A DNA stretch of 64,000 nucleotides, from contig OX638351.1 of assembly GCA_951813565.1 (NCBI GenBank), positions 2,720,001 to 2,784,000 on the forward strand, read 5' to 3'. A program made the translations under genes and the position numbers. This document shows, piece by piece, positions 1 through 64,000 of the stretch. This DNA is from an uncultured Poribacteria bacterium (GTDB lineage: Bacteria; Poribacteria; WGA-4E; WGA-3G). Each line of letters starts with the position of its first letter. The stretch's first letter is position 1. Below the pieces are notes generated by a model. It was not told where the DNA came from. It ran no database searches and saw nothing but the letters and a program-made list of their open reading frames with translations.

Positions 1-637
1 CATACCGGGCATAGAAGTAGCATTGGAAGGTATCCTCTTAAAAGGAGAACTCAAGACGCTTGCTCTCTTTGACAAACCCGATCCGCTTGAAGGTCCCTTT
101 TTTGAAGAAACACTTTACATCACACCATCCCGCTTGTCAAAAGAGATTCAAGATGAATTGCATATTGCAACAGCAGAGACTTCTGATGCATTAGGACTTC
201 AACACGGGCCTGTGCATGCGGAATTGCGATACAATGAACAAGGCGCACATCTGATTGAAATTGCTGCGCGGACAATCGGCGGACTCTGTTCCCGAACCTT
301 GCGATTTGGCACTGGAATATCCCTGGAGGAACTGGTTATCAGGCACGCAATTGGACAACCCGTGCAGATTTTCTCTCGCGAGAAACAAGCAGCTGGTGTG
401 ATGATGATTCCCGTTCCGAAAATGGGTATTTTAGGTGAAGTACGCGGTAGAAAGAAGGCGCGTAATGTTAACGGCATTGAGGAGGTTAACATCACAATTC
501 CTATCGGAGAAGAGATTGTGCCGTTGCCAGAAGGTGATAAATACCTCGGTTTCATTTTCGCCCGCGCCGAGACACCAGAAGCGGTAGAGGCAACATTACG
601 TGAGGCGCATCGGTTTTTGGAATTTGTTATACTGTAG
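1..637 (+). CDS. ATP-grasp domain protein, 5'-truncated by the window edge
   Basis: HGPVHAELR and LIEIAARTIGG ATP-grasp motifs; the reading frame is open from the window start. Confidence 0.75.
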   Translation, partial: IPGIEVALEGILLKGELKTLALFDKPDPLEGPFFEETLYITPSRLSKEIQDELHIATAETSDALGLQHGPVHAELRYNEQGAHLIEIAARTIGGLCSRTLRFGTGISLEELVIRHAIGQPVQIFSREKQAAGVMMIPVPKMGILGEVRGRKKARNVNGIEEVNITIPIGEEIVPLPEGDKYLGFIFARAETPEAVEATLREAHRFLEFVIL

Positions 638-683
638 TTGGTAATGCCAAATAATATTTAATTCACCAATAAACTTAACAAAC

Positions 684-865
684 GGGTGTGTAAAGTTTTT
701 GTAGAAACCCTGATGTTAAGGGGCGTGTGTCCAGTTTTTATTGAAGATTGCCTGACATTAGGGAACCGTGGACATCGTAGGGGCGAGGTTTCCTCGCCCG
801 CGTAAAACTACTGTAGGGGCGGGGAGACCCCGCCCCTACAGACAGCAACCAAAACTTTACACACC
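684..865. mobile_element. MITE with GGGTGTGTAAAGTTTT ends (IS256-like termini) carrying GTAGGGGCG REP palindromes
   Basis: TIR GGTGTGTAAAGTTTT...AAAACTTTACACACC; internal GTAGGGGCGGGGAGACCCCGCCCCTAC. Confidence 0.75.
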
Positions 866-875
866 AAATGACTCA

Positions 876-1045
876 GGGTGTGTAAAGTTTTTGGCACAGA
901 GGCACAAACTTTTGTTCTCTTTAGTCCCGTAGGGACTGAATGGCATATTTCAAATAATAAAGTGCCTAAAGACAACACCTAAGTGGGAACAGTAACACAC
1001 ACCCACAATAACAGTGGGTTTATTTTGCCAAAAACTTTACACACC
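876..1045. mobile_element. Second GGGTGTGTAAA MITE, in tandem with the first
   Basis: TIR GGTGTGTAAAGTTTTTGGCA...TGCCAAAAACTTTACACACC; direct repeat AAATGACTCA at 866-875 and 1046-1055. Confidence 0.8.
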
Positions 1046-1053
1046 AAATGACT

Positions 1054-1276
1054 CAGGGCAATTTAGTTTTCGGTTTTTCGGACGAATTTTTAACACTTGC
1101 TATATACCCCAGAAGGGTAGGTGCGGTTTCCTAACCGCACCGATTTTGGATCAAAAACCTTCATAGTGACTTGCTCTGGAAGATGCGGTGCGGTTAGGAA
1201 ACCGCACCTACCGCCCTTGGTTATTAACTTTGAGTAAACCGAAATAACGGAAAACTCTTAAAACTAAATAACCCTG
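1054..1276. mobile_element. MITE with CAGGG termini (ISAs1-like) carrying an inverted REP pair
   Basis: CAGGGCAATTTAGTTTT...AAAACTAAATAACCCTG; AATGACT in both flanks; internal GGTAGGTGCGGTTTCCTAACCGCACC and its reverse complement. Confidence 0.7.
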
Positions 1277-1294
1277 CCAATGACTCCATTACCC

Positions 1295-1323
1295 TTGACA
1301 TCTGAGGAAAATTAGTATAAGCT
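1295..1323 (+). promoter_or_regulatory. Putative sigma70 promoter for the Uma2 gene
   Basis: TTGACA-N17-TAAGCT. Confidence 0.5.
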
Positions 1324-1425
1324 TAACGTGAGTTCGGTTTAAGAATGCTGACAGTAAACGGACGCAAATATAACTATCAATTGTTCTAACCCCCTGTAAT
1401 TCTTGGAAATAAAGGAGGGACGATT

Positions 1426-2184
1426 GTGGCTGATAAAGAAGTTATTGAAGAAACTGGATCTGATATTTCCACATCTCGTATACGATATGCGCCGACGAAT
1501 GGGGCAATTATCTATCCTGAATCAGATGGGAAACCTATGGCAGAAACAGAACTGCACCGAGATGCGCTTATAAATGCGCTGATAATCCTTATTGAGGCTT
1601 TTAAAGATAAACCTGATGTGTGCGTTTCAGGAAATATGATGATGTACTATGTTGAAGGAGACCCTAAGAAGTCAATTTCACCTGATGTATTTGTTTCTTT
1701 TGGTATAGGTAAAAAGCTACGTCGCACATATCGCGTTTGGGAAGAGGGTAAACCCCCAGACTTTGTGTTGGAATTTTCAAGTGAGAAAACTCATAGAACA
1801 GACCAAAATGAAAAGAAACTACTGTATGCCTCAATAGGTGTGCAAGAATACTTTCTGTATGATCCCGAAAGGCAGTATTTACCGACACCCCTCATGGGTT
1901 TTCGTCTCGTTGATGGGGAGTATGTTCCAATACCGGCGGGGACTGATGGAAGTGTTATGTCTGTAACATTGAATTTAGAACTGCGTTTAAGAGGGAATAT
2001 TCTCGGTTTTTACGATAAGGTTTCGGCAAAGTGGTTAGAAACTCCAGCAGATACAGCGGCTGCAAGAGCGGACCAAGAAGCTGCAAGAGCGGACCAAGAA
2101 ACCGAGATTAGAAAGCTGGCTGAAGCAGAAGCAGCGCGACTCCGAGAGGAACTTGAACGTTTGAAAGCACAAAGCGCGTCGTAG
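1426..2184 (+). CDS. Uma2-family (PD-(D/E)xK) endonuclease with coiled-coil tail
   Basis: YPESDGKPMAET, ISPDVFV, PDFVLEFSS and GVQEYFLYDP motifs. Confidence 0.85.
   Translation: MADKEVIEETGSDISTSRIRYAPTNGAIIYPESDGKPMAETELHRDALINALIILIEAFKDKPDVCVSGNMMMYYVEGDPKKSISPDVFVSFGIGKKLRRTYRVWEEGKPPDFVLEFSSEKTHRTDQNEKKLLYASIGVQEYFLYDPERQYLPTPLMGFRLVDGEYVPIPAGTDGSVMSVTLNLELRLRGNILGFYDKVSAKWLETPADTAAARADQEAARADQETEIRKLAEAEAARLREELERLKAQSAS
2059..2100 (+). repeat. Perfect 21-bp tandem repeat (AARADQE x2) in the Uma2 coiled coil
   Basis: GCTGCAAGAGCGGACCAAGAA twice in a row. Confidence 0.9.
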
Positions 2185-2229
2185 CATACGAACACTCAAA
2201 ATAGCCTCGCTCTATAGCAATAATGCGTT

Positions 2230-3231
2230 TTACCGGTTTCCGGTCACACCAACCGCCTTCCGCACCTTTCGCAGAATTGGCACAGCGATATCGTGCGCTT
2301 TTTCCGCACCTTTCTCAAGCACTTTATCCAATTCATCACGACTTTCCATAAGCCCATCATACTGCTCACGTTGTGCGGAAAAGGTTGTCTCTAACAACTC
2401 ATTCAGTTCATTTTTCATATCGCCATACGCGAGTCCGCCATCAAGATAGAGTTGCCGCTTCGCTTCAACAGCATCCGCATCTGCAAAATGACGATAGATG
2501 GCAAAGACATTACATTCATCGGGGTCTTTCGGTTCTTCAGGGCGTTTGGAATCGGTCACGATACGCATAACCTGTTTACGAACTTGATTTGACGGCGCAA
2601 AAAGTGGGATGACATTGTTATAACTTTTGCTCATTTTCCTACCATCAAGTCCAGTGATAGTCATTACCTCTTTCCGAATTACTGCCTCTGGAACAACCAA
2701 GACTTCCCGATAATTCTTATTAAAAGTGAGTGCCACATCGCGTGTAATTTCGAGGTGCTGTTGTTGGTCAAGTCCTACGGGAACAACATGTGTGCCGAAT
2801 AGCAAGATATCTGCCGCCATCAAAACAGGATATGTAAACAGCCCAGCGTTGATGTTTTTGTCCTCTTCACGACCTGCCTCAACATTGTCGTCAACAATTG
2901 CTTTGTAGGCATGCGCGCGGTTGAGCAACCCCTTTGATGTGAAACAGGCTAATACCCATGCCAATTCAAACACCTCTGGAATATCCGATTGACGATAAAA
3001 AATGACATCATCTGGGTTCAATCCCAATGCTAACCATGTCGCTGTCACCTGATATGTCAAATCCTCTAATTCTTTTTTCTTTTTAACTGTGGTAAGTGCG
3101 TGGTAATCGGCAATAAAATAGAGCGCCTGATAATCTTGCGCGAGTTCCAGTGCAGGTTTGATCATACCGAGATAGTTGCCAATGTGCGGCTGTCCTGTCG
3201 GTTTTATTCCTGTTAAAGCGATCTGTTTCAA
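2230..3231 (-). CDS. trpS: Tryptophan--tRNA ligase
   Basis: TGIKPTG-HIGN, GLFTYPVLMAADIL, KMSKS. Confidence 0.97.
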   Translation of the reverse strand: MKQIALTGIKPTGQPHIGNYLGMIKPALELAQDYQALYFIADYHALTTVKKKKELEDLTYQVTATWLALGLNPDDVIFYRQSDIPEVFELAWVLACFTSKGLLNRAHAYKAIVDDNVEAGREEDKNINAGLFTYPVLMAADILLFGTHVVPVGLDQQQHLEITRDVALTFNKNYREVLVVPEAVIRKEVMTITGLDGRKMSKSYNNVIPLFAPSNQVRKQVMRIVTDSKRPEEPKDPDECNVFAIYRHFADADAVEAKRQLYLDGGLAYGDMKNELNELLETTFSAQREQYDGLMESRDELDKVLEKGAEKAHDIAVPILRKVRKAVGVTGNR

Positions 3232-3285
3232 TTCGGTTCTCCTTTGTTTGTTCTATTTCTATTATAACTTGCAGAAATGGGGATG

Positions 3286-4152
3286 TCAATCAAACCTATG
3301 CACCATAACAGTATCACCATTTTTTAATCCCAAACGTGCTTCGGCATTTCCTAAGTTAATGGCAATTTCCAGTAGCCCAAAACTCCCAATAATTGCCAGT
3401 GGTTCTCCAGCGTCTGATTCAGCGTAAGCACCATTCAGTTTTTTAAGACACGTATTACCTGCTATAATTTCAAATTTTGCAGACACCATTTGCTTATCAA
3501 GTTGTTCGACTGCATCCTCATTTGAAACAGACGATAGCAAGAAAGAGACAAGCGCGTTTTCCGAAATATTCGTTATTAAATTTCCAAAACTATCAACATT
3601 GATAATTTGTCCTGTCAATGTCCCATCTGAAATGCATATCCCAGGGACAGGGAACCGGACAAGGTCTCGAATCGGTGCCCCGATCTGTGCAAGCGGAACA
3701 CCAAGCGAAAGATGCGCAGCTACAGGCGCGAAAATATCTCTGCCGTGGAAAGTATTGCTAGCTTGCGGTAAAAGATAAGCTGGGTTTTCGATGTTCACTG
3801 CATCAGGTTTGCAGGTTTCTTCAGTTTCAATGTCTTGTAGTATATAACTCAATACGCCATTGTTAGGGCACACATAAAACGCGCCATCAGTTTTACAAAC
3901 CATTGCTTGTCGATCACTACCGACACCCGGATCTACTACAATGATATGAATTGTGCCTTTGGGGAAATAGCGATATGCAGCGCGAATTGCAAAAGCAGCT
4001 TCATGTATGTCTTGCGGTGGGATAGCATGTGTTATGTCAACAATCTGGACATTCGGATTAATGTTTAGGATAACACCCTTCATCACACCGACATACACAT
4101 CACTTGTGTCAAAATCGGTTGTTAGGGTGATAATAGGAGAGGATTTATCCAT
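3286..4152 (-). CDS. DUF62 SAM hydroxide adenosyltransferase (chlorinase/fluorinase superfamily)
   Basis: ITLTTDF, VVDPGVG, TFHGRDIFAP, DSFGNLITN. Confidence 0.9.
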   Translation of the reverse strand: MDKSSPIITLTTDFDTSDVYVGVMKGVILNINPNVQIVDITHAIPPQDIHEAAFAIRAAYRYFPKGTIHIIVVDPGVGSDRQAMVCKTDGAFYVCPNNGVLSYILQDIETEETCKPDAVNIENPAYLLPQASNTFHGRDIFAPVAAHLSLGVPLAQIGAPIRDLVRFPVPGICISDGTLTGQIINVDSFGNLITNISENALVSFLLSSVSNEDAVEQLDKQMVSAKFEIIAGNTCLKKLNGAYAESDAGEPLAIIGSFGLLEIAINLGNAEARLGLKNGDTVMVHRFD

Positions 4153-4315
4153 AGTCCGAAGTTTGCAGATTAGGTATCCAATACCATGATTGGCACAGAT
4201 ATGTTTTCCTGCGCAGTCTCACTATTCTGGGCTAAGGTATCAAGTTGATCTAAAATTGCTGCCTCATAATACCTTTCACCGCATTGATGGCATACGCGTA
4301 CTGGTACATTCTTAA

Positions 4316-5673
4316 CACCTTCCCGTCAAATCCCCATGCTTCAGCTTGTGGGATGTAGACGGGCTCAGACCACTATTTACACAAAAAACCTTGTCTATCC
4401 TCATAGATATATGATATACTTACCGACCAATGAAAGCGTATAAATACGAGTTATCTCACCAATCTAATCTAATCCGACTTGGCAACCTGCTTGATGATCT
4501 ACATCAGGTGCATGTGCATGTTCTGAAGTTGCAAAGGCGTTATTATCGTCTATTTGGCAAATACATACCTGCGTATACAATGAACAAGCATATTGCGAAG
4601 TTGAAGAAACGGACAAAACCACATTGGAACCAACTACCGAGCCAAGTTATTCAAGATGTTGTGTTTCGTATTGATAAAGGCTACCAAAGGTTTTTTCAAA
4701 ACATAGAAGACCGTCAATCCGGTAAAACGACCAAAAGGATCGGTAAACCGCATATCAAACCACAACATAAATATAACTCCATGACATTCACACAAGCGGG
4801 CTATAAGATTGAAGGTAATCGTATCTATATCAGTTGTCTAAAAAAGTGGTTTACTTTTTGGAAACATTGCGATTGGACGGGTCAAATCAAAACCGTCACG
4901 ATCAAGCGTGATAATGTCGGGGATTATTATCTCATACTGACTTGTAATGCATCTGAACCGATAGCACATCTTCCCAAGACAGGTCATAGAGCAGGGATAG
5001 ATTTTGGTCTCAAAACATTTCTCACATTGTCAGATGGCACGCAGATAAAGTCTCCCGAGTTCTATAAGAACAGTCTCAAGGCTATCCGTTGTGCGCACAA
5101 GGGGTTATCTCGCAAGATATACTTATCTAATGGATGGTATAAAGCGAAACGCCACCTTTCTCGCGCGTATAAGAAGATAGCGAATCAACGAAGAGACTGG
5201 TTTTTCAAGGTAGCGTTGCGTCTCGTTCACAAATATGATTACATTGCGATTGAAACGCTTCATCTTGATGCGATGAAACGATTGTGGGGTCGTAAAGTCT
5301 CCGATATTGCCTTCGGTGAGTTTGCACTCATTCTTGAATGGACTTGCCAAAAATATGGGAAAGTGCTTGCCAAAACAGGTAAATGGCAACCCACAACCAA
5401 ACCGTGTCATCATTGCGGACACAACAACAACGATTTACAACTCACCGATAGGCACTGGACGTGCCAACAATGTCAGACGCATCACGATAGAGACATCAAC
5501 GCTGCTATCAATATATTGCAGGCTGGGGTACCCGTGTGATAATGCACGATAAAACCGTTCTGATACGGCATAAGAGCCTGCTGGTGGAGTGAAAGTAAGA
5601 CGCTGATTTCTTCGGAAACAGCGCAATCGCGATGAAACCGAAGCCCCTACCTTTAGGTAGTGGGTGGTATCAC
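4316..5673 (+). mobile_element. IS200/IS605-family (IS1341-type, tnpB only) element
   Basis: Subterminal hairpins at both ends, right end TCAC, no target duplication; precise removal restores the host gene. Confidence 0.88.
4430..5539 (+). CDS. tnpB: RNA-guided endonuclease TnpB
   Basis: RuvC residues in GIDFG, AIETL and DRDINAAINI; CxxC...CxxC zinc ribbon. Confidence 0.95.
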   Translation: MKAYKYELSHQSNLIRLGNLLDDLHQVHVHVLKLQRRYYRLFGKYIPAYTMNKHIAKLKKRTKPHWNQLPSQVIQDVVFRIDKGYQRFFQNIEDRQSGKTTKRIGKPHIKPQHKYNSMTFTQAGYKIEGNRIYISCLKKWFTFWKHCDWTGQIKTVTIKRDNVGDYYLILTCNASEPIAHLPKTGHRAGIDFGLKTFLTLSDGTQIKSPEFYKNSLKAIRCAHKGLSRKIYLSNGWYKAKRHLSRAYKKIANQRRDWFFKVALRLVHKYDYIAIETLHLDAMKRLWGRKVSDIAFGEFALILEWTCQKYGKVLAKTGKWQPTTKPCHHCGHNNNDLQLTDRHWTCQQCQTHHDRDINAAINILQAGVPV

Positions 5674-5693
5674 TAATCACTAATTTATCTTCA
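5540..5693 (+). ncRNA. Predicted TnpB omega/reRNA (right-end scaffold plus flanking guide); 5' boundary uncertain
   Basis: Position downstream of tnpB through the TCAC right end; inferred from known TnpB biology. Confidence 0.5.
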
Positions 5694-5773
5694 TACCAGT
5701 GATTAACAGTAACGTTTCTCTCACGAATTTCACCATTGCAATATTCACATTCATGTGTTTTCATTTTCGCACA

Positions 5774-6574
5774 CTACAGATTTTCCTGCATCCACGCGAA
5801 GCTTTTCCGTTGACCCGTGCCATCATTTTCTCTGCCCTCATATTCACAACACCAGACCCCATCATAACCTGCTTCTCGCAAACAATTGATCGCCTTCTCA
5901 AGATCAATTTCGCCTTCACCGAGTGCTTCCCCACGGTAACTCCCGCGTGACCCCGTTCCATCTTTCAGATGCGTGTGTAATGTCCAAGGGGCAATAATTT
6001 CATAATATCTGCCGACTGTCTCTAAATCATGACCCGCCCAACGATAATTCATGGTGTCCATATTCGCACCGACATGTTTAGAACCGACACGTTCAAACAA
6101 TTCCACCTGCAAATCACCGTCATTGGTAACTAAACCATGGTTATCTACTGCTAAATAAACATCGTCCTTTTCAGCAAATTCAAGACAACGGGTTAAACAT
6201 CCTGCCATCGCTTCAACCCATCGGCTTTCTGGCACAGAATCCTTCATAGAGCCGCCTTCTGTCCGAAGAACTGAAGTGCCAACACGTTTTGCGAGTCCAG
6301 CGATGTGTTCCATCCGTTCAACTTGTGCCTGGATAGTTTCTTCCTCCAACACAACAAAATCGTTTCCTGCACCAAGTGCCGAGACCTGCAAACCGTAAGA
6401 CTCAACTTGTTCGCGCACTGCCTCAGCATTCTTTTCGGGATCAGCAGTATCCGATTTCCAAACATCACCGATAGAGAGTTCAACGTATCCAAATCCTGTT
6501 TCACTTGTGAATTTTAGAAAATCATCAAGCGATTTACCTGCATAGTTGTAATGAATAAGTCCAAGTTTTGACAT
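5774..6574 (-). CDS. Sugar phosphate isomerase/epimerase (xylose isomerase-like TIM barrel)
   Basis: LAVDNHG, MDTMN, HTHLKD, GEGEID, CEYEG. Confidence 0.85.
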   Translation of the reverse strand: MSKLGLIHYNYAGKSLDDFLKFTSETGFGYVELSIGDVWKSDTADPEKNAEAVREQVESYGLQVSALGAGNDFVVLEEETIQAQVERMEHIAGLAKRVGTSVLRTEGGSMKDSVPESRWVEAMAGCLTRCLEFAEKDDVYLAVDNHGLVTNDGDLQVELFERVGSKHVGANMDTMNYRWAGHDLETVGRYYEIIAPWTLHTHLKDGTGSRGSYRGEALGEGEIDLEKAINCLREAGYDGVWCCEYEGRENDGTGQRKSFAWMQENL

Positions 6575-6606
6575 AATTCTTTTCGTCCTTTTCCAAAAAG
6601 ATTCTC

Positions 6607-6659
6607 TTGCATTTCTAAAGCGATTATGCTATAATACCTTCATAATAGATAAGTGTCAA
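6607..6659. promoter_or_regulatory. Overlapping divergent sigma70-type promoters
   Basis: Plus strand TTGCAT-N17-TATAAT with extended TG (6607-6635); minus strand TTGACA-N17-TATTAT (6659-6631). Confidence 0.6.
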
Positions 6660-6677
6660 GCAGTTTTTGCAAATGCT

Positions 6678-6798
6678 TAGAGCCATTCAGTTTTTGTGTT
6701 TTTTTTACATTTTGCGCATGGGCGCGAGCTGGAGTTTGCTCCTACAGGAAGAGGTTTTAGAGAGAAGGAAGAAATTATTGGAGAATTGAATGGCTCTG
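6678..6798. mobile_element. MITE with AGAGCCATTCA termini
   Basis: AGAGCCATTCA...TGAATGGCTCT; homologous to 37792-37912. Confidence 0.7.
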
Positions 6799-6841
6799 GC
6801 AATGCTGGAGAAAGCCATAGAGGAGAAGTTACAGGAAGATA

Positions 6842-8008
6842 ATGGAGAACTATAACCTTTTTACAGACCCTAAATTACCCACCATCTATGAAAAAGTCAA
6901 AGCGAAAAAGAGACTCTCTTTTGAGGAGGGAATCACGCTTTACGAAAGTCCTGATATTACAGGAGTCGGATTTATTGCGAACCAAAGCCGTGAACACCTA
7001 AACGGCAACGTCGTATATTATAACATCAACCAACATATAGATTATTCAAACGTGTGCATCCTTCATGCGCGGTGCCATTTTTGTGCCTTTGCCCGAAAAA
7101 ACATGCAAACAGAAGGCGCGTGGGAGATGAGTGTTGATGAGTTCTTAGACAAAGCGATGTATTCTATAGAGCACGGATGCACCGAAATTCATAGCGTGGG
7201 TGGTTTACACCCAAAACTCCCGTTTGACTACTATCTACAGATTATCCGTGGACTCAAAGAACGGATGCCTGATGTCCACCTCAAATTTTTTACGGCTGTT
7301 GAAGTCCATCATTTCTCACGTATCTTCAAAATGTCTATAGAGGATGTCTTAAAACAACTCCGTGAGGCTGGATTAGATTCGTTACCCGGTGGTGGTGCAG
7401 AAATTTTTGCTGAAGAAACGCGTGAAAAAATCTGTCCCGGCAAATTAAGTGCTGAGGGATGGCTTGAAATTCACGACATTGCGCATCGACTCGGTATACC
7501 TACGAACGCAACAATGCTCTATGGACATCTTGAAACAAATGAAGATAGGGTTGACCATCTCATTAGATTGCGAGAACAGCAGGATAAATCAGGCGGGTTC
7601 GTCACATTTATTCCGCTTGCATTCCACCCAGCAAACACACGCCTGGCTTATCTGCCTTCTACATCAGGCTTAACTGATTTGCGAAACATCGCAGTATCCC
7701 GTTTAATGTTGGACAACATGCCGCATATAAAAGTTTATTGGATTATGACAGGGTTAAAAACAGCACAAATCGCACTTAGTTTTGGTGCTGATGATATTGA
7801 TGGCACAGTGACAGAGGAAAAAATTACACACATGGCAGGAGCTGATACACCGGAGGCTGTTTCTGTAGATGCACTCACGCGCCTAATTGAAGAGGCAGGA
7901 TATATCCCAGTAGAACGCGATACACTTTACAATGAAATCATCCGAGAGGGGAATCAGTGGTACAGAAAAGTCGCACATCTCAATATGGGCTTGCAAGCGG
8001 CGCCCTAA
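6842..8008 (+). CDS. mqnE: Aminofutalosine synthase (radical SAM, CofH/MqnE family)
   Basis: EIHSVGGLHP, SLPGGGAEIF, NATMLYGH, FIPLAFHP, FGADDIDGT; adjacent to mqnA. Confidence 0.88.
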   Translation: MENYNLFTDPKLPTIYEKVKAKKRLSFEEGITLYESPDITGVGFIANQSREHLNGNVVYYNINQHIDYSNVCILHARCHFCAFARKNMQTEGAWEMSVDEFLDKAMYSIEHGCTEIHSVGGLHPKLPFDYYLQIIRGLKERMPDVHLKFFTAVEVHHFSRIFKMSIEDVLKQLREAGLDSLPGGGAEIFAEETREKICPGKLSAEGWLEIHDIAHRLGIPTNATMLYGHLETNEDRVDHLIRLREQQDKSGGFVTFIPLAFHPANTRLAYLPSTSGLTDLRNIAVSRLMLDNMPHIKVYWIMTGLKTAQIALSFGADDIDGTVTEEKITHMAGADTPEAVSVDALTRLIEEAGYIPVERDTLYNEIIREGNQWYRKVAHLNMGLQAAP

Positions 8009-8805
8009 AGGTCGGTGCAGTGTCATTTTTGAACACTAAACCACACATTTATCCACTTTTGAATGGTGAACTTCAAACAGAAGAAATTGATCTCAGCTTC
8101 GAAGTGCCAAGTCGTCTTGCGGTTCTTTTGAGTGATAACGAATTAGACATTGGTTTGATCCCAATTGTTGAATACTTTCGGGCAAATGATAGAGGTGAAG
8201 GTTACCGCATTCTCCCAAACATATCAATAGCATCGCGCGGTAGCGTCCTCAGCATTCAATTGTTCAGTCGCGTGCCGATTCAGGACATCCAACAAATTGC
8301 TTTAGATACAAGTTCCCGATCATCTGTAGCATTGCTGAAAATCTTACTCGCTGAAAAATACCAACTTTCTCCGACGTTCGTTCCTTGTGATCCGTCAATT
8401 GATCCTGCCACTGCAGAAACAGAGGCAGTGCTACTTATTGGGGATGCAGCACTTAAAAACCTCGGTGCCACAGAATATAGCATTGATCTCGGCACAGAAT
8501 GGCAAGAATTAACAGGGTTACCTTTTGTCTATGCTTGTTGGGTTGCGAGGGGAGAAGTGGAACTCGGTGATGCGCCGAACCTACTTTTAGAAGCGAAAAA
8601 TCAAGGTATTACACAAATACCTGAAATTGCACGGATTGAAGCACCAAAACTTGATTTGCCCGAAAACCTCTGTAAAGACTATTTACAACATCACATCCAC
8701 TATGACTTGGCAGAATCGGAAGTCGCGGGGCTTGAACGTTTTTATAAACTTGCTGTAAAAAACAAGCTTGTTGAATCAGAGCAAACCTTATGCTTTGAAA
8801 CTTAA
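7957..8805 (+). CDS. mqnA: Chorismate dehydratase (futalosine pathway)
   Basis: VSFLNTKP, SSRSSVAL, LLIGDAAL, DLGTEW...GLPFVYACW. Confidence 0.9.
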   Translation: MVQKSRTSQYGLASGALKVGAVSFLNTKPHIYPLLNGELQTEEIDLSFEVPSRLAVLLSDNELDIGLIPIVEYFRANDRGEGYRILPNISIASRGSVLSIQLFSRVPIQDIQQIALDTSSRSSVALLKILLAEKYQLSPTFVPCDPSIDPATAETEAVLLIGDAALKNLGATEYSIDLGTEWQELTGLPFVYACWVARGEVELGDAPNLLLEAKNQGITQIPEIARIEAPKLDLPENLCKDYLQHHIHYDLAESEVAGLERFYKLAVKNKLVESEQTLCFET

Positions 8806-8841
8806 ATAATCTGACAACTAAAACCGAAAACAGGTTAAAAA

Positions 8842-9351
8842 ATGAATTCCGTTGAAGAACCTACCACTGCTGACGAAATTACACAAAAGTTTGAAGATTT
8901 TCTTAAAAGTTCCGGACTCCGTCTGACTCAAACACGGATGGATGTCTTGGACCAAGTCTTTGCCTACCCAGGACATTTCCAAATCGAAGACCTCTTGGTT
9001 CAGATGCGTCAAAATGGTTATAATGTTTCGCGTCCAACTATCTACCGGACTCTGCCGCTGCTTGTTAGAAGCGGGCTGCTAACGGAATTCATTGACGCAC
9101 ACAAAAACACCCGATACGAAAGCATCCATTCGCTCAAAGAGCATGCCCATCTTATCTGTCTGCGGTGTGGTCAGATCGTTGAATTTAAAGAGCCGCAAAT
9201 CGATGCTTTGCAGAAATCTGTGTGTGATGCGCACCAATTTAAACCAGTGCGCTTCCGGAACGAGATAATTGGCTACTGTTCTGAATGTCAGGCAGAATTA
9301 GAACCAACTACCTCAACTGAGTTAGAACCTTCAATTCCTACCGATTCTTGA
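8842..9351 (+). CDS. Fur-family transcriptional regulator
   Basis: GLRLTQTR, VSRPTIYRTL, HAHLICLRCG, GYCSEC. Confidence 0.9.
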   Translation: MNSVEEPTTADEITQKFEDFLKSSGLRLTQTRMDVLDQVFAYPGHFQIEDLLVQMRQNGYNVSRPTIYRTLPLLVRSGLLTEFIDAHKNTRYESIHSLKEHAHLICLRCGQIVEFKEPQIDALQKSVCDAHQFKPVRFRNEIIGYCSECQAELEPTTSTELEPSIPTDS

Positions 9352-10036
9352 GATTACCCCAAGTTGTTGTCAGCAATCCTTTCGGATTAACAGGCAAAGT
9401 TGCGACTTCAGCGTTTTCATAGTCCTCATTGGTCGGTTCATACTCTAAATCGCTTGACCAGAGAAAAACATCATATTGAACCAGATTGGAACTTTGACGG
9501 GTGTATATAATCATGACGTTTTCACCGTCACGCAATTTATTGACGGTGCCGCCATCCGCACCGAAAATGCCGGTTCGTACCCATGCCCACTCAGGCGTAT
9601 TTTCTTCAAAAATGATTTCCACATCTTTTTGAAAGTGGCCAGGTTTTTCCTTGGGGATTTCATCGCCATCGTCACCCAGAACCCACAACCAATCCGAATG
9701 GTTATTCGGATTGATGACACGTCCGATAAACCGCCAATCCCCCGCTTCTCCACCAGCAAGACTGATGTCAAAATTGTAACGGAGCCATCCATCTCCACCT
9801 GAGTTGGTGACAATATCACCGTAGGCACCATCAGTGGGCTCTTTTGCGCCTTCACCTTTACCTAATTTGTAAACTTCATTTTCATCGCGTTCATCAAAAA
9901 GTTCAGCTTCAAACCAAATTTGTTTGCCATTTCCATATTCGGAAACCTTAACCTCTTCTACGGCAAACACTGTTACAACAGCCATTAGCACAAAACTGAA
10001 GAGTAAACCAAGTATCAACTGACATTTCGTAATCAT
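9338..10036 (-). CDS. Secreted beta-sandwich protein with LPVNPKGLLTTTWGNLK C-terminal tail
   Basis: GGAGG RBS before ATG at 10036; hydrophobic signal peptide; tail shared with 38405-39082. Confidence 0.65.
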   Translation of the reverse strand: MITKCQLILGLLFSFVLMAVVTVFAVEEVKVSEYGNGKQIWFEAELFDERDENEVYKLGKGEGAKEPTDGAYGDIVTNSGGDGWLRYNFDISLAGGEAGDWRFIGRVINPNNHSDWLWVLGDDGDEIPKEKPGHFQKDVEIIFEENTPEWAWVRTGIFGADGGTVNKLRDGENVMIIYTRQSSNLVQYDVFLWSSDLEYEPTNEDYENAEVATLPVNPKGLLTTTWGNLKNR

Positions 10037-10236
10037 TAGATTACCTCCATAAAACCCAAGAATAACAGAAATTAATTCTCGGAATTTATTTTTGACATAG
10101 TGTCTAAACTTATTACAGCGGGTAGACTGAGTTCCGAACAACTGCAACTTCAATATTTTCAGTTTAACAAAATGATGAAAAAGTTGCAACTATTTTATAA
10201 GGTGTGAGTTTTGTTATTAACTACGCCTTATAAGAA

Positions 10237-13200
10237 TTACTTCAAAATCAACATCCTCCGCGTTGCCATGAAATCGCCTGCAGTTAACGTATAGAAATAA
10301 ATACTGCTTGCCACAGACTCCCCCACACTGTTTCTGCCATCCCAATGCGCCGCACGGCTACGACTTTGATATATTCCTGCTGCCTGATGTCCTAACGCCA
10401 ATGTCCGAACAACCGCACCATTTGTAGCATAGATTGTCAAGGTGACATCCGCAGGTTTTGCCAGCTGATACGGTATCCATGTCTCAGGATTGAACGGATT
10501 CGGATAGTTCGCAAGGAGTGCTGTTTTTTCAGGAAGTAGCGATGCTAATAGCCGTTCGAGATTCTCTATCCCTTGTCGGAAAGCAATAGAACCATCGTTT
10601 TCAACCTGTGCTTGATCTATCCATGTTTGGACCATTATAGGCATGAGTTCCTTGTTGTCTGTTGCAAGTATCGGAGACGCAGCAGTGGAATCCGCTGAAT
10701 CACCAAAGTGTTGCGCGACAAGAATAAGGTCTTGAATGTTGATAACGCCATCACGATTTACATCTGTCCGCAAGTTAGCAGGTGCACCTGAACCAAAATC
10801 CTTCGCTACAAGAACAAGGTCTTGAATACTCACCCGTCCATCCTGATTCACATCCCAAGCAGGATAATCTCCTACAGTAATAGTAATATTTGGTGGAACA
10901 GTAGGAATGATCGCACCACTGATAGAACTGAACTCAAAATTTTCCAGTGTAACTTGTGTTTCGCCGCCTGCTTTTGCTTTGAATGTTACTGACATCAGCA
11001 TGCCTGTGCCGCTGACACCACTTTCAGCTATCCGCGCCGAATACAGACCTGTGATTTTGCCTGCTGTGTGATCAATCGTGCCAGCTTGGAAGAAGGTGTT
11101 TCCACCATCTGTCTTCAGGAAATCACCTTCGGTAACTTCAACAGCTTCAAGCACATTCGGGTCAAACGCAATTTCCGCTTGCCATCCCGCTAAATCAGTG
11201 ATGTTTTCTGCGTTAAAGTTTAGAGTAAACGTATCGCCAGCGAGAAGGTTTGCTGTCTCCATTGTAGAGAATGTGGGACGTGAAACCGTATCTGGATGTA
11301 TTACCGTATACTCTGTGCCATCTTCAAATCCGAAAAAGAGTGACCATAGATCATTATGTGCCTTCAACTCGTCAAGCCTTACCAACAACACATTTATCCC
11401 TTTTTGTAACGTGACAGAAAAAAATGTTCGGTAACCAACATTGTGTGCTCCAAAGGCATAGTCTGTATAATCTTGATGCACTAACTTGCCATTAAGATAT
11501 ACTTTCTGCCCCACACTGGCACCTATAAATATTTTCGTCTGTTGTATTCTCGGAGAATGCAAAGTCATAGAACCGTAGACAACAAACGTCTGTTCGTAGA
11601 TATTGGGTGCAATAGCGTCTTGAGAATCTAATAATCTTCTAAGATTCGTCTTATTGCCCTTGGAGTCATTCGGATGGTAAGGCTCAAGCATCCCGACTGA
11701 CCACGCATTGTTTCCTATCACAGTACCCTCTGAAGCACTGATAGTAGCAACCTGTTGTTCTGCAGATTTATTGTTGGATGCTTTTGCTAAATAATCGACA
11801 TCTTTGTCTACTTTTACAGGCAAAGTCAGCCATAGCCAAGGTCCCACAATATTTGGACCGCCTTGTGGAAAGGCGGGGTTACCAAACCAAGTGAATACTT
11901 CTATAGTCTCGCGTATGCCAGCCAAGGCGGAGAAATCGGAAATGTTATTCTCGTGAAGTTGTAAATTTTTCAAGTTACGCAGAGAGGCAAGGGGCGAGAC
12001 ATCTACGATTCGATTTTCATTGAGTATCAATGCTTCCAAATTAACCAATCCTGCTAACGGAGAAATATCCGAAATCTCTGTATTGGACAAGGCAAGATGC
12101 TTCAAGTCTGTTAATCCTGACAAGGGTGAGAAATCTATGATACTATCGGTATGAGTCAAACCCAACCAAGTGAGTTTTGTTAACCCCCTTAAAGGTGAAA
12201 GATCTTTTACCTTGCAGTCATATAATCGCAGTCTTGTTAAGTCTGTTAATCCTACAAGGGGTGACAAATCCGTTATATCAGAATGTACGGTGTCTAACTT
12301 TTTCAGTTTTGTAAGTCCTGCCAAGGGAGCAAGACTTGATATACGGGTCTCCGAAGCATTTATCACTTCAAGATTGTGTAAGGATGCAAGTGGCAAAAGG
12401 TTAGATACTTGTGTATCGTTAAAATATACCTCACGCATTTTTGCTAATCTTGTGAGAGGTGAGAGATCCGATATTGGATTATGATTAATACTTAATTCCA
12501 TCAGATTCGTTGCATACTCAATACCTGTTAAATCTTTAATATCCTTGTTGCTTACTCTTAGAGTTGTCAAAGATGTTATCTCTGCAAGCGTAATCGGAAC
12601 AGTAGCATCCTCTTTGCCAAGTACCTCTGTAATTGCTGCGCGTAGATTCACATCAGGAATAATTACATCAAAAAGTATCTTTGTATTTTCAAAGAGTTCA
12701 TCTAAAGGTGAGAAATCAGTTATCGGGTTGTGGGTAAGTTTAAGCCATTCCAATTGGGTTAAAGCTGCTAACGGGGACACATTTGATATATTGTTACCTT
12801 CAAGGTTTAGACGTATTAAACCTGTTAATTCTGCCAACGGTGTAATATCTGAAATACTGTTTTTGACAAGATACAGTTCGGTCAACTCTGGTTTCTCTGC
12901 TAAAAATGAGAGGTCTGTTATGTTCGCGCCGCAAATATCGACCTTTTTTAGTTTCGTAAATTTTGCCAAAGGCGAGAAATCTGATATAGGATTGCCCCAA
13001 GTGGTAATGCTTTCCAAATTAATTAAATTTGCCAAGTGTGACACGTCAGTAACATTATTAGTATCGAATTTTAGATACTTCAGATTGATCAAACTTGCTA
13101 AAGGTGCTAAGCCAGAAGATAGCTGTAGATTGTGAATGGTTAAATTTTCCATCTTCGTTAACCCTGCAAGTGGTAATAAGTCTATAAGTCCTAAATTATA

Positions 13201-15360
13201 CCACCTTTGATCTGCCAAATTTAATTCTGTTAGTTCAGTTAATCCTGCAAGTGGCGACAAGTCAGATACTGGACAATCCCATAATCTCAGAGATCCTAAC
13301 TTTTTCAAATTTTTAAATGGCGATAGATCAGATACTAAATTACCTTCCAAATTGATCTCTCGTAAGTTTTTTAATCCTGATAGTGGCGATAGATCAGACA
13401 CGGCATTATTCTTAAGATTTATACTCTCCAGTTTTATTAACTCCTGCAGAGGCAATAAATCGAAAATTTGGTTGTCCGAAGCTGCAAGACTTTGCAGATT
13501 TGTTGCAAACTGAAGACCTGTTAAATCTTGGATACCCTTATCCACTATTTTAAGCAATTTTAATTTCGCCATATCTTCTACGGTAATCACATCTCCCGGT
13601 GCTTTGCCGTGTCTTAACTCAAGTCTCTGATCAATAGCAGTGCGTAGGTTCACATCAGGTATGTGGACACCAGCACCAGGAATACGTTCCGGACGTTCCA
13701 CTATAGGGGGCAGGACGGTATTAGGAGAATCCAACGCAGCAACCACATCGTGAAAAGCCGATGTCCATGCGTCTCTTTTGATGACACCGTTTTCTAATAC
13801 TAGTGCTCCTAATAAGTTTTGTAAACTTACATTATTACTAATTTTCTCAAGGAACGTTCCTGTTTCTAACCCAACTGCAGCAGCAGCGTGTGCCGCACTG
13901 AGAGGTGCTTGAAACGCCTCGTGCAATCGTTGGACCGGTTCAATCCCACCAAACACCCCACCTGTTTCTTCAAGTGCTACACGAAAACGTTTCATATCTT
14001 CCGCTACAAGATCATCCATTACCGACTTTACAACATACAAGTCTAACGCTTGCTCTTTGTTAAAAGGTGGGTTATCAGCTTGTTCAACAACAGCACGCAC
14101 CTCGTCTTCAAACGTCTGCATTCCTTTTGTGTGGCACCCGATGCAGGAAAGCCCAGTGCGCACTGTCGGATCACTTGCTGCCGGGTTAGATACGATGCTG
14201 ATTGGTGCCGCATCAAGGCGAATGCCTTCCCTATCTACAATAAGATATGCCTGTAAACCATTCGGTAAATTGAAGATAATTTCGCCACCATCTTGTGAGA
14301 AATCAAGCGGATGTGTAAGGATACTCTGAGACTCTGAACTCCCCGCAAAGTCGTAACTTTTCCAATACGCTCCATACCGAGACTTGTGACGTTCAAGAAC
14401 ACGATTGTGGCGTGATACACGGGAATTATTGAAACCCGCGCGCCAAACGCGTTTCCCTGGTGCATTTTGGAGGTTTTCAGCAACGAATACCTCAAGTGCT
14501 GCTTCTAATTCACGGTCTGTTTGTGGAAGTGCGAGAATATCGTGGTAAAGCGGTGGCAATGAGGCAGTTGCGAGAAACCAATCCACATTGATAAATGGCA
14601 CTTCGCAGTTCATCTCTTGCTGTAAAGTTGTGAGTTTTTCGCGGAGATGTGCTTGTGTCGGGGCATCAAACGTCATTTTGTAGGGATATGCCTGTTCAAT
14701 CTGTGTCCATGCATCGTTTCGCACATCCCACTCGTAATCACGAAGGTCAATGTAGAAAAGCGTTTGTTCCACATCAATAGGCTGCGGTTTAACAACTTCG
14801 CGTCCCCAAGAGAGGCTATTGATCAGTTTTGAGAGGGCGCGCCGATAGGCGTTGAGCGCTTCAGTTGTCTCACCTGCGTTATAGAGATGTGTCAGCGTAA
14901 AATAACGTGCAAACGATTTGTCACGCACGGAAAGAGAATTGACGTGGTTTTCAATCGTTTCAAGCATCGCATCGGTTGTAATGAAGTCAGGTTTTGGTCT
15001 GGGAACAGCGTCCCAATCGGGAGCGCCTGCAGCAATCCATTGGCGAATTGTCTCAATCGCTTCGGGGTCAAGTGGCGGTTGTCCTTGTGGCATCCGTTTG
15101 GCAATGTTCGTTTCAATGAGCCGTTGATAGAACACGGAATCACCTGGGTTTCCAGGGATGACTGTGCCACCTTCAATAAGTGCTTTGTGTTCAATGATGA
15201 GTGATTCCCGGTAGGAGCCGTTTTCACCGTGGCATATTAGGCAGGATTGCTCAAAGATCGCATAAGCTTCTTGTGCCAGATTCTGCTGTGCATTAACACT
15301 ACCAACTAATATAAACATCAATATACAACTGATTTTTACGATATTTTGCTGAAACCTCAA
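10237..15360 (-). CDS. Large secreted protein: c-type cytochrome region, internalin-like LRRs, cohesin, dockerin and FlgD-Ig-like C-terminal domain
   Basis: Signal peptide; CLICH and CIGCH; about 20 LRRs; DVNQDGRV/DVNRDGVI dockerin loops; LLANYPNPFNPETWIPY...WDGRN. Confidence 0.85.
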   Translation of the reverse strand: MRFQQNIVKISCILMFILVGSVNAQQNLAQEAYAIFEQSCLICHGENGSYRESLIIEHKALIEGGTVIPGNPGDSVFYQRLIETNIAKRMPQGQPPLDPEAIETIRQWIAAGAPDWDAVPRPKPDFITTDAMLETIENHVNSLSVRDKSFARYFTLTHLYNAGETTEALNAYRRALSKLINSLSWGREVVKPQPIDVEQTLFYIDLRDYEWDVRNDAWTQIEQAYPYKMTFDAPTQAHLREKLTTLQQEMNCEVPFINVDWFLATASLPPLYHDILALPQTDRELEAALEVFVAENLQNAPGKRVWRAGFNNSRVSRHNRVLERHKSRYGAYWKSYDFAGSSESQSILTHPLDFSQDGGEIIFNLPNGLQAYLIVDREGIRLDAAPISIVSNPAASDPTVRTGLSCIGCHTKGMQTFEDEVRAVVEQADNPPFNKEQALDLYVVKSVMDDLVAEDMKRFRVALEETGGVFGGIEPVQRLHEAFQAPLSAAHAAAAVGLETGTFLEKISNNVSLQNLLGALVLENGVIKRDAWTSAFHDVVAALDSPNTVLPPIVERPERIPGAGVHIPDVNLRTAIDQRLELRHGKAPGDVITVEDMAKLKLLKIVDKGIQDLTGLQFATNLQSLAASDNQIFDLLPLQELIKLESINLKNNAVSDLSPLSGLKNLREINLEGNLVSDLSPFKNLKKLGSLRLWDCPVSDLSPLAGLTELTELNLADQRWYNLGLIDLLPLAGLTKMENLTIHNLQLSSGLAPLASLINLKYLKFDTNNVTDVSHLANLINLESITTWGNPISDFSPLAKFTKLKKVDICGANITDLSFLAEKPELTELYLVKNSISDITPLAELTGLIRLNLEGNNISNVSPLAALTQLEWLKLTHNPITDFSPLDELFENTKILFDVIIPDVNLRAAITEVLGKEDATVPITLAEITSLTTLRVSNKDIKDLTGIEYATNLMELSINHNPISDLSPLTRLAKMREVYFNDTQVSNLLPLASLHNLEVINASETRISSLAPLAGLTKLKKLDTVHSDITDLSPLVGLTDLTRLRLYDCKVKDLSPLRGLTKLTWLGLTHTDSIIDFSPLSGLTDLKHLALSNTEISDISPLAGLVNLEALILNENRIVDVSPLASLRNLKNLQLHENNISDFSALAGIRETIEVFTWFGNPAFPQGGPNIVGPWLWLTLPVKVDKDVDYLAKASNNKSAEQQVATISASEGTVIGNNAWSVGMLEPYHPNDSKGNKTNLRRLLDSQDAIAPNIYEQTFVVYGSMTLHSPRIQQTKIFIGASVGQKVYLNGKLVHQDYTDYAFGAHNVGYRTFFSVTLQKGINVLLVRLDELKAHNDLWSLFFGFEDGTEYTVIHPDTVSRPTFSTMETANLLAGDTFTLNFNAENITDLAGWQAEIAFDPNVLEAVEVTEGDFLKTDGGNTFFQAGTIDHTAGKITGLYSARIAESGVSGTGMLMSVTFKAKAGGETQVTLENFEFSSISGAIIPTVPPNITITVGDYPAWDVNQDGRVSIQDLVLVAKDFGSGAPANLRTDVNRDGVINIQDLILVAQHFGDSADSTAASPILATDNKELMPIMVQTWIDQAQVENDGSIAFRQGIENLERLLASLLPEKTALLANYPNPFNPETWIPYQLAKPADVTLTIYATNGAVVRTLALGHQAAGIYQSRSRAAHWDGRNSVGESVASSIYFYTLTAGDFMATRRMLILK

Positions 15361-15466
15361 TTTATTTCTCCTCTCCGTGACGTATTCTGATTTGCTGTTG
15401 GTTAAAAGCGATACTTATAGTATATTCAACCTTAAGGTTTTTGTCAACTATTCCTTAAGGTGTATA

Positions 15467-15646
15467 CAGAGCCATTCAATTCTGCAGTAATTCTGCTTTT
15501 CTCTAAAACCTCTTTCTGTAGGAGCAGTCTCCTGGTCGCGACCTTTCGTCCGATGTCGCGACCAGGAGACCGCTCCTACAAGAAGAAAATCGGGCGGACA
15601 AGGTTTCCCTCCCACAAGAGGATATATCCTTAAATTGACACCTATG
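15467..15646. mobile_element. Chimeric MITE/REP cluster
   Basis: Left end CAGAGCCATTCAATT (family of 6678/37792); right end CTTAAATTGACACCTATG (family of 31643-31844); internal TGTAGGAGC...GCTCCTACA inverted pair. Confidence 0.6.
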
Positions 15647-15735
15647 AGGTTTCGTAAACTCTACCCAATCGACGATACTTTATGGCAGGGATAAATAGGA
15701 AATAGCGAGCCTATAAGCAGCTCTACTCCTAATAT

Positions 15736-16701
15736 TTATGTGTCCCGCTCTGAGATAAATCTTTCAATTTCTTGAGCCATTGGCAGCGCAGGAATTACGC
15801 CGATCTTCTGGGTTGCCAATGCTCCCGCTGCATTTGCATACCGCATGATGCTATCAAGACGATCTTTTTCAAGCGATGCTAAGTCAGCATGCGTCATTAG
15901 TTGCGTGAGCATAGCAGCGACAAATGCATCACCTGCACCGAGCGTATCCACTACTTCAACGGCAAAACCTTCAACATATCCTTCAGCGTTACCGTTTGTG
16001 TAATAACATCCACGCTCTCCTAACGTAACAACAAGCAATTTCACACCGAGTCCGAGAATTCGTTCAATACCTTGCTTCAATTTGACATCTCCTGTAACAA
16101 ACTCCCACTCTTCCTCTGATATCTTGACGACATCTGCATAGGGCATCACCTCCCATATCCAATGCTTTGCATCGTTAGCGTTGTCCCATAGCATCAAACG
16201 CAAATTTGGGTCATAAGAGATGGACGCGCCTGCGGATTTTGCAGATTGAATTGCTTTGAGTGTTGCTTCACGGGTCGGTGAATGACTGAGGCTAACAGAA
16301 CCGTAATGAAACAGTTCCGCAGATTGGATGTAGTCCACATCAATTTCATCCGGTGACAGTTGAATGTCGGCACCGGGATGCCGATAAAAAGTAATATCTT
16401 TCATGCCGTCAGAGCGTGTGGCAACGAAGGCTAATGTGGTACGAGAAGTCTCTCCTGCGATGAGATAAGTCGTATCAACGTTGTTCTGTTGAAGCGTTTC
16501 AGTCAGGAAACCACCGAACGGATCAGCACCGACTTTGCCGATAAACCCTGCATCCACACCGAGTTTGGCTAACCCGACAGCGACGTTAGCAGGCGCACCG
16601 CCAGGGGCTTTGACAAATCCCGGTGCTTCGGCAAGAGTTACATCGGGGGTTGTGGAAACAAAATCGATGAGAAGTTCCCCTATACATAGAGCTTTTGGCA
16701 T
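15736..16701 (-). CDS. PfkB-family carbohydrate kinase (fructokinase-like)
   Basis: PGGAPANVA, YDPNLR, VDTLGAGDAF. Confidence 0.92.
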   Translation of the reverse strand: MPKALCIGELLIDFVSTTPDVTLAEAPGFVKAPGGAPANVAVGLAKLGVDAGFIGKVGADPFGGFLTETLQQNNVDTTYLIAGETSRTTLAFVATRSDGMKDITFYRHPGADIQLSPDEIDVDYIQSAELFHYGSVSLSHSPTREATLKAIQSAKSAGASISYDPNLRLMLWDNANDAKHWIWEVMPYADVVKISEEEWEFVTGDVKLKQGIERILGLGVKLLVVTLGERGCYYTNGNAEGYVEGFAVEVVDTLGAGDAFVAAMLTQLMTHADLASLEKDRLDSIMRYANAAGALATQKIGVIPALPMAQEIERFISERDT

Positions 16702-16748
16702 AAATTGTAATTCCTTAAGGCACTTAAGTTTCTGTAGGCAAACATTTA

Positions 16749-17000
16749 TCAATGAGAATTTGCATAGGCATGTGTTAGGAGCATTTCTTTGGCAAGTTCC
16801 AAGACCTTGACTGCTTGATCACGGTTGACAGACGGAAAATCCTTCAAAAAATCATCAAGCGTTTCTCCACTCTCTAAATAGTCAATCAGATTTTTTATGG
16901 GAACACGGGTGTTTTTAAACACCGGAGTACCACTCATAATCTCGGCATCACATGTAATGAGATTGTCAACTGTCATGGTCGTTTGTTCATCAAATTTCAT
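16749..17000 (-). CDS. DUF433-family antitoxin-like protein
   Basis: IMSGTPVFKNTRVP...FLKDFPSV; overlaps a 13-codon DUF5615-like toxin stub MQILIDKCLP. Confidence 0.85.
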   Translation of the reverse strand: MKFDEQTTMTVDNLITCDAEIMSGTPVFKNTRVPIKNLIDYLESGETLDDFLKDFPSVNRDQAVKVLELAKEMLLTHAYANSH

Positions 17001-17038
17001 GAGTAAATTTCTCCTGTGAATGCAGTGCCTATATACTT

Positions 17039-17299
17039 GAGGGGTGTGCATAAATAATTCCGATGTTAAATATGCGCTTAAAGGTAGTCCGCACAGGCCG
17101 TGGGTTTCCGTCCACAAGTTCAAAGAGGCGCAGCATGCCACACGGGGAATGCCATAAGGCATTCGGACCGTTGATTTGGCGCATGCTGCGTTGATTTGGC
17201 AATGAATTGCGCGACTACAAACGCATTTCTATAAATCAAGCGGCACCTGGCGTCTGTTCCTGTCTGTGTTGATGCGCCAAATATTTATGCACACCCCTC
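17039..17299. mobile_element. MITE with GAGGGGTGTGCATAAATA termini
   Basis: Perfect 18-bp TIR; flanks ATATACTT/ATATACTC (7/8 target duplication); contains a REP and nested micro-hairpin modules. Confidence 0.8.
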
Positions 17300-17384
17300 A
17301 TATACTCAAGGATACTCTATAATTTTGTGGATATCAAGGTTAAGTAGCGCACTTAGAAAGAGAATTATTCTATTCACCCTCATA

Positions 17385-18470
17385 TCAAAATGTGGTTCGC
17401 AAGGTTTGTGCTTGCCCTGTTTCAGCGGAGCGGTATCCCGCATCAAAAATTTCTATCACATGCCGTGCATGCTCCGCAGTAACGATGGTAGGTTTGTCCT
17501 CACGTATCCAGTCAACAAGCTGCATAATATCTTCAAAAACGTGCGCTTCCTGTATGCTGCGATGTGCCCCCACGACGTGTGGTAATTCCCTTTTCGGTGC
17601 ATCAATCGGTTTGCCGTTAATGGTGCTGCCCTCAATTACACCTGCTGTACCGTTAATCGCTAATCCGCCTTTGATTGCGTGTCCAGCTGCTGCGCCATAG
17701 ATAAAGCCAAAGAAGGCATCACCGAAGTCAAGCAGAATAAAGGTGTTATCATCCATGTCGCACGGAAGCATCTCGCCTCGGAATTCGCGTTCTTTGACAC
17801 GCACACCAGAGAAAGCAGTCACTCGTTTCACAGGACCGAGAATGCCGGTCATTGTATGCAATCCGTAAACGGTCATGTCGTAGAGGGGACCTCCGCCCGG
17901 TTTGCGAAAGTACCACGCAGGGTTGATATTGGATAGGACATCGTCACCGTGCCGAACAGATTCACCTTCGTGGTATCTGCCAAAAGAGGATCCAGTGGCA
18001 GCCCATGTCAGTGTTCCGATTGCGCCATCGTTAATCAGTCTGCGAATCTCTTGGTGTATCGGACGCAGCATCTGTCCGGGAGAAGCGACTAATTTGACTC
18101 CCTTGCGCTTTGCCGATTCAATCAGGTCATCAGCCTCATCAACGGTAGTTGTCATCGTTTTGTTAAAATGCGCGTGGAGACCGTGTTCAATAGCGAGTTT
18201 TCCCTGCTCATAATGCAGACCTATGGGTGATGCGATGCTGACAGCATCAACGTGTTCGTCTGCTAAAAGTTCCTCAAAAGTTTCATAAGCATGCGGCACG
18301 TTGAATTTTTCGGATGCGGCTTGTGCTCTGCCGGGGACAGGGTCGCAGACAGCGGTCACCTGTAATCTATCTTGGACATCGTCTTGTGTGAGATGCGGCA
18401 GGATGCCGCGCACAGAGATACTACCGACACCGACGACTCCGATGCGCACCCTGTCATTAGTTGCCATCAT
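17385..18470 (-). CDS. Gfo/Idh/MocA-family oxidoreductase
   Basis: RIGVVGVG, ASPIGLH, GGGPLYDMTVY. Confidence 0.88.
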   Translation of the reverse strand: MMATNDRVRIGVVGVGSISVRGILPHLTQDDVQDRLQVTAVCDPVPGRAQAASEKFNVPHAYETFEELLADEHVDAVSIASPIGLHYEQGKLAIEHGLHAHFNKTMTTTVDEADDLIESAKRKGVKLVASPGQMLRPIHQEIRRLINDGAIGTLTWAATGSSFGRYHEGESVRHGDDVLSNINPAWYFRKPGGGPLYDMTVYGLHTMTGILGPVKRVTAFSGVRVKEREFRGEMLPCDMDDNTFILLDFGDAFFGFIYGAAAGHAIKGGLAINGTAGVIEGSTINGKPIDAPKRELPHVVGAHRSIQEAHVFEDIMQLVDWIREDKPTIVTAEHARHVIEIFDAGYRSAETGQAQTLRTTF

Positions 18471-18560
18471 ATTTCCTCCAAAGAAAACAAATTTTAGTTC
18501 AGCATATAATTATCCATACATTTTGTTCGCGTAGCATTTTCAAATATATTACTTGAATGT

Positions 18561-18593
18561 AAGAGGCGCAATGAATTGCGCGACTACAAACGC
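18561..18593. repeat. REP-like palindrome GCGCAATGAATTGCGCGACTAC (GTAG-type on the minus strand)
   Basis: Further copies at 61267-61294 and, interrupted, at 17123-17224. Confidence 0.8.
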
Positions 18594-18636
18594 CGTAACT
18601 TCAATAATAGCGTCTACTTATTATGCTTTACTAATA

Positions 18637-19521
18637 TTATTCCCTCCACGATGTTTCGTGTTGCCACCCGACAGCGTTTTTGAGTTTGTCGCAATTGATA
18701 AATGATTGATGTCCTTTTAGCATTCGGACTTTTGGGAGAAATTCCGGCTTAAAACGTTCAACCAATTCAAGGGAAGTTTCTAAAGCAGAAGTGTCATCTG
18801 CGTTGAGAAAATATACATCATGTGGCGGAAGTGTATCTGCTTTTTCCATGATCAAACGGTGCGCACTTGCGACGTCTTCGCTTCCGACCCAACACCAGAG
18901 CCATGGAGTCCAACCTGTTGTCGGTTTTGCATTTTCTGCCATCTGCTTTCTGCGTTCTTCTGGTGTGATACCGGCAGGGCGGGTGATATAGGTTCGGATA
19001 CCGTAAGCACGGGTATAACTCGCTAATAGGTCTTCACCGCAACGTTTAGAGAAACTGTAGGAATCTTCTGGATAGCACGGATGTTCTTCGTCTAAAGGCA
19101 GATAGTCAATCGGCATGTGTGTTTTGCTGATGCGGAACCCGTGCCCTAATGCGCAATTACTGCCGGACATCACCACCGTTTGAACATCAGCTTCAATTGC
19201 GGCTTGCATCAGATAGTAAGTGCCGAGCATATTCGTTTTGAAAGTTGCGTCAAAGGGGATGCCTTTCTCTGCAGCACCGGCACGCATATCTGGATGATCG
19301 ACGGGACCAGGCTGCGCGCCGAGGTGTTGGATTGCGTCTACGCCATCAACAGCGCGTTGACAGTCTTCAAAATTGTTTAGATCGCCTTGGACAAATGGCA
19401 GCTTAGAAAATTCATCGGGCGGTCGTCTGCGGGACATTAGGACAAGTGTATGGCGTTCTGCTAATTCTCGAATGACATACGTACCGAGTCTACCGCTTGC
19501 ACCAGTTATCAATACTTTCAT
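18637..19521 (-). CDS. NAD-dependent epimerase/dehydratase (extended SDR)
   Basis: ITGASGRLG, YSFSK. Confidence 0.88.
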   Translation of the reverse strand: MKVLITGASGRLGTYVIRELAERHTLVLMSRRRPPDEFSKLPFVQGDLNNFEDCQRAVDGVDAIQHLGAQPGPVDHPDMRAGAAEKGIPFDATFKTNMLGTYYLMQAAIEADVQTVVMSGSNCALGHGFRISKTHMPIDYLPLDEEHPCYPEDSYSFSKRCGEDLLASYTRAYGIRTYITRPAGITPEERRKQMAENAKPTTGWTPWLWCWVGSEDVASAHRLIMEKADTLPPHDVYFLNADDTSALETSLELVERFKPEFLPKVRMLKGHQSFINCDKLKNAVGWQHETSWRE

Positions 19522-19569
19522 GAAAATCCTTTCACATCAATTCAACGATGGTTAAATGGAAGAATTCAG

Positions 19570-19635
19570 TTGACAGGTGTTAGTGTGTTGTCTATTATTG
19601 TTATGGTATTATAGCACTACTAAAGATTTTGTCAA
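19570..19635. promoter_or_regulatory. Face-to-face divergent sigma70-type promoters
   Basis: Plus strand TTGACA-N17-TATTAT; minus strand TTGACA-N16-TATAAT. Confidence 0.55.
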
Positions 19636-19651
19636 GTGAACCGTATCTGTA

Positions 19652-19766
19652 GGGTGTGTAAAGTTTTTGTAGAAATCCGCACAACTCCTATTGTAGGGGC
19701 GGGACCCCGCCCTACAGTGGAAAACGCCGCGTAATCATCGCAATGTAACCAAATATTTACACACCC
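19652..19766 (+). mobile_element. Short GGGTGTGTAAA MITE
   Basis: GGGTGTGTAAA...TTTACACACCC; target duplication GTATCTGTA (19643-19651 and 19767-19775). Confidence 0.88.
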
Positions 19767-19789
19767 GTATCTGTAGAGGAGAAGTCTTA

Positions 19790-20824
19790 ATGTATAACGC
19801 AGAAAAACATTTTGGAAACTTATACGCTATTGTGCCGCGGAAATATGAATTTCAGGAAACGACACGAGAAGGATTGGTAGCATGGCAAGCCAATTTTCGT
19901 CCGGAATTGCGGGAAGTACTCGGTTTAGACAACATGGAATCTGACCTTGCTGGTTATGTCCCGAAAGCGGAACAACTGGAAGTTTTGGATATGGACAACC
20001 ATATTCGCGAGAGTTGGTATTTGTGGGTAGAACCGACAGTGCCGCTGCCGTTCTATCTGATCCGCCCGAAAACAATTGAAGGGAAAGTCCCACTAATCCT
20101 TGCACCGCATGGTCATAACCATCCGCATATTTACGCTGGTATTGCTCATTCTGAAAAAGAGGAGAAGGAGATGGTGGAAGGTGAACGTGACATTGCTCGG
20201 CAAGCAGCAGTGGAGGAAGGATATATTGCTATTGCACCAACAACACGCGCGTTTGGTGAAACACGCACCGAAGCGGATAAGCAGAACAATAGCACACATT
20301 CATGCCGACATCAGTTAGTTCATAGCATACTTGTTGGCAGAACCCCGATCGGTGAACGGGTGTGGGATATGTCGCGTCTCATTGATTGGGCAATAGCTAA
20401 TCTTCCGGTAGATGCTGAACGGATAGCGATTACTGGCAATTCTGGTGGTGGCACGGTGTCACTTTTCGCGGCGGCGTGTGAAACGCGCATTGCTGTGGCT
20501 GTGCCGAGCTGCTACTATTGCACGTTTGAAGGAAGCATCGGCACTATTCGACACTGTGAGTGCAACTATGTCCCTGGTGTGATGCGGTTAGGTGAGATGT
20601 ATGATGTTGCTGGGTTAATCGCGCCGCGTCCGTTTTGTGCAATTGCTGGACGGGATGATGGTATCTTTCCAATAGATCATGTAAAGTTCGCGTATGAACG
20701 ATTGAAGGAAATTTATACAGTCGCTGGTGTTGCGGATAGGTGTGAATTATTTATCGGTGATGGCGGACATCGCTATTACAAAGCAGGGGCTTGGCCGTTT
20801 GTGCGGCGATTTTTTGCGGAATAA
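19790..20824 (+). CDS. Alpha/beta hydrolase (dienelactone hydrolase/esterase-like)
   Basis: GNSGGG nucleophile motif, GRDDGIFP, GDGGH. Confidence 0.85.
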   Translation: MYNAEKHFGNLYAIVPRKYEFQETTREGLVAWQANFRPELREVLGLDNMESDLAGYVPKAEQLEVLDMDNHIRESWYLWVEPTVPLPFYLIRPKTIEGKVPLILAPHGHNHPHIYAGIAHSEKEEKEMVEGERDIARQAAVEEGYIAIAPTTRAFGETRTEADKQNNSTHSCRHQLVHSILVGRTPIGERVWDMSRLIDWAIANLPVDAERIAITGNSGGGTVSLFAAACETRIAVAVPSCYYCTFEGSIGTIRHCECNYVPGVMRLGEMYDVAGLIAPRPFCAIAGRDDGIFPIDHVKFAYERLKEIYTVAGVADRCELFIGDGGHRYYKAGAWPFVRRFFAE

Positions 20825-20825
20825 A

Positions 20826-22223
20826 CTAACGAGAGCCTTTTTTTATTGCCCACAACGTTTTCAAGATAATCTTTATATCCAGAGTAAGCGACCAGTTTTC
20901 AATATAGTAACGGTCATAGTTAACCCGATCTTCAAGAGAAGTATTGCCTCGTAAACCGTTGACCTGTGCCCAGCCAGTCATACCGGATTTGACGCGCTGT
21001 CGTGCCAGGTAATGTGGGACTGATTCTTGGAATGTCCCAATTAGTCCCGACATCTCTGGGCGCGGTCCCACGAGACTCATATCACCTTTAAGAACATTGA
21101 TAAATTGGGGTAATTCATCCAGACTCCAGCGTCTCAGAAACTTTCCGAGTGCAGTTTGCCGCGGATCGTCTGTTTTTGCCCACGTATGCCCAACGTTTTC
21201 TTCAGCATCAGCATGCATAGAGCGGAATTTATAGATTTTGAACCGCTTCCCTGCCCTACCGACGCGTTCTTGTCGGAAAATTGCTTTGCCGGGTGATGTT
21301 AGTCGAATAGTTGCCGCTATTATCAACATAAGAGGGCTTAATACTATCAATGCCAAAGAACTAAAAACGATGTCTACCAAACGCTTAACGATACCGCTTA
21401 CCCCTTGCATCGGTGTCTCGCGTAGTTGCAACATTGGTATACCGTCGAAAAACGTAACTGCTGTTCCACCACTGATAAATTCAGACAGCTCTGGTAGCAC
21501 ATTGATTTGAATGGGAACACCTTCACAAGCGTGCAGAATCTGTAGGATAGTGTCATTCGTTACCGTTGGAGATGCGATAAAAAGCATGTCAAGACGATGC
21601 ACTTGCACGAGTTCAAGAATGTCTTTACTATTGCCGAGATGTGGCATACGGTTTATCTCCGCATTTGCATCAATTATGCCTATTAATTTGTATCCACTAT
21701 TTGGTTTTTCATCTAAGGCATTGATGATTTTTTCGCCACGTTCGTCATAGCCTACGAGTGCTACACGACTCACGCCAACCCCTTGCGCTTGAACTGCTTG
21801 ACGGAAACGGTATAGGACAAGTCGTCCGAGGAACAACCAAACGAGGCTAAATCCTGTGGCAAGAAGCATTACCCACCGTGAATATGCATCGTGGTGAAAA
21901 ATAAAAAAGAGCACTGCTAACGTAGCAATAAGTGCGATAATTGAGGCTTTACAAAGCACCCAAAACGCTGAAAGCGTAGCATTACTTTCTGGACGGTAGA
22001 GTTTGAAACCTTTTAACGTCAATAACCAGATAATTGCTGTTACAGGAATTATCCGTAAGTAGTCGTCAAAGGGAGGTGTGCCTCCTTTGTGTAGTGCTAA
22101 CGCGTCAAGCCAACCTGATTCAAATCGCAGCCAATATGCTATGACAATTGCGGTGGCAATGAAACAGAGATCGCATAAAACTGTAAGTGCTATTAGCAGA
22201 TGATCAAGCGTTTTTTTGCTCAT
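20826..22223 (-). CDS. Undecaprenyl-phosphate sugar phosphotransferase (WcaJ family)
   Basis: N-terminal TM helices, KFRSM, SLDELPQFINVLKGDMSLVGPRPE, GWAQVNG. Confidence 0.92.
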   Translation of the reverse strand: MSKKTLDHLLIALTVLCDLCFIATAIVIAYWLRFESGWLDALALHKGGTPPFDDYLRIIPVTAIIWLLTLKGFKLYRPESNATLSAFWVLCKASIIALIATLAVLFFIFHHDAYSRWVMLLATGFSLVWLFLGRLVLYRFRQAVQAQGVGVSRVALVGYDERGEKIINALDEKPNSGYKLIGIIDANAEINRMPHLGNSKDILELVQVHRLDMLFIASPTVTNDTILQILHACEGVPIQINVLPELSEFISGGTAVTFFDGIPMLQLRETPMQGVSGIVKRLVDIVFSSLALIVLSPLMLIIAATIRLTSPGKAIFRQERVGRAGKRFKIYKFRSMHADAEENVGHTWAKTDDPRQTALGKFLRRWSLDELPQFINVLKGDMSLVGPRPEMSGLIGTFQESVPHYLARQRVKSGMTGWAQVNGLRGNTSLEDRVNYDRYYIENWSLTLDIKIILKTLWAIKKGSR

Positions 22224-22339
22224 GAGTGGCGTTTGCAGGCTTCCGTTGTTTGCTGTGCTAAACTTGCCTCTTATATGTCGTGGAATGCTTCATTATTATA
22301 CCGTGTTCTATTTTAGAAATCAACTTAAGACTTTGATCT

Positions 22340-22739
22340 GGGTGTGTAAATATTTGGTTACATAGGTTCAATTTGCAATAGACATTCTAATGATTTAATC
22401 TGCGTTGTGTTGTCAGAATCGCGGATTATCGCAGATTTATCGGATGACGCGGATTTTAAGAACTTTGTATCCGCACATTCAACGGACGCATGCACGCCTT
22501 CTGTTATTGACCGGACATTATGAAAACGACTTGTTGTTACCAGTATCCAATAATCCGTGCCATCTGCGTCATCCGATAAATCCGCGATTCAGAAAGTTGC
22601 GCGCGATGCCTCATCTGCCCAACGGACAAACATAAGATTTTTCCGCAGACCAATAACTCACAATTAAAACGTTATAATGTCTAATGATTACGCGGCGTTT
22701 CCACTGTAGGGCGGATTTCTACAAAAACTTTACACACCC
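22340..22739 (-). mobile_element. GGGTGTGTAAA MITE (inverted) containing a nested element
   Basis: TIRs present; target duplication CTTTGATCT (22331-22339 and 22740-22748). Confidence 0.88.
22380..22682. mobile_element. Nested MITE with AGACATT termini and 3-bp AAT duplication
   Basis: 17/20 TIR; the empty site is seen in the 63746 copy; internal inverted repeats of about 45 bp (GAATCGCGGATT...AATCCGCGATTC). Confidence 0.8.
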
Positions 22740-22981
22740 CTTTGATCTGGCAGAGACATTCAGTTTGATTTTCTGAGTGAAGTTTGGAAAAAATCAGGGT
22801 TACATACATAAAAATCGGGCGGACAAAGCCCTCCTACAAGAGAGGGAAAGGGTTGCTCCTACAAGGAGAGATATGATCGGAAGATTTTACCTATAAAGAA
22901 TTCGTGATTGGGTAGGAAACATTACTGATAAATTAATCACGATGTGCTATGCTATTTCTATATTTAAAAGGAGGGACAAAC

Positions 22982-24069
22982 ATGGCGAATAAAATAAAGG
23001 TGGGGATTGTTGGGGCGCATCGGGGAAGTTCTTATTTTCAACCGTTTAGCACGATAGCGGAAACCGATGTCACAGCGGTATGTGACATCAATGAGGCTAC
23101 ACTTCAAAACGTTGCAGAACGGTTTAATGTTCCACATCAATTTACAGATTATTCAGAAATGTTAGATGCGGTTGACCTTGTAGTACTTGCTACACCTGAG
23201 AACCTTCACGTTCCGCAGTCGATAGAAGCGTTGGAAGCAGGAAAACACGTCATCAGTGAGGTAACCGCTGCTGTCAAGTTAGAGGAATGTTATGACCTTG
23301 TTCGTGCGGTTCGGAAGTCGTCTGCTAAGTGGACAATGGCTGAAAACACCTGCTATTCTAAGCATAATGTGTTAATCCGCAATATGGTAGAGACAGGCAT
23401 GTTTGGTGATGTGTATTTCGGGGAAGGAGAGTATGTCCATAACATCAAATCACTTCATCACGATGCGGATGGCAACCCGACGTGGCGTTACTACTGGCAG
23501 GTAGGCATTAATCGATGCAATTATGCGACACACAGCCTCGGTCCAGTTCTGCAGTGGTTTGGTGAACGCGTCGTGAGTGTTTGTTGTCTCGGCACAGGGG
23601 TTAATACTGATCCTGAGCATGCGATGGAGGATACAGTGATGATGCTTTGTAAAACGGAAAGCGGTGGGTTAATCAAGATTCGGATTGATATGCTCTCGAA
23701 TCGTCCTGCAAATTCTTATTTTAGTCTGCAAGGGACGAAAGGGTGTTATGAGAGTTCACGTGGGTTGGGTGCTGCACCAAAGATTTGGTTGAGTGAGTTT
23801 GGCATAAGTGAGCAATGGCGACCGTTCTCTCAATTTGATGACTTGCTGCCTGAACGGTGGAAAAATCCGCCTGCTGAGGCGCAGAATGTTGGGGACCTTG
23901 GGGAATATTTTAAGGTGCGCGATTTGTTGATAGCATTCTCAACGATACACCGCCACCGATTGATGTTTATACATCTATGGATTTTACGGTGCCGGGGTTG
24001 GTTTCGGAACAATCTATTGCAAACGGCGGCGCACCGGTGGAAGTTCCAGATTTTCGGGAGGTTGATTAA
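22982..24069 (+). CDS. Gfo/Idh/MocA-family oxidoreductase with apparent -1 frameshift near 23923
   Basis: GKHVISEV, YATHSLGP; adding one T restores VRDFVDSILNDTPPPIDVY...VEVPDFREVD*. Confidence 0.8.
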
Positions 24070-24257
24070 TCGGAAACAACCTTTGCCTCTTCTTCTACAG
24101 GCTTAAAGACAAGTCCGCAGCTGCTACATCGGTATCCACTTTCCGGTTTTGACTCTACAACAGGGAATAGCATACCACAACAAGTTGGACAAGGTTCATC
24201 AATTTCCATTTCTGCCTGCTCCATTTCGCCAGAACGGTTTTCAAATTCTACAAGCAT
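24066..24257 (-). CDS. Small zinc-ribbon protein
   Basis: CPTC...CSSC; directly follows the rhodanese gene. Confidence 0.65.
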   Translation of the reverse strand: MLVEFENRSGEMEQAEMEIDEPCPTCCGMLFPVVESKPESGYRCSSCGLVFKPVEEEAKVVSD

Positions 24258-24260
24258 ATT

Positions 24261-24596
24261 TTAATATCTCCTTAGCGTTGGGTCAATTTCGACTGCCCAC
24301 TGGTCAATCCCACCAACAAGGTTTTTAGATTCGGTAAACCCATTTTGATGTAGATAGGCAGTAGCATAAAGACTACGTTGTCCATGATGGCAATAGACAA
24401 CAATTTCTTGGTCTGATGGGAGGTTGTCTATGTGATGCGGTAATGTGTTGAGTGGGACTAACAGCGCACCTTCAATATGCACGATGTCGTATTCATTTTG
24501 TTCACGGACGTCCAGTAACAACACAGACTCATTTTCGTCTAATTTCTGTTTTAGTTCTTGCGGTGAAATTTCGGGGAGTGAGGGTTTTGTCTGCAT
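24261..24596 (-). CDS. Single-domain rhodanese/sulfurtransferase
   Basis: LLDVRE, VVYCHHGQRS, LVGGIDQW. Confidence 0.92.
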   Translation of the reverse strand: MQTKPSLPEISPQELKQKLDENESVLLLDVREQNEYDIVHIEGALLVPLNTLPHHIDNLPSDQEIVVYCHHGQRSLYATAYLHQNGFTESKNLVGGIDQWAVEIDPTLRRY

Positions 24597-24991
24597 TATT
24601 CAGTTTCTTCCTCGTTTTGAATAGGTGGCAACGGTGCACATTCTGGACACGGACATGTCTCGCGCAGGATTTCAAATGGATAGATACCGGTATTATGTCC
24701 ATCGTCCCAACTGAATTGGAGCGCGTAACGACCAACTAACTGAATATCAAGCGGTTGAATATCGTCTGAAACTTCAATTAGCGTTATATCTCCATCGCCT
24801 TGTGGTGAAAAAAGAGAATGGACATCCTTACCTTCGTGCCGAATGATAGCACATTCAGCACACGGACACATCTGTCTGAGATAACGATACGGATACCAGC
24901 TGGCGTGTCCATCTTTCCATTCAATTTGGAAGGCATCATCATGTTTTTTGAGGGTTTTCGGACTTTTTTCAACTATTGTCATGTTCCTCAT
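24596..24991 (-). CDS. DUF971 / GBBH-like N-terminal domain protein
   Basis: LRQMCPCAEC, VGRYALQFSWDDGHNTGIY. Confidence 0.88.
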   Translation of the reverse strand: MRNMTIVEKSPKTLKKHDDAFQIEWKDGHASWYPYRYLRQMCPCAECAIIRHEGKDVHSLFSPQGDGDITLIEVSDDIQPLDIQLVGRYALQFSWDDGHNTGIYPFEILRETCPCPECAPLPPIQNEEETE

Positions 24992-25021
24992 CGTTCACAC
25001 AAATTGAGAGGTTCTGAAATA

Positions 25022-25137
25022 TTATAGTAAAATCCAATAATATGTTCACATTTCAATGAACAGCAATTCCCACACACATGCGCTGGCGAGGTTTCCTAAC
25101 CTCGCCAATGTAAAGGTAATTGTGAATTTTACTATAA
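25022..25137. mobile_element. MITE with TTATAGTAAAAT termini (IS630-like) carrying a REP-like hairpin
   Basis: Perfect 12-bp TIR; internal TGGCGAGGTTTCCTAACCTCGCCA. Confidence 0.65.
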
Positions 25138-25166
25138 GTGTAAAACATAAACCTTGATGTGAATAC

Positions 25167-25535
25167 TTAGGAAAAACCTATAATATTTTCAGAAGCACTC
25201 CGAATTCTTTCTAAAACAGCATCTACTGTTTCTGTTGGCAAGGAACAGATATACTCCGCTCTTCTCGCTCGCCAATCCATAGTCCGAATTTGATCTGCAA
25301 GGATAACCCCATCAACTTCTAACCCTTCAGGAATCGTAATTGCAAACGGATTCCATTGTTCTCTTGCACTGCTCCGCGTAATCGGACAAAGAACGACTAA
25401 ACTGGTTTTATCGTTAAAATCTTTGGTAGTTAAAACAACAGCAGGTCGACGACCAGCCTGTTCATGTTCAGTTTGAGGATTGAAGCCAATCCATATCGCA
25501 TCTCCGCGTAATGGAACGTTTGTTAACCCTACCAT
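25167..25535 (-). CDS. mazF: PemK/MazF-family endoribonuclease toxin
   Basis: RGDAIWIGFNPQ.EHEQAGRRPAVVL, CPIT, LADQIRTMDWRAR. Confidence 0.88.
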   Translation of the reverse strand: MVGLTNVPLRGDAIWIGFNPQTEHEQAGRRPAVVLTTKDFNDKTSLVVLCPITRSSAREQWNPFAITIPEGLEVDGVILADQIRTMDWRARRAEYICSLPTETVDAVLERIRSASENIIGFS

Positions 25536-25915
25536 ACTTCATTGCCCACAGGCGGGCCAGTGTCTATTTCATCATGTGAACTATTTTCTTTTACCTGATC
25601 TAATAGGTCTTTCAGTGTATAGTCGGGGCGTTTTATAGAATCGCTCCCTTTTTCTGCCCGCGGGGGACCGAATGGGACATCTTTTGCCTTCTTGCTGTTT
25701 GAGCCATCCTCTGGCATTTGTGCCAACAGATCTTCTAACGTACAGTCGGGGCGTTTTATAGAATCGCTCCCTTTTTCACGACGAGGTGGTCCAAACTCAC
25801 TTACTTCTTTCTCTGTTGGAGGCCGGTCTGTCTGTTCTCGGTTAACGGACTGCAAATAACAGAGATACGCTATTATGATCACGCATTCAGTGGAAGTAAA
25901 CATATTTTCTGACAT
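25529..25915 (-). CDS. Atypical MazE-like antitoxin with internally duplicated segment
   Basis: MazE-like C-terminus YTLKDLL...EIDTGPPVGNEVW overlapping mazF; no AbrB N-terminus recognisable. Confidence 0.65.
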   Translation of the reverse strand: MSENMFTSTECVIIIAYLCYLQSVNREQTDRPPTEKEVSEFGPPRREKGSDSIKRPDCTLEDLLAQMPEDGSNSKKAKDVPFGPPRAEKGSDSIKRPDYTLKDLLDQVKENSSHDEIDTGPPVGNEVW

Positions 25916-25973
25916 GATCCTACTCCTTATGCGTGTATACTTGAAATGACAGGATTTATTAGTAGGAAATGTG

Positions 25974-26183
25974 CTATACGACTACCCCAATCCGGATATT
26001 TTCTGGCAATGAGCGTCCTAACTCTTGATAGAGTTCCATGACTGCTTTAAAAGCATCTTTGACGTTTTCTAATGATTCGTCTAACGAATCGCCCTCGGTA
26101 ACCAATTCAGGCAACAGCGGAGAAGTCACTGTATAGCCGCCTTCAGGTTGTGGTGTCAGAACAAGGGGTATTTTGTATTCCAT
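25974..26183 (-). CDS. hicB: Orphan HicB-family antitoxin (short form)
   Basis: EGGYTVTSPLLPELVTEGDSLDESLENVKDA. Confidence 0.8.
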   Translation of the reverse strand: MEYKIPLVLTPQPEGGYTVTSPLLPELVTEGDSLDESLENVKDAFKAVMELYQELGRSLPENIRIGVVV

Positions 26184-26201
26184 CAGGACCTCATAAACGT
26201 G

Positions 26202-26501
26202 TTAAAAGATGCCGAGTTCGTCCTTCGCTTCTTCGCTCATCAATTCGGGGGTCCAACGCGGTGTCCAGACGACATTCACGTTGACCTCTTCAACACCATC
26301 CATCTGTTGTGTAACGTGTTGTGTGCCGTTGACAATCTGTCCACCAGCTGGACATCCAGGACTTGTTAGAGTCATCGTTATATCCACAGTTGTGTCGTCA
26401 ATGTCAACGTCGTAGATAAGTCCCATATCAACGATGTTGATACCGATTTCGGGGTCAATTATTTCTTTGATAGATTCTAAAACAGATTCTTCTGATACCA
26501 T
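26202..26501 (-). CDS. sufT: DUF59 / SufT-like Fe-S assembly factor
   Basis: DPEIGINIVDMGLIY, MTLTSPGCP. Confidence 0.88.
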   Translation of the reverse strand: MVSEESVLESIKEIIDPEIGINIVDMGLIYDVDIDDTTVDITMTLTSPGCPAGGQIVNGTQHVTQQMDGVEEVNVNVVWTPRWTPELMSEEAKDELGIF

Positions 26502-26551
26502 CTTTTTTCCTCCTATAGTGACTATGGTAATCCACTCTGATGAGGTAGTGG

Positions 26552-26863
26552 TTAATCAATGCTAACCAATATCTCATCGTCCTCAATTTTGACAGGAAAA
26601 CATTCAATGTCTTCAACAGCGGGCATGCAGAGTGCTTTTCCGGTTTTGACACAAAATCGTGCGCCGTGCCGTGGACATTCTATCGCATCCCCATCCAAAA
26701 AGCCTTCACCTAAAGGACCTCCATCATGTGTGCAAACATCTTCCATCGCGTAAAATTCGCCTTCCACGTTAAAGAGTAGCACAGGGACGAAATCTACTTC
26801 AACCAATTTTTTTGTGCCGGGTGGCACTTCACTTACTTTCGCTGTTTTGTAAAATTCTGCCAT
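26552..26863 (-). CDS. Rieske-type ferredoxin
   Basis: CTH...CPRH. Confidence 0.92.
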   Translation of the reverse strand: MAEFYKTAKVSEVPPGTKKLVEVDFVPVLLFNVEGEFYAMEDVCTHDGGPLGEGFLDGDAIECPRHGARFCVKTGKALCMPAVEDIECFPVKIEDDEILVSID

Positions 26864-26874
26864 TTGTTCCTTTC

Positions 26875-27264
26875 TTATTCATTTTCCTCGCCGGGCCAGC
26901 CTTTGATGCCGTAAGCACCCGCTTTTAAAACTTTGAGCGCCAATAAAGCGCATTTTACGCGGACGGGTCCTAACGGGATGCCGATCATATCCATAATGTC
27001 ATCTCTGGAAAGTTTTTTGACTTCCTCAAGGGATTTTCCTACAATCTCTTCAGTTAGCATAGAAGCGGTGGCTAAACTAATGGTACAGCCGTGTCCAGAA
27101 AAACGCACCTCTTTGATAGCGTCATCCTCAACAATCAGGTCAATCCGAATTTTGTCTCCACAGAGCGGATTATCCTCTTCGTGTGAGATATCTGGGTTTG
27201 GGAGTGTCCCATAGTTGCTGGGATTTTCGTAATGGTCCAATAGTTCTTCCTGATATATGTTCAT
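26875..27264 (-). CDS. sufU: SufU/IscU-type protein
   Basis: NPLCGD, GCTIS, RVKCA. Confidence 0.9.
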   Translation of the reverse strand: MNIYQEELLDHYENPSNYGTLPNPDISHEEDNPLCGDKIRIDLIVEDDAIKEVRFSGHGCTISLATASMLTEEIVGKSLEEVKKLSRDDIMDMIGIPLGPVRVKCALLALKVLKAGAYGIKGWPGEENE

Positions 27265-28520
27265 TTATTTCTCCGAGTCATGAGAGTCTGTGCTTTTTGC
27301 AGCCCTTCGTATAAACGATCTACATCTTCAAATGTGTTGTATAAGTAAAAACTGGCACGGGCAGTAGCGATAACATCCAATTTTTTCATCAGCGGTTGCG
27401 CGCAGTGATGCCCCGCACGGATTGCGACGTTATGCGTATCCAAAATGCCAGCGATGTCATGTGGATGGATGCCCTCCATATTAAAGGAGATGACACCTGC
27501 TTTCTGATGTGGTGCCGGTCCGTAAAGCGTGATGCCTTCAATTTCTTGTAGTTTATCATGTGCATATTTAAGCAGTTCCTGTTCATGCACATGAATTGAT
27601 GCTAATCCTGCTTGCGTAATATAATCTACGGCAGCACCGAGTCCGATTGCCTCAGCGATGCTTGGCGTGCCTGCCTCAAATTTTGCTGGCACATCTGCAT
27701 AGGTTGAAATATCGCGTTCAACAGAACGAATCATTGACCCGCCGCCGAGAAACGGTGGCATCTCCTCAAGTAGTTCCAATTTGCCGTATAGGACACCAAC
27801 ACCGGTCGGGCCACACATCTTATGTCCAGAAAATGCAAGAAAATCGCAATCTAACTGCTGCACGTCAACATGAAAGTGTGGAACAGATTGCGCTGCATCT
27901 ACAATAACCTTCGCACCTGCAGCGTGTGCTGCGTCAATAACAGACTGCATCGGGTTAATCGTGCCGAGAACGTTAGAGACATGCGTTATCGCAACCAACT
28001 TTGTTTTTTCGGAAAGCACATCGCGGAGCTGCGTAAAGTCAAGCAAGCCTTCATCGGTTATCTCAAGGAATCGGAGCGATGCGCCGGTGCGTTGTGCAAG
28101 CAGTTGCCACGGAACAAGGTTACTATGGTGCTCAAGATCAGTGAGAACGATCTCATCACCTTGTTGGATATTTAGACTTCCCCAACTGTATGCAACGAGG
28201 TTGATAGACTCTGTGGTATTCCGCGTAAAGACAATTTGGCTTGTCCGCGGTGCGTTAATCAACCGTGCGACTTTCTGTCGTGCTTTTTCGTATTGATCTG
28301 TCGCCTCCTCTGAAATCCGATAGATGCCGCGATGGATATTGGAACGATAGGTATCATAATACGCGTCCATTGCCTCAACAACAGGGCGCGGTGTTTGTGT
28401 TGACGCAGCACTGTCGAGAAATGCTAACGGCGGCGTGTCCGCAAAAATTGGAAAATCTTTGCGAATGGCTTGGAGATCAAGTGGACGAAAATCGGAGGTT
28501 TGCATTGTTTTTTGTGTCAT
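27261..28520 (-). CDS. sufS: Cysteine desulfurase, SufS type
   Basis: LDSAASTQ, EHHSN, SGHKMCGP, RAGHHCA. Confidence 0.95.
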   Translation of the reverse strand: MTQKTMQTSDFRPLDLQAIRKDFPIFADTPPLAFLDSAASTQTPRPVVEAMDAYYDTYRSNIHRGIYRISEEATDQYEKARQKVARLINAPRTSQIVFTRNTTESINLVAYSWGSLNIQQGDEIVLTDLEHHSNLVPWQLLAQRTGASLRFLEITDEGLLDFTQLRDVLSEKTKLVAITHVSNVLGTINPMQSVIDAAHAAGAKVIVDAAQSVPHFHVDVQQLDCDFLAFSGHKMCGPTGVGVLYGKLELLEEMPPFLGGGSMIRSVERDISTYADVPAKFEAGTPSIAEAIGLGAAVDYITQAGLASIHVHEQELLKYAHDKLQEIEGITLYGPAPHQKAGVISFNMEGIHPHDIAGILDTHNVAIRAGHHCAQPLMKKLDVIATARASFYLYNTFEDVDRLYEGLQKAQTLMTRRNK

Positions 28521-28536
28521 ATCAGCTCCAACTGAT

Positions 28537-29313
28537 TTAATTGTCGTTTTGACGGTTCGCAAGTTGTGCACGGAGTCGTTCTATCTCCGCTTTTAATTCT
28601 TGTCGTTTCTGCACTTCTCCTTCGACCCGTGCCTCTGCCGCCTCTTTAAGATGTTGTTCTTCTATAGAAGTTGTAATCGGGGTGCCATCAGGCAGATATG
28701 GACGTAAAAGTCTCACGTGTGTCGTCTGGTCCTCCTTCCACCGAAACCATAGATTTAAAGCTTCACTGAACAAACCGCCTTCCGCATCTGGCACTATCTC
28801 AACGATGTCACCTGAAGGACTCCGCCTCCACCCACGAAACTCTGCGGACTTCTCCATCTCAGGTTGATGGATGAAATACTCTTGAACACCTATATCATTC
28901 AGATACAACGCAACTTTTTTATTTCGATCTTGATGTGCTGTTGAATCAGAGAGAAACTCAAAAACAGCAATGGGTGCAGCGCCCTCCGCCCACGTATAGA
29001 AACTGCGGCGTAACGGGTATTTATCAACACCAAACACGATGTGGATATCAGGGGCGACACATTTTGTTATGTCCCCTTCGCTATAATAGATAAAACTGTC
29101 AACGGCAATGTGAACCAGATCGTTGATTGCGAAATACCTTTTGAGTTGGTCGGATAACGTGGTTATCTGTTCAGCGTGAAAATCGGTTTCAGCCATCGGT
29201 TCGTCGTCTTCACCCGGATACCCTTCAATATAGACGGTCGTTTTGCCATTCGCCTTTGGGAAGACTGGCATATATTTTCTCTGTTTGATTTGAAAGTCCT
29301 TTACGGTATTCAT
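28537..29313 (-). CDS. Uma2-family endonuclease
   Basis: EPMAETDFH, APD, VFEFLS, GVQEYF; coiled-coil tail. Confidence 0.82.
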   Translation of the reverse strand: MNTVKDFQIKQRKYMPVFPKANGKTTVYIEGYPGEDDEPMAETDFHAEQITTLSDQLKRYFAINDLVHIAVDSFIYYSEGDITKCVAPDIHIVFGVDKYPLRRSFYTWAEGAAPIAVFEFLSDSTAHQDRNKKVALYLNDIGVQEYFIHQPEMEKSAEFRGWRRSPSGDIVEIVPDAEGGLFSEALNLWFRWKEDQTTHVRLLRPYLPDGTPITTSIEEQHLKEAAEARVEGEVQKRQELKAEIERLRAQLANRQNDN

Positions 29314-29358
29314 GACTTTCTCCGTTGCGTATTATACCGTGCTTTGGTCGCCCATTTC

Positions 29359-29400
29359 TCACATAACTTCAAGGTTGTCGCCGAAGTATAGGGTGTTCAT
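29359..29400 (-). pseudogene. 5' stub of a site-specific DNA methyltransferase gene
   Basis: Translates MNTLYFGDNLEVM*; the ATG overlaps the stop codon of the upstream gene. Confidence 0.6.
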
Positions 29401-30041
29401 TGGATTGAACTCCCAAAATCTAAACTCTTTTGGAAAACTTCAAATGCGTTCGCTACTTTTTTCGCAATATCAGACGAAATCAGAAACCATTCGTTTCCTG
29501 GTGCATCCTGAATGTGCATATCCTTTTCTTTCAGAATAGAGTGTATAATTTGCTCTAAATTTCTGGGGTTTTCTGTGTACATAACAACTTCTGTTTTAGG
29601 TTCTTCTGGCATACCCGTCACCTGATCTTCTATTCTGCCCTGTGGATCACCGGTTTCAGTGTATCCGATCTTGCATGGCCACCTATCTTCACCTTTGAGT
29701 TCAGCCCGTTCTTTGTAAGCAGGATAATAGTAAACATAAACACACCCATTAGGATCAGGGGCTGGTTTTTTCTCGTTATCAATAATATCCCAGATACCAC
29801 TATTTTTGGGATAGTTCTCGTTATCGGCAAGGTTTTCTCTCTTGAGATTATTTAAGACATTTGTAACAGGATGGACTTTACTATTATATTTCAGTCCGCC
29901 CTTGTTTTCATGCACTTCATCAACCTTTTTAATAATATCTTGTTTCTTGACTCTATCTTGTCCTTTGAAAAACTCAAGGACAAGTTGTCGTGCCATTGGG
30001 GTATTCAAATGCTCTCCAACATGTTCATATTGGTTACTCAT
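29397..30041 (-). CDS. GIY-YIG / T5orf172-like nuclease domain protein
   Basis: GCVYVY, CKIGYT, LEQIIH, GNEWF. Confidence 0.82.
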   Translation of the reverse strand: MSNQYEHVGEHLNTPMARQLVLEFFKGQDRVKKQDIIKKVDEVHENKGGLKYNSKVHPVTNVLNNLKRENLADNENYPKNSGIWDIIDNEKKPAPDPNGCVYVYYYPAYKERAELKGEDRWPCKIGYTETGDPQGRIEDQVTGMPEEPKTEVVMYTENPRNLEQIIHSILKEKDMHIQDAPGNEWFLISSDIAKKVANAFEVFQKSLDFGSSIQ

Positions 30042-30090
30042 AAAAATATCTCCTTAAAGTGTCGAGTGAACAAGTAGTACGTCTGCATCT

Positions 30091-30126
30091 GATTTGTAGG
30101 TTGTCGCCTAAGTAGAGTTTGTTCAT
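30091..30126 (-). pseudogene. Second DNA methyltransferase 5' stub
   Basis: Translates MNKLYLGDNLQI; 25/29 nt identical to 29372-29400. Confidence 0.6.
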
Positions 30127-30128
30127 AC

Positions 30129-30956
30129 TTACCTTGATAAAGGAACTTTAATCCTAATTATTTTCTCGTCTTCTACACTGCATTTTGAACCGAACATACT
30201 ACTCCAATTCCTATGTTTCAGATATTCAAAAAAACCTTCAACCGGCTTATTTTCACATATTGATAATAACTCCTTACCAATACTTGTAAGTGCTATAGAA
30301 CCAAGACTCATGTTATCGTTGTCGTCCCCAGCATTCATATACTCTAATTTTTTATGAAAATAAAATATGGAAACTGATTCACCAGGGTTTAGACGCGGTT
30401 CCTGAGGTCTGGTTGTTCCTCTGCCTCCTCCCCAAAAAGTAGCACTTTCAATGACGTTAAGAGTGCAAAGATGTTCTAATACCTCTGAATTGATTCCATT
30501 CTGTGTGTAAATTTCATGACTTGGACGATCTATTAATGGAACCTGCTCGGAGTTTATATTACAAATAAAACCACAAAGAGATATAAACCATTCAGCATCC
30601 TGTTTTCCGAAATTTTCTAACGAGTTAACTGTTAATTGTGAAAAACTACCCGGCGTATCTGATTCTCTTGCCAAAATCCTTGACCATAAATCTTGCACAT
30701 CAGCATCAGACACTGTCTGGCACTTATCCAAAAAATTTAAAAACCATCCACTATCTACATTAAGCGAAATAGAACCTGATTGACGACTCTTGGTTCTTGC
30801 CCCTTCTATTATGCTGCACATATTCATAGCGTGAATCAAATCACGCTTTTCGTTCCATCTCCTTAATGTGCCTTCAGATAAAGCAGATACACCCTTCGAT
30901 AATTCTCGAATTGCTGTGTCAGCAACTTTTCCCCATCCCTCCAATTCATTCTGCAT
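30129..30956 (-). CDS. DUF2806-domain protein
   Basis: WFLNFLDKCQTVSDADVQDLWSRILARE..PGSFS; AT-rich. Confidence 0.75.
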   Translation of the reverse strand: MQNELEGWGKVADTAIRELSKGVSALSEGTLRRWNEKRDLIHAMNMCSIIEGARTKSRQSGSISLNVDSGWFLNFLDKCQTVSDADVQDLWSRILARESDTPGSFSQLTVNSLENFGKQDAEWFISLCGFICNINSEQVPLIDRPSHEIYTQNGINSEVLEHLCTLNVIESATFWGGGRGTTRPQEPRLNPGESVSIFYFHKKLEYMNAGDDNDNMSLGSIALTSIGKELLSICENKPVEGFFEYLKHRNWSSMFGSKCSVEDEKIIRIKVPLSR

Positions 30957-31061
30957 TATTACTATTCCTCCTTATTGGCAAGCGGGTCTAACGCCTTTAT
31001 GCAGTAAGTTTGTTGGATTTAGCAAACCCTACCTTACTTACAGACTATCGAATGCGCGGTT

Positions 31062-31433
31062 TCAACGTCTCTGCTGCTCAATAAAACCTATTTTTATATG
31101 TATTGTTTTATGGAGAAATATACGATTATATTCTTGGAACCCGCCTATCGCCATTCTACGACCCATAGACGCTGTTTCACTAGGAGGTTTTAACAATCTG
31201 ATATCCTTTTTATATTCATATCCAAGCAAATCTTTTATGTTATAGTAAATGTTCAAAGCAATTTCTTCAGCTTTGATGTTAGAAACAAGTCGTTGAAATT
31301 TCTGTGGGCTGCCTTCATAAGGCGGATATTCCACTGAAATTTCAAACCAAGGAGGATCTGTTTCTTCTTCAACAATAGCAATGTTGAAATTGCTTTCTGA
31401 ATTCATAGCAGTAATAAGATTTCCTACAGCCAA
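31062..31433 (-). CDS. Hypothetical protein (AT-rich)
   Basis: 123-aa ORF co-oriented with neighbours; no recognisable motif. Confidence 0.5.
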   Translation of the reverse strand: MAVGNLITAMNSESNFNIAIVEEETDPPWFEISVEYPPYEGSPQKFQRLVSNIKAEEIALNIYYNIKDLLGYEYKKDIRLLKPPSETASMGRRMAIGGFQEYNRIFLHKTIHIKIGFIEQQRR

Positions 31434-31458
31434 TTCTAATTGTTTTATGATGGTAGCT

Positions 31459-31642
31459 GGGTGTGTAAAGTTTTTGTAGAAATCCGCACAACTCCTATTG
31501 TAGGGGCGGGTCTCCGGGGAATGCCAAAAGGCATTCGGACCCGGTGAATGACTAAATGTCGTTCATACCGTTGATTTCTTGATTTGGTGCCTGCCCGTTG
31601 CATGGCACGTCCTGCGCAGTGGCGGGGCACAGGGACCCCGCC
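31459..31642 (+). mobile_element. Truncated GGGTGTGTAAA MITE with REP pair and micro-hairpin inserts
   Basis: Left end matches the 19652 and 63746 copies; right part replaced by the next element. Confidence 0.8.
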
Positions 31643-31844
31643 CATAGGCGTCAATTTAAGCACACAATTACCAGATTGCCTCTTGTGGGAGGGCTTTATA
31701 AGCCCGATTTATATGTATTTATCGGGGTTGAAAACCCGACAAATGCCAAAAAGCGCATTTGGCGTTGATTTGGCAGCATGCCAAACGCGCATGCTGCGTT
31801 GATTCACTCCCACAAGAGGGTATATCCTTAAATTGACGCATAAG
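31643..31844. mobile_element. MITE with GCGTCAATTTAAG termini
   Basis: CATAGGCGTCAATTTAAG...CTTAAATTGACGCATAAG (16/18); internal CCTCTTGTGGGAG...CTCCCACAAGAGG REP pair. Confidence 0.72.
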
Positions 31845-32039
31845 GTACGTTTTCCTAACTGCTCCATAAATATGAATCAAGTTAATGTGGTATTATATAA
31901 AAATTAAAAACAGATTAGGTAATTTAGTAGAAAAGTCCGGTGCGGTTAGGAAATCGTACCTACCGGGTTTAGGAAATTTAGAATTACCGAATTAAAATCT
32001 TCATGAAAGCGCGCATACCGTTGTTTTTAGGTATAGGTT

Positions 32040-32381
32040 TTACCTGCTTGGGAAGCCGATATTAACAGGAGCAGTATCGTGGCTTTCGCATGCCTGGTCG
32101 GTTGGGACATCGGTTTCAGCTTCGTTAGCTGCGACAATACCTTCCTCAAGCAGATATTCCTCCACTTCATCGCCGCTAACATCGGCAAGAATGATGTCGT
32201 CAATTTGGACACAAGGCTGATAAGGTTGCCGTGTCTTCTGAACCATTTCACGATAGTTGTCTTCGTTGTTGATGATGTCTCTGTCTTCATATTCCAAATT
32301 GTATTTGGCGAAAATGGCACGAACACCGTTGCTCCAGCCACAGACAGGTTTCATGTAAGCGATAATTTTGGGTTGATCCAT
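32040..32381 (-). CDS. Monothiol glutaredoxin-like protein
   Basis: YMKPVCGWS active site, YQPCVQID. Confidence 0.8.
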   Translation of the reverse strand: MDQPKIIAYMKPVCGWSNGVRAIFAKYNLEYEDRDIINNEDNYREMVQKTRQPYQPCVQIDDIILADVSGDEVEEYLLEEGIVAANEAETDVPTDQACESHDTAPVNIGFPSR

Positions 32382-32488
32382 TGTAGTGACTCCTTTTCAT
32401 TATACCAAGTTAATATGATTTGAAGTTCTATGATTATGTCATGTGTGCGAGGCACGGAGACCTCGCGCTACATATCAGGTTAATTGGA

Positions 32489-33838
32489 TTATGTTTCTAA
32501 TTTACGTGAGACAAATTCTTGTAGTTCTTCTCGTACCGATTCCATCGGCACGCGTTCCATGACAGGTTCAAAAAATCCGTCAACAATCAGTTTTTCTGCT
32601 TGTGCGTAGGGTATGCCACGACTCATCAAGTAGAAGACTTGATCTGCATCAATCGGACCTGCAGTTGCACCGTGTGTGCATCGGACTTCATGTGCTTCAA
32701 TTTCTAATCCGGGCAAGGTATCGGCATGTGCGCGTTCGCTGAGCAACAGATTGTCATTTTTCTGATACGCATCGGTGTAGTTCGCCGCAGGATATACATA
32801 TATGTTCCCACCCCAAGCCGTCTGGGATCTATCCTTCAGGACAGTTCTGTATAACAGATCGCTTGAAGTATGCGGTGAAACGTGTTCCTGTGCGGTGCTT
32901 ACATCTAAATGTTGCCGCGCATCAGTAAAAGCCAAACCTAACAGCTGCGCGTTTGCCCCGTTGCCTGCTAACACAATCGCTTGATTCAGTTTACTTAAAC
33001 GACTACCAAACGTAGCAGTAACCCAGCAGAGCTGCGCATCTTTGCTAATGACAGCGCGCTGTGACGCGAAATTCCAGACTTGACGATTCCAATGTTGTAC
33101 TTGTACATAAGTAACATTGGCGTTCTGTCCGGCGAAAATCTCAACTGCGCCACAGTGTAAACCACCTGCATCCGGATTAGCAGACGAATTATCTTCCAAA
33201 ATAACAACTTGACTATCCTCTTCAGCAATGAGGAGGACATGTGACATATCCGCGTGCTGATCTTCAGCGAGTTGAATATAAACCCGTAGGGGGTCTTCTA
33301 TCCTGACACCTTTCGGAACGTGCAGGACATAACCGCCTTGCCAAAATGCACCGTGAAGCGCATCAAACGTGTTACGACTGGCAATATTCCCACTTTTTAG
33401 GGTCGTTTCTAATGTGACAGCCTTTGTCATAAAGTAGTCACGAATTAGGTCTCCACGTTCTTTTACAGCTGTGTGCAGATCAGCAAAATAGATGCCCTTT
33501 TTTTCTAATTCAGGAGACAAATAGGTGTGTTGAGGATTTCCATCAACCTGGACCAACACACCCGCACCATCTTCTACTTCAGTTGATGTGCTACCGTTCG
33601 TTTCGGAAGGAGGATGATAATTGTCAACTGCGAAGCCGCGGAGATGCCGCCGAGTTCGCCGCCAGTAATCCTGCGTCCGCATATCAACGGTGCGCCGCCA
33701 CGTATCATCTTCAGTGGTATGTGGCATCGGTAACGATTCGTAAAGCGAGTATGCCTCCAACCGTTTGTCACGCATCCACTGCGGTTCATCCCGCGCTATT
33801 TTCTCAACAAAATCTTTTGAAAAATCACCTTTTTGCAA
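32489..33838 (-). CDS. sufD: Fe-S cluster assembly protein SufD
   Basis: PGLEIEAHEVRCTHGAT, FYLMSRGI; downstream of sufB. Confidence 0.92.
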   Translation of the reverse strand: MQKGDFSKDFVEKIARDEPQWMRDKRLEAYSLYESLPMPHTTEDDTWRRTVDMRTQDYWRRTRRHLRGFAVDNYHPPSETNGSTSTEVEDGAGVLVQVDGNPQHTYLSPELEKKGIYFADLHTAVKERGDLIRDYFMTKAVTLETTLKSGNIASRNTFDALHGAFWQGGYVLHVPKGVRIEDPLRVYIQLAEDQHADMSHVLLIAEEDSQVVILEDNSSANPDAGGLHCGAVEIFAGQNANVTYVQVQHWNRQVWNFASQRAVISKDAQLCWVTATFGSRLSKLNQAIVLAGNGANAQLLGLAFTDARQHLDVSTAQEHVSPHTSSDLLYRTVLKDRSQTAWGGNIYVYPAANYTDAYQKNDNLLLSERAHADTLPGLEIEAHEVRCTHGATAGPIDADQVFYLMSRGIPYAQAEKLIVDGFFEPVMERVPMESVREELQEFVSRKLET

Positions 33839-33853
33839 TTCGACACCTTTCCC

Positions 33854-35272
33854 CTATCCAATTGAACCTTCCATCTGAAGTTGGATGAGGCGGTTCATCT
33901 CAACAGCGTATTCCATCGGGAGTTCTTTGACAAGCGGCTCAATAAACCCGTTGACAATCATAGTGGACGCCTCTTCTTCGGATAATCCACGACTCATTAG
34001 GTAGAAAAGCTGCTCTTCACCGATTTTGCTGACGCGTGCTTCATGTTCAATGTTGGTATCGTTTTCATTAATTTCAATGACCGGATAGGTATCTGAACGT
34101 GAATCCTTGTCAAGCAGAAGCGCATCACAAACGACGTGAGATTTGCATCCCTTTGCCCCTTTTGCGACATCAACCCACCCCCGATAACTGGAACGTCCGC
34201 CATCTTTACTGATAGACTTCGACGTAATCTGTGAGGTGGTGTGTGGTGCGCAATGGTAGACTTTTGCACCCGCATCCTGATGTTGCCCTTTGCTCGCAAA
34301 CGCAATAGAAAGGATTTCTCCTCGTGCACCGGGTTCCATCATATAGACACTCGGATACTTCATCGTCAACTTACTGCCGAGATTGCCATCAACCCATTCC
34401 ATCTGCGCGTCTTGGTAAGCCACCGCACGTTTGGTGACGAGATTGTATACATTCCCCGCCCAGTTTTGGATAGTTGTGTAGCGCACCCGCGAACCTTTCA
34501 TACAGACGATTTCAACGACAGCGCTATGCAAGGATTCGCTGCTAAAAGTCGGTGCAGTGCAACCTTCAACATAATGCACCTGCGAACCTTCGTCAGCGAT
34601 GATGAGCGTGCGTTCAAACTGCCCCATGTTTTCGCTGTTGATGCGGAAATAGGCTTGCAACGGATATTCAACCTTTACACCGGGCGGCACATAAATAAAA
34701 CTACCACCACTCCAGGCAGCACTATTCAACGCGGCGAATTGGTTATCTGCAGAAGGAATAATAGTGCCGAAGTATTTCTTCACGAGGTCAGGATATTCTT
34801 TGACAGCAGTATCTGTATCAACGAAAATGACACCAATTTTATCCAATTCTTCAACGAGGCTATGATAGACAACCTCAGAATCGTATTGTGCACCGACACC
34901 TGCCAGGAATTTCCGTTCAGCTTCCGGTATACCGAGCCGGTCGAATGTTTTCTTGATGTCTTCCGGCACATCGTCCCAACTCCGTTCGCTTCGGTCTGAT
35001 GCCTTAACATAATAATAAATATCGTCAAAATCGAGTTGCGAAAGATCGCCACCCCATTTTGTCATCGGCTTCTGTTTAAAGATTTTGTAAGCTTCGAGCC
35101 TATACTGACGCATCCAATCCGGTTCCTCTTTGATGTCGCACATCTGATTGATGACCTCTTCGTCCAATCCTTTTCGGGATTTGAACGTCGGCTTAACATC
35201 ATCGTGGAATCCGTATTGATAGTCTTTACTAATTCCGATTTCGTCAAGTTGTTGTGTTTCAGGGGTTGCCAT
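33854..35272 (-). CDS. sufB: Fe-S cluster assembly protein SufB
   Basis: [39 protein letters not shown]. Confidence 0.97.
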
Positions 35273-35309
35273 AGTATTTCTCCTTCAAAATATTTTATAG
35301 TTATGATTT

Positions 35310-35681
35310 TCAAGGGTTAACAATTCGTTGTTGCTTTAGCGTTTCTATTTCCTATGTGAGCATTTCAATCTGTCTTTCAAGGGCGCGATCCCTTCCACTT
35401 CGCAACGCGATAAGAATTTGTGGGATTGCTACAGCTGCGACTATGAGTGCTATTAGTCCGTAAGTGATATTTGTTCCGTGCGTGATTTGTTTGTCAACGT
35501 TTTCAAGTTTGCCTCGCATCCATGCGACATCTGTTTTTAGGGACACAATATCGGCTTTTATAGGCTTAAGTTCCTCATTGATAATCAATCGGATTCTATT
35601 GAGATCAGTATCTGTTAACTCACCGAGAGCTGGCAACGCGATTACACAAAAGAGTATTGAGAGGAATAGGATAATTTTCAT
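35310..35681 (-). pseudogene. Signal peptide / coiled-coil / TM protein with in-frame TAG at 35352-35354
   Basis: Heptad pattern continues past the TAG (QIEMLT*EIETLKQQRIVNP*). Confidence 0.55.
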
Positions 35682-35749
35682 TGTGGTCTCCTTTTGACTC
35701 TTGTGATGTAACTATTGTGTCTCAGAGGTCGCCATTTTGTATCTTAATT

Positions 35750-36544
35750 TTACTGAACGGTTTCTGCTTCAATACCATATTTTTCACGAATTGGATCGTA
35801 ACCTTCTGCTTCTAACACGTGTGTAAGTTCCCATCCTCCTGATTCCACAATCCTACCATCAAGTAGTATATGCACAAACTGCGGACGGATGTAGTCCAAC
35901 AGGCGCGGGTAGTGTGTGATAATCAGCACACCAAGTTCTGGTCCGACCAAGCTGCTGACGCTTTCGCCGACAATGCGGACAGCGTCAATATCGAGTCCGG
36001 AATCCGTTTCATCAAGGATAGCGATTTTCGGTTCAAGCATCGCCATTTGCAGGATTTCAGCGCGTTTTTTCTCACCACCAGAGAATCCATCGTTGAGATA
36101 ACGTCTGGCAAAGGAATCGTCTACACCGAGTTGTGTCATTTTTTCGCGTAGTTCTGTGCGAAATTCCCGCATCGGAATCAGTTCGCTGTTTTCGGAACCG
36201 TTTGTTGCTTCAGAACGGACTGCACTGACAGCGATTCGCAGGAAATTCGCCATACTCACCCCTGGAATAACTGTCGGATATTGAAAAGCGAGGAACAGTC
36301 CCAATTTTGCGCGTTCATTCGGTTCTAATTCCAGAACATCAACACCGTTGAAAATCACCTCACCTGAATCGATCTCGTAGGAAGGATGTCCCATCAATCC
36401 GTTTGCGAGTGTGCTTTTGCCGGACCCATTTGGTCCCATGAGGGCATGAACTTCGCCCTGTTTAACACTTAAATTTAATCCTTTGATAATCGGATTTCCT
36501 TGGACGCTGATATGTAAGTCTTTAATTATTAGGTCATTGCTCAT
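35750..36544 (-). CDS. sufC: Fe-S cluster assembly ATPase SufC
   Basis: GPNGSGKS, FSGGEKKR, LDETDSGLD. Confidence 0.97.
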   Translation of the reverse strand: MSNDLIIKDLHISVQGNPIIKGLNLSVKQGEVHALMGPNGSGKSTLANGLMGHPSYEIDSGEVIFNGVDVLELEPNERAKLGLFLAFQYPTVIPGVSMANFLRIAVSAVRSEATNGSENSELIPMREFRTELREKMTQLGVDDSFARRYLNDGFSGGEKKRAEILQMAMLEPKIAILDETDSGLDIDAVRIVGESVSSLVGPELGVLIITHYPRLLDYIRPQFVHILLDGRIVESGGWELTHVLEAEGYDPIREKYGIEAETVQ

Positions 36545-36662
36545 CTTTTGGCTTCGGACTCCTTGTGAAATAAGATTTGTTGTTATTGCATGTATTATTG
36601 TTTATCATGAACACTCTTGTAGGAGGGCTTTGTAAGCCCGATTTCTTTTATTTATACACCCT

Positions 36663-37673
36663 TTATCCGCCAATTCTCGACATATTCCGCTCAGGTTTAA
36701 CAAAGTCCGCAGCATTAATCTTATGTCCTGCTTCTTTTTTTGCCACTGCATCAATAATTAAGTTTTCAATCACTTCATCGTCTGCGCTTTCGCGTAATGG
36801 GGTAAGTAAATCAATTTCTGTAAGCGAGAAAAGGCACGTTCGGAACTTCCCATCAGCAGTGAGACGGATTCGATTGCAGCTTTCACAGAACGGTTCACTG
36901 ACAGAAGGTATAACCCCAACTTCAGTAACATTATCAGCGAAGCGGAAACGTTGTGCAGTATCACTCTTTGCATCACCGTTTAGCGTCATTCGTTCCAGTG
37001 GATAAACATTGCTAATTCTATCTATAATTTCTTTGCCAGGGATGAACATGTTGCGTCCCCAAATATCATCGGCATCAAGCGGCATGAACTCTATGAACCG
37101 CAGCTGATAACTGTTTTCGCGTGCGAAGGTGGCTAAATCCACGATTTCATCGTCTGTAAATCCGCGCATTGCAACGGCGTTGACTTTAATCGGATTGAAC
37201 CCACAATCATGCGCTGCTTTAAGTCCTTTAATTACACGCGAGAGAACTTTCCGCCGCGTCATCTGCTCAAACTTCTCTTCGTTGAGCGTGTCCAGACTAA
37301 CGTTGATACGTCTTAGTCCAGCATCGTAAAGTGCCTGCGCTTGGGCAATTAGCCCGATGCCGTTAGTTGTCAAACTAATGTCTTTCAACGCATCTATCTG
37401 CCCAAGTTGTTCAATGAGGTGCGGCACACCGGGACGCACGAGCGGTTCACCTCCCGTAATCCGAATTTTGTTAACACCTAACCCGACAAAGATACGTGTG
37501 AAATGCAAAATTTCGTCGTAGGTCATCAGTGCCGAATCTGGCATAAATACCATGTCTTCAGGCATACAGTAGATACACCGAAAGTTGCATACATCTGTAA
37601 CGGAGATTCTGAGGTTCGTATGGACACGTCCGAAACTGTCGAGTAGTTGCTGTTTCATCGTTAAATAAACCAA
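36663..37673 (-). CDS. moaA: GTP 3',8-cyclase
   Basis: CNFRCIYC, FCESCNRIRLTADG...C, C-terminal MSRIGG. Confidence 0.96.
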   Translation of the reverse strand: MVYLTMKQQLLDSFGRVHTNLRISVTDVCNFRCIYCMPEDMVFMPDSALMTYDEILHFTRIFVGLGVNKIRITGGEPLVRPGVPHLIEQLGQIDALKDISLTTNGIGLIAQAQALYDAGLRRINVSLDTLNEEKFEQMTRRKVLSRVIKGLKAAHDCGFNPIKVNAVAMRGFTDDEIVDLATFARENSYQLRFIEFMPLDADDIWGRNMFIPGKEIIDRISNVYPLERMTLNGDAKSDTAQRFRFADNVTEVGVIPSVSEPFCESCNRIRLTADGKFRTCLFSLTEIDLLTPLRESADDEVIENLIIDAVAKKEAGHKINAADFVKPERNMSRIGG

Positions 37674-37689
37674 CTCTTCATTTTTTAAT

Positions 37690-37718
37690 AGTATAGCATG
37701 TTGTTATCTGGTTTGCAA
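37690..37718 (-). promoter_or_regulatory. Putative promoter of the moaA-suf cluster
   Basis: TTGCAA-N17-TATACT with extended TG. Confidence 0.55.
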
Positions 37719-37791
37719 GTATTTTTTATAGTGTTTACTATAAAAAAGATTTAGGTGATTTTTTCCCGATTGCCTTGCCCAAACGTTAGAT

Positions 37792-37912
37792 CAGAGGCAT
37801 TCAATTGTCGGTTTATTACCCGTTTTAGTCGAAAGGTCGCGAGCTGGAGCTCGCTCCTACAGGAAGATGTTTTAAGAGAAAAAAGAAATTATTGGAAAAT
37901 TGAATGGCTCTG
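37792..37912. mobile_element. MITE with CAGAG termini (ISAs1-like)
   Basis: CAGAGGCATTCAATT...AATTGAATGGCTCTG; flanks AACGTTAGAT/AACGTTAGTT (9/10). Confidence 0.8.
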
Positions 37913-37931
37913 AACGTTAGTTATTTTTCAG

Positions 37932-37960
37932 TTGACACGAACAGAGATTTTATGTATAAT
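37932..37960 (+). promoter_or_regulatory. Consensus sigma70 promoter
   Basis: TTGACA-N17-TATAAT. Confidence 0.75.
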
Positions 37961-37993
37961 TGCCTTAATATCTCTAAAACAGGGAGAAAAATC

Positions 37994-38362
37994 ATGGAAG
38001 AAAAAGTATTCCACGCGGGTGGTGTTGAGTTCCACGTGGACAACCGCAATTTCGGTGAAGATGGTGGTCCTTCTGTGCGTGTTTTCGGAGAAGCGGATGG
38101 AGAAAATATCCAACTGTTACGTTTTGACTGCTTCCGCAAAAACCCGCACTACCATTACGACCCTTCTGGAAAAAACGATCATCGAAACCTTGATAAAGCA
38201 GAAGTGCCGGATTCGGTTGCTTGGACAATTGAACAACTCGAACAAAATCTCGCTGAGATGATACACACCGCAGGTTACGCTAGTATTGCTGAACAGGTTG
38301 ACCAAGCAGCGGTGGTGCAAATACTCCCTGAGATAGAATCTCTCATGCGAAGAGAAAGTTAA
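37994..38362 (+). CDS. Conserved hypothetical protein
   Basis: GGGAG RBS; LLRFDCF..NPHYHY motif. Confidence 0.7.
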   Translation: MEEKVFHAGGVEFHVDNRNFGEDGGPSVRVFGEADGENIQLLRFDCFRKNPHYHYDPSGKNDHRNLDKAEVPDSVAWTIEQLEQNLAEMIHTAGYASIAEQVDQAAVVQILPEIESLMRRES

Positions 38363-38404
38363 TCATATAGACAGCGCATACAAGCGCAAAGGGAGAAATT
38401 TAAC

Positions 38405-39082
38405 GTGTACAGAGTTATTGTTATAAATGCAGTCATAATGACTGTGTTAGTAGGATTCAGTGTCTTTGCAGGCACCCCACAGGAATTAGGTAAATGGGAG
38501 AAGGGTGAACTACTTCTTGAAAATTATAGTTTTGAAGATGATTTAGCCGCCTGGGAATTAGAAGATGGCACATGTTGTGAGCGGGGCGGAGAGTATAGGA
38601 TGGAAATTGACAAGAAAAATCCACAACACGGGGATAAATGCCTTAAAGTCATTGGTGTCAAAGCGACTGGTACAGCTTGGCACGCTAAAGTTAAGCAAAA
38701 GAACGTCTCAATGCAAAAAGGAGAGGAGTATACTGTCATTTTCTGGGCGCGTTCCGAAGACCCACGCGAGGTACTTGTAAATCTCCAGAAACAAGGTGAT
38801 CCTTGGGATAACCATCTTCAAGGACTTCCTCGGCCCGCTATCATTTTGACAGGCGAGGAGTGGTCAGAGTATCATTATACTTTCACCGCAAAGGTAGATG
38901 TTGTAAGAGACATGTGGGTGGCTTTATCTATTGCCCAATCAGATGTTGATTTCTGGATTGATAACTTCCGCTTCTTTGAGGGCGAACCACAAGATGATTT
39001 GACACGCGATGAACCGTTTCCGGTTGATGCGAAAGAAAAATTGACTACGCAATGGGCATCTGTTAAGACGGAGCGTTTTTAA
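38405..39082 (+). CDS. Secreted carbohydrate-binding (CBM4/9-like) protein with PVDAKEKLTTQWASVK tail
   Basis: Signal peptide, LENYSFE, YTVIFWARS, FWIDNFRF. Confidence 0.75.
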   Translation: MYRVIVINAVIMTVLVGFSVFAGTPQELGKWEKGELLLENYSFEDDLAAWELEDGTCCERGGEYRMEIDKKNPQHGDKCLKVIGVKATGTAWHAKVKQKNVSMQKGEEYTVIFWARSEDPREVLVNLQKQGDPWDNHLQGLPRPAIILTGEEWSEYHYTFTAKVDVVRDMWVALSIAQSDVDFWIDNFRFFEGEPQDDLTRDEPFPVDAKEKLTTQWASVKTERF

Positions 39083-39100
39083 TAGAGCGTTACCCAAAAC

Positions 39101-39147
39101 CATAGCCATCACGTCCTTATCTAAGAGTGTGATGGTTGTGTCTTTTT
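39101..39147 (+). terminator. Putative intrinsic terminator
   Basis: CATAGCCATCAC/GTGATGGTTGTG stem followed by TCTTTTT. Confidence 0.55.
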
Positions 39148-39193
39148 AAGTTACGGGTTTATCCCAACGAAGAAGTTCTCCGTATAAGGTTTA

Positions 39194-39628
39194 CTATCTT
39201 TCCGATGACACATTATTGGGTCTCAATCCTTTTGACAACATTGATGTAACAAGCGTATTTAGGTTTACGCCTTCCTGCTCTGCACGCTGCGAAAGTTGAA
39301 TTTGGATGTGCTCAGGAAGCTGTCGAATCCAGTCTCCGTTGAATACATCGGCAGAACCGGGTTGAGGGATTTCATCACCGAAATCTTTTGCAGTTTCTAT
39401 CCAGCAGAAAACAGCGTCTTTTCCATTCTCTATCGTTTCTTCAATTGTCTCGCCATCGGACATACACCCCGGCAGGTCGGGAAATTCGATTAAATAGCCG
39501 CCACCTTCCTCTGGAGGCAATATGCTCATAAAAAACGGGTATCTTGGTAGGAAAGGAAATTTAGCCAAATAGCCGCCTTCCTCTGAGGGTAATATACTCA
39601 TAAGAAATGGATATTTCAATTCATTCAT
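39194..39628 (-). CDS. hicB: HicB antitoxin with duplicated N-terminal segment
   Basis: EEGGGYLIEFPDLPGCMSDGETIEE; RHH-like C-terminus AEQEGVNLN. Confidence 0.88.
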   Translation of the reverse strand: MNELKYPFLMSILPSEEGGYLAKFPFLPRYPFFMSILPPEEGGGYLIEFPDLPGCMSDGETIEETIENGKDAVFCWIETAKDFGDEIPQPGSADVFNGDWIRQLPEHIQIQLSQRAEQEGVNLNTLVTSMLSKGLRPNNVSSER

Positions 39629-39871
39629 GATTCATCTTCCTTTAAAGACTCAATTATCTGCACAAGTTGCCGAATATATGCAGGTTTAATTGGACGGCGT
39701 GCAGGAATAGTCAAATTTTTAGTTTTATCATGCCGTAGTGTTATATGGCTCCCACCACCCTTAGGACGACTTATCTGAACCCATATCGCTTCGCAAGTGT
39801 CTCAACGTGTGAAATCTGCCAGTCACCTCGTGGGTTGTTTTTCATTTTTGTGAGTAATTTATCTCTGCCAT
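39625..39871 (-). pseudogene. hicA: HicA toxin, frameshifted
   Basis: Fragments MKNNPRGDWQISHVETLAKRYG and GGGSHITLRH...LTIPARRPIKPAYI in different frames. Confidence 0.75.
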
Positions 39872-39962
39872 GTTAATTAAATATTATTACATACAATATC
39901 ATGTTTGTCAAGATAATTCGTTTTCCCTTAGCACATCGTATTGCGATTGCAATTCAACAGTA

Positions 39963-40604
39963 TCACTTTATAATCGCCCGTCTAAACGTTAGTGATATTC
40001 GTCGCTGCCGTGGGAATTTACGACCATCCCACACATCCGATTTTCTGGCAGGAATACCGTGCATCCACGTATACCTCGCCTCTTCCCTTAATACAGCAAC
40101 ACTTCGCCGCGCAAGCCAAACCGGAACTTTCCTTGTTTTGTCATATTTGTTTGTAAATTCCATAATACAACTTGATCCCAGACTTAAATTGACAATGGTA
40201 TCCTTAAACCAAGGCTCTTTATCAATATGCCCGCCAATGCCTTGTCCAGGTTCATATTCATTGATAAGCACCTGATTGGGAACCTCAGGTATGTGTCCAT
40301 CTTTGTGTAATTTGTTAGCAACTCTTTTTAGCCATTCTGGTAAATCGCTTATCTGCCTATCATCTTTCAACTTTCCCGTTTCGTAGTCAAACTTAGTGCC
40401 GTAATGCTGGTAGCGCCGCTTAGAAAAGTAGGACCACTGTTGCTTGTCGATCTGGTCTAACAACCAATCATGTTGGAATTCGGTAATATAGTCTTCTATA
40501 TAACGCAAGCCGCGGATTTTATTCACCGCTTCCTCGTTTTTTGGTGGTGGTTGGGGTTGAGAAAATTGCTGCTCTAATAAGGGAAATAGGGTAATTTGTT
40601 CCAT
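39963..40604 (-). CDS. AlkB-family 2OG-Fe(II) dioxygenase
   Basis: NEYEPGQGIGGHID, WMHGI, RISLTFR. Confidence 0.9.
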   Translation of the reverse strand: MEQITLFPLLEQQFSQPQPPPKNEEAVNKIRGLRYIEDYITEFQHDWLLDQIDKQQWSYFSKRRYQHYGTKFDYETGKLKDDRQISDLPEWLKRVANKLHKDGHIPEVPNQVLINEYEPGQGIGGHIDKEPWFKDTIVNLSLGSSCIMEFTNKYDKTRKVPVWLARRSVAVLREEARYTWMHGIPARKSDVWDGRKFPRQRRISLTFRRAIIK

Positions 40605-40635
40605 TGTCGGTTACTATTAAGTCAATTACTCTGGA

Positions 40636-41874
40636 TTATATTTTCGGATCCGCTTCCAACTCGCTGTGATAGGCGAGAAGAATCGTTACAGCAATGCACG
40701 TCCCGACAATACCAACTGGCGAGAAGTTTCCGACACTGTCTACTAACCATCCGAGCAGTGGTGCCAGAACAATTGTAGCCAACGATTTGGCTTGCGCCTC
40801 AATAGATAAAACCGTAGCACCCATGTCCGGTGTTGACTGAGCGTCAAATCTACTAATCAATACGGGACGCCAGAAGTTTTGAAGAATTGCCAAGCCAATG
40901 AAAAGTACTATCATAGCAGAATGCCAACTGAACCAAAGTGCTGGAATCAGGAGCGCAAAAAGTGCTAAATCTATCCACCACATAAACTGTGCTGCGCCTT
41001 CATCTCCACCCCGCCAATCTGAGACTCGGTGAGAATTCCGAGAAGCAAAAGACGATAGGAAATAGAGCGGAAAATAGATAACCGTAACGAGAAAAGCTGT
41101 CCGTTTTGATACATCCAACGTTATCAGAATAGGCAGTGCAATAGCAGTCTTTTCAAGTATCGGTTGCAGGTAGTCCTTACTTGCTTTATACATTCCCTCG
41201 AACCCCATTCCTTCAAAAACGAGGCGGCGGAGTGGAGGAAATTGCACTGACTGTTTCAAGGCACTACCAAGCAGGTGTGCAACTGCTTTGAGTGAAAATT
41301 CACTCTGCCTATCCCCATCCAGTTCCTTCGGATAACCGAAGAAATTGATGATGTTTAAAAAGTAAGGGATAATTGAAAACCAGAAGATGTCTGTAAAATT
41401 GCCACGATAAAATACTAATACCCCTGCGATGAGAACAGAAACGGCCGAACCCATTTGTGACCAAGAACGTGTAAAGCCGTATATTTTCGTTTTCTCATCC
41501 GATCTGCCTTGCAGACGGAGCCAGTCGAAAATCATTGCTTTGTGCGTGCCAGTGCGAAACGCATCTCCTAAGCCAAAGAAGAACATCGCTCCGAAAAGCA
41601 TCGGGAGCGATTTACTCACAGCAAAAGTGGCAAAAGAGACAATATAGGCACAAAATGAAAAAATCATGGCGCGTCGGCGACCGTAAAGGTCAGCGAGTGC
41701 GCCGGAGGGTATTTCAAATAGGTTGGTGCAAACCTCCCGAAATCCAATTAGGATACCAATTTGGAAGAAGGACAAACCTTTCTCAAGAAACGCTAAAATC
41801 AGAAACGGATCGTAGTAGCGTTGATTTTTTAAGAATCCGTAGAGCGAAAAACGGAAGAGCATCGGTATGCGCAT
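40636..41874 (-). CDS. MFS transporter
   Basis: EIPSGALADLYGRR, about 12 TM segments. Confidence 0.9.
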   Translation of the reverse strand: MRIPMLFRFSLYGFLKNQRYYDPFLILAFLEKGLSFFQIGILIGFREVCTNLFEIPSGALADLYGRRRAMIFSFCAYIVSFATFAVSKSLPMLFGAMFFFGLGDAFRTGTHKAMIFDWLRLQGRSDEKTKIYGFTRSWSQMGSAVSVLIAGVLVFYRGNFTDIFWFSIIPYFLNIINFFGYPKELDGDRQSEFSLKAVAHLLGSALKQSVQFPPLRRLVFEGMGFEGMYKASKDYLQPILEKTAIALPILITLDVSKRTAFLVTVIYFPLYFLSSFASRNSHRVSDWRGGDEGAAQFMWWIDLALFALLIPALWFSWHSAMIVLFIGLAILQNFWRPVLISRFDAQSTPDMGATVLSIEAQAKSLATIVLAPLLGWLVDSVGNFSPVGIVGTCIAVTILLAYHSELEADPKI

Positions 41875-41892
41875 AGGTTAACTGAGATTATC

Positions 41893-42402
41893 TCACTGTT
41901 TCTCCCAGATTTGCACATTATGGCGTGGTAAATCAAAAGGATATTCTCCGTATTCAAGGATTGGGATGCCGTTATCATCTACGGTGACAATAGCGTAGAG
42001 TTGATGGGGAGAAACACTTGTGTCTACCCGTTCAAGGAATTGCCACTTATCTCCTTCAGCGGTTATAAGCCTTATTTTTGTCCAGAGGATACCTTCACCA
42101 TCAGTGTATGTTCCATCTGATGTTTGTAGAATAGGTTGAGGATCTGCAGGTAGGGTAAAACTTTCTCCGATTGTAGATGTCGAATTTAGGTGGTTATGTG
42201 ATACTAACACCCATGTTCCGGGAACAGGCACTTCAATACCGTTCTGGTCAACAGGCCATACATGGTCACGTTCTTCTATCGGAGTTGGAGTTTCCAACTG
42301 AGAATCTAATACTTGTGAGACTCGTTCACAACCGGAAAACCCAAAAACTAAAACAGTAAGAGCTAATATAAACGTAAGTTTTGTGATTGTTTTCATAAGC
42401 AC
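41893..42402 (-). CDS. Hypothetical lipoprotein
   Basis: Signal peptide ending in an FSGC lipobox. Confidence 0.6.
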   Translation of the reverse strand: MLMKTITKLTFILALTVLVFGFSGCERVSQVLDSQLETPTPIEERDHVWPVDQNGIEVPVPGTWVLVSHNHLNSTSTIGESFTLPADPQPILQTSDGTYTDGEGILWTKIRLITAEGDKWQFLERVDTSVSPHQLYAIVTVDDNGIPILEYGEYPFDLPRHNVQIWEKQ

Positions 42403-42462
42403 GTTGAATTCCTTTGTTTTAAAATAATTGTAATGGTTGGTAGGATATGTCCGTTTGAGAAT

Positions 42463-42710
42463 TTATAAACTTACTGTAGAATTTTCATTCGTGTAAACAA
42501 CCATTTGTGCTTTTTCTCTATCTGCTGCATACGCAAGACATGCTTGAATGTCGGTCTCAGTTAAATAGGGAAAATCATCAAGAATTTCGTCTACTGTCAT
42601 GCCCGAAGCAAGATAGTCTAAGACATCGTAAACGGTGATTCGCATTCCCGAATACAAGGTTTTCCTCCGCGTTTCCCAGGTTCAATGGTAATAATGTCTC
42701 GGTAATTCAT
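42463..42710 (-). pseudogene. DUF433-family protein with -1 frameshift near 42648
   Basis: MNYRDIITIEPGKRGGKPCIR / MRITVYDVLDYLASGM...DFPYL. Confidence 0.8.
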
Positions 42711-42917
42711 CTATCCGACCTCCCAAGTAAGTTTTACAATTCCAGATTTACTTTTCGACCCTTTAACGGTGTTAATCCACTGTAATGATATTATAGGTCT
42801 TACATCTAACTTACGTTATATTATACCACAATATTATCAACTTGTAAAATTTTTCTATCCATTCGTTTAAATTGTGCTATTTTTGCGATTCACAAATTAT
42901 TAGGTAACCTATTACTT

Positions 42918-43283
42918 TCAACCGACAGTCTTATCCTTTCGCTGGTGGACAATGACATGATTACCATCGGGGTCTGCGACAATCGCCCAAAAACATACTG
43001 CAGATTCCCCCAGAGGTGCATGTATATGGATTCCAGCTTGTTCTAATTCCTGGACAGTAGCCTTTGCGTCTTCAACTGCAAGCGCGACTGTCCCGCCACC
43101 GGGAGACGTAAAATCATAACCCTGCCCTAACACAAGTGTGCCGGGATTTATCTCAAATTCTGCCCATGTGCCTTCATGCACTAAACATGCCAGTGGAATC
43201 CCAAGTACATCACGATAAAAGGCGATTGATTTCTGCATATCACTCACCCGAAAGAAAGTAAAGTCGATACCTAATACATTCAA
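42918..43283 (-). CDS. VOC/glyoxalase family protein
   Basis: VSDMQKSIAFYRDVLG, DPDGN. Confidence 0.85.
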   Translation of the reverse strand: MNVLGIDFTFFRVSDMQKSIAFYRDVLGIPLACLVHEGTWAEFEINPGTLVLGQGYDFTSPGGGTVALAVEDAKATVQELEQAGIHIHAPLGESAVCFWAIVADPDGNHVIVHQRKDKTVG

Positions 43284-43320
43284 AGCTGCAATCTCCTCTG
43301 CTCACTTTTACAATGATGTA

Positions 43321-44292
43321 CTAAGCAGCAAGTGTTTGGATCGGATATTCGTTATCGTATTCGGGGGCTGCCCAGAACGGACTCCAATCTGTGGCTCGCT
43401 CCTTTCCGATGTAAAGCGTCTTTCCGATAACTGCCCATGCTGTTCCATCGGATGTAAACGCAATACAACCCGTGCGAATTCGATCGGTGGATTCTGTGAG
43501 CTGATCGTTGAGTTGAGTCCACGTCGCGCCACCATTCTCCGAACGACAGAGCCAAGCGCCACCGCCTCTTGGTCCGTTTTGAACTGTGGCGATCAGTAAG
43601 TCTGGGTCTGCTGGATGTACTGCAATAGCGGTGCCGTAGCGAACCGGCAACCCTTCAATCCGGTTTACCCACGAGTTCCCTCGGTCTTTGCTGACATAGA
43701 CACCGTTTTGGGTATTCGCATAAACTTGATGATCGTCCGCGGGACATGTAGCGACCTGATGGACATCTTTATGAAGTTCTGGCGTTACAGGTTCCCACGA
43801 AACACCTTCATCGGGGGAACGCATGACACTTCCCACATGGATATCTGCATAACAAAAACCGTCTTGAGTTTTAGCAAAAGTCCGCACGGCTGGTGGGCCT
43901 CCCCACGGCGTATACCAATCTTTCCGACATTCTAATTCGTCAAATGCGATGACCCGTTCAGCCGGCCCTTCTTCTCCAACGAGGCGATAGACATAAGCAC
44001 CCTCATCCGTTCCGATGAGCAGAGTCAACGGATCCTCACGAACAACGAGCAACGAAGCGATTGGATCCTCTATACCTGTTGGAATCTGTTTCTCACCATC
44101 CTCCGATAAAACCAGTAGCGTTCCATCCGACAAAGCGGACACCACGGTTTGACCGCTTGACAGTGAAACCATTGCACCGTGCGGAGCCTTTCCGCCGAGA
44201 CCTTGATAGTCTGTGCTTTTGTAGATTATGGTGGGTTCACCACTTCCATTATCTTCAACAGCATAGATAGCGTTGTAAGTAGCAATAAACAT
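43321..44292 (-). CDS. BNR/Asp-box beta-propeller protein
   Basis: RSPDEGVSW, SKDRGNSW, RSENGGATW. Confidence 0.75.
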   Translation of the reverse strand: MFIATYNAIYAVEDNGSGEPTIIYKSTDYQGLGGKAPHGAMVSLSSGQTVVSALSDGTLLVLSEDGEKQIPTGIEDPIASLLVVREDPLTLLIGTDEGAYVYRLVGEEGPAERVIAFDELECRKDWYTPWGGPPAVRTFAKTQDGFCYADIHVGSVMRSPDEGVSWEPVTPELHKDVHQVATCPADDHQVYANTQNGVYVSKDRGNSWVNRIEGLPVRYGTAIAVHPADPDLLIATVQNGPRGGGAWLCRSENGGATWTQLNDQLTESTDRIRTGCIAFTSDGTAWAVIGKTLYIGKERATDWSPFWAAPEYDNEYPIQTLAA

Positions 44293-44405
44293 TATGTTCC
44301 CTGTTCCTTCAAAACTGTGTTTCTCAATGTAAACATCAGTTTTAGTGTTCCTGCTTCAGCGTCCACTGCCTTCCAACGAGGTCTTACACGGACTCGATAG
44401 GCGTT

Positions 44406-45500
44406 TTACATCTCATGCGAACCGCACACGATGGTTCTTAGGTTGATAGCAGCATTTACGTCGCGGTCTTCTGTGAAACCGCAACTTTGGCAATGATATT
44501 GCCTTTCTGATAGTGATAAATCTTCTTTCTTATCACCGCAGCGGCTACAGGTCTTGCTTGAGGCGAAAAACTGCGGGGCTTCTACAACAGGTATACCCAA
44601 CCCTTCGGCTTTGGATTTGAGTTTCGCCAGAAAACCACTGATCGCTGAATCCGATAAGGCTTTCGCCAGTTTCTGATTCTTGAGCATGTTCGTAATTTTC
44701 AGCGTTTCAATACCGATAGCACTCGCATTCTTAACTATCTCCGTTGTCGCTTTATGGTGTGCGTCCTCACGGATGCAGGCAATACGATAGTGGAGTTTTT
44801 CCACTGCCTCTTTCTGCTTATACCAATTGTTGGATCGAAACACCTTCTTGCTCAACTTACGTTGCTCCCGCTTAAGTTTTCGCTCATAACGCTTCAGCGG
44901 TCTTGGGTTCTCATACTTTGTGCCATCATCAAGAGTTGCGAGAGTGTTGATACCTACATCTATGCCGACGACAGGGAGTCCACGGGTATCACGTGGAACA
45001 TTCGGTAATCCTGTTTCGACAAGGATGCTAACGAACCAACGATGCGCTTTCCTTGAAATTGTCACGCGACGGATTTCACCGTCAAACCTCAACGCTTCAA
45101 ACATAGAAACCTTCCCAATTTTCGGGAGACGGATATGTTTGCCTTCCACTTTTACCTTTGTGCCTTCAACCGTATAGGACTGACGGTGTGAACGCTTTTT
45201 ATACTTCGGAAACTTGTTTGCTCCATCCTTCCAACGTTTGATAGCCTCACCAAGATTCTCAAACGCATACGCAGAGGCGCGCTGATCACAGGCACCGCAC
45301 CAGTCAAACTTCTCACGTTTTGCGGCGTTGAACCGTTGGCGCAACGTCCGAGCAGAACGCCATTCGTCTTTCGACAAACCGTCTTTGAAATCAGAGAGTC
45401 CATAGTTGAACGCAACACGCGCATAACCGCATTGTTGGGCAAACCATGACCGCTGTTTTTCTGTAGCGCGCAAGGCTATCTTGTGTGCTTCTAATGCCAT
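44406..45500 (-). CDS. tnpB: RNA-guided endonuclease TnpB
   Basis: N-terminal HTH (AHKIAL...GYARVAFN), GIDVG, GIETL, SSKTCSRC, DRDVNAAINL. Confidence 0.95.
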   Translation of the reverse strand: MALEAHKIALRATEKQRSWFAQQCGYARVAFNYGLSDFKDGLSKDEWRSARTLRQRFNAAKREKFDWCGACDQRASAYAFENLGEAIKRWKDGANKFPKYKKRSHRQSYTVEGTKVKVEGKHIRLPKIGKVSMFEALRFDGEIRRVTISRKAHRWFVSILVETGLPNVPRDTRGLPVVGIDVGINTLATLDDGTKYENPRPLKRYERKLKREQRKLSKKVFRSNNWYKQKEAVEKLHYRIACIREDAHHKATTEIVKNASAIGIETLKITNMLKNQKLAKALSDSAISGFLAKLKSKAEGLGIPVVEAPQFFASSKTCSRCGDKKEDLSLSERQYHCQSCGFTEDRDVNAAINLRTIVCGSHEM

Positions 45501-45513
45501 TCGGGTATATCTC

Positions 45514-45597
45514 GTATCTCGTTTTTACCGCTTGTCAGAGTCGGTCGGCGAGGAGACCGCACTTGCGTGCGGCTGACAAGTCCTCGCCACGAGATAC
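45514..45597 (-). ncRNA. Candidate structured 5' leader RNA (pseudoknot) upstream of tnpB
   Basis: Four perfect complementary pairs (9, 8, 6 and 8 bp) with a GCAA tetraloop, immediately after a TATAAT at 45607-45602. Confidence 0.55.
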
Positions 45598-45671
45598 TAT
45601 CATTATACTACTTTTCTACACGAAATGTGAAGAAAAACATACAGAAACATAGAAAAAGAACTGTTTAGGAA

Positions 45672-46301
45672 CTACTCCTTTTTCGTGTAGCATCGGAATA
45701 ACTTTGGTCCGTAGTGGAAGTCTGGATCAAGCTTTGCAGCTTCTTTAACCGCCTCTTGTTCAGTATAGGTTGTCGTTGTGTAATCGCGGCCATAATCACG
45801 CTCCCGTGTCATGAGATTATAGAAAAAGTTGACAGCAAAAACCAATCCTGAAACGGTATCAACATAGCCTTCAGTGGGTCCGATGTAGGAGCGGTAACCG
45901 GACTTTAGGAAGGCTTCAGCCAATGGCTGTCTGCCGGCGCCACAAGGTATAGCGATTAGGGTGCCCTCTCGGTTTTGGACATGTTCAGTAATTTTATCGG
46001 GTGTCAATTCAACGATGACCGAGTCCCAATCTTCTTCGTTTTCGTAATCGCCCGAAGCCTGATCTACAACGTCAAGTCTGAGGGCCATATCCTCTGGCGT
46101 GCCGCCTCCGCCGTGGCAAAGGATGATCGTATACGCATAGTTACGAGGTTGTGCGAAGAAATCAAACACTTGTGGTTTCTGGACAAAGCGATAGAAATCA
46201 ACACGCAGCCTAAAACTTTCGAGCATTCCACGAAGGGCAGACGCTTCTTCAGTCATCGTATGGTCACAAACGATTGCAACCGGTGTAAATAGTCTTAACA
46301 T
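45672..46301 (-). CDS. Hypothetical protein, possible caspase/CHAT-like fold
   Basis: IILCHG...IAIPCGAG...LAEAFLKSGYRSYIG. Confidence 0.55.
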   Translation of the reverse strand: MLRLFTPVAIVCDHTMTEEASALRGMLESFRLRVDFYRFVQKPQVFDFFAQPRNYAYTIILCHGGGGTPEDMALRLDVVDQASGDYENEEDWDSVIVELTPDKITEHVQNREGTLIAIPCGAGRQPLAEAFLKSGYRSYIGPTEGYVDTVSGLVFAVNFFYNLMTRERDYGRDYTTTTYTEQEAVKEAAKLDPDFHYGPKLFRCYTKKE

Positions 46302-46473
46302 TTGAAATTTCCTCTTATAATTTTACTATGTTCTATACAAGTTGGATACAGTATACTAAAGTTTGAACCATTTTTTAGAATCTTTAGGTGGTAAACTGGA
46401 TTGAGAAATACCTTAATGGAAGTAAAATCTTCACGAGTTAGGGAAGAAGTGCAAACTCAGAAGAACCTGCAAT

Positions 46474-47040
46474 TCACAGTATGTCTTGTGAGAATAGTGA
46501 GAACACTATAGTATTCGGTATACCGTCATTCAAAGGAGAATTATCTTTTACTCGTTTTTTCTCAGAAGGATTGAGTTTTTCAATGACTCGTGCACTCGGA
46601 ACATTTTCAATTGAAGTCACCACATCAATACGTTTGAGTCCAAGCTGCTCAAATCCAAAGCGCGCAAGAAGTCTTGAAGCAGCCGTTGCAATGCCTTGTC
46701 TTGTTCGAGACGTTCTCACCCAATATCCAAGGTTCGCCGTTTGGTTAATCCAGTTGACCTCATCTAAACCACACCCACCTAAAATGCTGCCGGTTATCGC
46801 ATCGGTAATGACAAAGTGGTATTCACTTCGTTGTTCCCAGAATCTCGGAATCATCTTTTCAATCCATGTCTGAGCTTCTTCAATTGAATAATCTTGATGA
46901 CACCACGATAGATGACGTGATACTTCTGCAACCGACTCTCGCACAGCCTCAAAATATGGATGAACGTCACTGGATTTGTGGGTACGAATGGTGATTGTTC
47001 CATCGCTAAGTTCCGTTGGGGTTTCGACAGTGAGTGTCAT
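46474..47040 (-). CDS. RimJ/RimL-type GNAT acetyltransferase
   Basis: ANLGYWV...RQGIAT, ENVPSARVIEKL. Confidence 0.88.
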   Translation of the reverse strand: MTLTVETPTELSDGTITIRTHKSSDVHPYFEAVRESVAEVSRHLSWCHQDYSIEEAQTWIEKMIPRFWEQRSEYHFVITDAITGSILGGCGLDEVNWINQTANLGYWVRTSRTRQGIATAASRLLARFGFEQLGLKRIDVVTSIENVPSARVIEKLNPSEKKRVKDNSPLNDGIPNTIVFSLFSQDIL

Positions 47041-47107
47041 TAATATAACCTTTTTATTTTTACGAATGGGTTAGGTGAAAGTTTAATTTTCAGAAGATGA
47101 TTTCTCT

Positions 47108-48208
47108 TCAGCCATCGATTAAACGCAAGTCTATAATTGCTGCAATAAATCGCTCGGCTACTGCTTGTGCGAGTTTATTTTCCCTGTCATTTTTTGGATT
47201 TAATGAAGCCACCATAAGGACTGCTTGGACAAAGTAACGTGATATAGCGAGGCGATAGTCTTCCCAACACGCCTCGAAGGTATATCCATTAACTCCATTT
47301 GTCTTTAGTGTTTCGTGATAGATTTTTAGGAGTTGCTGTTCCTCCACCTGCCGGTTTGATGTAACTTGCAAGCACCCGCCGATAAACCATGCAACGTCCC
47401 AAACTCCCTCTCCGCGTGATATATCTTGCCAGTCAATCACGGCAAAGCCTGGTTTTCCAAGAGAAGCACCAAAAAACACGTTCTCCAAGCGAAAATCACC
47501 GTGGACCAGGGTTTTCGGTGGTTTCCTGAATTGGGGCTTATCCATTAATTTCTCAGGCAATTGTTCTCCAAAAGCCTTAGCAGCATCAGTTAACAGAACT
47601 CCTACTTTGCTAAGAAAAATAGGAAATGCTTTTCGATATTGATCGAGAACCCAACAGGTCATGGAATCAGAATCCGTTGGCGACCCAGGTAACCAGTCAA
47701 ACCCTTCAAGCTTTTCATTTTGCCACCAGTGGGCATGAAAACCGGCAATTGCACGGAGAGCAAGTGCTGTTTCTTCTGCTGTACTTCCTTTGATTTGATC
47801 TCCGACTTTAGCCGGGGCAAGGTCTTCAAGAATCCGAACATACTTCCCATCCGGGACGTTCATCGCACTGTAATAACAATAGGGAGTGCGAAGGTGCGTC
47901 TCTTTGACAAGTTGCTGATAAAATAAAATTTCGCACTTGTCTGGCGTAAATGGACGCGTTTTTACCCGCATAGTTTCATCTGGCGCATGTAGTTTGGCAA
48001 CCAGCGTGCTTGGTAGTGCTGATTGAGATTGACTAAAACTGAGATGCAAACGTGCTAACTGTCCAGCGCAAGTCAACTCAGCGATTGGTTCAATGCGAAG
48101 TGATGTTACGACAGCATTCAGGGATATACCAGTTGAACATAAGGCTTCAGTGAGCCATTGAGGTGTAATATCCTTAGGTGTGTCGGGAATACTTAAAAGA
48201 TCCATCAA
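47108..48208 (-). CDS. APH/choline kinase-like phosphotransferase
   Basis: TLVHGDFRLENVFF, VIDWQ. Confidence 0.85.
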   Translation of the reverse strand: MMDLLSIPDTPKDITPQWLTEALCSTGISLNAVVTSLRIEPIAELTCAGQLARLHLSFSQSQSALPSTLVAKLHAPDETMRVKTRPFTPDKCEILFYQQLVKETHLRTPYCYYSAMNVPDGKYVRILEDLAPAKVGDQIKGSTAEETALALRAIAGFHAHWWQNEKLEGFDWLPGSPTDSDSMTCWVLDQYRKAFPIFLSKVGVLLTDAAKAFGEQLPEKLMDKPQFRKPPKTLVHGDFRLENVFFGASLGKPGFAVIDWQDISRGEGVWDVAWFIGGCLQVTSNRQVEEQQLLKIYHETLKTNGVNGYTFEACWEDYRLAISRYFVQAVLMVASLNPKNDRENKLAQAVAERFIAAIIDLRLIDG

Positions 48209-48265
48209 GTTCTAATCAACGATTTCTTTTCTCAAAAAGGTGCTACAAACAATAAGGTCTTTTTG

Positions 48266-48907
48266 TTAGGCATGCAGCATTTTCAGGAATGTATCATGAC
48301 GTGAAAAGTCTTCGACCCAATATTCACACTTTCCCTTTAACCGTGTTCCGACTCCTATGAAGTGCCATCCGAGTTCTTGGGTCGCCTGCATATCCCATTC
48401 AGCATCGCCTATGTATACGATACGCTGGAAGCAATGACCTAATTGCAATAGGCATTTCTTCATAATCACCACGCGTTCATCACCATCATCACTGGAAGTT
48501 AAAATCGTATTCTTCAAGTTAAATCCTGCGTGCCGAAGTTTCATTTTCGCGGTATGTCTCCAACCGCCTGTCGCGAATCCAACTTCGTAGTCCTCTGCAG
48601 CGAGAAGTTTATTAATCAAATGAGTAGCACCTCCTTTTGGGAAGCATTTGCCACCGTTTTGAAAATGCTGCCGAATCAATTCGCCGAATTTTGTGCGAAC
48701 TTCCTCAACTTGTCCCGCTTCCTGAATATTATTCTCTTCCATGATTTGTCGCAAACTACCTGTGTCGGTTACATTCTTGTATTTGCTCCAATCATCATGG
48801 ATATAAACTTCACCCAGGACTTCTCTTATCGCGGAAATGTAACAGGTATCATCGAAACCGAAACTTTCCACCAAAGTGCCATCAATATCAAATATCGTGG
48901 CAATCAT
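48266..48907 (-). CDS. HAD-family hydrolase
   Basis: FDIDGTL, YIGDAEWD. Confidence 0.88.
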   Translation of the reverse strand: MIATIFDIDGTLVESFGFDDTCYISAIREVLGEVYIHDDWSKYKNVTDTGSLRQIMEENNIQEAGQVEEVRTKFGELIRQHFQNGGKCFPKGGATHLINKLLAAEDYEVGFATGGWRHTAKMKLRHAGFNLKNTILTSSDDGDERVVIMKKCLLQLGHCFQRIVYIGDAEWDMQATQELGWHFIGVGTRLKGKCEYWVEDFSRHDTFLKMLHA

Positions 48908-49174
48908 TTATTACTTTTTCCCTATTTTTTGGGTTGTTATACCATTTCTAAAGTTTATATCGCATTAACCGCACCTTAGTGCACAGACTAACAGTCTATG
49001 CTACAAAGGAAACGCAAACTGAAAGTTTATGCTACAATTTCAATCAGAAATGGTATTATGTTCAGGACGATCACCCCTTATGCGTGGGTGCAGTTCACGT
49101 TCTATCCGTGTAGCATCGCCGCGTTCAGGTGCTCCGTTTTCTCGGAGTATTTCAGTGAGGCGTTTGGGAGTCAG

Positions 49175-50047
49175 TTACTCGTCCCCGGTGGAATTCACGA
49201 GCAGTTTTCGTCCATTCAGGGGTTGTACTGGTCGGTTGTTGTCATGAATAATCGCTTTGAATGCTGCGATTTGTGCTTCAGACATCTCGATCGGGGTTGT
49301 CAGTACAATCCATTTGACACCTTCTGAACACGGCGGGGTCGTCAACGAACCGTCGTAACGATAGTAGTGCCGGAAACGCGACGGTGCTTTGTCGGTTATC
49401 TGATCATTTGGTGAGAACATAAAACGAGGATCGACTATTAAGCTGCCATCCTCGGTGACATTCTCAATACGTTGCGTTTCACCTGAGCCTGCGGGTAGAT
49501 GAGACCAGATAGGGTCAAATGCGAAGTTGTGACGACCTCTCTGAATTAGCAATCCAACAACTGCCAACATGCCATCTTCACTTTTGTGAACGAAATGCAC
49601 CTCCATATCAAAGGATTTACCGGCCACCGTGTGTTCGCTCGGTGCATGGAAATGGAATTGGAGCAGCTGATACCGCGTGCCATCAACCTCAATCCAACTT
49701 CCTTTTGGACATGCGACTTCAATTGTATGGCCAGTGTTGCGGATGTTCATGCTTGTTGGATGGTAGTTGTACGGAATAGAATAAAGTTTTGCTGGTGTGG
49801 GGTTCGTAAGATCAATTGGCGATTGGTGTTTACCCTCAGCACACAAGACGTATTCGGGACTGAGCTGCGCCCAAACCCCGGGGCCATTTTCTGCTTCGTA
49901 GCCCCATTCCACTTTCCCGGTGGTGGATGTGACACTCCGTGCCTTTCCACAGCCTGTTATACACATAAGCACACACATAATACTTATCAATGAATTTGCA
50001 ATATGATGCAAACCACGTCCTAAAGTTAACTTTGCATAGTTATCCAT
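49175..50047 (-). CDS. Alpha-class carbonic anhydrase, probable lipoprotein
   Basis: QSPID, QFHFHAPSEH, EVHFVH, GSLTTPPCSEGV, NRPVQP. Confidence 0.95.
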   Translation of the reverse strand: MDNYAKLTLGRGLHHIANSLISIMCVLMCITGCGKARSVTSTTGKVEWGYEAENGPGVWAQLSPEYVLCAEGKHQSPIDLTNPTPAKLYSIPYNYHPTSMNIRNTGHTIEVACPKGSWIEVDGTRYQLLQFHFHAPSEHTVAGKSFDMEVHFVHKSEDGMLAVVGLLIQRGRHNFAFDPIWSHLPAGSGETQRIENVTEDGSLIVDPRFMFSPNDQITDKAPSRFRHYYRYDGSLTTPPCSEGVKWIVLTTPIEMSEAQIAAFKAIIHDNNRPVQPLNGRKLLVNSTGDE

Positions 50048-50214
50048 TTTAACATTCCTTTCGGAGTGGATGCCTTTCTGCAGTAATTAGCATCCGCAGT
50101 AGTCATTATATCTAAACACTCACCTTTGCTTCACCTATACGTCATTTCTGGAAGTTGCCGAGGATGCACAGCAGCCGTCCATCAGTACCTTCTAATATGA
50201 GACAGATTTACATC

Positions 50215-51480
50215 CTATTCATACGCCTTAACGATCAGAGGAAGTTTCTCGCTGTCTTTACCTAATTCAGCACAGACACCGTTTGGATTTAGCACAGTTA
50301 TTGTTCCTGTGACATCTTGAAGCGGTAAATCACTGTCTTGTTGGGTATAGGCAACGGCAGGACGATCATAATTGTCCTCAACAAAACAATCAATGAAATC
50401 AATCCCACCCATCGTTTGAACTATGTTCGTTTGTGGTAAAGATAACGAAATTGGTGACCATTCACCACCGAACTTTCGATCGGTCGCAGCGTTGATAATA
50501 GCACAATCCGTAAACGTCACGCGTGCACCATGAACCGATTTTTCCTGAACCTTAATGCCGTAAGTAAGGGTGTTTTCTACTGTACAGTTATTAAATTCGA
50601 TGTGTCCATCTGGACCTTTGTCTCTGATTTTGGATACGCGAATACCTGCCCCGTGTCTACTGCTAATGTAGCAATTATCAAAGCGGATCGTCACATCTTC
50701 AGTCTCATTTGTGGTATGTGCCAAGAAGATTTCAATTCCGTCACCAGCGTTGTTGATAAACTGGCAACTGGAGAATTGCACATTTTTGATCCGTTGATCG
50801 GGCAAGTCAGGCTCAATGTCTAAACCGGATGAAGGCGGCGTTCCCCACGTGTTTGAAAACGTGCAGTTTTCAGCTATTAGGTTTTCAGCACTAATCACGC
50901 TGATTCCCTGCCGATAATGGTTTTCACAGACAATGTCGCGTAGCAGCACATTTTCAGAGTGTCTGAGTTCCTTACTCCCATTAACATAAATCCCATCTCC
51001 GCCGCTATCTTTGAGCGATAAACCGTATACCTTTACATTCTTAGAACCGCGTATAGACAAAGTCATTCGCCACTCTGCCTTTGGATACTGTCCATACCAC
51101 CGATGCCATCCCATCTGCTCCAGTACAAGTCCCGTGATATAGTCCTGTTTCCACATACGGAAAGTTGCCCCATATCCGCGTATGGTAAGGTTCTCCACAT
51201 CTTGTGCGGTAAACATTGAATCACCTTTGCCGCGAAATTCACCCCGTTTCGCGGAGACGACTGTCCCTCGCTCAAAAATCAGTTCCTGATTGCTGGCAAG
51301 TTTAATTGGTCGAATTATCCAATCGGAACGCATATTTGGGACGATCAATCGCCGCGCGCCGGAATCAATTGCGGCTTGCAATCCATCTGTAGCATCTTCC
51401 GGCTCAAATCCCCACCATGCAGCATTCGCATCTGTCCTTTTTCCTGACTGTACATCTGCAATCGCTTCAAGATTTTTCAT
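50215..51480 (-). CDS. Right-handed parallel beta-helix protein (pectin lyase-like)
   Basis: DATDGLQAAID, GGDGIYV, RQGISV, GLDIEP. Confidence 0.8.
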   Translation of the reverse strand: MKNLEAIADVQSGKRTDANAAWWGFEPEDATDGLQAAIDSGARRLIVPNMRSDWIIRPIKLASNQELIFERGTVVSAKRGEFRGKGDSMFTAQDVENLTIRGYGATFRMWKQDYITGLVLEQMGWHRWYGQYPKAEWRMTLSIRGSKNVKVYGLSLKDSGGDGIYVNGSKELRHSENVLLRDIVCENHYRQGISVISAENLIAENCTFSNTWGTPPSSGLDIEPDLPDQRIKNVQFSSCQFINNAGDGIEIFLAHTTNETEDVTIRFDNCYISSRHGAGIRVSKIRDKGPDGHIEFNNCTVENTLTYGIKVQEKSVHGARVTFTDCAIINAATDRKFGGEWSPISLSLPQTNIVQTMGGIDFIDCFVEDNYDRPAVAYTQQDSDLPLQDVTGTITVLNPNGVCAELGKDSEKLPLIVKAYE

Positions 51481-51545
51481 CGTTTATGCTCCATAATGCA
51501 GTTCCATTAACATAAAATGCCCAAAGAATCAGACCAGTTAAGTTA

Positions 51546-51803
51546 TTAAAGCGCTTTTGGTTCATTCGGAAAAACTTCACGAATAGCATTCCAATCAATT
51601 ATTGCAACCCACAAATCCTCTTCGTCCGAGTATTGTACTATACCGTCCACTTCCAATTCTTCACTGTAAAGAATTAGATGTTGACTATCTCGTAAAGTGA
51701 TTTTCTGACAGGCAATATCTGCCAGAGTGCCTGCACAATTCAAACGTAATCTGCCTTTCGGGTCAGCGTTATGGAAGCCTGCAAAGACTCTTAATTTCTT
51801 CAT
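51546..51803 (-). CDS. Small hypothetical protein
   Basis: MKKLRVFAGFHNADPKGRLRL...WVAIIDW; follows the zinc-finger gene. Confidence 0.55.
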   Translation of the reverse strand: MKKLRVFAGFHNADPKGRLRLNCAGTLADIACQKITLRDSQHLILYSEELEVDGIVQYSDEEDLWVAIIDWNAIREVFPNEPKAL

Positions 51804-52032
51804 CACTATTTGAAAACTGCAACTGGTACGAATCGTTTTGTCGCGAGATTTTCCGGGAACGTTTAATGTGTTCAATTTGATCCAATGTCTGTGCAGTCAT
51901 ATATCTCTCACCACAATGAGGACAACAGATTACAGGCACATTTTCAATAACCAGGAGCGATTCCCCTTTTCCGTAACTACGAGTAAGATAACGTTGACGC
52001 GCTCCTTCTTTTCCACACACATCGCAAGTCAT
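51769..52032 (-). CDS. YgiT/MqsA-type zinc-finger protein (C-terminus probably frameshifted)
   Basis: CDVC...VIENVPVICCPHCGERY; adding one A near 51850 gives RKNLATKRFVPVAVFK*. Confidence 0.82.
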   Translation of the reverse strand: MTCDVCGKEGARQRYLTRSYGKGESLLVIENVPVICCPHCGERYMTAQTLDQIEHIKRSRKISRQNDSYQLQFSNSDEEIKSLCRLP

Positions 52033-52061
52033 AGTATCACCCCTTGCTATCGGAAAATCTA

Positions 52062-53345
52062 TTATAACGCAAACGTCTTCTCATCATCAAGATCCATCAT
52101 CGCGAACCAAGTATTGATATCCGCAGGGTCAGCATCAAGTTTTTTGAGCATTTTCGCCATCATCGCTTTATACCGTTCGGTTTCGGGACCCATTTGCGTC
52201 ATCTTTTCATTAAATGCTTTGATGTCCGCTTCGCTTTTTGAATAGTTCTGCTTCAGCCATGCCTCTACCGCCGCATCGGTTGACAACGTCTTTAGTGCCT
52301 CAGTAAAATCAGCAGGGGGCACTCCCAAAAATCCAAGCGCCATCCTATCCATTCCTGAATCTTCTCCATAAAAATAAGGTCCCAAGGTGTTGCCAATAAA
52401 TGCCCTACCTTTGTCAATCAATCGGGCAAGATGCACCATACCGTATACATCAGTATTGTAAGGGCTGCGTGGTGCACGACGATTGAGGTCAACGATACCG
52501 AAACTCAACTGATCGTCTAAATCTTGGAGTGCCACCCACGTGGTGATGTCCGTGCGGGTCGGATCTACTTCTTGGCGGCGTGCTTCAAAACGTTCCCGTG
52601 AAGCTTCATCAGGACCACGATTGACCATAGCATGATTGTACGCCTCAATCTCATCTTGTGATTTATTGCAGTTTTCCTGCACCCATTCACCTATCTCAAT
52701 ATCGTTCGGATTGTTAACCGCTGCTTCCTGAAAATCATCGGCAGAAACACCAAGGAACGTCAAAATTCGCACATCTTGTCCAGAAATATCGCCATATTTA
52801 TAGTCACCGATTTTTCCTGCGCGTTCCGCGCGTGCTTTATCCGCCATGCGTGCCACACCGCAGATACCTGCAACGTCCCTTGCACGTGCACTGCGTGGTG
52901 GGCGTGCAGTGAGATCTACCTGCCAGAAACATCCCCAATCGTCCAGTTCAATGGACTGCAGTACTGTCTTAATATCGGTGCGATCTGGCGCGAACTTTGC
53001 AAGCCTTTCTTTTAGAAGTTGCTGATGCTTTTTGTCTGTCGGTAGCCGTTCCAATTCCGATTGGTTGAATGCTGCAATCTCCTCATCTGTTTTCTTTCCC
53101 TTTTCAAGCATCCAACTACTGAGTGTCGCATCATCGGACTCGTCAGCTGCCTCCGCAAAATCGTCTGCTGAAATATCCAAAAACGCTAATATGCGCCGAT
53201 CTAAACCTGAATGATTTCCATAGACAAAATCGCCGAGGGTTTCCTCGTTATGTGCGCGTGCTTTGTCTGTCATGCGTGCCGCGCCGACAATCCCTGCAAC
53301 ACCCAGGTTTGAAGGACGACGTGGTGGTTGGCGTGTTAAATCCAT
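52062..53345 (-). CDS. Protein with three tandem DUF5069-like domains
   Basis: Three repeats of DL....PR(R/S)......G....AR..DK.RA...LG.Y.YG..SG.D. Confidence 0.75.
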   Translation of the reverse strand: MDLTRQPPRRPSNLGVAGIVGAARMTDKARAHNEETLGDFVYGNHSGLDRRILAFLDISADDFAEAADESDDATLSSWMLEKGKKTDEEIAAFNQSELERLPTDKKHQQLLKERLAKFAPDRTDIKTVLQSIELDDWGCFWQVDLTARPPRSARARDVAGICGVARMADKARAERAGKIGDYKYGDISGQDVRILTFLGVSADDFQEAAVNNPNDIEIGEWVQENCNKSQDEIEAYNHAMVNRGPDEASRERFEARRQEVDPTRTDITTWVALQDLDDQLSFGIVDLNRRAPRSPYNTDVYGMVHLARLIDKGRAFIGNTLGPYFYGEDSGMDRMALGFLGVPPADFTEALKTLSTDAAVEAWLKQNYSKSEADIKAFNEKMTQMGPETERYKAMMAKMLKKLDADPADINTWFAMMDLDDEKTFAL

Positions 53346-53486
53346 AATTCGTTTCCTTTCAATTTATTTTAAAATATGGTATCATATCTGTTATGACATT
53401 GTATCATATTTAGTAAGTGTGTCAATAAAAAACTGGCAGAATTGTGTCATACGAATAGCATTGCAGAAACAGGAAATTCACATCTC

Positions 53487-55835
53487 ATGAGACATAGAAT
53501 CAAATCTTTCTTGAGTTTACTGGAAAAAACTTTTGTGTTTCTCTTTTCACCAGATTTATGGATGGAGAAGAAAGCGAAAGATTCCATTGTCCGCTTAGTG
53601 AGCAAAGGTGACAAATCAAATACTCTTGGCTGTGGCTTCTTTGTGGACAAAAACAAGATTGCAACAAGTATTCATGTGGTCGCACAACCTGATCCCATTT
53701 TCGCAAAACTTAGCGATAAAGAGGAAATCTTATCAATTGAAGGCATTGTAGCTTATGATGTTAAAAACAATCTCGTTATCTTAAAACTCTCTGGTGAAGG
53801 TACTCCACTGCAGATAGGTGACAGTGATGCGGTTCAAACCGATGAGTCAGTTTCTGTTATAGGATACTCTGACGGAAAGTACAAGGTTAGAAAAGGGAAA
53901 GTACATAATATCCGAAACAGTGACAAATGGATCCGGACGAAAGTCAACACTTCTTCAGTGCGTAGTGGATCTCCAGTCATAAACAGTAAGCAAGAGGTTA
54001 TTGGGATTGTTGCTTGGTTTGGGGTTTGCACTTATGCTATTCCCACAAGTGCTCTCAAGGTCTTGCTTCCAAAATTAGACGTAATGGAATCTTTGGCAGA
54101 CTGGCAAAAACGAGAACTTATCCGTGCCTATACTTACTTCAATGAGGGTAAAAATAAATATAACGCTGAGGACTTTGATGGAGCAGCAGCAGCTTTCAAT
54201 AAAGCTATTCAACTAAATCCGGAATATACCTTTGCCTACTTCGAGCGTGGAGTCACGAAGTCCAATCTTGGCGACTATTCTGGTGCAATAGATGACTATA
54301 CTCGCGTTATAAAACTAAACTCTGAGTACGCTGATGCCTACAACAATCGCGGATGGATGAAGTATACGCTTGGTAAATCTAAAGCAGGTCAAGGAAATGC
54401 AGCAGAAGCACAGAATTTCTATCAAGAAGCGATAGATGACTACACGCAAACAACTACGATTGACCTTGAGCATCCTCTTGCTTACGATAATCGCGGATGG
54501 GCAAAGGCTGCTCTTGGTGACATAGTATCCGCTCAGGGGAATCCGGAGAAAGCACGCAGCTTGTATCAATCGGGTATCGCCGACTATTTTAAATTAGCAG
54601 ATGCAAATGCACAGAAATCAGGATCGGATTCCGAAAAAGGCAGAGAATCTACAGTCCGTGTCATGTGCTGGACTGGACCTTCGAGTGAATTTCCCTATGG
54701 TAGCGGGTTCTTCGTAGATAAGGACAAGATTGTAACAAACATCCACGTTGTTGCAAGACCCGGTCCCATATTCGCAAAACTAAATGATAAAAAAACAATC
54801 TGGACAGTTGAAGGTGTAACCGCGTATGATATAGAATACGATATCGTTGTCCTAAAACTTGCAGGTGAAGGCACACCATTGCCTTTGGGAAACAGCGATA
54901 CAGTTCAAAGAGGTGAACCTGTTGTTGCTGTGGGATATCCCGATAGAAAATACAAGGTCAGTTCTGGAAATGTACACGGCATACGAAATAGCGACAAATT
55001 GCTTGGAACCACAGCTGAATCTGCCAAAGGAAGCAGTGGCGGCCCAGTGTTAAATGGCAAAGGAGAAGTTGTCGGGATTACCACTCGATCGGACTATTAC
55101 AACTTCTCTGTTCCATCAAACAGACTTAAGGTATTACTCGCTCAATCTGGACCATCGGAACCTTTGGAACAGTGGCATCAGCGCGACCATATCCGCGCTT
55201 ACGCTTACCACCTTGAAGGAGAAGTTAGATTCAATGCTGGAGACGATGCCAACGCGATAGTTAGCTTTGATAACGCAATCCTACAAAACCCTAAACATAT
55301 TCTCGCATACTTCTGGCGTGGACGAGCAAAGACTAATCTTGGTAAATCTAAAGCAGATCAAGGGGATATAACAGAAGCACAGCAACTTTATCAAGCAGCT
55401 ATAGACGACAACACACTAACCCTCAAGATTAATCCAGAGTTTGCCCTCGCCTACAATAATCGAGGGTGGACACAGCATGAATTTGGAAAATCTAAAGCAG
55501 GTCAAGGTGATGTAGCAGAAGCACAACAACTTTATAAAGCAGCAATTAATGACTATACACGCTCAATTAAGATTGACCCTAAATATACTTTCCCTTATTT
55601 CTCTCGGGGACTCACGAGAACGGCCCTCGGTAAATCTAAAGCGGAAAAAGGCAGTATAGCAGAAGCGAAAAAACTTTATCAGAAAGCAATTGATGATTAT
55701 ACACAAGCAATCAAGATTGACCCAAAGCATGTGCTTGCTCACTATAATCGTGGAAACGCAAAAAAAGCACTTGGACAGTCTGATGAAGCAGAAAAGGACT
55801 TTACAAAGGCGATAGAACTGGAAGCCGAAAAATGA
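53487..55835 (+). CDS. Double trypsin-like protease domain / TPR protein
   Basis: Two GFFV...HVV...SGxP domains, each followed by TPRs. Confidence 0.88.
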   Translation: MRHRIKSFLSLLEKTFVFLFSPDLWMEKKAKDSIVRLVSKGDKSNTLGCGFFVDKNKIATSIHVVAQPDPIFAKLSDKEEILSIEGIVAYDVKNNLVILKLSGEGTPLQIGDSDAVQTDESVSVIGYSDGKYKVRKGKVHNIRNSDKWIRTKVNTSSVRSGSPVINSKQEVIGIVAWFGVCTYAIPTSALKVLLPKLDVMESLADWQKRELIRAYTYFNEGKNKYNAEDFDGAAAAFNKAIQLNPEYTFAYFERGVTKSNLGDYSGAIDDYTRVIKLNSEYADAYNNRGWMKYTLGKSKAGQGNAAEAQNFYQEAIDDYTQTTTIDLEHPLAYDNRGWAKAALGDIVSAQGNPEKARSLYQSGIADYFKLADANAQKSGSDSEKGRESTVRVMCWTGPSSEFPYGSGFFVDKDKIVTNIHVVARPGPIFAKLNDKKTIWTVEGVTAYDIEYDIVVLKLAGEGTPLPLGNSDTVQRGEPVVAVGYPDRKYKVSSGNVHGIRNSDKLLGTTAESAKGSSGGPVLNGKGEVVGITTRSDYYNFSVPSNRLKVLLAQSGPSEPLEQWHQRDHIRAYAYHLEGEVRFNAGDDANAIVSFDNAILQNPKHILAYFWRGRAKTNLGKSKADQGDITEAQQLYQAAIDDNTLTLKINPEFALAYNNRGWTQHEFGKSKAGQGDVAEAQQLYKAAINDYTRSIKIDPKYTFPYFSRGLTRTALGKSKAEKGSIAEAKKLYQKAIDDYTQAIKIDPKHVLAHYNRGNAKKALGQSDEAEKDFTKAIELEAEK

Positions 55836-55893
55836 TACCACGCGTGCCTGTCTACGATCAGGTATTAGTCTACAAAGATGAAATTTATATCTT

Positions 55894-58659
55894 ATGAAGT
55901 ACAGCATCAAAACTTTCCTGGGTTTATTGGTAACCTTTGCGTTTCTCCTATCCTGTGCACAGGCACCCCAGCAGGTTGCTGAAAAAACTGTAGTCCCACC
56001 AGCAGACATAGCAACCCAAAAAGCAAAAGATTCTACAGTCCGTTTGGTGAGTAAATTTGGAGATGCAGTAAGTTTTAGTAGTGGTTTTTTCGTGGACACG
56101 GATAAAATCGCGACGAATATCCATGTTGTCGCACAGCCCGGACCCGTATTCGCCAAACTTAGCGACAAAGAGACAATCTTGGCAGTTGAAGGTGTTGCAG
56201 CGTTTGATGTGAAAAACAATCTCGTCATTTTAAAACTTTCTGGTGAAGGCACACCATTGCCGATAGGTGACAGTGATACGGTTCAAAGCGGTGAGTCTGT
56301 TTCTGTAATAGGATATCCTGATGGTAAATACAAAGCCTCAACTGGAACTATAGATTACAGGCAAAAAAGTGATAAATGGTTTGAAGTGAAAGTCTCTGTT
56401 TCTAAGGAAAGCAGTGGCGGCCCTGTGCTGAACAGTAAGGGAGAAGTGATCGGTATTGCTGTCGGATATGGTGACGATTCTGGCAACTACGCTATTCCTT
56501 CAAACGCGCTTAAGGCATTGCTTGCACAATCGGTGCCCCTGGAATCTTTGGTAGAGTGGCGGAAGCGGGAAGTTATCCGCGCTGAGGGGCACCACAGTCA
56601 AGGTGAACAAAAATACGCTGCCAAGGACTATAAAAACGCGATAGTTGCCTTTGGTAAAGCCATCACGCTAAACCCTGAGCATGTTCCCGCATACTACAAG
56701 CGGGCAAGGGCGAAGTATTACATAAATGACTATGCGGGTGCGATAGATGATTGTACACACGCTATAAAACTAAATCCTGAACATGCCAGAGCATACAACA
56801 ATCGCGGAAGCACAAAGTTTCGGATTGAGGACTATTCTGGTGCGATAGACGACTATACACACGCTATCAAAATTGATCCTGAGGATGCGGGACTTTACAG
56901 TAATCGCGGAGGAGCAAGGATAAAATTTGGCGAATCCAAATTCAATGGCGGCGATGCGGAAAAAGCACAATATTTATATCAAGAGGCGATTGAAGACTGT
57001 ACTCAAGCGATCAAAATAGAACCTGGGAATTATGGTGCTTATAGGAATCGTGGAATAGCGGCAGCAGCACTTGGAGATGTCGAATCTGAGAGCGGCAATG
57101 CAAGTAAAATAAAATCCTTGTACCAAGGAGGCATCACAGACTATTATAAATCCATCCAACTGAAAAATTCAGAGGATGCTGATGTGCCAATAGCACCCAT
57201 AGAATTTCAGGAAGGCAATGCCTCCACAGTCCACGTGGCAGGTTGGACCAGTGTTTCAAGTGGATTTTTCACCGGTAGCGGCTTCTTTGTGGACACAGAC
57301 AAGATTGCGACAAATATACATGTCGTAGCCAGACCCGGTCCCGTTTTCGCTAAACTCAAGGACGAAGAAACAATTTGGGAAGTTGTGGATGTAACCGCGT
57401 TTGATGTGGAAAACGATCTCGTTGTCCTAAAGATTTCCGGTGAAGGTACGCCGTTACCTTTAGGCGACAGTGATACGATCCAAATTGGGGAATCTATTGT
57501 TACTGTGGGGTACCCCGCAGGAAAATACAAGGTCACCAAGGGGAAAGTACACAACATCCGAAACAACGACAAATGGCTCCTAACAACAGCCAATACTTCT
57601 TCAGGAGGCAGTGGTGCTCCTATGCTAAACAGTAAGGATGAAGTTATAGGGATTAATGCACAGTCAGGCAATTACGGTCGTGCTATCCCCTCAAATACAC
57701 TTAAGGCATTGCTCGCGCGGTCAGAATTAACTGAATCTTTGGAAGAGTGGCAGGAGCGGGAGCTGATCCAGGCCTATGCCTACTTTGTTCAAGGGCACAT
57801 TAAACACACACAAAAAGATTATGAAGGGGCAATAACTGATTTAGACGCAGCCATCCAACTAAGTCCTGAATTTGCCCTCGCTTATTACGAGCGGGCAAAC
57901 GTGTATGAATCCCGTAAGAATCTTAAGGCGGCAATAGTCAATTATGATAAAGCAATTGAGCTAGGTCCTGAAGATGCTATTATCTATCAAAACCGAGGGT
58001 ATTTGAAGCACGACCTTGGTGTAGCTAAAGCAGGTAAAAGTCGAAAGTTAGCAAAAGCACAGAAATTCTTTCAAGAGGCAATAGATGACTATACACATGC
58101 TATCAGGATCGACCCTAAGTTTACTCATGCCTATTTCAATCGCGGGTTAACAAAGCATGACCTCGGTGAATCTAAAGAAGAACAAGGAAATGTAATAGAA
58201 GCAGAAAAACTTTACCACGCAGCAATAGATGACTATACACACGCTATAAAACTAAACCCTGACGATGCCGATACTTTTTACAATCGCGGGTTAACAAAGC
58301 ATGACCTCGGTGAATCTAAAGAAGAACAAGGAAATGTAATAGAAGCAGAAAAACTTTATCACGCAGCAATAGATGACTATACACACGCTATAAAACTAAA
58401 CCCTGACGATGCAGGCACTTTTCACAATCGTGGGGTAGCAAAGCATGACCTCGGAAATTCTAAAGCAGAACAAGGAAATGTAACAGAGGCACAACAATTT
58501 TACCAAACAGCGATAGACGACTATACGGATGCAATAAAGATTAACCCGAAGTATGTCCTTGCTTACTTTTGGCGCGGAAAGACAAAGAAAGCACTCAGAC
58601 AGCATGAGGCAGCGAAAAAGGATTTCAAGAAGGCAAGAGAACTGGAATCGGATCAGTGA
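55894..58659 (+). CDS. Double trypsin-like protease domain / TPR lipoprotein (paralog of the previous gene)
   Basis: LLSC lipobox; same architecture. Confidence 0.88.
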   Translation: MKYSIKTFLGLLVTFAFLLSCAQAPQQVAEKTVVPPADIATQKAKDSTVRLVSKFGDAVSFSSGFFVDTDKIATNIHVVAQPGPVFAKLSDKETILAVEGVAAFDVKNNLVILKLSGEGTPLPIGDSDTVQSGESVSVIGYPDGKYKASTGTIDYRQKSDKWFEVKVSVSKESSGGPVLNSKGEVIGIAVGYGDDSGNYAIPSNALKALLAQSVPLESLVEWRKREVIRAEGHHSQGEQKYAAKDYKNAIVAFGKAITLNPEHVPAYYKRARAKYYINDYAGAIDDCTHAIKLNPEHARAYNNRGSTKFRIEDYSGAIDDYTHAIKIDPEDAGLYSNRGGARIKFGESKFNGGDAEKAQYLYQEAIEDCTQAIKIEPGNYGAYRNRGIAAAALGDVESESGNASKIKSLYQGGITDYYKSIQLKNSEDADVPIAPIEFQEGNASTVHVAGWTSVSSGFFTGSGFFVDTDKIATNIHVVARPGPVFAKLKDEETIWEVVDVTAFDVENDLVVLKISGEGTPLPLGDSDTIQIGESIVTVGYPAGKYKVTKGKVHNIRNNDKWLLTTANTSSGGSGAPMLNSKDEVIGINAQSGNYGRAIPSNTLKALLARSELTESLEEWQERELIQAYAYFVQGHIKHTQKDYEGAITDLDAAIQLSPEFALAYYERANVYESRKNLKAAIVNYDKAIELGPEDAIIYQNRGYLKHDLGVAKAGKSRKLAKAQKFFQEAIDDYTHAIRIDPKFTHAYFNRGLTKHDLGESKEEQGNVIEAEKLYHAAIDDYTHAIKLNPDDADTFYNRGLTKHDLGESKEEQGNVIEAEKLYHAAIDDYTHAIKLNPDDAGTFHNRGVAKHDLGNSKAEQGNVTEAQQFYQTAIDDYTDAIKINPKYVLAYFWRGKTKKALRQHEAAKKDFKKARELESDQ
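58138..58412 (+). repeat. Near-perfect 144-bp tandem repeat encoding 48-aa extended TPR units
   Basis: Copies start at 58138 and 58282; more diverged units flank them. Confidence 0.9.
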
Positions 58660-58702
58660 CAACACACATGACTGTTTACAGCAGGTATAAATTTACAAAC
58701 AA

Positions 58703-60388
58703 ATGAAAAATAAAACTATTCTTATTATCTCTATACTCGGTGTACTGTTTTCAATCATACTAAGCGGCATCTATCTCAACTTTTCCTATTTTGAACCCGA
58801 CACCGTGTCGTATCTATTTCAGGCGAAGCTATTTGCAGAGGGTAAAATCTCAATGCCTGCGCCACCCGAACACGGGTTCTCGTCTTCACCGCATATTAAC
58901 ATATTAAACGGCAAATGGTATTCCAAATATCCATTCGGCAATGCCTTGATGCTAATGTTTGGGGTGTTTGTCAACGCCCCGTGGCTTATTCCTGCGCTTG
59001 CGACAGGTGGTGCGTTGTTCCTGCTTTTTCTTTTTGTGAGAGAAACATACAGTAAACCGATTGCGCTTATTGCTGCTGTGGTTGCACTTATCTCACCTGC
59101 TACTGCAGGTATGGGGTCCACATGGTTTAGCGAACCGGTAAGTCGATTTTATCTTGCGCTCTATCTATTTGCGCTGATCCGCACCTTAAACGGTACAGGT
59201 AATGTCCTTTATCCGCTTCTATCAGGATTTGCTTTGGGATATGCTTTCAACACGCGACCGCTTTCTGCTATCGTTTTTGGCGTTGTCGGTGCGGGCTTCG
59301 CGCTTTATCATCTGTATAAGCCGAGATTGACAGGTGAGTCCAGTGAAACGGAAACGCAAAATCAGAACAATTTACCTACACGCAGGCAGTTAGTATCCCG
59401 GTTGGGGATTTTCTTGATTCCATTTACTACCATGATTTTGGTGTGTATGGCATGGAATCACCATTTTACCGGGAACCCGTTCACGTTTACGCATACCGCC
59501 GCGCAACCTTACGATAAAATAGGGTTCGGTAAACGGACGGAAGGCTACGAACCAGACCTTGAACGCGCATTTGATTTTAAACCCGAATGGGCAATCAAAA
59601 GGACATGGCGACACATTCTCCCATGCATCAGTTTCAACGCATTTGGATGGGGTAATTATCGTCCCAGATTGATTGAAGAAGCTGAGTTTTCAATTGGTTT
59701 TATGATCGACTTTTTACCATTACTTCTACCGTGGTTTTTTGTCCTCATACCCTTTTTCCATGCCTCACGAAACAGATATGATGTGTTATGTGTTGCTTTC
59801 ATTTTGGGGAGTCTGTTGCTTTACGCCTTTTTCTATTTTGAAGGGTCAACATGGGGATTTACACCGGTCAATGCGCGCTACTACACAGAGGCAATATTCC
59901 TCGGTTTCATTCCGCTGGCAGCAAAAGGAATGTTTATACTTTATGAACGACTCAAAAAGCCGATTTTGGAAAACAAACTTACGGATGTTGCAGTGATACG
60001 TTATGTTGCAGTGATATTTTACATTGCTGGAGCATGTTCAGTTCTGATTAGTATAAACACGGTGCAAACTTATGTACGCATCGGGAAAGTGTATCAGAAT
60101 TGGGGTCATGTCTACCAGAAGCTGCCACCGATGGTAGAGGAGCAAAACATTCACAATGCCGTTATTTTCGTATCTCGACACCGAGGTGCACCGATTGGGG
60201 ATTATCCTTTTCAGAGTTTAGAAGAAGCAGATATTATCTATTTTAAACTCGGTCCTGCACCACGATGGAAGTTGACAAATAGCGACTGGAAAGCGGTTTA
60301 TGCACAATATTTTTCCGACAGCAGTAGAAAAGCGTATTTGTATGAACCGGGACAGAATGAACTCAAACCTTTGTCTCTTGATCCTTAG
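58703..60388 (+). CDS. Polytopic membrane GT-C glycosyltransferase (ArnT/PMT-like)
   Basis: PD..SYLFQA, SKYPFG, FNTRP, ARYY; many TM segments. Confidence 0.7.
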   Translation: MKNKTILIISILGVLFSIILSGIYLNFSYFEPDTVSYLFQAKLFAEGKISMPAPPEHGFSSSPHINILNGKWYSKYPFGNALMLMFGVFVNAPWLIPALATGGALFLLFLFVRETYSKPIALIAAVVALISPATAGMGSTWFSEPVSRFYLALYLFALIRTLNGTGNVLYPLLSGFALGYAFNTRPLSAIVFGVVGAGFALYHLYKPRLTGESSETETQNQNNLPTRRQLVSRLGIFLIPFTTMILVCMAWNHHFTGNPFTFTHTAAQPYDKIGFGKRTEGYEPDLERAFDFKPEWAIKRTWRHILPCISFNAFGWGNYRPRLIEEAEFSIGFMIDFLPLLLPWFFVLIPFFHASRNRYDVLCVAFILGSLLLYAFFYFEGSTWGFTPVNARYYTEAIFLGFIPLAAKGMFILYERLKKPILENKLTDVAVIRYVAVIFYIAGACSVLISINTVQTYVRIGKVYQNWGHVYQKLPPMVEEQNIHNAVIFVSRHRGAPIGDYPFQSLEEADIIYFKLGPAPRWKLTNSDWKAVYAQYFSDSSRKAYLYEPGQNELKPLSLDP

Positions 60389-60424
60389 AGCATGTTCACA
60401 AAACTATTGGTCCACAATGCTGCT

Positions 60425-61198
60425 TCATGATCGTATCATCTCTCGAAACCTTTGTGTAAATTCACAACTACGTTTGATGCTCGCCACATCTTCCATCTTA
60501 TATTGGACAACAAGCGGACCCGAGAAATTGATCTCTTTCAAACCTTTCGCAAAGGTCTCAAAATCGAAGACACCGCCTCCCGGCTCACCACGATTGCTCC
60601 CTGATACATGCACATCTCCTAAACACGTCTCCATCGCAAGTGCTGCAGCGTGCGGATCCGCGCCATCGTTGTTAAGATGATAGGTATCGCACGTCAAATA
60701 AACAGGTAATCCTGTGTCTGATATGAACTCTACACCTTCGCGATAGTTATCCAGTGGGCATCCCTTCTCAAACTCAAGAGCGATTTTTATGTCGTGTTCC
60801 TGACAAGCAGGTATCATCTGAGACAGGTTATCGGCAAGTGCATCCAGAGAATCTTGGCGCGGGACATCCGCCGATGGGTTTACCCACACCCCAATAAAGT
60901 CAGCATCAAATTGGCGTGCAACTTCAAGCACAATTTCAAAGTGTTGTAACGCCTCATCTTTTCGGGCGGGGGTTGTCAATATGTGATTGCCGAAACCAAT
61001 TGTTGGTGCAACGAGGTTGTGCTGGTCAGCAAGGTCAACTACATCCTCTATTTCCGCAGTTGAAAGTTCACCAAGAAAAGCGGAATTCACGGGAATGTTG
61101 ATGCCTTCGTAACCTGCTTCGGCGACAAGGTCAAAAATCTCAGCACGGGTAAATTTTCCTAATGTGCCAGCGTACGGATCGTAACAGATTGTTAACAT
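60425..61198 (-). CDS. Sugar phosphate isomerase/epimerase (TIM barrel)
   Basis: IALEFE, CDTYH, VHVSGSNRGEPGGG. Confidence 0.85.
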   Translation of the reverse strand: MLTICYDPYAGTLGKFTRAEIFDLVAEAGYEGINIPVNSAFLGELSTAEIEDVVDLADQHNLVAPTIGFGNHILTTPARKDEALQHFEIVLEVARQFDADFIGVWVNPSADVPRQDSLDALADNLSQMIPACQEHDIKIALEFEKGCPLDNYREGVEFISDTGLPVYLTCDTYHLNNDGADPHAAALAMETCLGDVHVSGSNRGEPGGGVFDFETFAKGLKEINFSGPLVVQYKMEDVASIKRSCEFTQRFREMIRS

Positions 61199-61346
61199 GT
61201 TCTTTTTGTCCTCTTTGATTCATAGGGCATTTCATAATATGAAACCGAACGTTATCAATGTAAGAAGCGCAATGAATTGCGCGACTACAAACGCTGATAG
61301 TCTAAAGTAAAATGTATAGGTATTATTAGATTTCAGGAAAATAACG

Positions 61347-62387
61347 TCAATAAACAACGTCTATTTCTTCGCGCCAGGTGTCTAATAGCTGCATGTTGCC
61401 CAATGTATCATCCCAAGACATTGCAGGGGCTTGCCGATCAGCGATATGGTTTGCCACCATATCTGCTTCGTAGGTAAAGAGATCACGGTCCGCTTCAACG
61501 GTTATCTCGGATGATTCTCCGCGCTGATACGAGTTGAGGACAATTTGGCTTGGAGGAATAGGCGTATCAGGCGGTATAGGCGTTCTGGTGCCACGACATG
61601 GTGATGAGGGCAGCCAAGGGCTTGGAATCGTTATAATTCCACCAGACCCATAGATAGTGACACTACTTCCGATGTTACACTCAACAGCACACGTTATCTG
61701 TGCAACGATTTCGTTTTCAAATTTGAGTGTTGCCGCCGCAATATGGTCAACACCTGTTGGTCCCACTTTTCCGTTCGCCTTCACAGAAATCGGATCTAAG
61801 AAAAGTTTGCCGGCAGCAGCGCCTGCCACTTTGCGTGCCATTGAGGCAGTATAACACCCGATATCAAGGATACCGCCGCCACCCATTTCTCGATTGAAAA
61901 GTCGACTTTGCGGATTGAAATTTGATTGAAAACCGAATGTTGCTTGAATGAAGCGCACCTCACCGATTTCCCCATCCTGAATTAAATCAACCATTTTCTG
62001 TATCTGCGGATGGCAACGGTACATAAACGCTTCCATCAGAAAGACATCGTTTTTACGCGCTGCTTCAACCATTGCTGCAGCTTCCGCGTGATTCATGCTT
62101 ATCGGTTTCTCACACAGAATATGTTTCTTTGCTTCAGCAGCCTTAATTACCCACTCAGCGTGAAATGGATGAATTGTTGCAATATAAACTGCGTCAATAT
62201 CATCGTCTGCCAAAAGTTCTTCATAAGCGCTGTATTGGCGTGGAATTTCAAAATCGTTAACAAATCTCTCCGCTTTTGACTCAGTTCGGCTTGCAACGGC
62301 AAAAATCTGTCCAGTATCTGTAAAACGCATTCCGTTGCAAAATACATAGGCGATGCCACCAGCACCGATAACTCCCCAATTTAACAT
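61347..62387 (-). CDS. Gfo/Idh/MocA-family oxidoreductase
   Basis: WGVIGAGGIA, HILCEKP, GGGILDIGCY. Confidence 0.92.
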   Translation of the reverse strand: MLNWGVIGAGGIAYVFCNGMRFTDTGQIFAVASRTESKAERFVNDFEIPRQYSAYEELLADDDIDAVYIATIHPFHAEWVIKAAEAKKHILCEKPISMNHAEAAAMVEAARKNDVFLMEAFMYRCHPQIQKMVDLIQDGEIGEVRFIQATFGFQSNFNPQSRLFNREMGGGGILDIGCYTASMARKVAGAAAGKLFLDPISVKANGKVGPTGVDHIAAATLKFENEIVAQITCAVECNIGSSVTIYGSGGIITIPSPWLPSSPCRGTRTPIPPDTPIPPSQIVLNSYQRGESSEITVEADRDLFTYEADMVANHIADRQAPAMSWDDTLGNMQLLDTWREEIDVVY

Positions 62388-62403
62388 CTATTGTTTTCTC
62401 CTT

Positions 62404-63609
62404 CTAACTATTTTGTGCTTTTGCTGCTTCTGCACGCTTGTTCGCAAGCGGATGCATGATCCCTGCCCCTGTTGGCCAAACTCCTGGATCTGCTTTAATC
62501 CACTTGCACAGTTTTTGTGTATAAGGTGTTAAAGTTTCCCAGATTTCATGTGGCATACTTTTGGTAAAACCTTGCGGTGTTCGCCACGGCGCTGCATACT
62601 CAACATTTGGCAATGCCCGAATTTCTTTGGACAGATTCGGTGTTGCACCGTGCCACGCCCGATTATCTCGAAAAACACCTGAACCAGCAGTAGCGCCGAC
62701 AAGCGTTGAGTGGCGCATCCATTCTGGTTCATCGGTAGATGATGGTGGTGATTGCTGTAACGCATGTGTACCTGGTATCTGTCGAATTGGACCATTTTCC
62801 CAAGTTAGATCACACATTAAAAAGTTTATTGTCACCATAGGTGGAGTCATCTCCACAATCAGTCTTTGTGTAGCAACACTGAGATTACCAGAATCATCTT
62901 TTTCAAGTTCAACACCAACGCGTTTTGCTTGCTCAATTCGCTCTTCAAATAATTGTTGTGAATCACGTATATCAGAGTGTAGATGTTGATATTCAATCGC
63001 ACCGGGAAGGCAGAGATCACCGCCTGATCCCCACACTCTATATTCTGAAGTGCCAAATATTTCTGTAATAAGCGGAGTTGTTGTTGGTAGGTCCAACATA
63101 CTTGCCCAAACGGGATGGTGTAGCATCTGTCTTGAAGCAGATGAAGTGCCGTAACTATATCTGTGAGGCAAACGTCCAGTTTCATTGGCATATTTTCTAT
63201 TTCCTTGTCCGGGAATAGAAAGGATTTCTCGTAGTGCCTCGGCACACCCTTCTCGCCAACGAGCGAGCTGTTCTGCATTGAGCAGGTCTTTGACCACAAC
63301 AAAACCGTCACGACGAAATATCCGAGCAGCTTTTTTCACTTCAGTCGGTTCACATATCTCAAGCCCACGAATCCCGTTATGTTGACGTAAACGTGCTCTG
63401 AGTGCTTCTACCTCCGGATCATCATAAACTCGACGACTGGGAGAATTCGGATCTGATACACCAAACCCACGATTTTCTGGTAAAAGATTGCCATCAGCAT
63501 CCACGGTTTCATTGGGAGGCGTATTTTCGTCCCAACCCACCCGCGTTTCACCGTAGACCTGCATCTCTTCCAATTCTGATTGCAGAGGCGTTCTATTGGT
63601 GTCTCTCAT
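62404..63609 (-). CDS. Phytanoyl-CoA dioxygenase (PhyH) family protein
   Basis: FRRDGFVVV, QHLHSD, ENGP...IPGTH, AWHG. Confidence 0.85.
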   Translation of the reverse strand: MRDTNRTPLQSELEEMQVYGETRVGWDENTPPNETVDADGNLLPENRGFGVSDPNSPSRRVYDDPEVEALRARLRQHNGIRGLEICEPTEVKKAARIFRRDGFVVVKDLLNAEQLARWREGCAEALREILSIPGQGNRKYANETGRLPHRYSYGTSSASRQMLHHPVWASMLDLPTTTPLITEIFGTSEYRVWGSGGDLCLPGAIEYQHLHSDIRDSQQLFEERIEQAKRVGVELEKDDSGNLSVATQRLIVEMTPPMVTINFLMCDLTWENGPIRQIPGTHALQQSPPSSTDEPEWMRHSTLVGATAGSGVFRDNRAWHGATPNLSKEIRALPNVEYAAPWRTPQGFTKSMPHEIWETLTPYTQKLCKWIKADPGVWPTGAGIMHPLANKRAEAAKAQNS

Positions 63610-63745
63610 TACATATAACTCCTCAACTACTACCTAATGTGGTGGTTAAGTGAAAGTCGCGTTGTAGCGGTAATTAACGAGATAGGGTTTCAATTTATCA
63701 TAATCCCCGTTTTTAAGCAACAGTCCGTAATTTAGTCATCCTTTC

Positions 63746-63993
63746 GGGTGTGTAAAGTTTTTGTAGAAATCCGCACAACTCCTATTGTAGGGGCGGGTTT
63801 CCGTGCCTGCCTGTTGCATGGCACGTCCTGCGCAGTGGCGGGGCACCAAATCAAGAAATCAACGGTATGAATAACATTTAGTTATTCACCGGGTATGAAT
63901 GCCTTATGGCATTCCCCGGGACCCCGCCCTACAGTGGAAAACGCCGCGTAATCATTGCAAATTGAACCTATGTAACCAAATATTTACACACCC
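63746..63993 (+). mobile_element. Full-length GGGTGTGTAAA MITE with REP pair and micro-hairpin inserts
   Basis: TIRs present; ATCCTTT repeated in both flanks (right copy cut by the window end). Confidence 0.88.
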
Positions 63994-64000
63994 ATCCTTT

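Follow-up and report, generated by a model that had tools for sequence, protein, structure and literature searches.

Nested hairpin modules in the window

The window, the whole 64-kb stretch of DNA analysed here, contains a GTAG-REP that is interrupted by two hairpin modules, one of them lying in the loop of the other (Table 1). As the initial annotation had claimed, the interruption is a single 69-nt insert (17130–17198), and its excision in silico restores exactly the REP that stands empty at 18561–18593 and has 32 exact copies in the genome. The nesting of Y in the loop of X is likewise secured by their solitary forms elsewhere, with 8 genome copies of uninterrupted 34-nt X and 16 of 35-nt Y. 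REP with X alone occurs twice in the genome, the X+Y nest nine times and the full 102-nt composite seven times, and each stage of the focal nest (empty REP, REP+X, REP+X+Y) is present elsewhere in the genome. Across the 5.43-Mb genome, the focal REP site is empty in 135 copies and filled in 84; of the filled copies, 20 hold a single 34-nt unit and 13 hold 69 nt.

Table 1. Coordinates of host repeats, modules and sister units (window positions unless a genome is named)
Feature	Position	Strand	Remarks
3′ end of host GTAG-REP	17123–17129	−	Joined to 17199–17224, gives the intact REP; on the REP strand, lies to the right of the insertion
Outer module X, tag-first	17130–17198 (17130–17143 + 17179–17198, 34 nt)	−	At C|G of the REP
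Inner module Y, 35 nt	17144–17178	−	In the loop of X, orientation as X
5′ part of host REP with GTAG foot	17199–17224	−	CTAC at 17215–17218 on +
Empty host REP	18561–18593	−	Identical to the excised form; 32 exact genome copies
Module Y split by Z module	31516–31586 (Z = 31542–31578)	−	Z at the hairpin foot of Y
Module W, 35 nt	31738–31772	−	In tandem with X
Module X with TG start	31773–31806	−	First unit in a GTGG REP
Z-type module split by second Z module	63847–63917	+	Tag-first on +; doubled tail
Sister unit sites	G000:C1:143640–143720 and about 90 others; L227–L238 (G017, G014, G026)

Other modules of the window show further arrangements. The Z module within the split Y replaced one base and left a doubled tail; the split Y itself sits in a GTAG REP, and its junction class, A|GA, comprises 3 contexts and 33 copies. 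The uninterrupted X placed earlier at 31773–31806 is present as a module, but it differs at three positions and its end is CA, not TG. The count of eight tails in the window was correct, whereas the view that the modules are alike only in length, hairpin and tail had to be abandoned: they belong to one hairpin superfamily, in which 583 hairpins comprise 189 distinct ones. Taken by itself, GTTGATT shows no enrichment in the window (17 occurrences versus 15.1 expected), and a search of window positions 16500–32500 against Rfam gave 0 matches at E ≤ 1. Logan contigs of four runs over positions 15500–33000 break at repeats and so reveal neither circle junctions nor strain polymorphism at the focal REP; go-back joints in these contigs are accounted for by arrays elsewhere. 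Separately, positions 29516–31267, with a TIGR03899-like gene (30129–30956), are almost uncovered in three of four runs, which suggests a strain-variable island.

Unit anatomy and genome-wide abundance

Read tag-first, the unit consists of two variable bases, the tag AATCAAC (complement of the GTTGATT tail), a 25–27-nt hairpin and a closing G that can pair with the last C of the tag, 33–36 bases in total. The genome, G000, carries about 600–900 copies, depending on the pattern; a family-specific pattern yielded 929 copies in 587 clusters and a stricter parse 686 units in 590 chains. The scan of the genome for tail plus hairpin that had been proposed earlier, run as a family-blind fold test, located the enrichment in the tag beside a hairpin: AATCAAC adjoins a hairpin in 583 of 2358 cases, and five permuted tags do so in 4/839 to 10/564 (0.3–1.8%). 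The tag is invariant over 189 hairpin variants with co-varying stems, and also across the genus. At the opposite end, a G comes next after 540 of the 590 chains, so that the hairpin-foot end is fixed.

Units occur singly, not as inverted doublets, and chains run head-to-tail. The tandem linker is C+CA in 92 of 92 cases, because every insertion at C|G re-creates its site. Only 6 of 929 copies fall inside long-ORF interiors, which cover 71% of the genome. By a crude test, the flank is repeated for 543 of 587 clusters versus 490 of 1000 intergenic controls; near-unique flanks are found in 29 copies, and the hosts comprise dozens of unrelated sequences. Twelve copies of the main unit, and two of the sister unit described below, are symmetric and double-tailed. 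The GC skew of the genome is too irregular for a test of lagging-strand bias.

Distribution and a sister unit

A narrow pattern detects the unit in 33 of 36 congeners and in 0 of 24 genomes of other genera in the order, and a looser one finds 2–16 matches in five low-copy congeners, including three that were blank under the narrow pattern. The public records listed as carrying the unit number 80, with at least 114 loci; 79 bear the name Candidatus Poribacteria and one that of an uncultured bacterium. Viral contigs gave 0 matches to the unit. Runs containing the window include sponge metagenomes. The element is non-coding, restricted to the genus and composed of a tag and one hairpin.

The same hairpin family is also found with the tag AATCAT, in 94 of 3784 cases in G000 compared with 0.1–0.2% in controls. 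This sister unit is present in 38 of 39 congeners, with up to 281 matches, and lone AATCAT matches in other genera lack the hairpin and are attributed to chance. It nests almost exclusively in the arm of a main module, following the AAT, where 2–4 bases are replaced. A host arm with ACT gives a sister unit with an ACT tail, which indicates that this part of the sister unit is borrowed from the host.

Junctions and loss of target bases

Following excision in silico, the exact 2 × 11-nt join is found elsewhere for 333 of 929 copies, compared with 5 of 1000 random positions, some of the 333 joins being shorter tandem arrays rather than empty hosts. The alignment of filled against empty sites that the initial annotation had called for was productive: precise pairs exist genome-wide, an empty form being known for 96 of 239 distinct contexts (null, 65/2000) and none for the other 143. 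Fifty-nine of the 96 read as clean insertions, 34 of these being CA-start at C|G; the clean rows include five ‘AG’ contexts, possible parse artefacts, to which we attach no interpretation. The remaining 37 lose or replace 1–4 target bases relative to the commonest empty form. Target duplication, said to be absent, was indeed not seen, but at many sites the insertion is not clean; boundaries, whose raggedness was to speak against mobility, are precise at the hairpin foot and ragged at the tag end, with target bases often lost. Copies nested in the loop of another module have the orientation of their host in 37 cases and the opposite one in a single case, a bias that, given the palindromic C|G site, points to a single-stranded process. 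Taken together, it is very probable that the unit has moved as one piece.

The commonest junction class is C|G, with 34 contexts. In several REP families, an empty GT-A-GG corresponds to a filled GT-G-tag-hairpin-G-GG in which the A is lost (9 contexts in G000 and at least six families in relatives). On the other strand, the fixed junction of this GTAG class is CC|TAC, which is the iREP-II site cleaved by E. coli TnpA-REP according to the accessible text of PMC3333891. Precursors with GTGG instead of the A-bearing sequence number 0 versus 234 with long context, and 25 versus 268 and 47 versus 62 with short context; as GTGG precursors are present with short context, this alternative source of the lost A is less likely rather than refuted.

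The two bases preceding the tag vary with the base in front of them. CA is found after C in 31 of 34 contexts and after G in none, whereas TG, CG or GG is found after G in 43 of 71 contexts and after C in 10; these counts of donor-flank matching come from 117 contexts that are not mutually independent. The GA-start unit occurs in G000 only in doubled tails, after ...CAA, and in G017 it is found in a new REP after ...GAA, with the A replaced (87 of 88 empties carry A). Such tracking, along with the move of the GA-start unit, suggests that the donor supplies the pre-tag bases to the target and that closure at the tag end uses a short match. One lineage inserts after a non-C base.

Much of the copy number is passive multiplication inside whole composite repeats: at orthologous sites, species differ in whether they have the entire composite. 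A cross-species comparison gave 126 matches in 114 loci, of which 35 have flanks that align to G000, and at the readable sites the whole composite is mostly missing from G000. One degraded case (L162) resembles a module-sized insertion in unique DNA.

Candidate enzymes

The ten Y1 matches of G000 represent IS605 TnpA, subclass 1.2 and RAYTs, of which two are intact and a third is broken. A RAYT/TnpA(Y1) gene flanked by the modules, which the initial annotation had proposed to look for, did not emerge: in the 31 loci read of 51, the unit is nowhere the cognate flanking repeat of a Y1 gene; each RAYT/TnpA locus read has other repeats, and units occur only inside or beside those. No IS ends in the unit among the matches listed for the 255 merged long-repeat intervals of the genome. 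Eighteen genes have units on both sides; judged by the first 60 residues, only cas1 resembles a nucleic-acid enzyme.

An intact RAYT of one clade is present in 6/6 of the highest-copy genomes; the corresponding figures are 4/6 for Cas1, 3/6 for IS607, 2/6 for RT and 0/6 for IS110. RAYTs of this clade are thus the only ones among the tested enzymes found in all six, and genomes with the clade have a higher copy number (median 29 versus 13.5, 17 versus 20 genomes, p = 3e-4). This link is confounded by the movement of the host repeats by RAYTs and by the non-independence of related genomes; a RAYT that moves only hosts would give the same association. In G017, a single contig, the RAYT of this clade is the only Y1 match. 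The clade is also present in other genera that lack the unit, and no Y1/RAYT match was found in two genomes that have the unit, G010 and G023, the latter being a single contig of 92% completeness with 31 matches.

The guide rule, in the pairing scheme applied here as general background, fits the resident IS605/IS1341 ends (AAAC/TTAG, AAAA/TTAT, AAAT/TTAA, GAAT/TCAA, CAAG/TGAC), which serve as the positive control, and predicts no module junction. The principle that cleavage or target sites can be predicted from a guide 5′ of the hairpin is set out in the accessible part of PMC8266576. An IS200/IS605 mechanism, as proposed earlier, therefore suits the IS605 ends of the genome and not the unit junctions; moreover, TTGAT and TCAA, invoked as the cleavage motifs linking the two, occur at no junction. 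Accumulation in REPs and in one another without duplication was borne out, and the picture of a minimal single-hairpin unit moved by an HUH enzyme holds in that the unit is mobile and strand-specific but fails to find a cognate HUH gene. An HUH enzyme remains the best guess, by elimination and from the position of the sites, not from a cognate match.

Several other loci were noted in the survey. The IS605/IS1341 families have about 28 copies on G000:C1, with guide-rule ends and different targets, TTAG, TTAT and TTAA (e.g. 228254–230012, L002), and three IS607 copies are present in G000. Genes for subclass-1.2 TnpA (L006, L007, L035–L046) have palindromic repeats of their own on both sides, in inverted orientation; according to the available text of PMC6006769, the subclass is without REPs. 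In L007, two copies of the beginning of the downstream gene (about 1245–1310 and 2065–2130) enclose a broken subclass-1.2 TnpA region. L018:1066–2601 encodes a Drt4 antiviral reverse transcriptase, above the NCBIfam cut-off. A Type III-like CRISPR locus (G000:C1:3988990–4005226, L019) has a separate RT gene beside cas1, and modules flank cas1. A CRISPR-like array at G000:C1:2830673–2832349 consists of about 26 repeats of 30 nt; none of the neighbouring ORFs is recognisable as a cas gene, and beside the array lies a gene of about 518 aa, the start of which we take to be RRXRR/HNH-like (IscB-type).

Proposed mechanism and alternatives

Our preferred reading, for which we consider the chances evenly balanced, is that the unit is a strand-specific micro-element copied or strand-transferred as ssDNA into nicks made by RAYT (HUH Y1) in host repeats. 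The RAYT would nick the host repeat, leaving the hairpin-first strand with a 3′-OH, usually after C, onto which the module would be joined, or copied, starting at the hairpin foot and ending with the tail. Closure of the other end would follow at a match of one or two bases between donor flank and target, often with loss of the base that had carried the 5′-phosphotyrosine. With closure on the donor flank, the two pre-tag bases would be inherited from the previous site. Copying primed by a 3′-OH has been proposed for BIMEs (PMC3333891, accessible part).

Movement by excision, or peel-and-paste, is rather unlikely in our estimation. Here, as in the model of the initial annotation, a cognate HUH enzyme, diverged, lost or otherwise missed, would bind the tag and hairpin, excise a 33–35-nt single-stranded circle and reinsert it by strand exchange. 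Such an enzyme could explain the strand specificity (37 versus 1), the lack of duplication with 59/96 clean contexts, and the conserved single-stranded tag 5′ of the hairpin and T-rich loops, as in REP and IS200/IS605 ends. However, pure strand exchange loses no target base, yet 37/96 contexts do; furthermore, the two junctions lack a common cleavage step, the guide rule fails, and no cognate gene was found among the 51 Y1 loci, 31 of which were read flank by flank.

The unit might also spread with no dedicated enzyme, by replication template switching or gene conversion at hairpin-stalled forks over 1–5-base matches, most copies being passengers of RAYT-moved repeats. Microhomology and small deletions at the tag end agree with this, the symmetric double-tailed copies (12 main, 2 sister) resemble fold-back correction, the sister unit borrows AAT or ACT from the host arm, and whole composites, of which the focal one has 7 copies, are present or absent at orthologous sites. 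Nevertheless, the hairpin-foot end is fixed, the hosts are dozens of unrelated sequences, and 29 copies have near-unique flanks. Moreover, a tag that is invariant over 189 hairpin variants and across the genus implies selection by a recognising factor, and we hold enzyme-free spread to be unlikely.

It is very improbable that another integrase is at work, be it an RT acting through an RNA intermediate, Cas1-Cas2, an IS110 bridge recombinase, an IS607 serine recombinase, an integron integrase or an IS91-type Y2 enzyme: the cas1 beside the RT has units on both sides, and we presume some likeness of the unit length to CRISPR spacers, of the GG-rich right flanks to the IS607 core and of the AAC/G closing pair to attC, but RT, Cas1, IS607 and IS110 are each absent from several high-copy genomes or from G000, IS607 ends lack the tag, the integron integrase stays below the cut-off in the profile search, and no unit occurs among the spacers of three CRISPR arrays. 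The search for IS91-type Y2 gave no match, its control being equally silent; Cas1, RT, IS110, IS607 and integron integrase are largely excluded as present-day drivers.

Returning to insertion at RAYT nicks, a bolder and more doubtful version would make the unit a hyperparasite of REP transposition: an enzyme-less DNA of 33–36 bases that would insert at the nicks of several unrelated RAYT/TnpA repeat systems, overwrite the nicked base, be able to delete the GTAG guide of the host, ride on the spread of its hosts and in turn be parasitised by a 28-base, tag-borrowing unit. If true, this would be nick-capture mobility, distinct from peel-and-paste. For the question of how REPs and other very small bacterial repeats move in vivo, the hundreds of natural empty and filled junctions in several host repeats are a record of the chemistry. 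If nick capture holds, DNA near the lower size limit for mobility would spread without a cognate transposase, and the unit would be a minimal single-strand insertion module.

Comparison with known systems

Among the matches listed in searches of the open literature, none describes the unit, and the AATCAAC tag is absent from the two supplements of PMC6006769. A close likeness is to REP, REPIN and BIME repeats with RAYT, which, in the accessible parts of the sources, are short, extragenic hairpins bearing a conserved single-stranded 5′ tag, in hundreds of lineage-restricted copies, with no duplication and with tandem arrays (PMC3333891, PMC8266576, PMC3116915, PMC3733652, PMC6006769). Unlike these, the unit is tagged by AATCAAC and not by GTAG, GTGG or CGTC, moves as one hairpin rather than an inverted doublet, has no cognate RAYT, and invades REPs, whose GTAG foot it can destroy. 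The GTAG class of the unit agrees with RAYT cleavage at CC|TAC, but the commonest class, C|G, matches none of the TnpA-REP cleavage steps given in the accessible literature (C|T, C|A, C|C).

IS200/IS605 ends share a hairpin with a 5′ single-stranded leader, and AAAT/GAAT occur both in the tag and as resident guides. In the unit, however, AAAT/GAAT lie four bases from the stem and predict no junction, and there is no fixed tetranucleotide target. Instead of the two subterminal palindromes of IS200/IS605 or PATE, the unit has a single hairpin, and the resident IS605/IS1341 ends differ from it; insertion is not uniformly clean as in those elements, given the 37 of 96 contexts that lose or replace 1–4 bases. 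PATE and SMR-A of Haloquadratum are likewise transposase-free and cause no duplication, a 52-bp terminal-only PATE exists, and SMR-A, of about 110 bp, targets other palindromic elements; PATE ends are IS605-related and SMR-A has terminal inverted repeats, whereas the unit has neither (PMC3119063, accessible part). As for MITEs, only 12 copies are double-tailed and there is no duplication. With respect to integron cassettes and attC, no integrase match exceeds the cut-off, and the junctions are not at G|TT.

Nor is the unit the smallest mobile repeat, as the SDRs of Nostocaceae, described by Elhai et al. in 2008, are reportedly 21–27 nt long. SDRs resemble it as very small mobile repeats of obscure mechanism, in the available accounts that cite them (PMC3116915, PMC5861425), and SDR5 inserts into another repeat, HIP1 (PMC5861425, accessible part). 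They differ in phylum and target. SDRs and SMR-A are the nearest precedents for tiny repeats that enter other repeats.

On the features tested, the match to a described REP or PATE family that was to count against novelty did not appear. Collectively, the unit is a real, very small non-autonomous hairpin element, undescribed in the literature searched, with its enzyme a candidate only. It fails membership of REP/REPIN, PATE and MITE on the tested features and functions like a REP-scale non-autonomous element.
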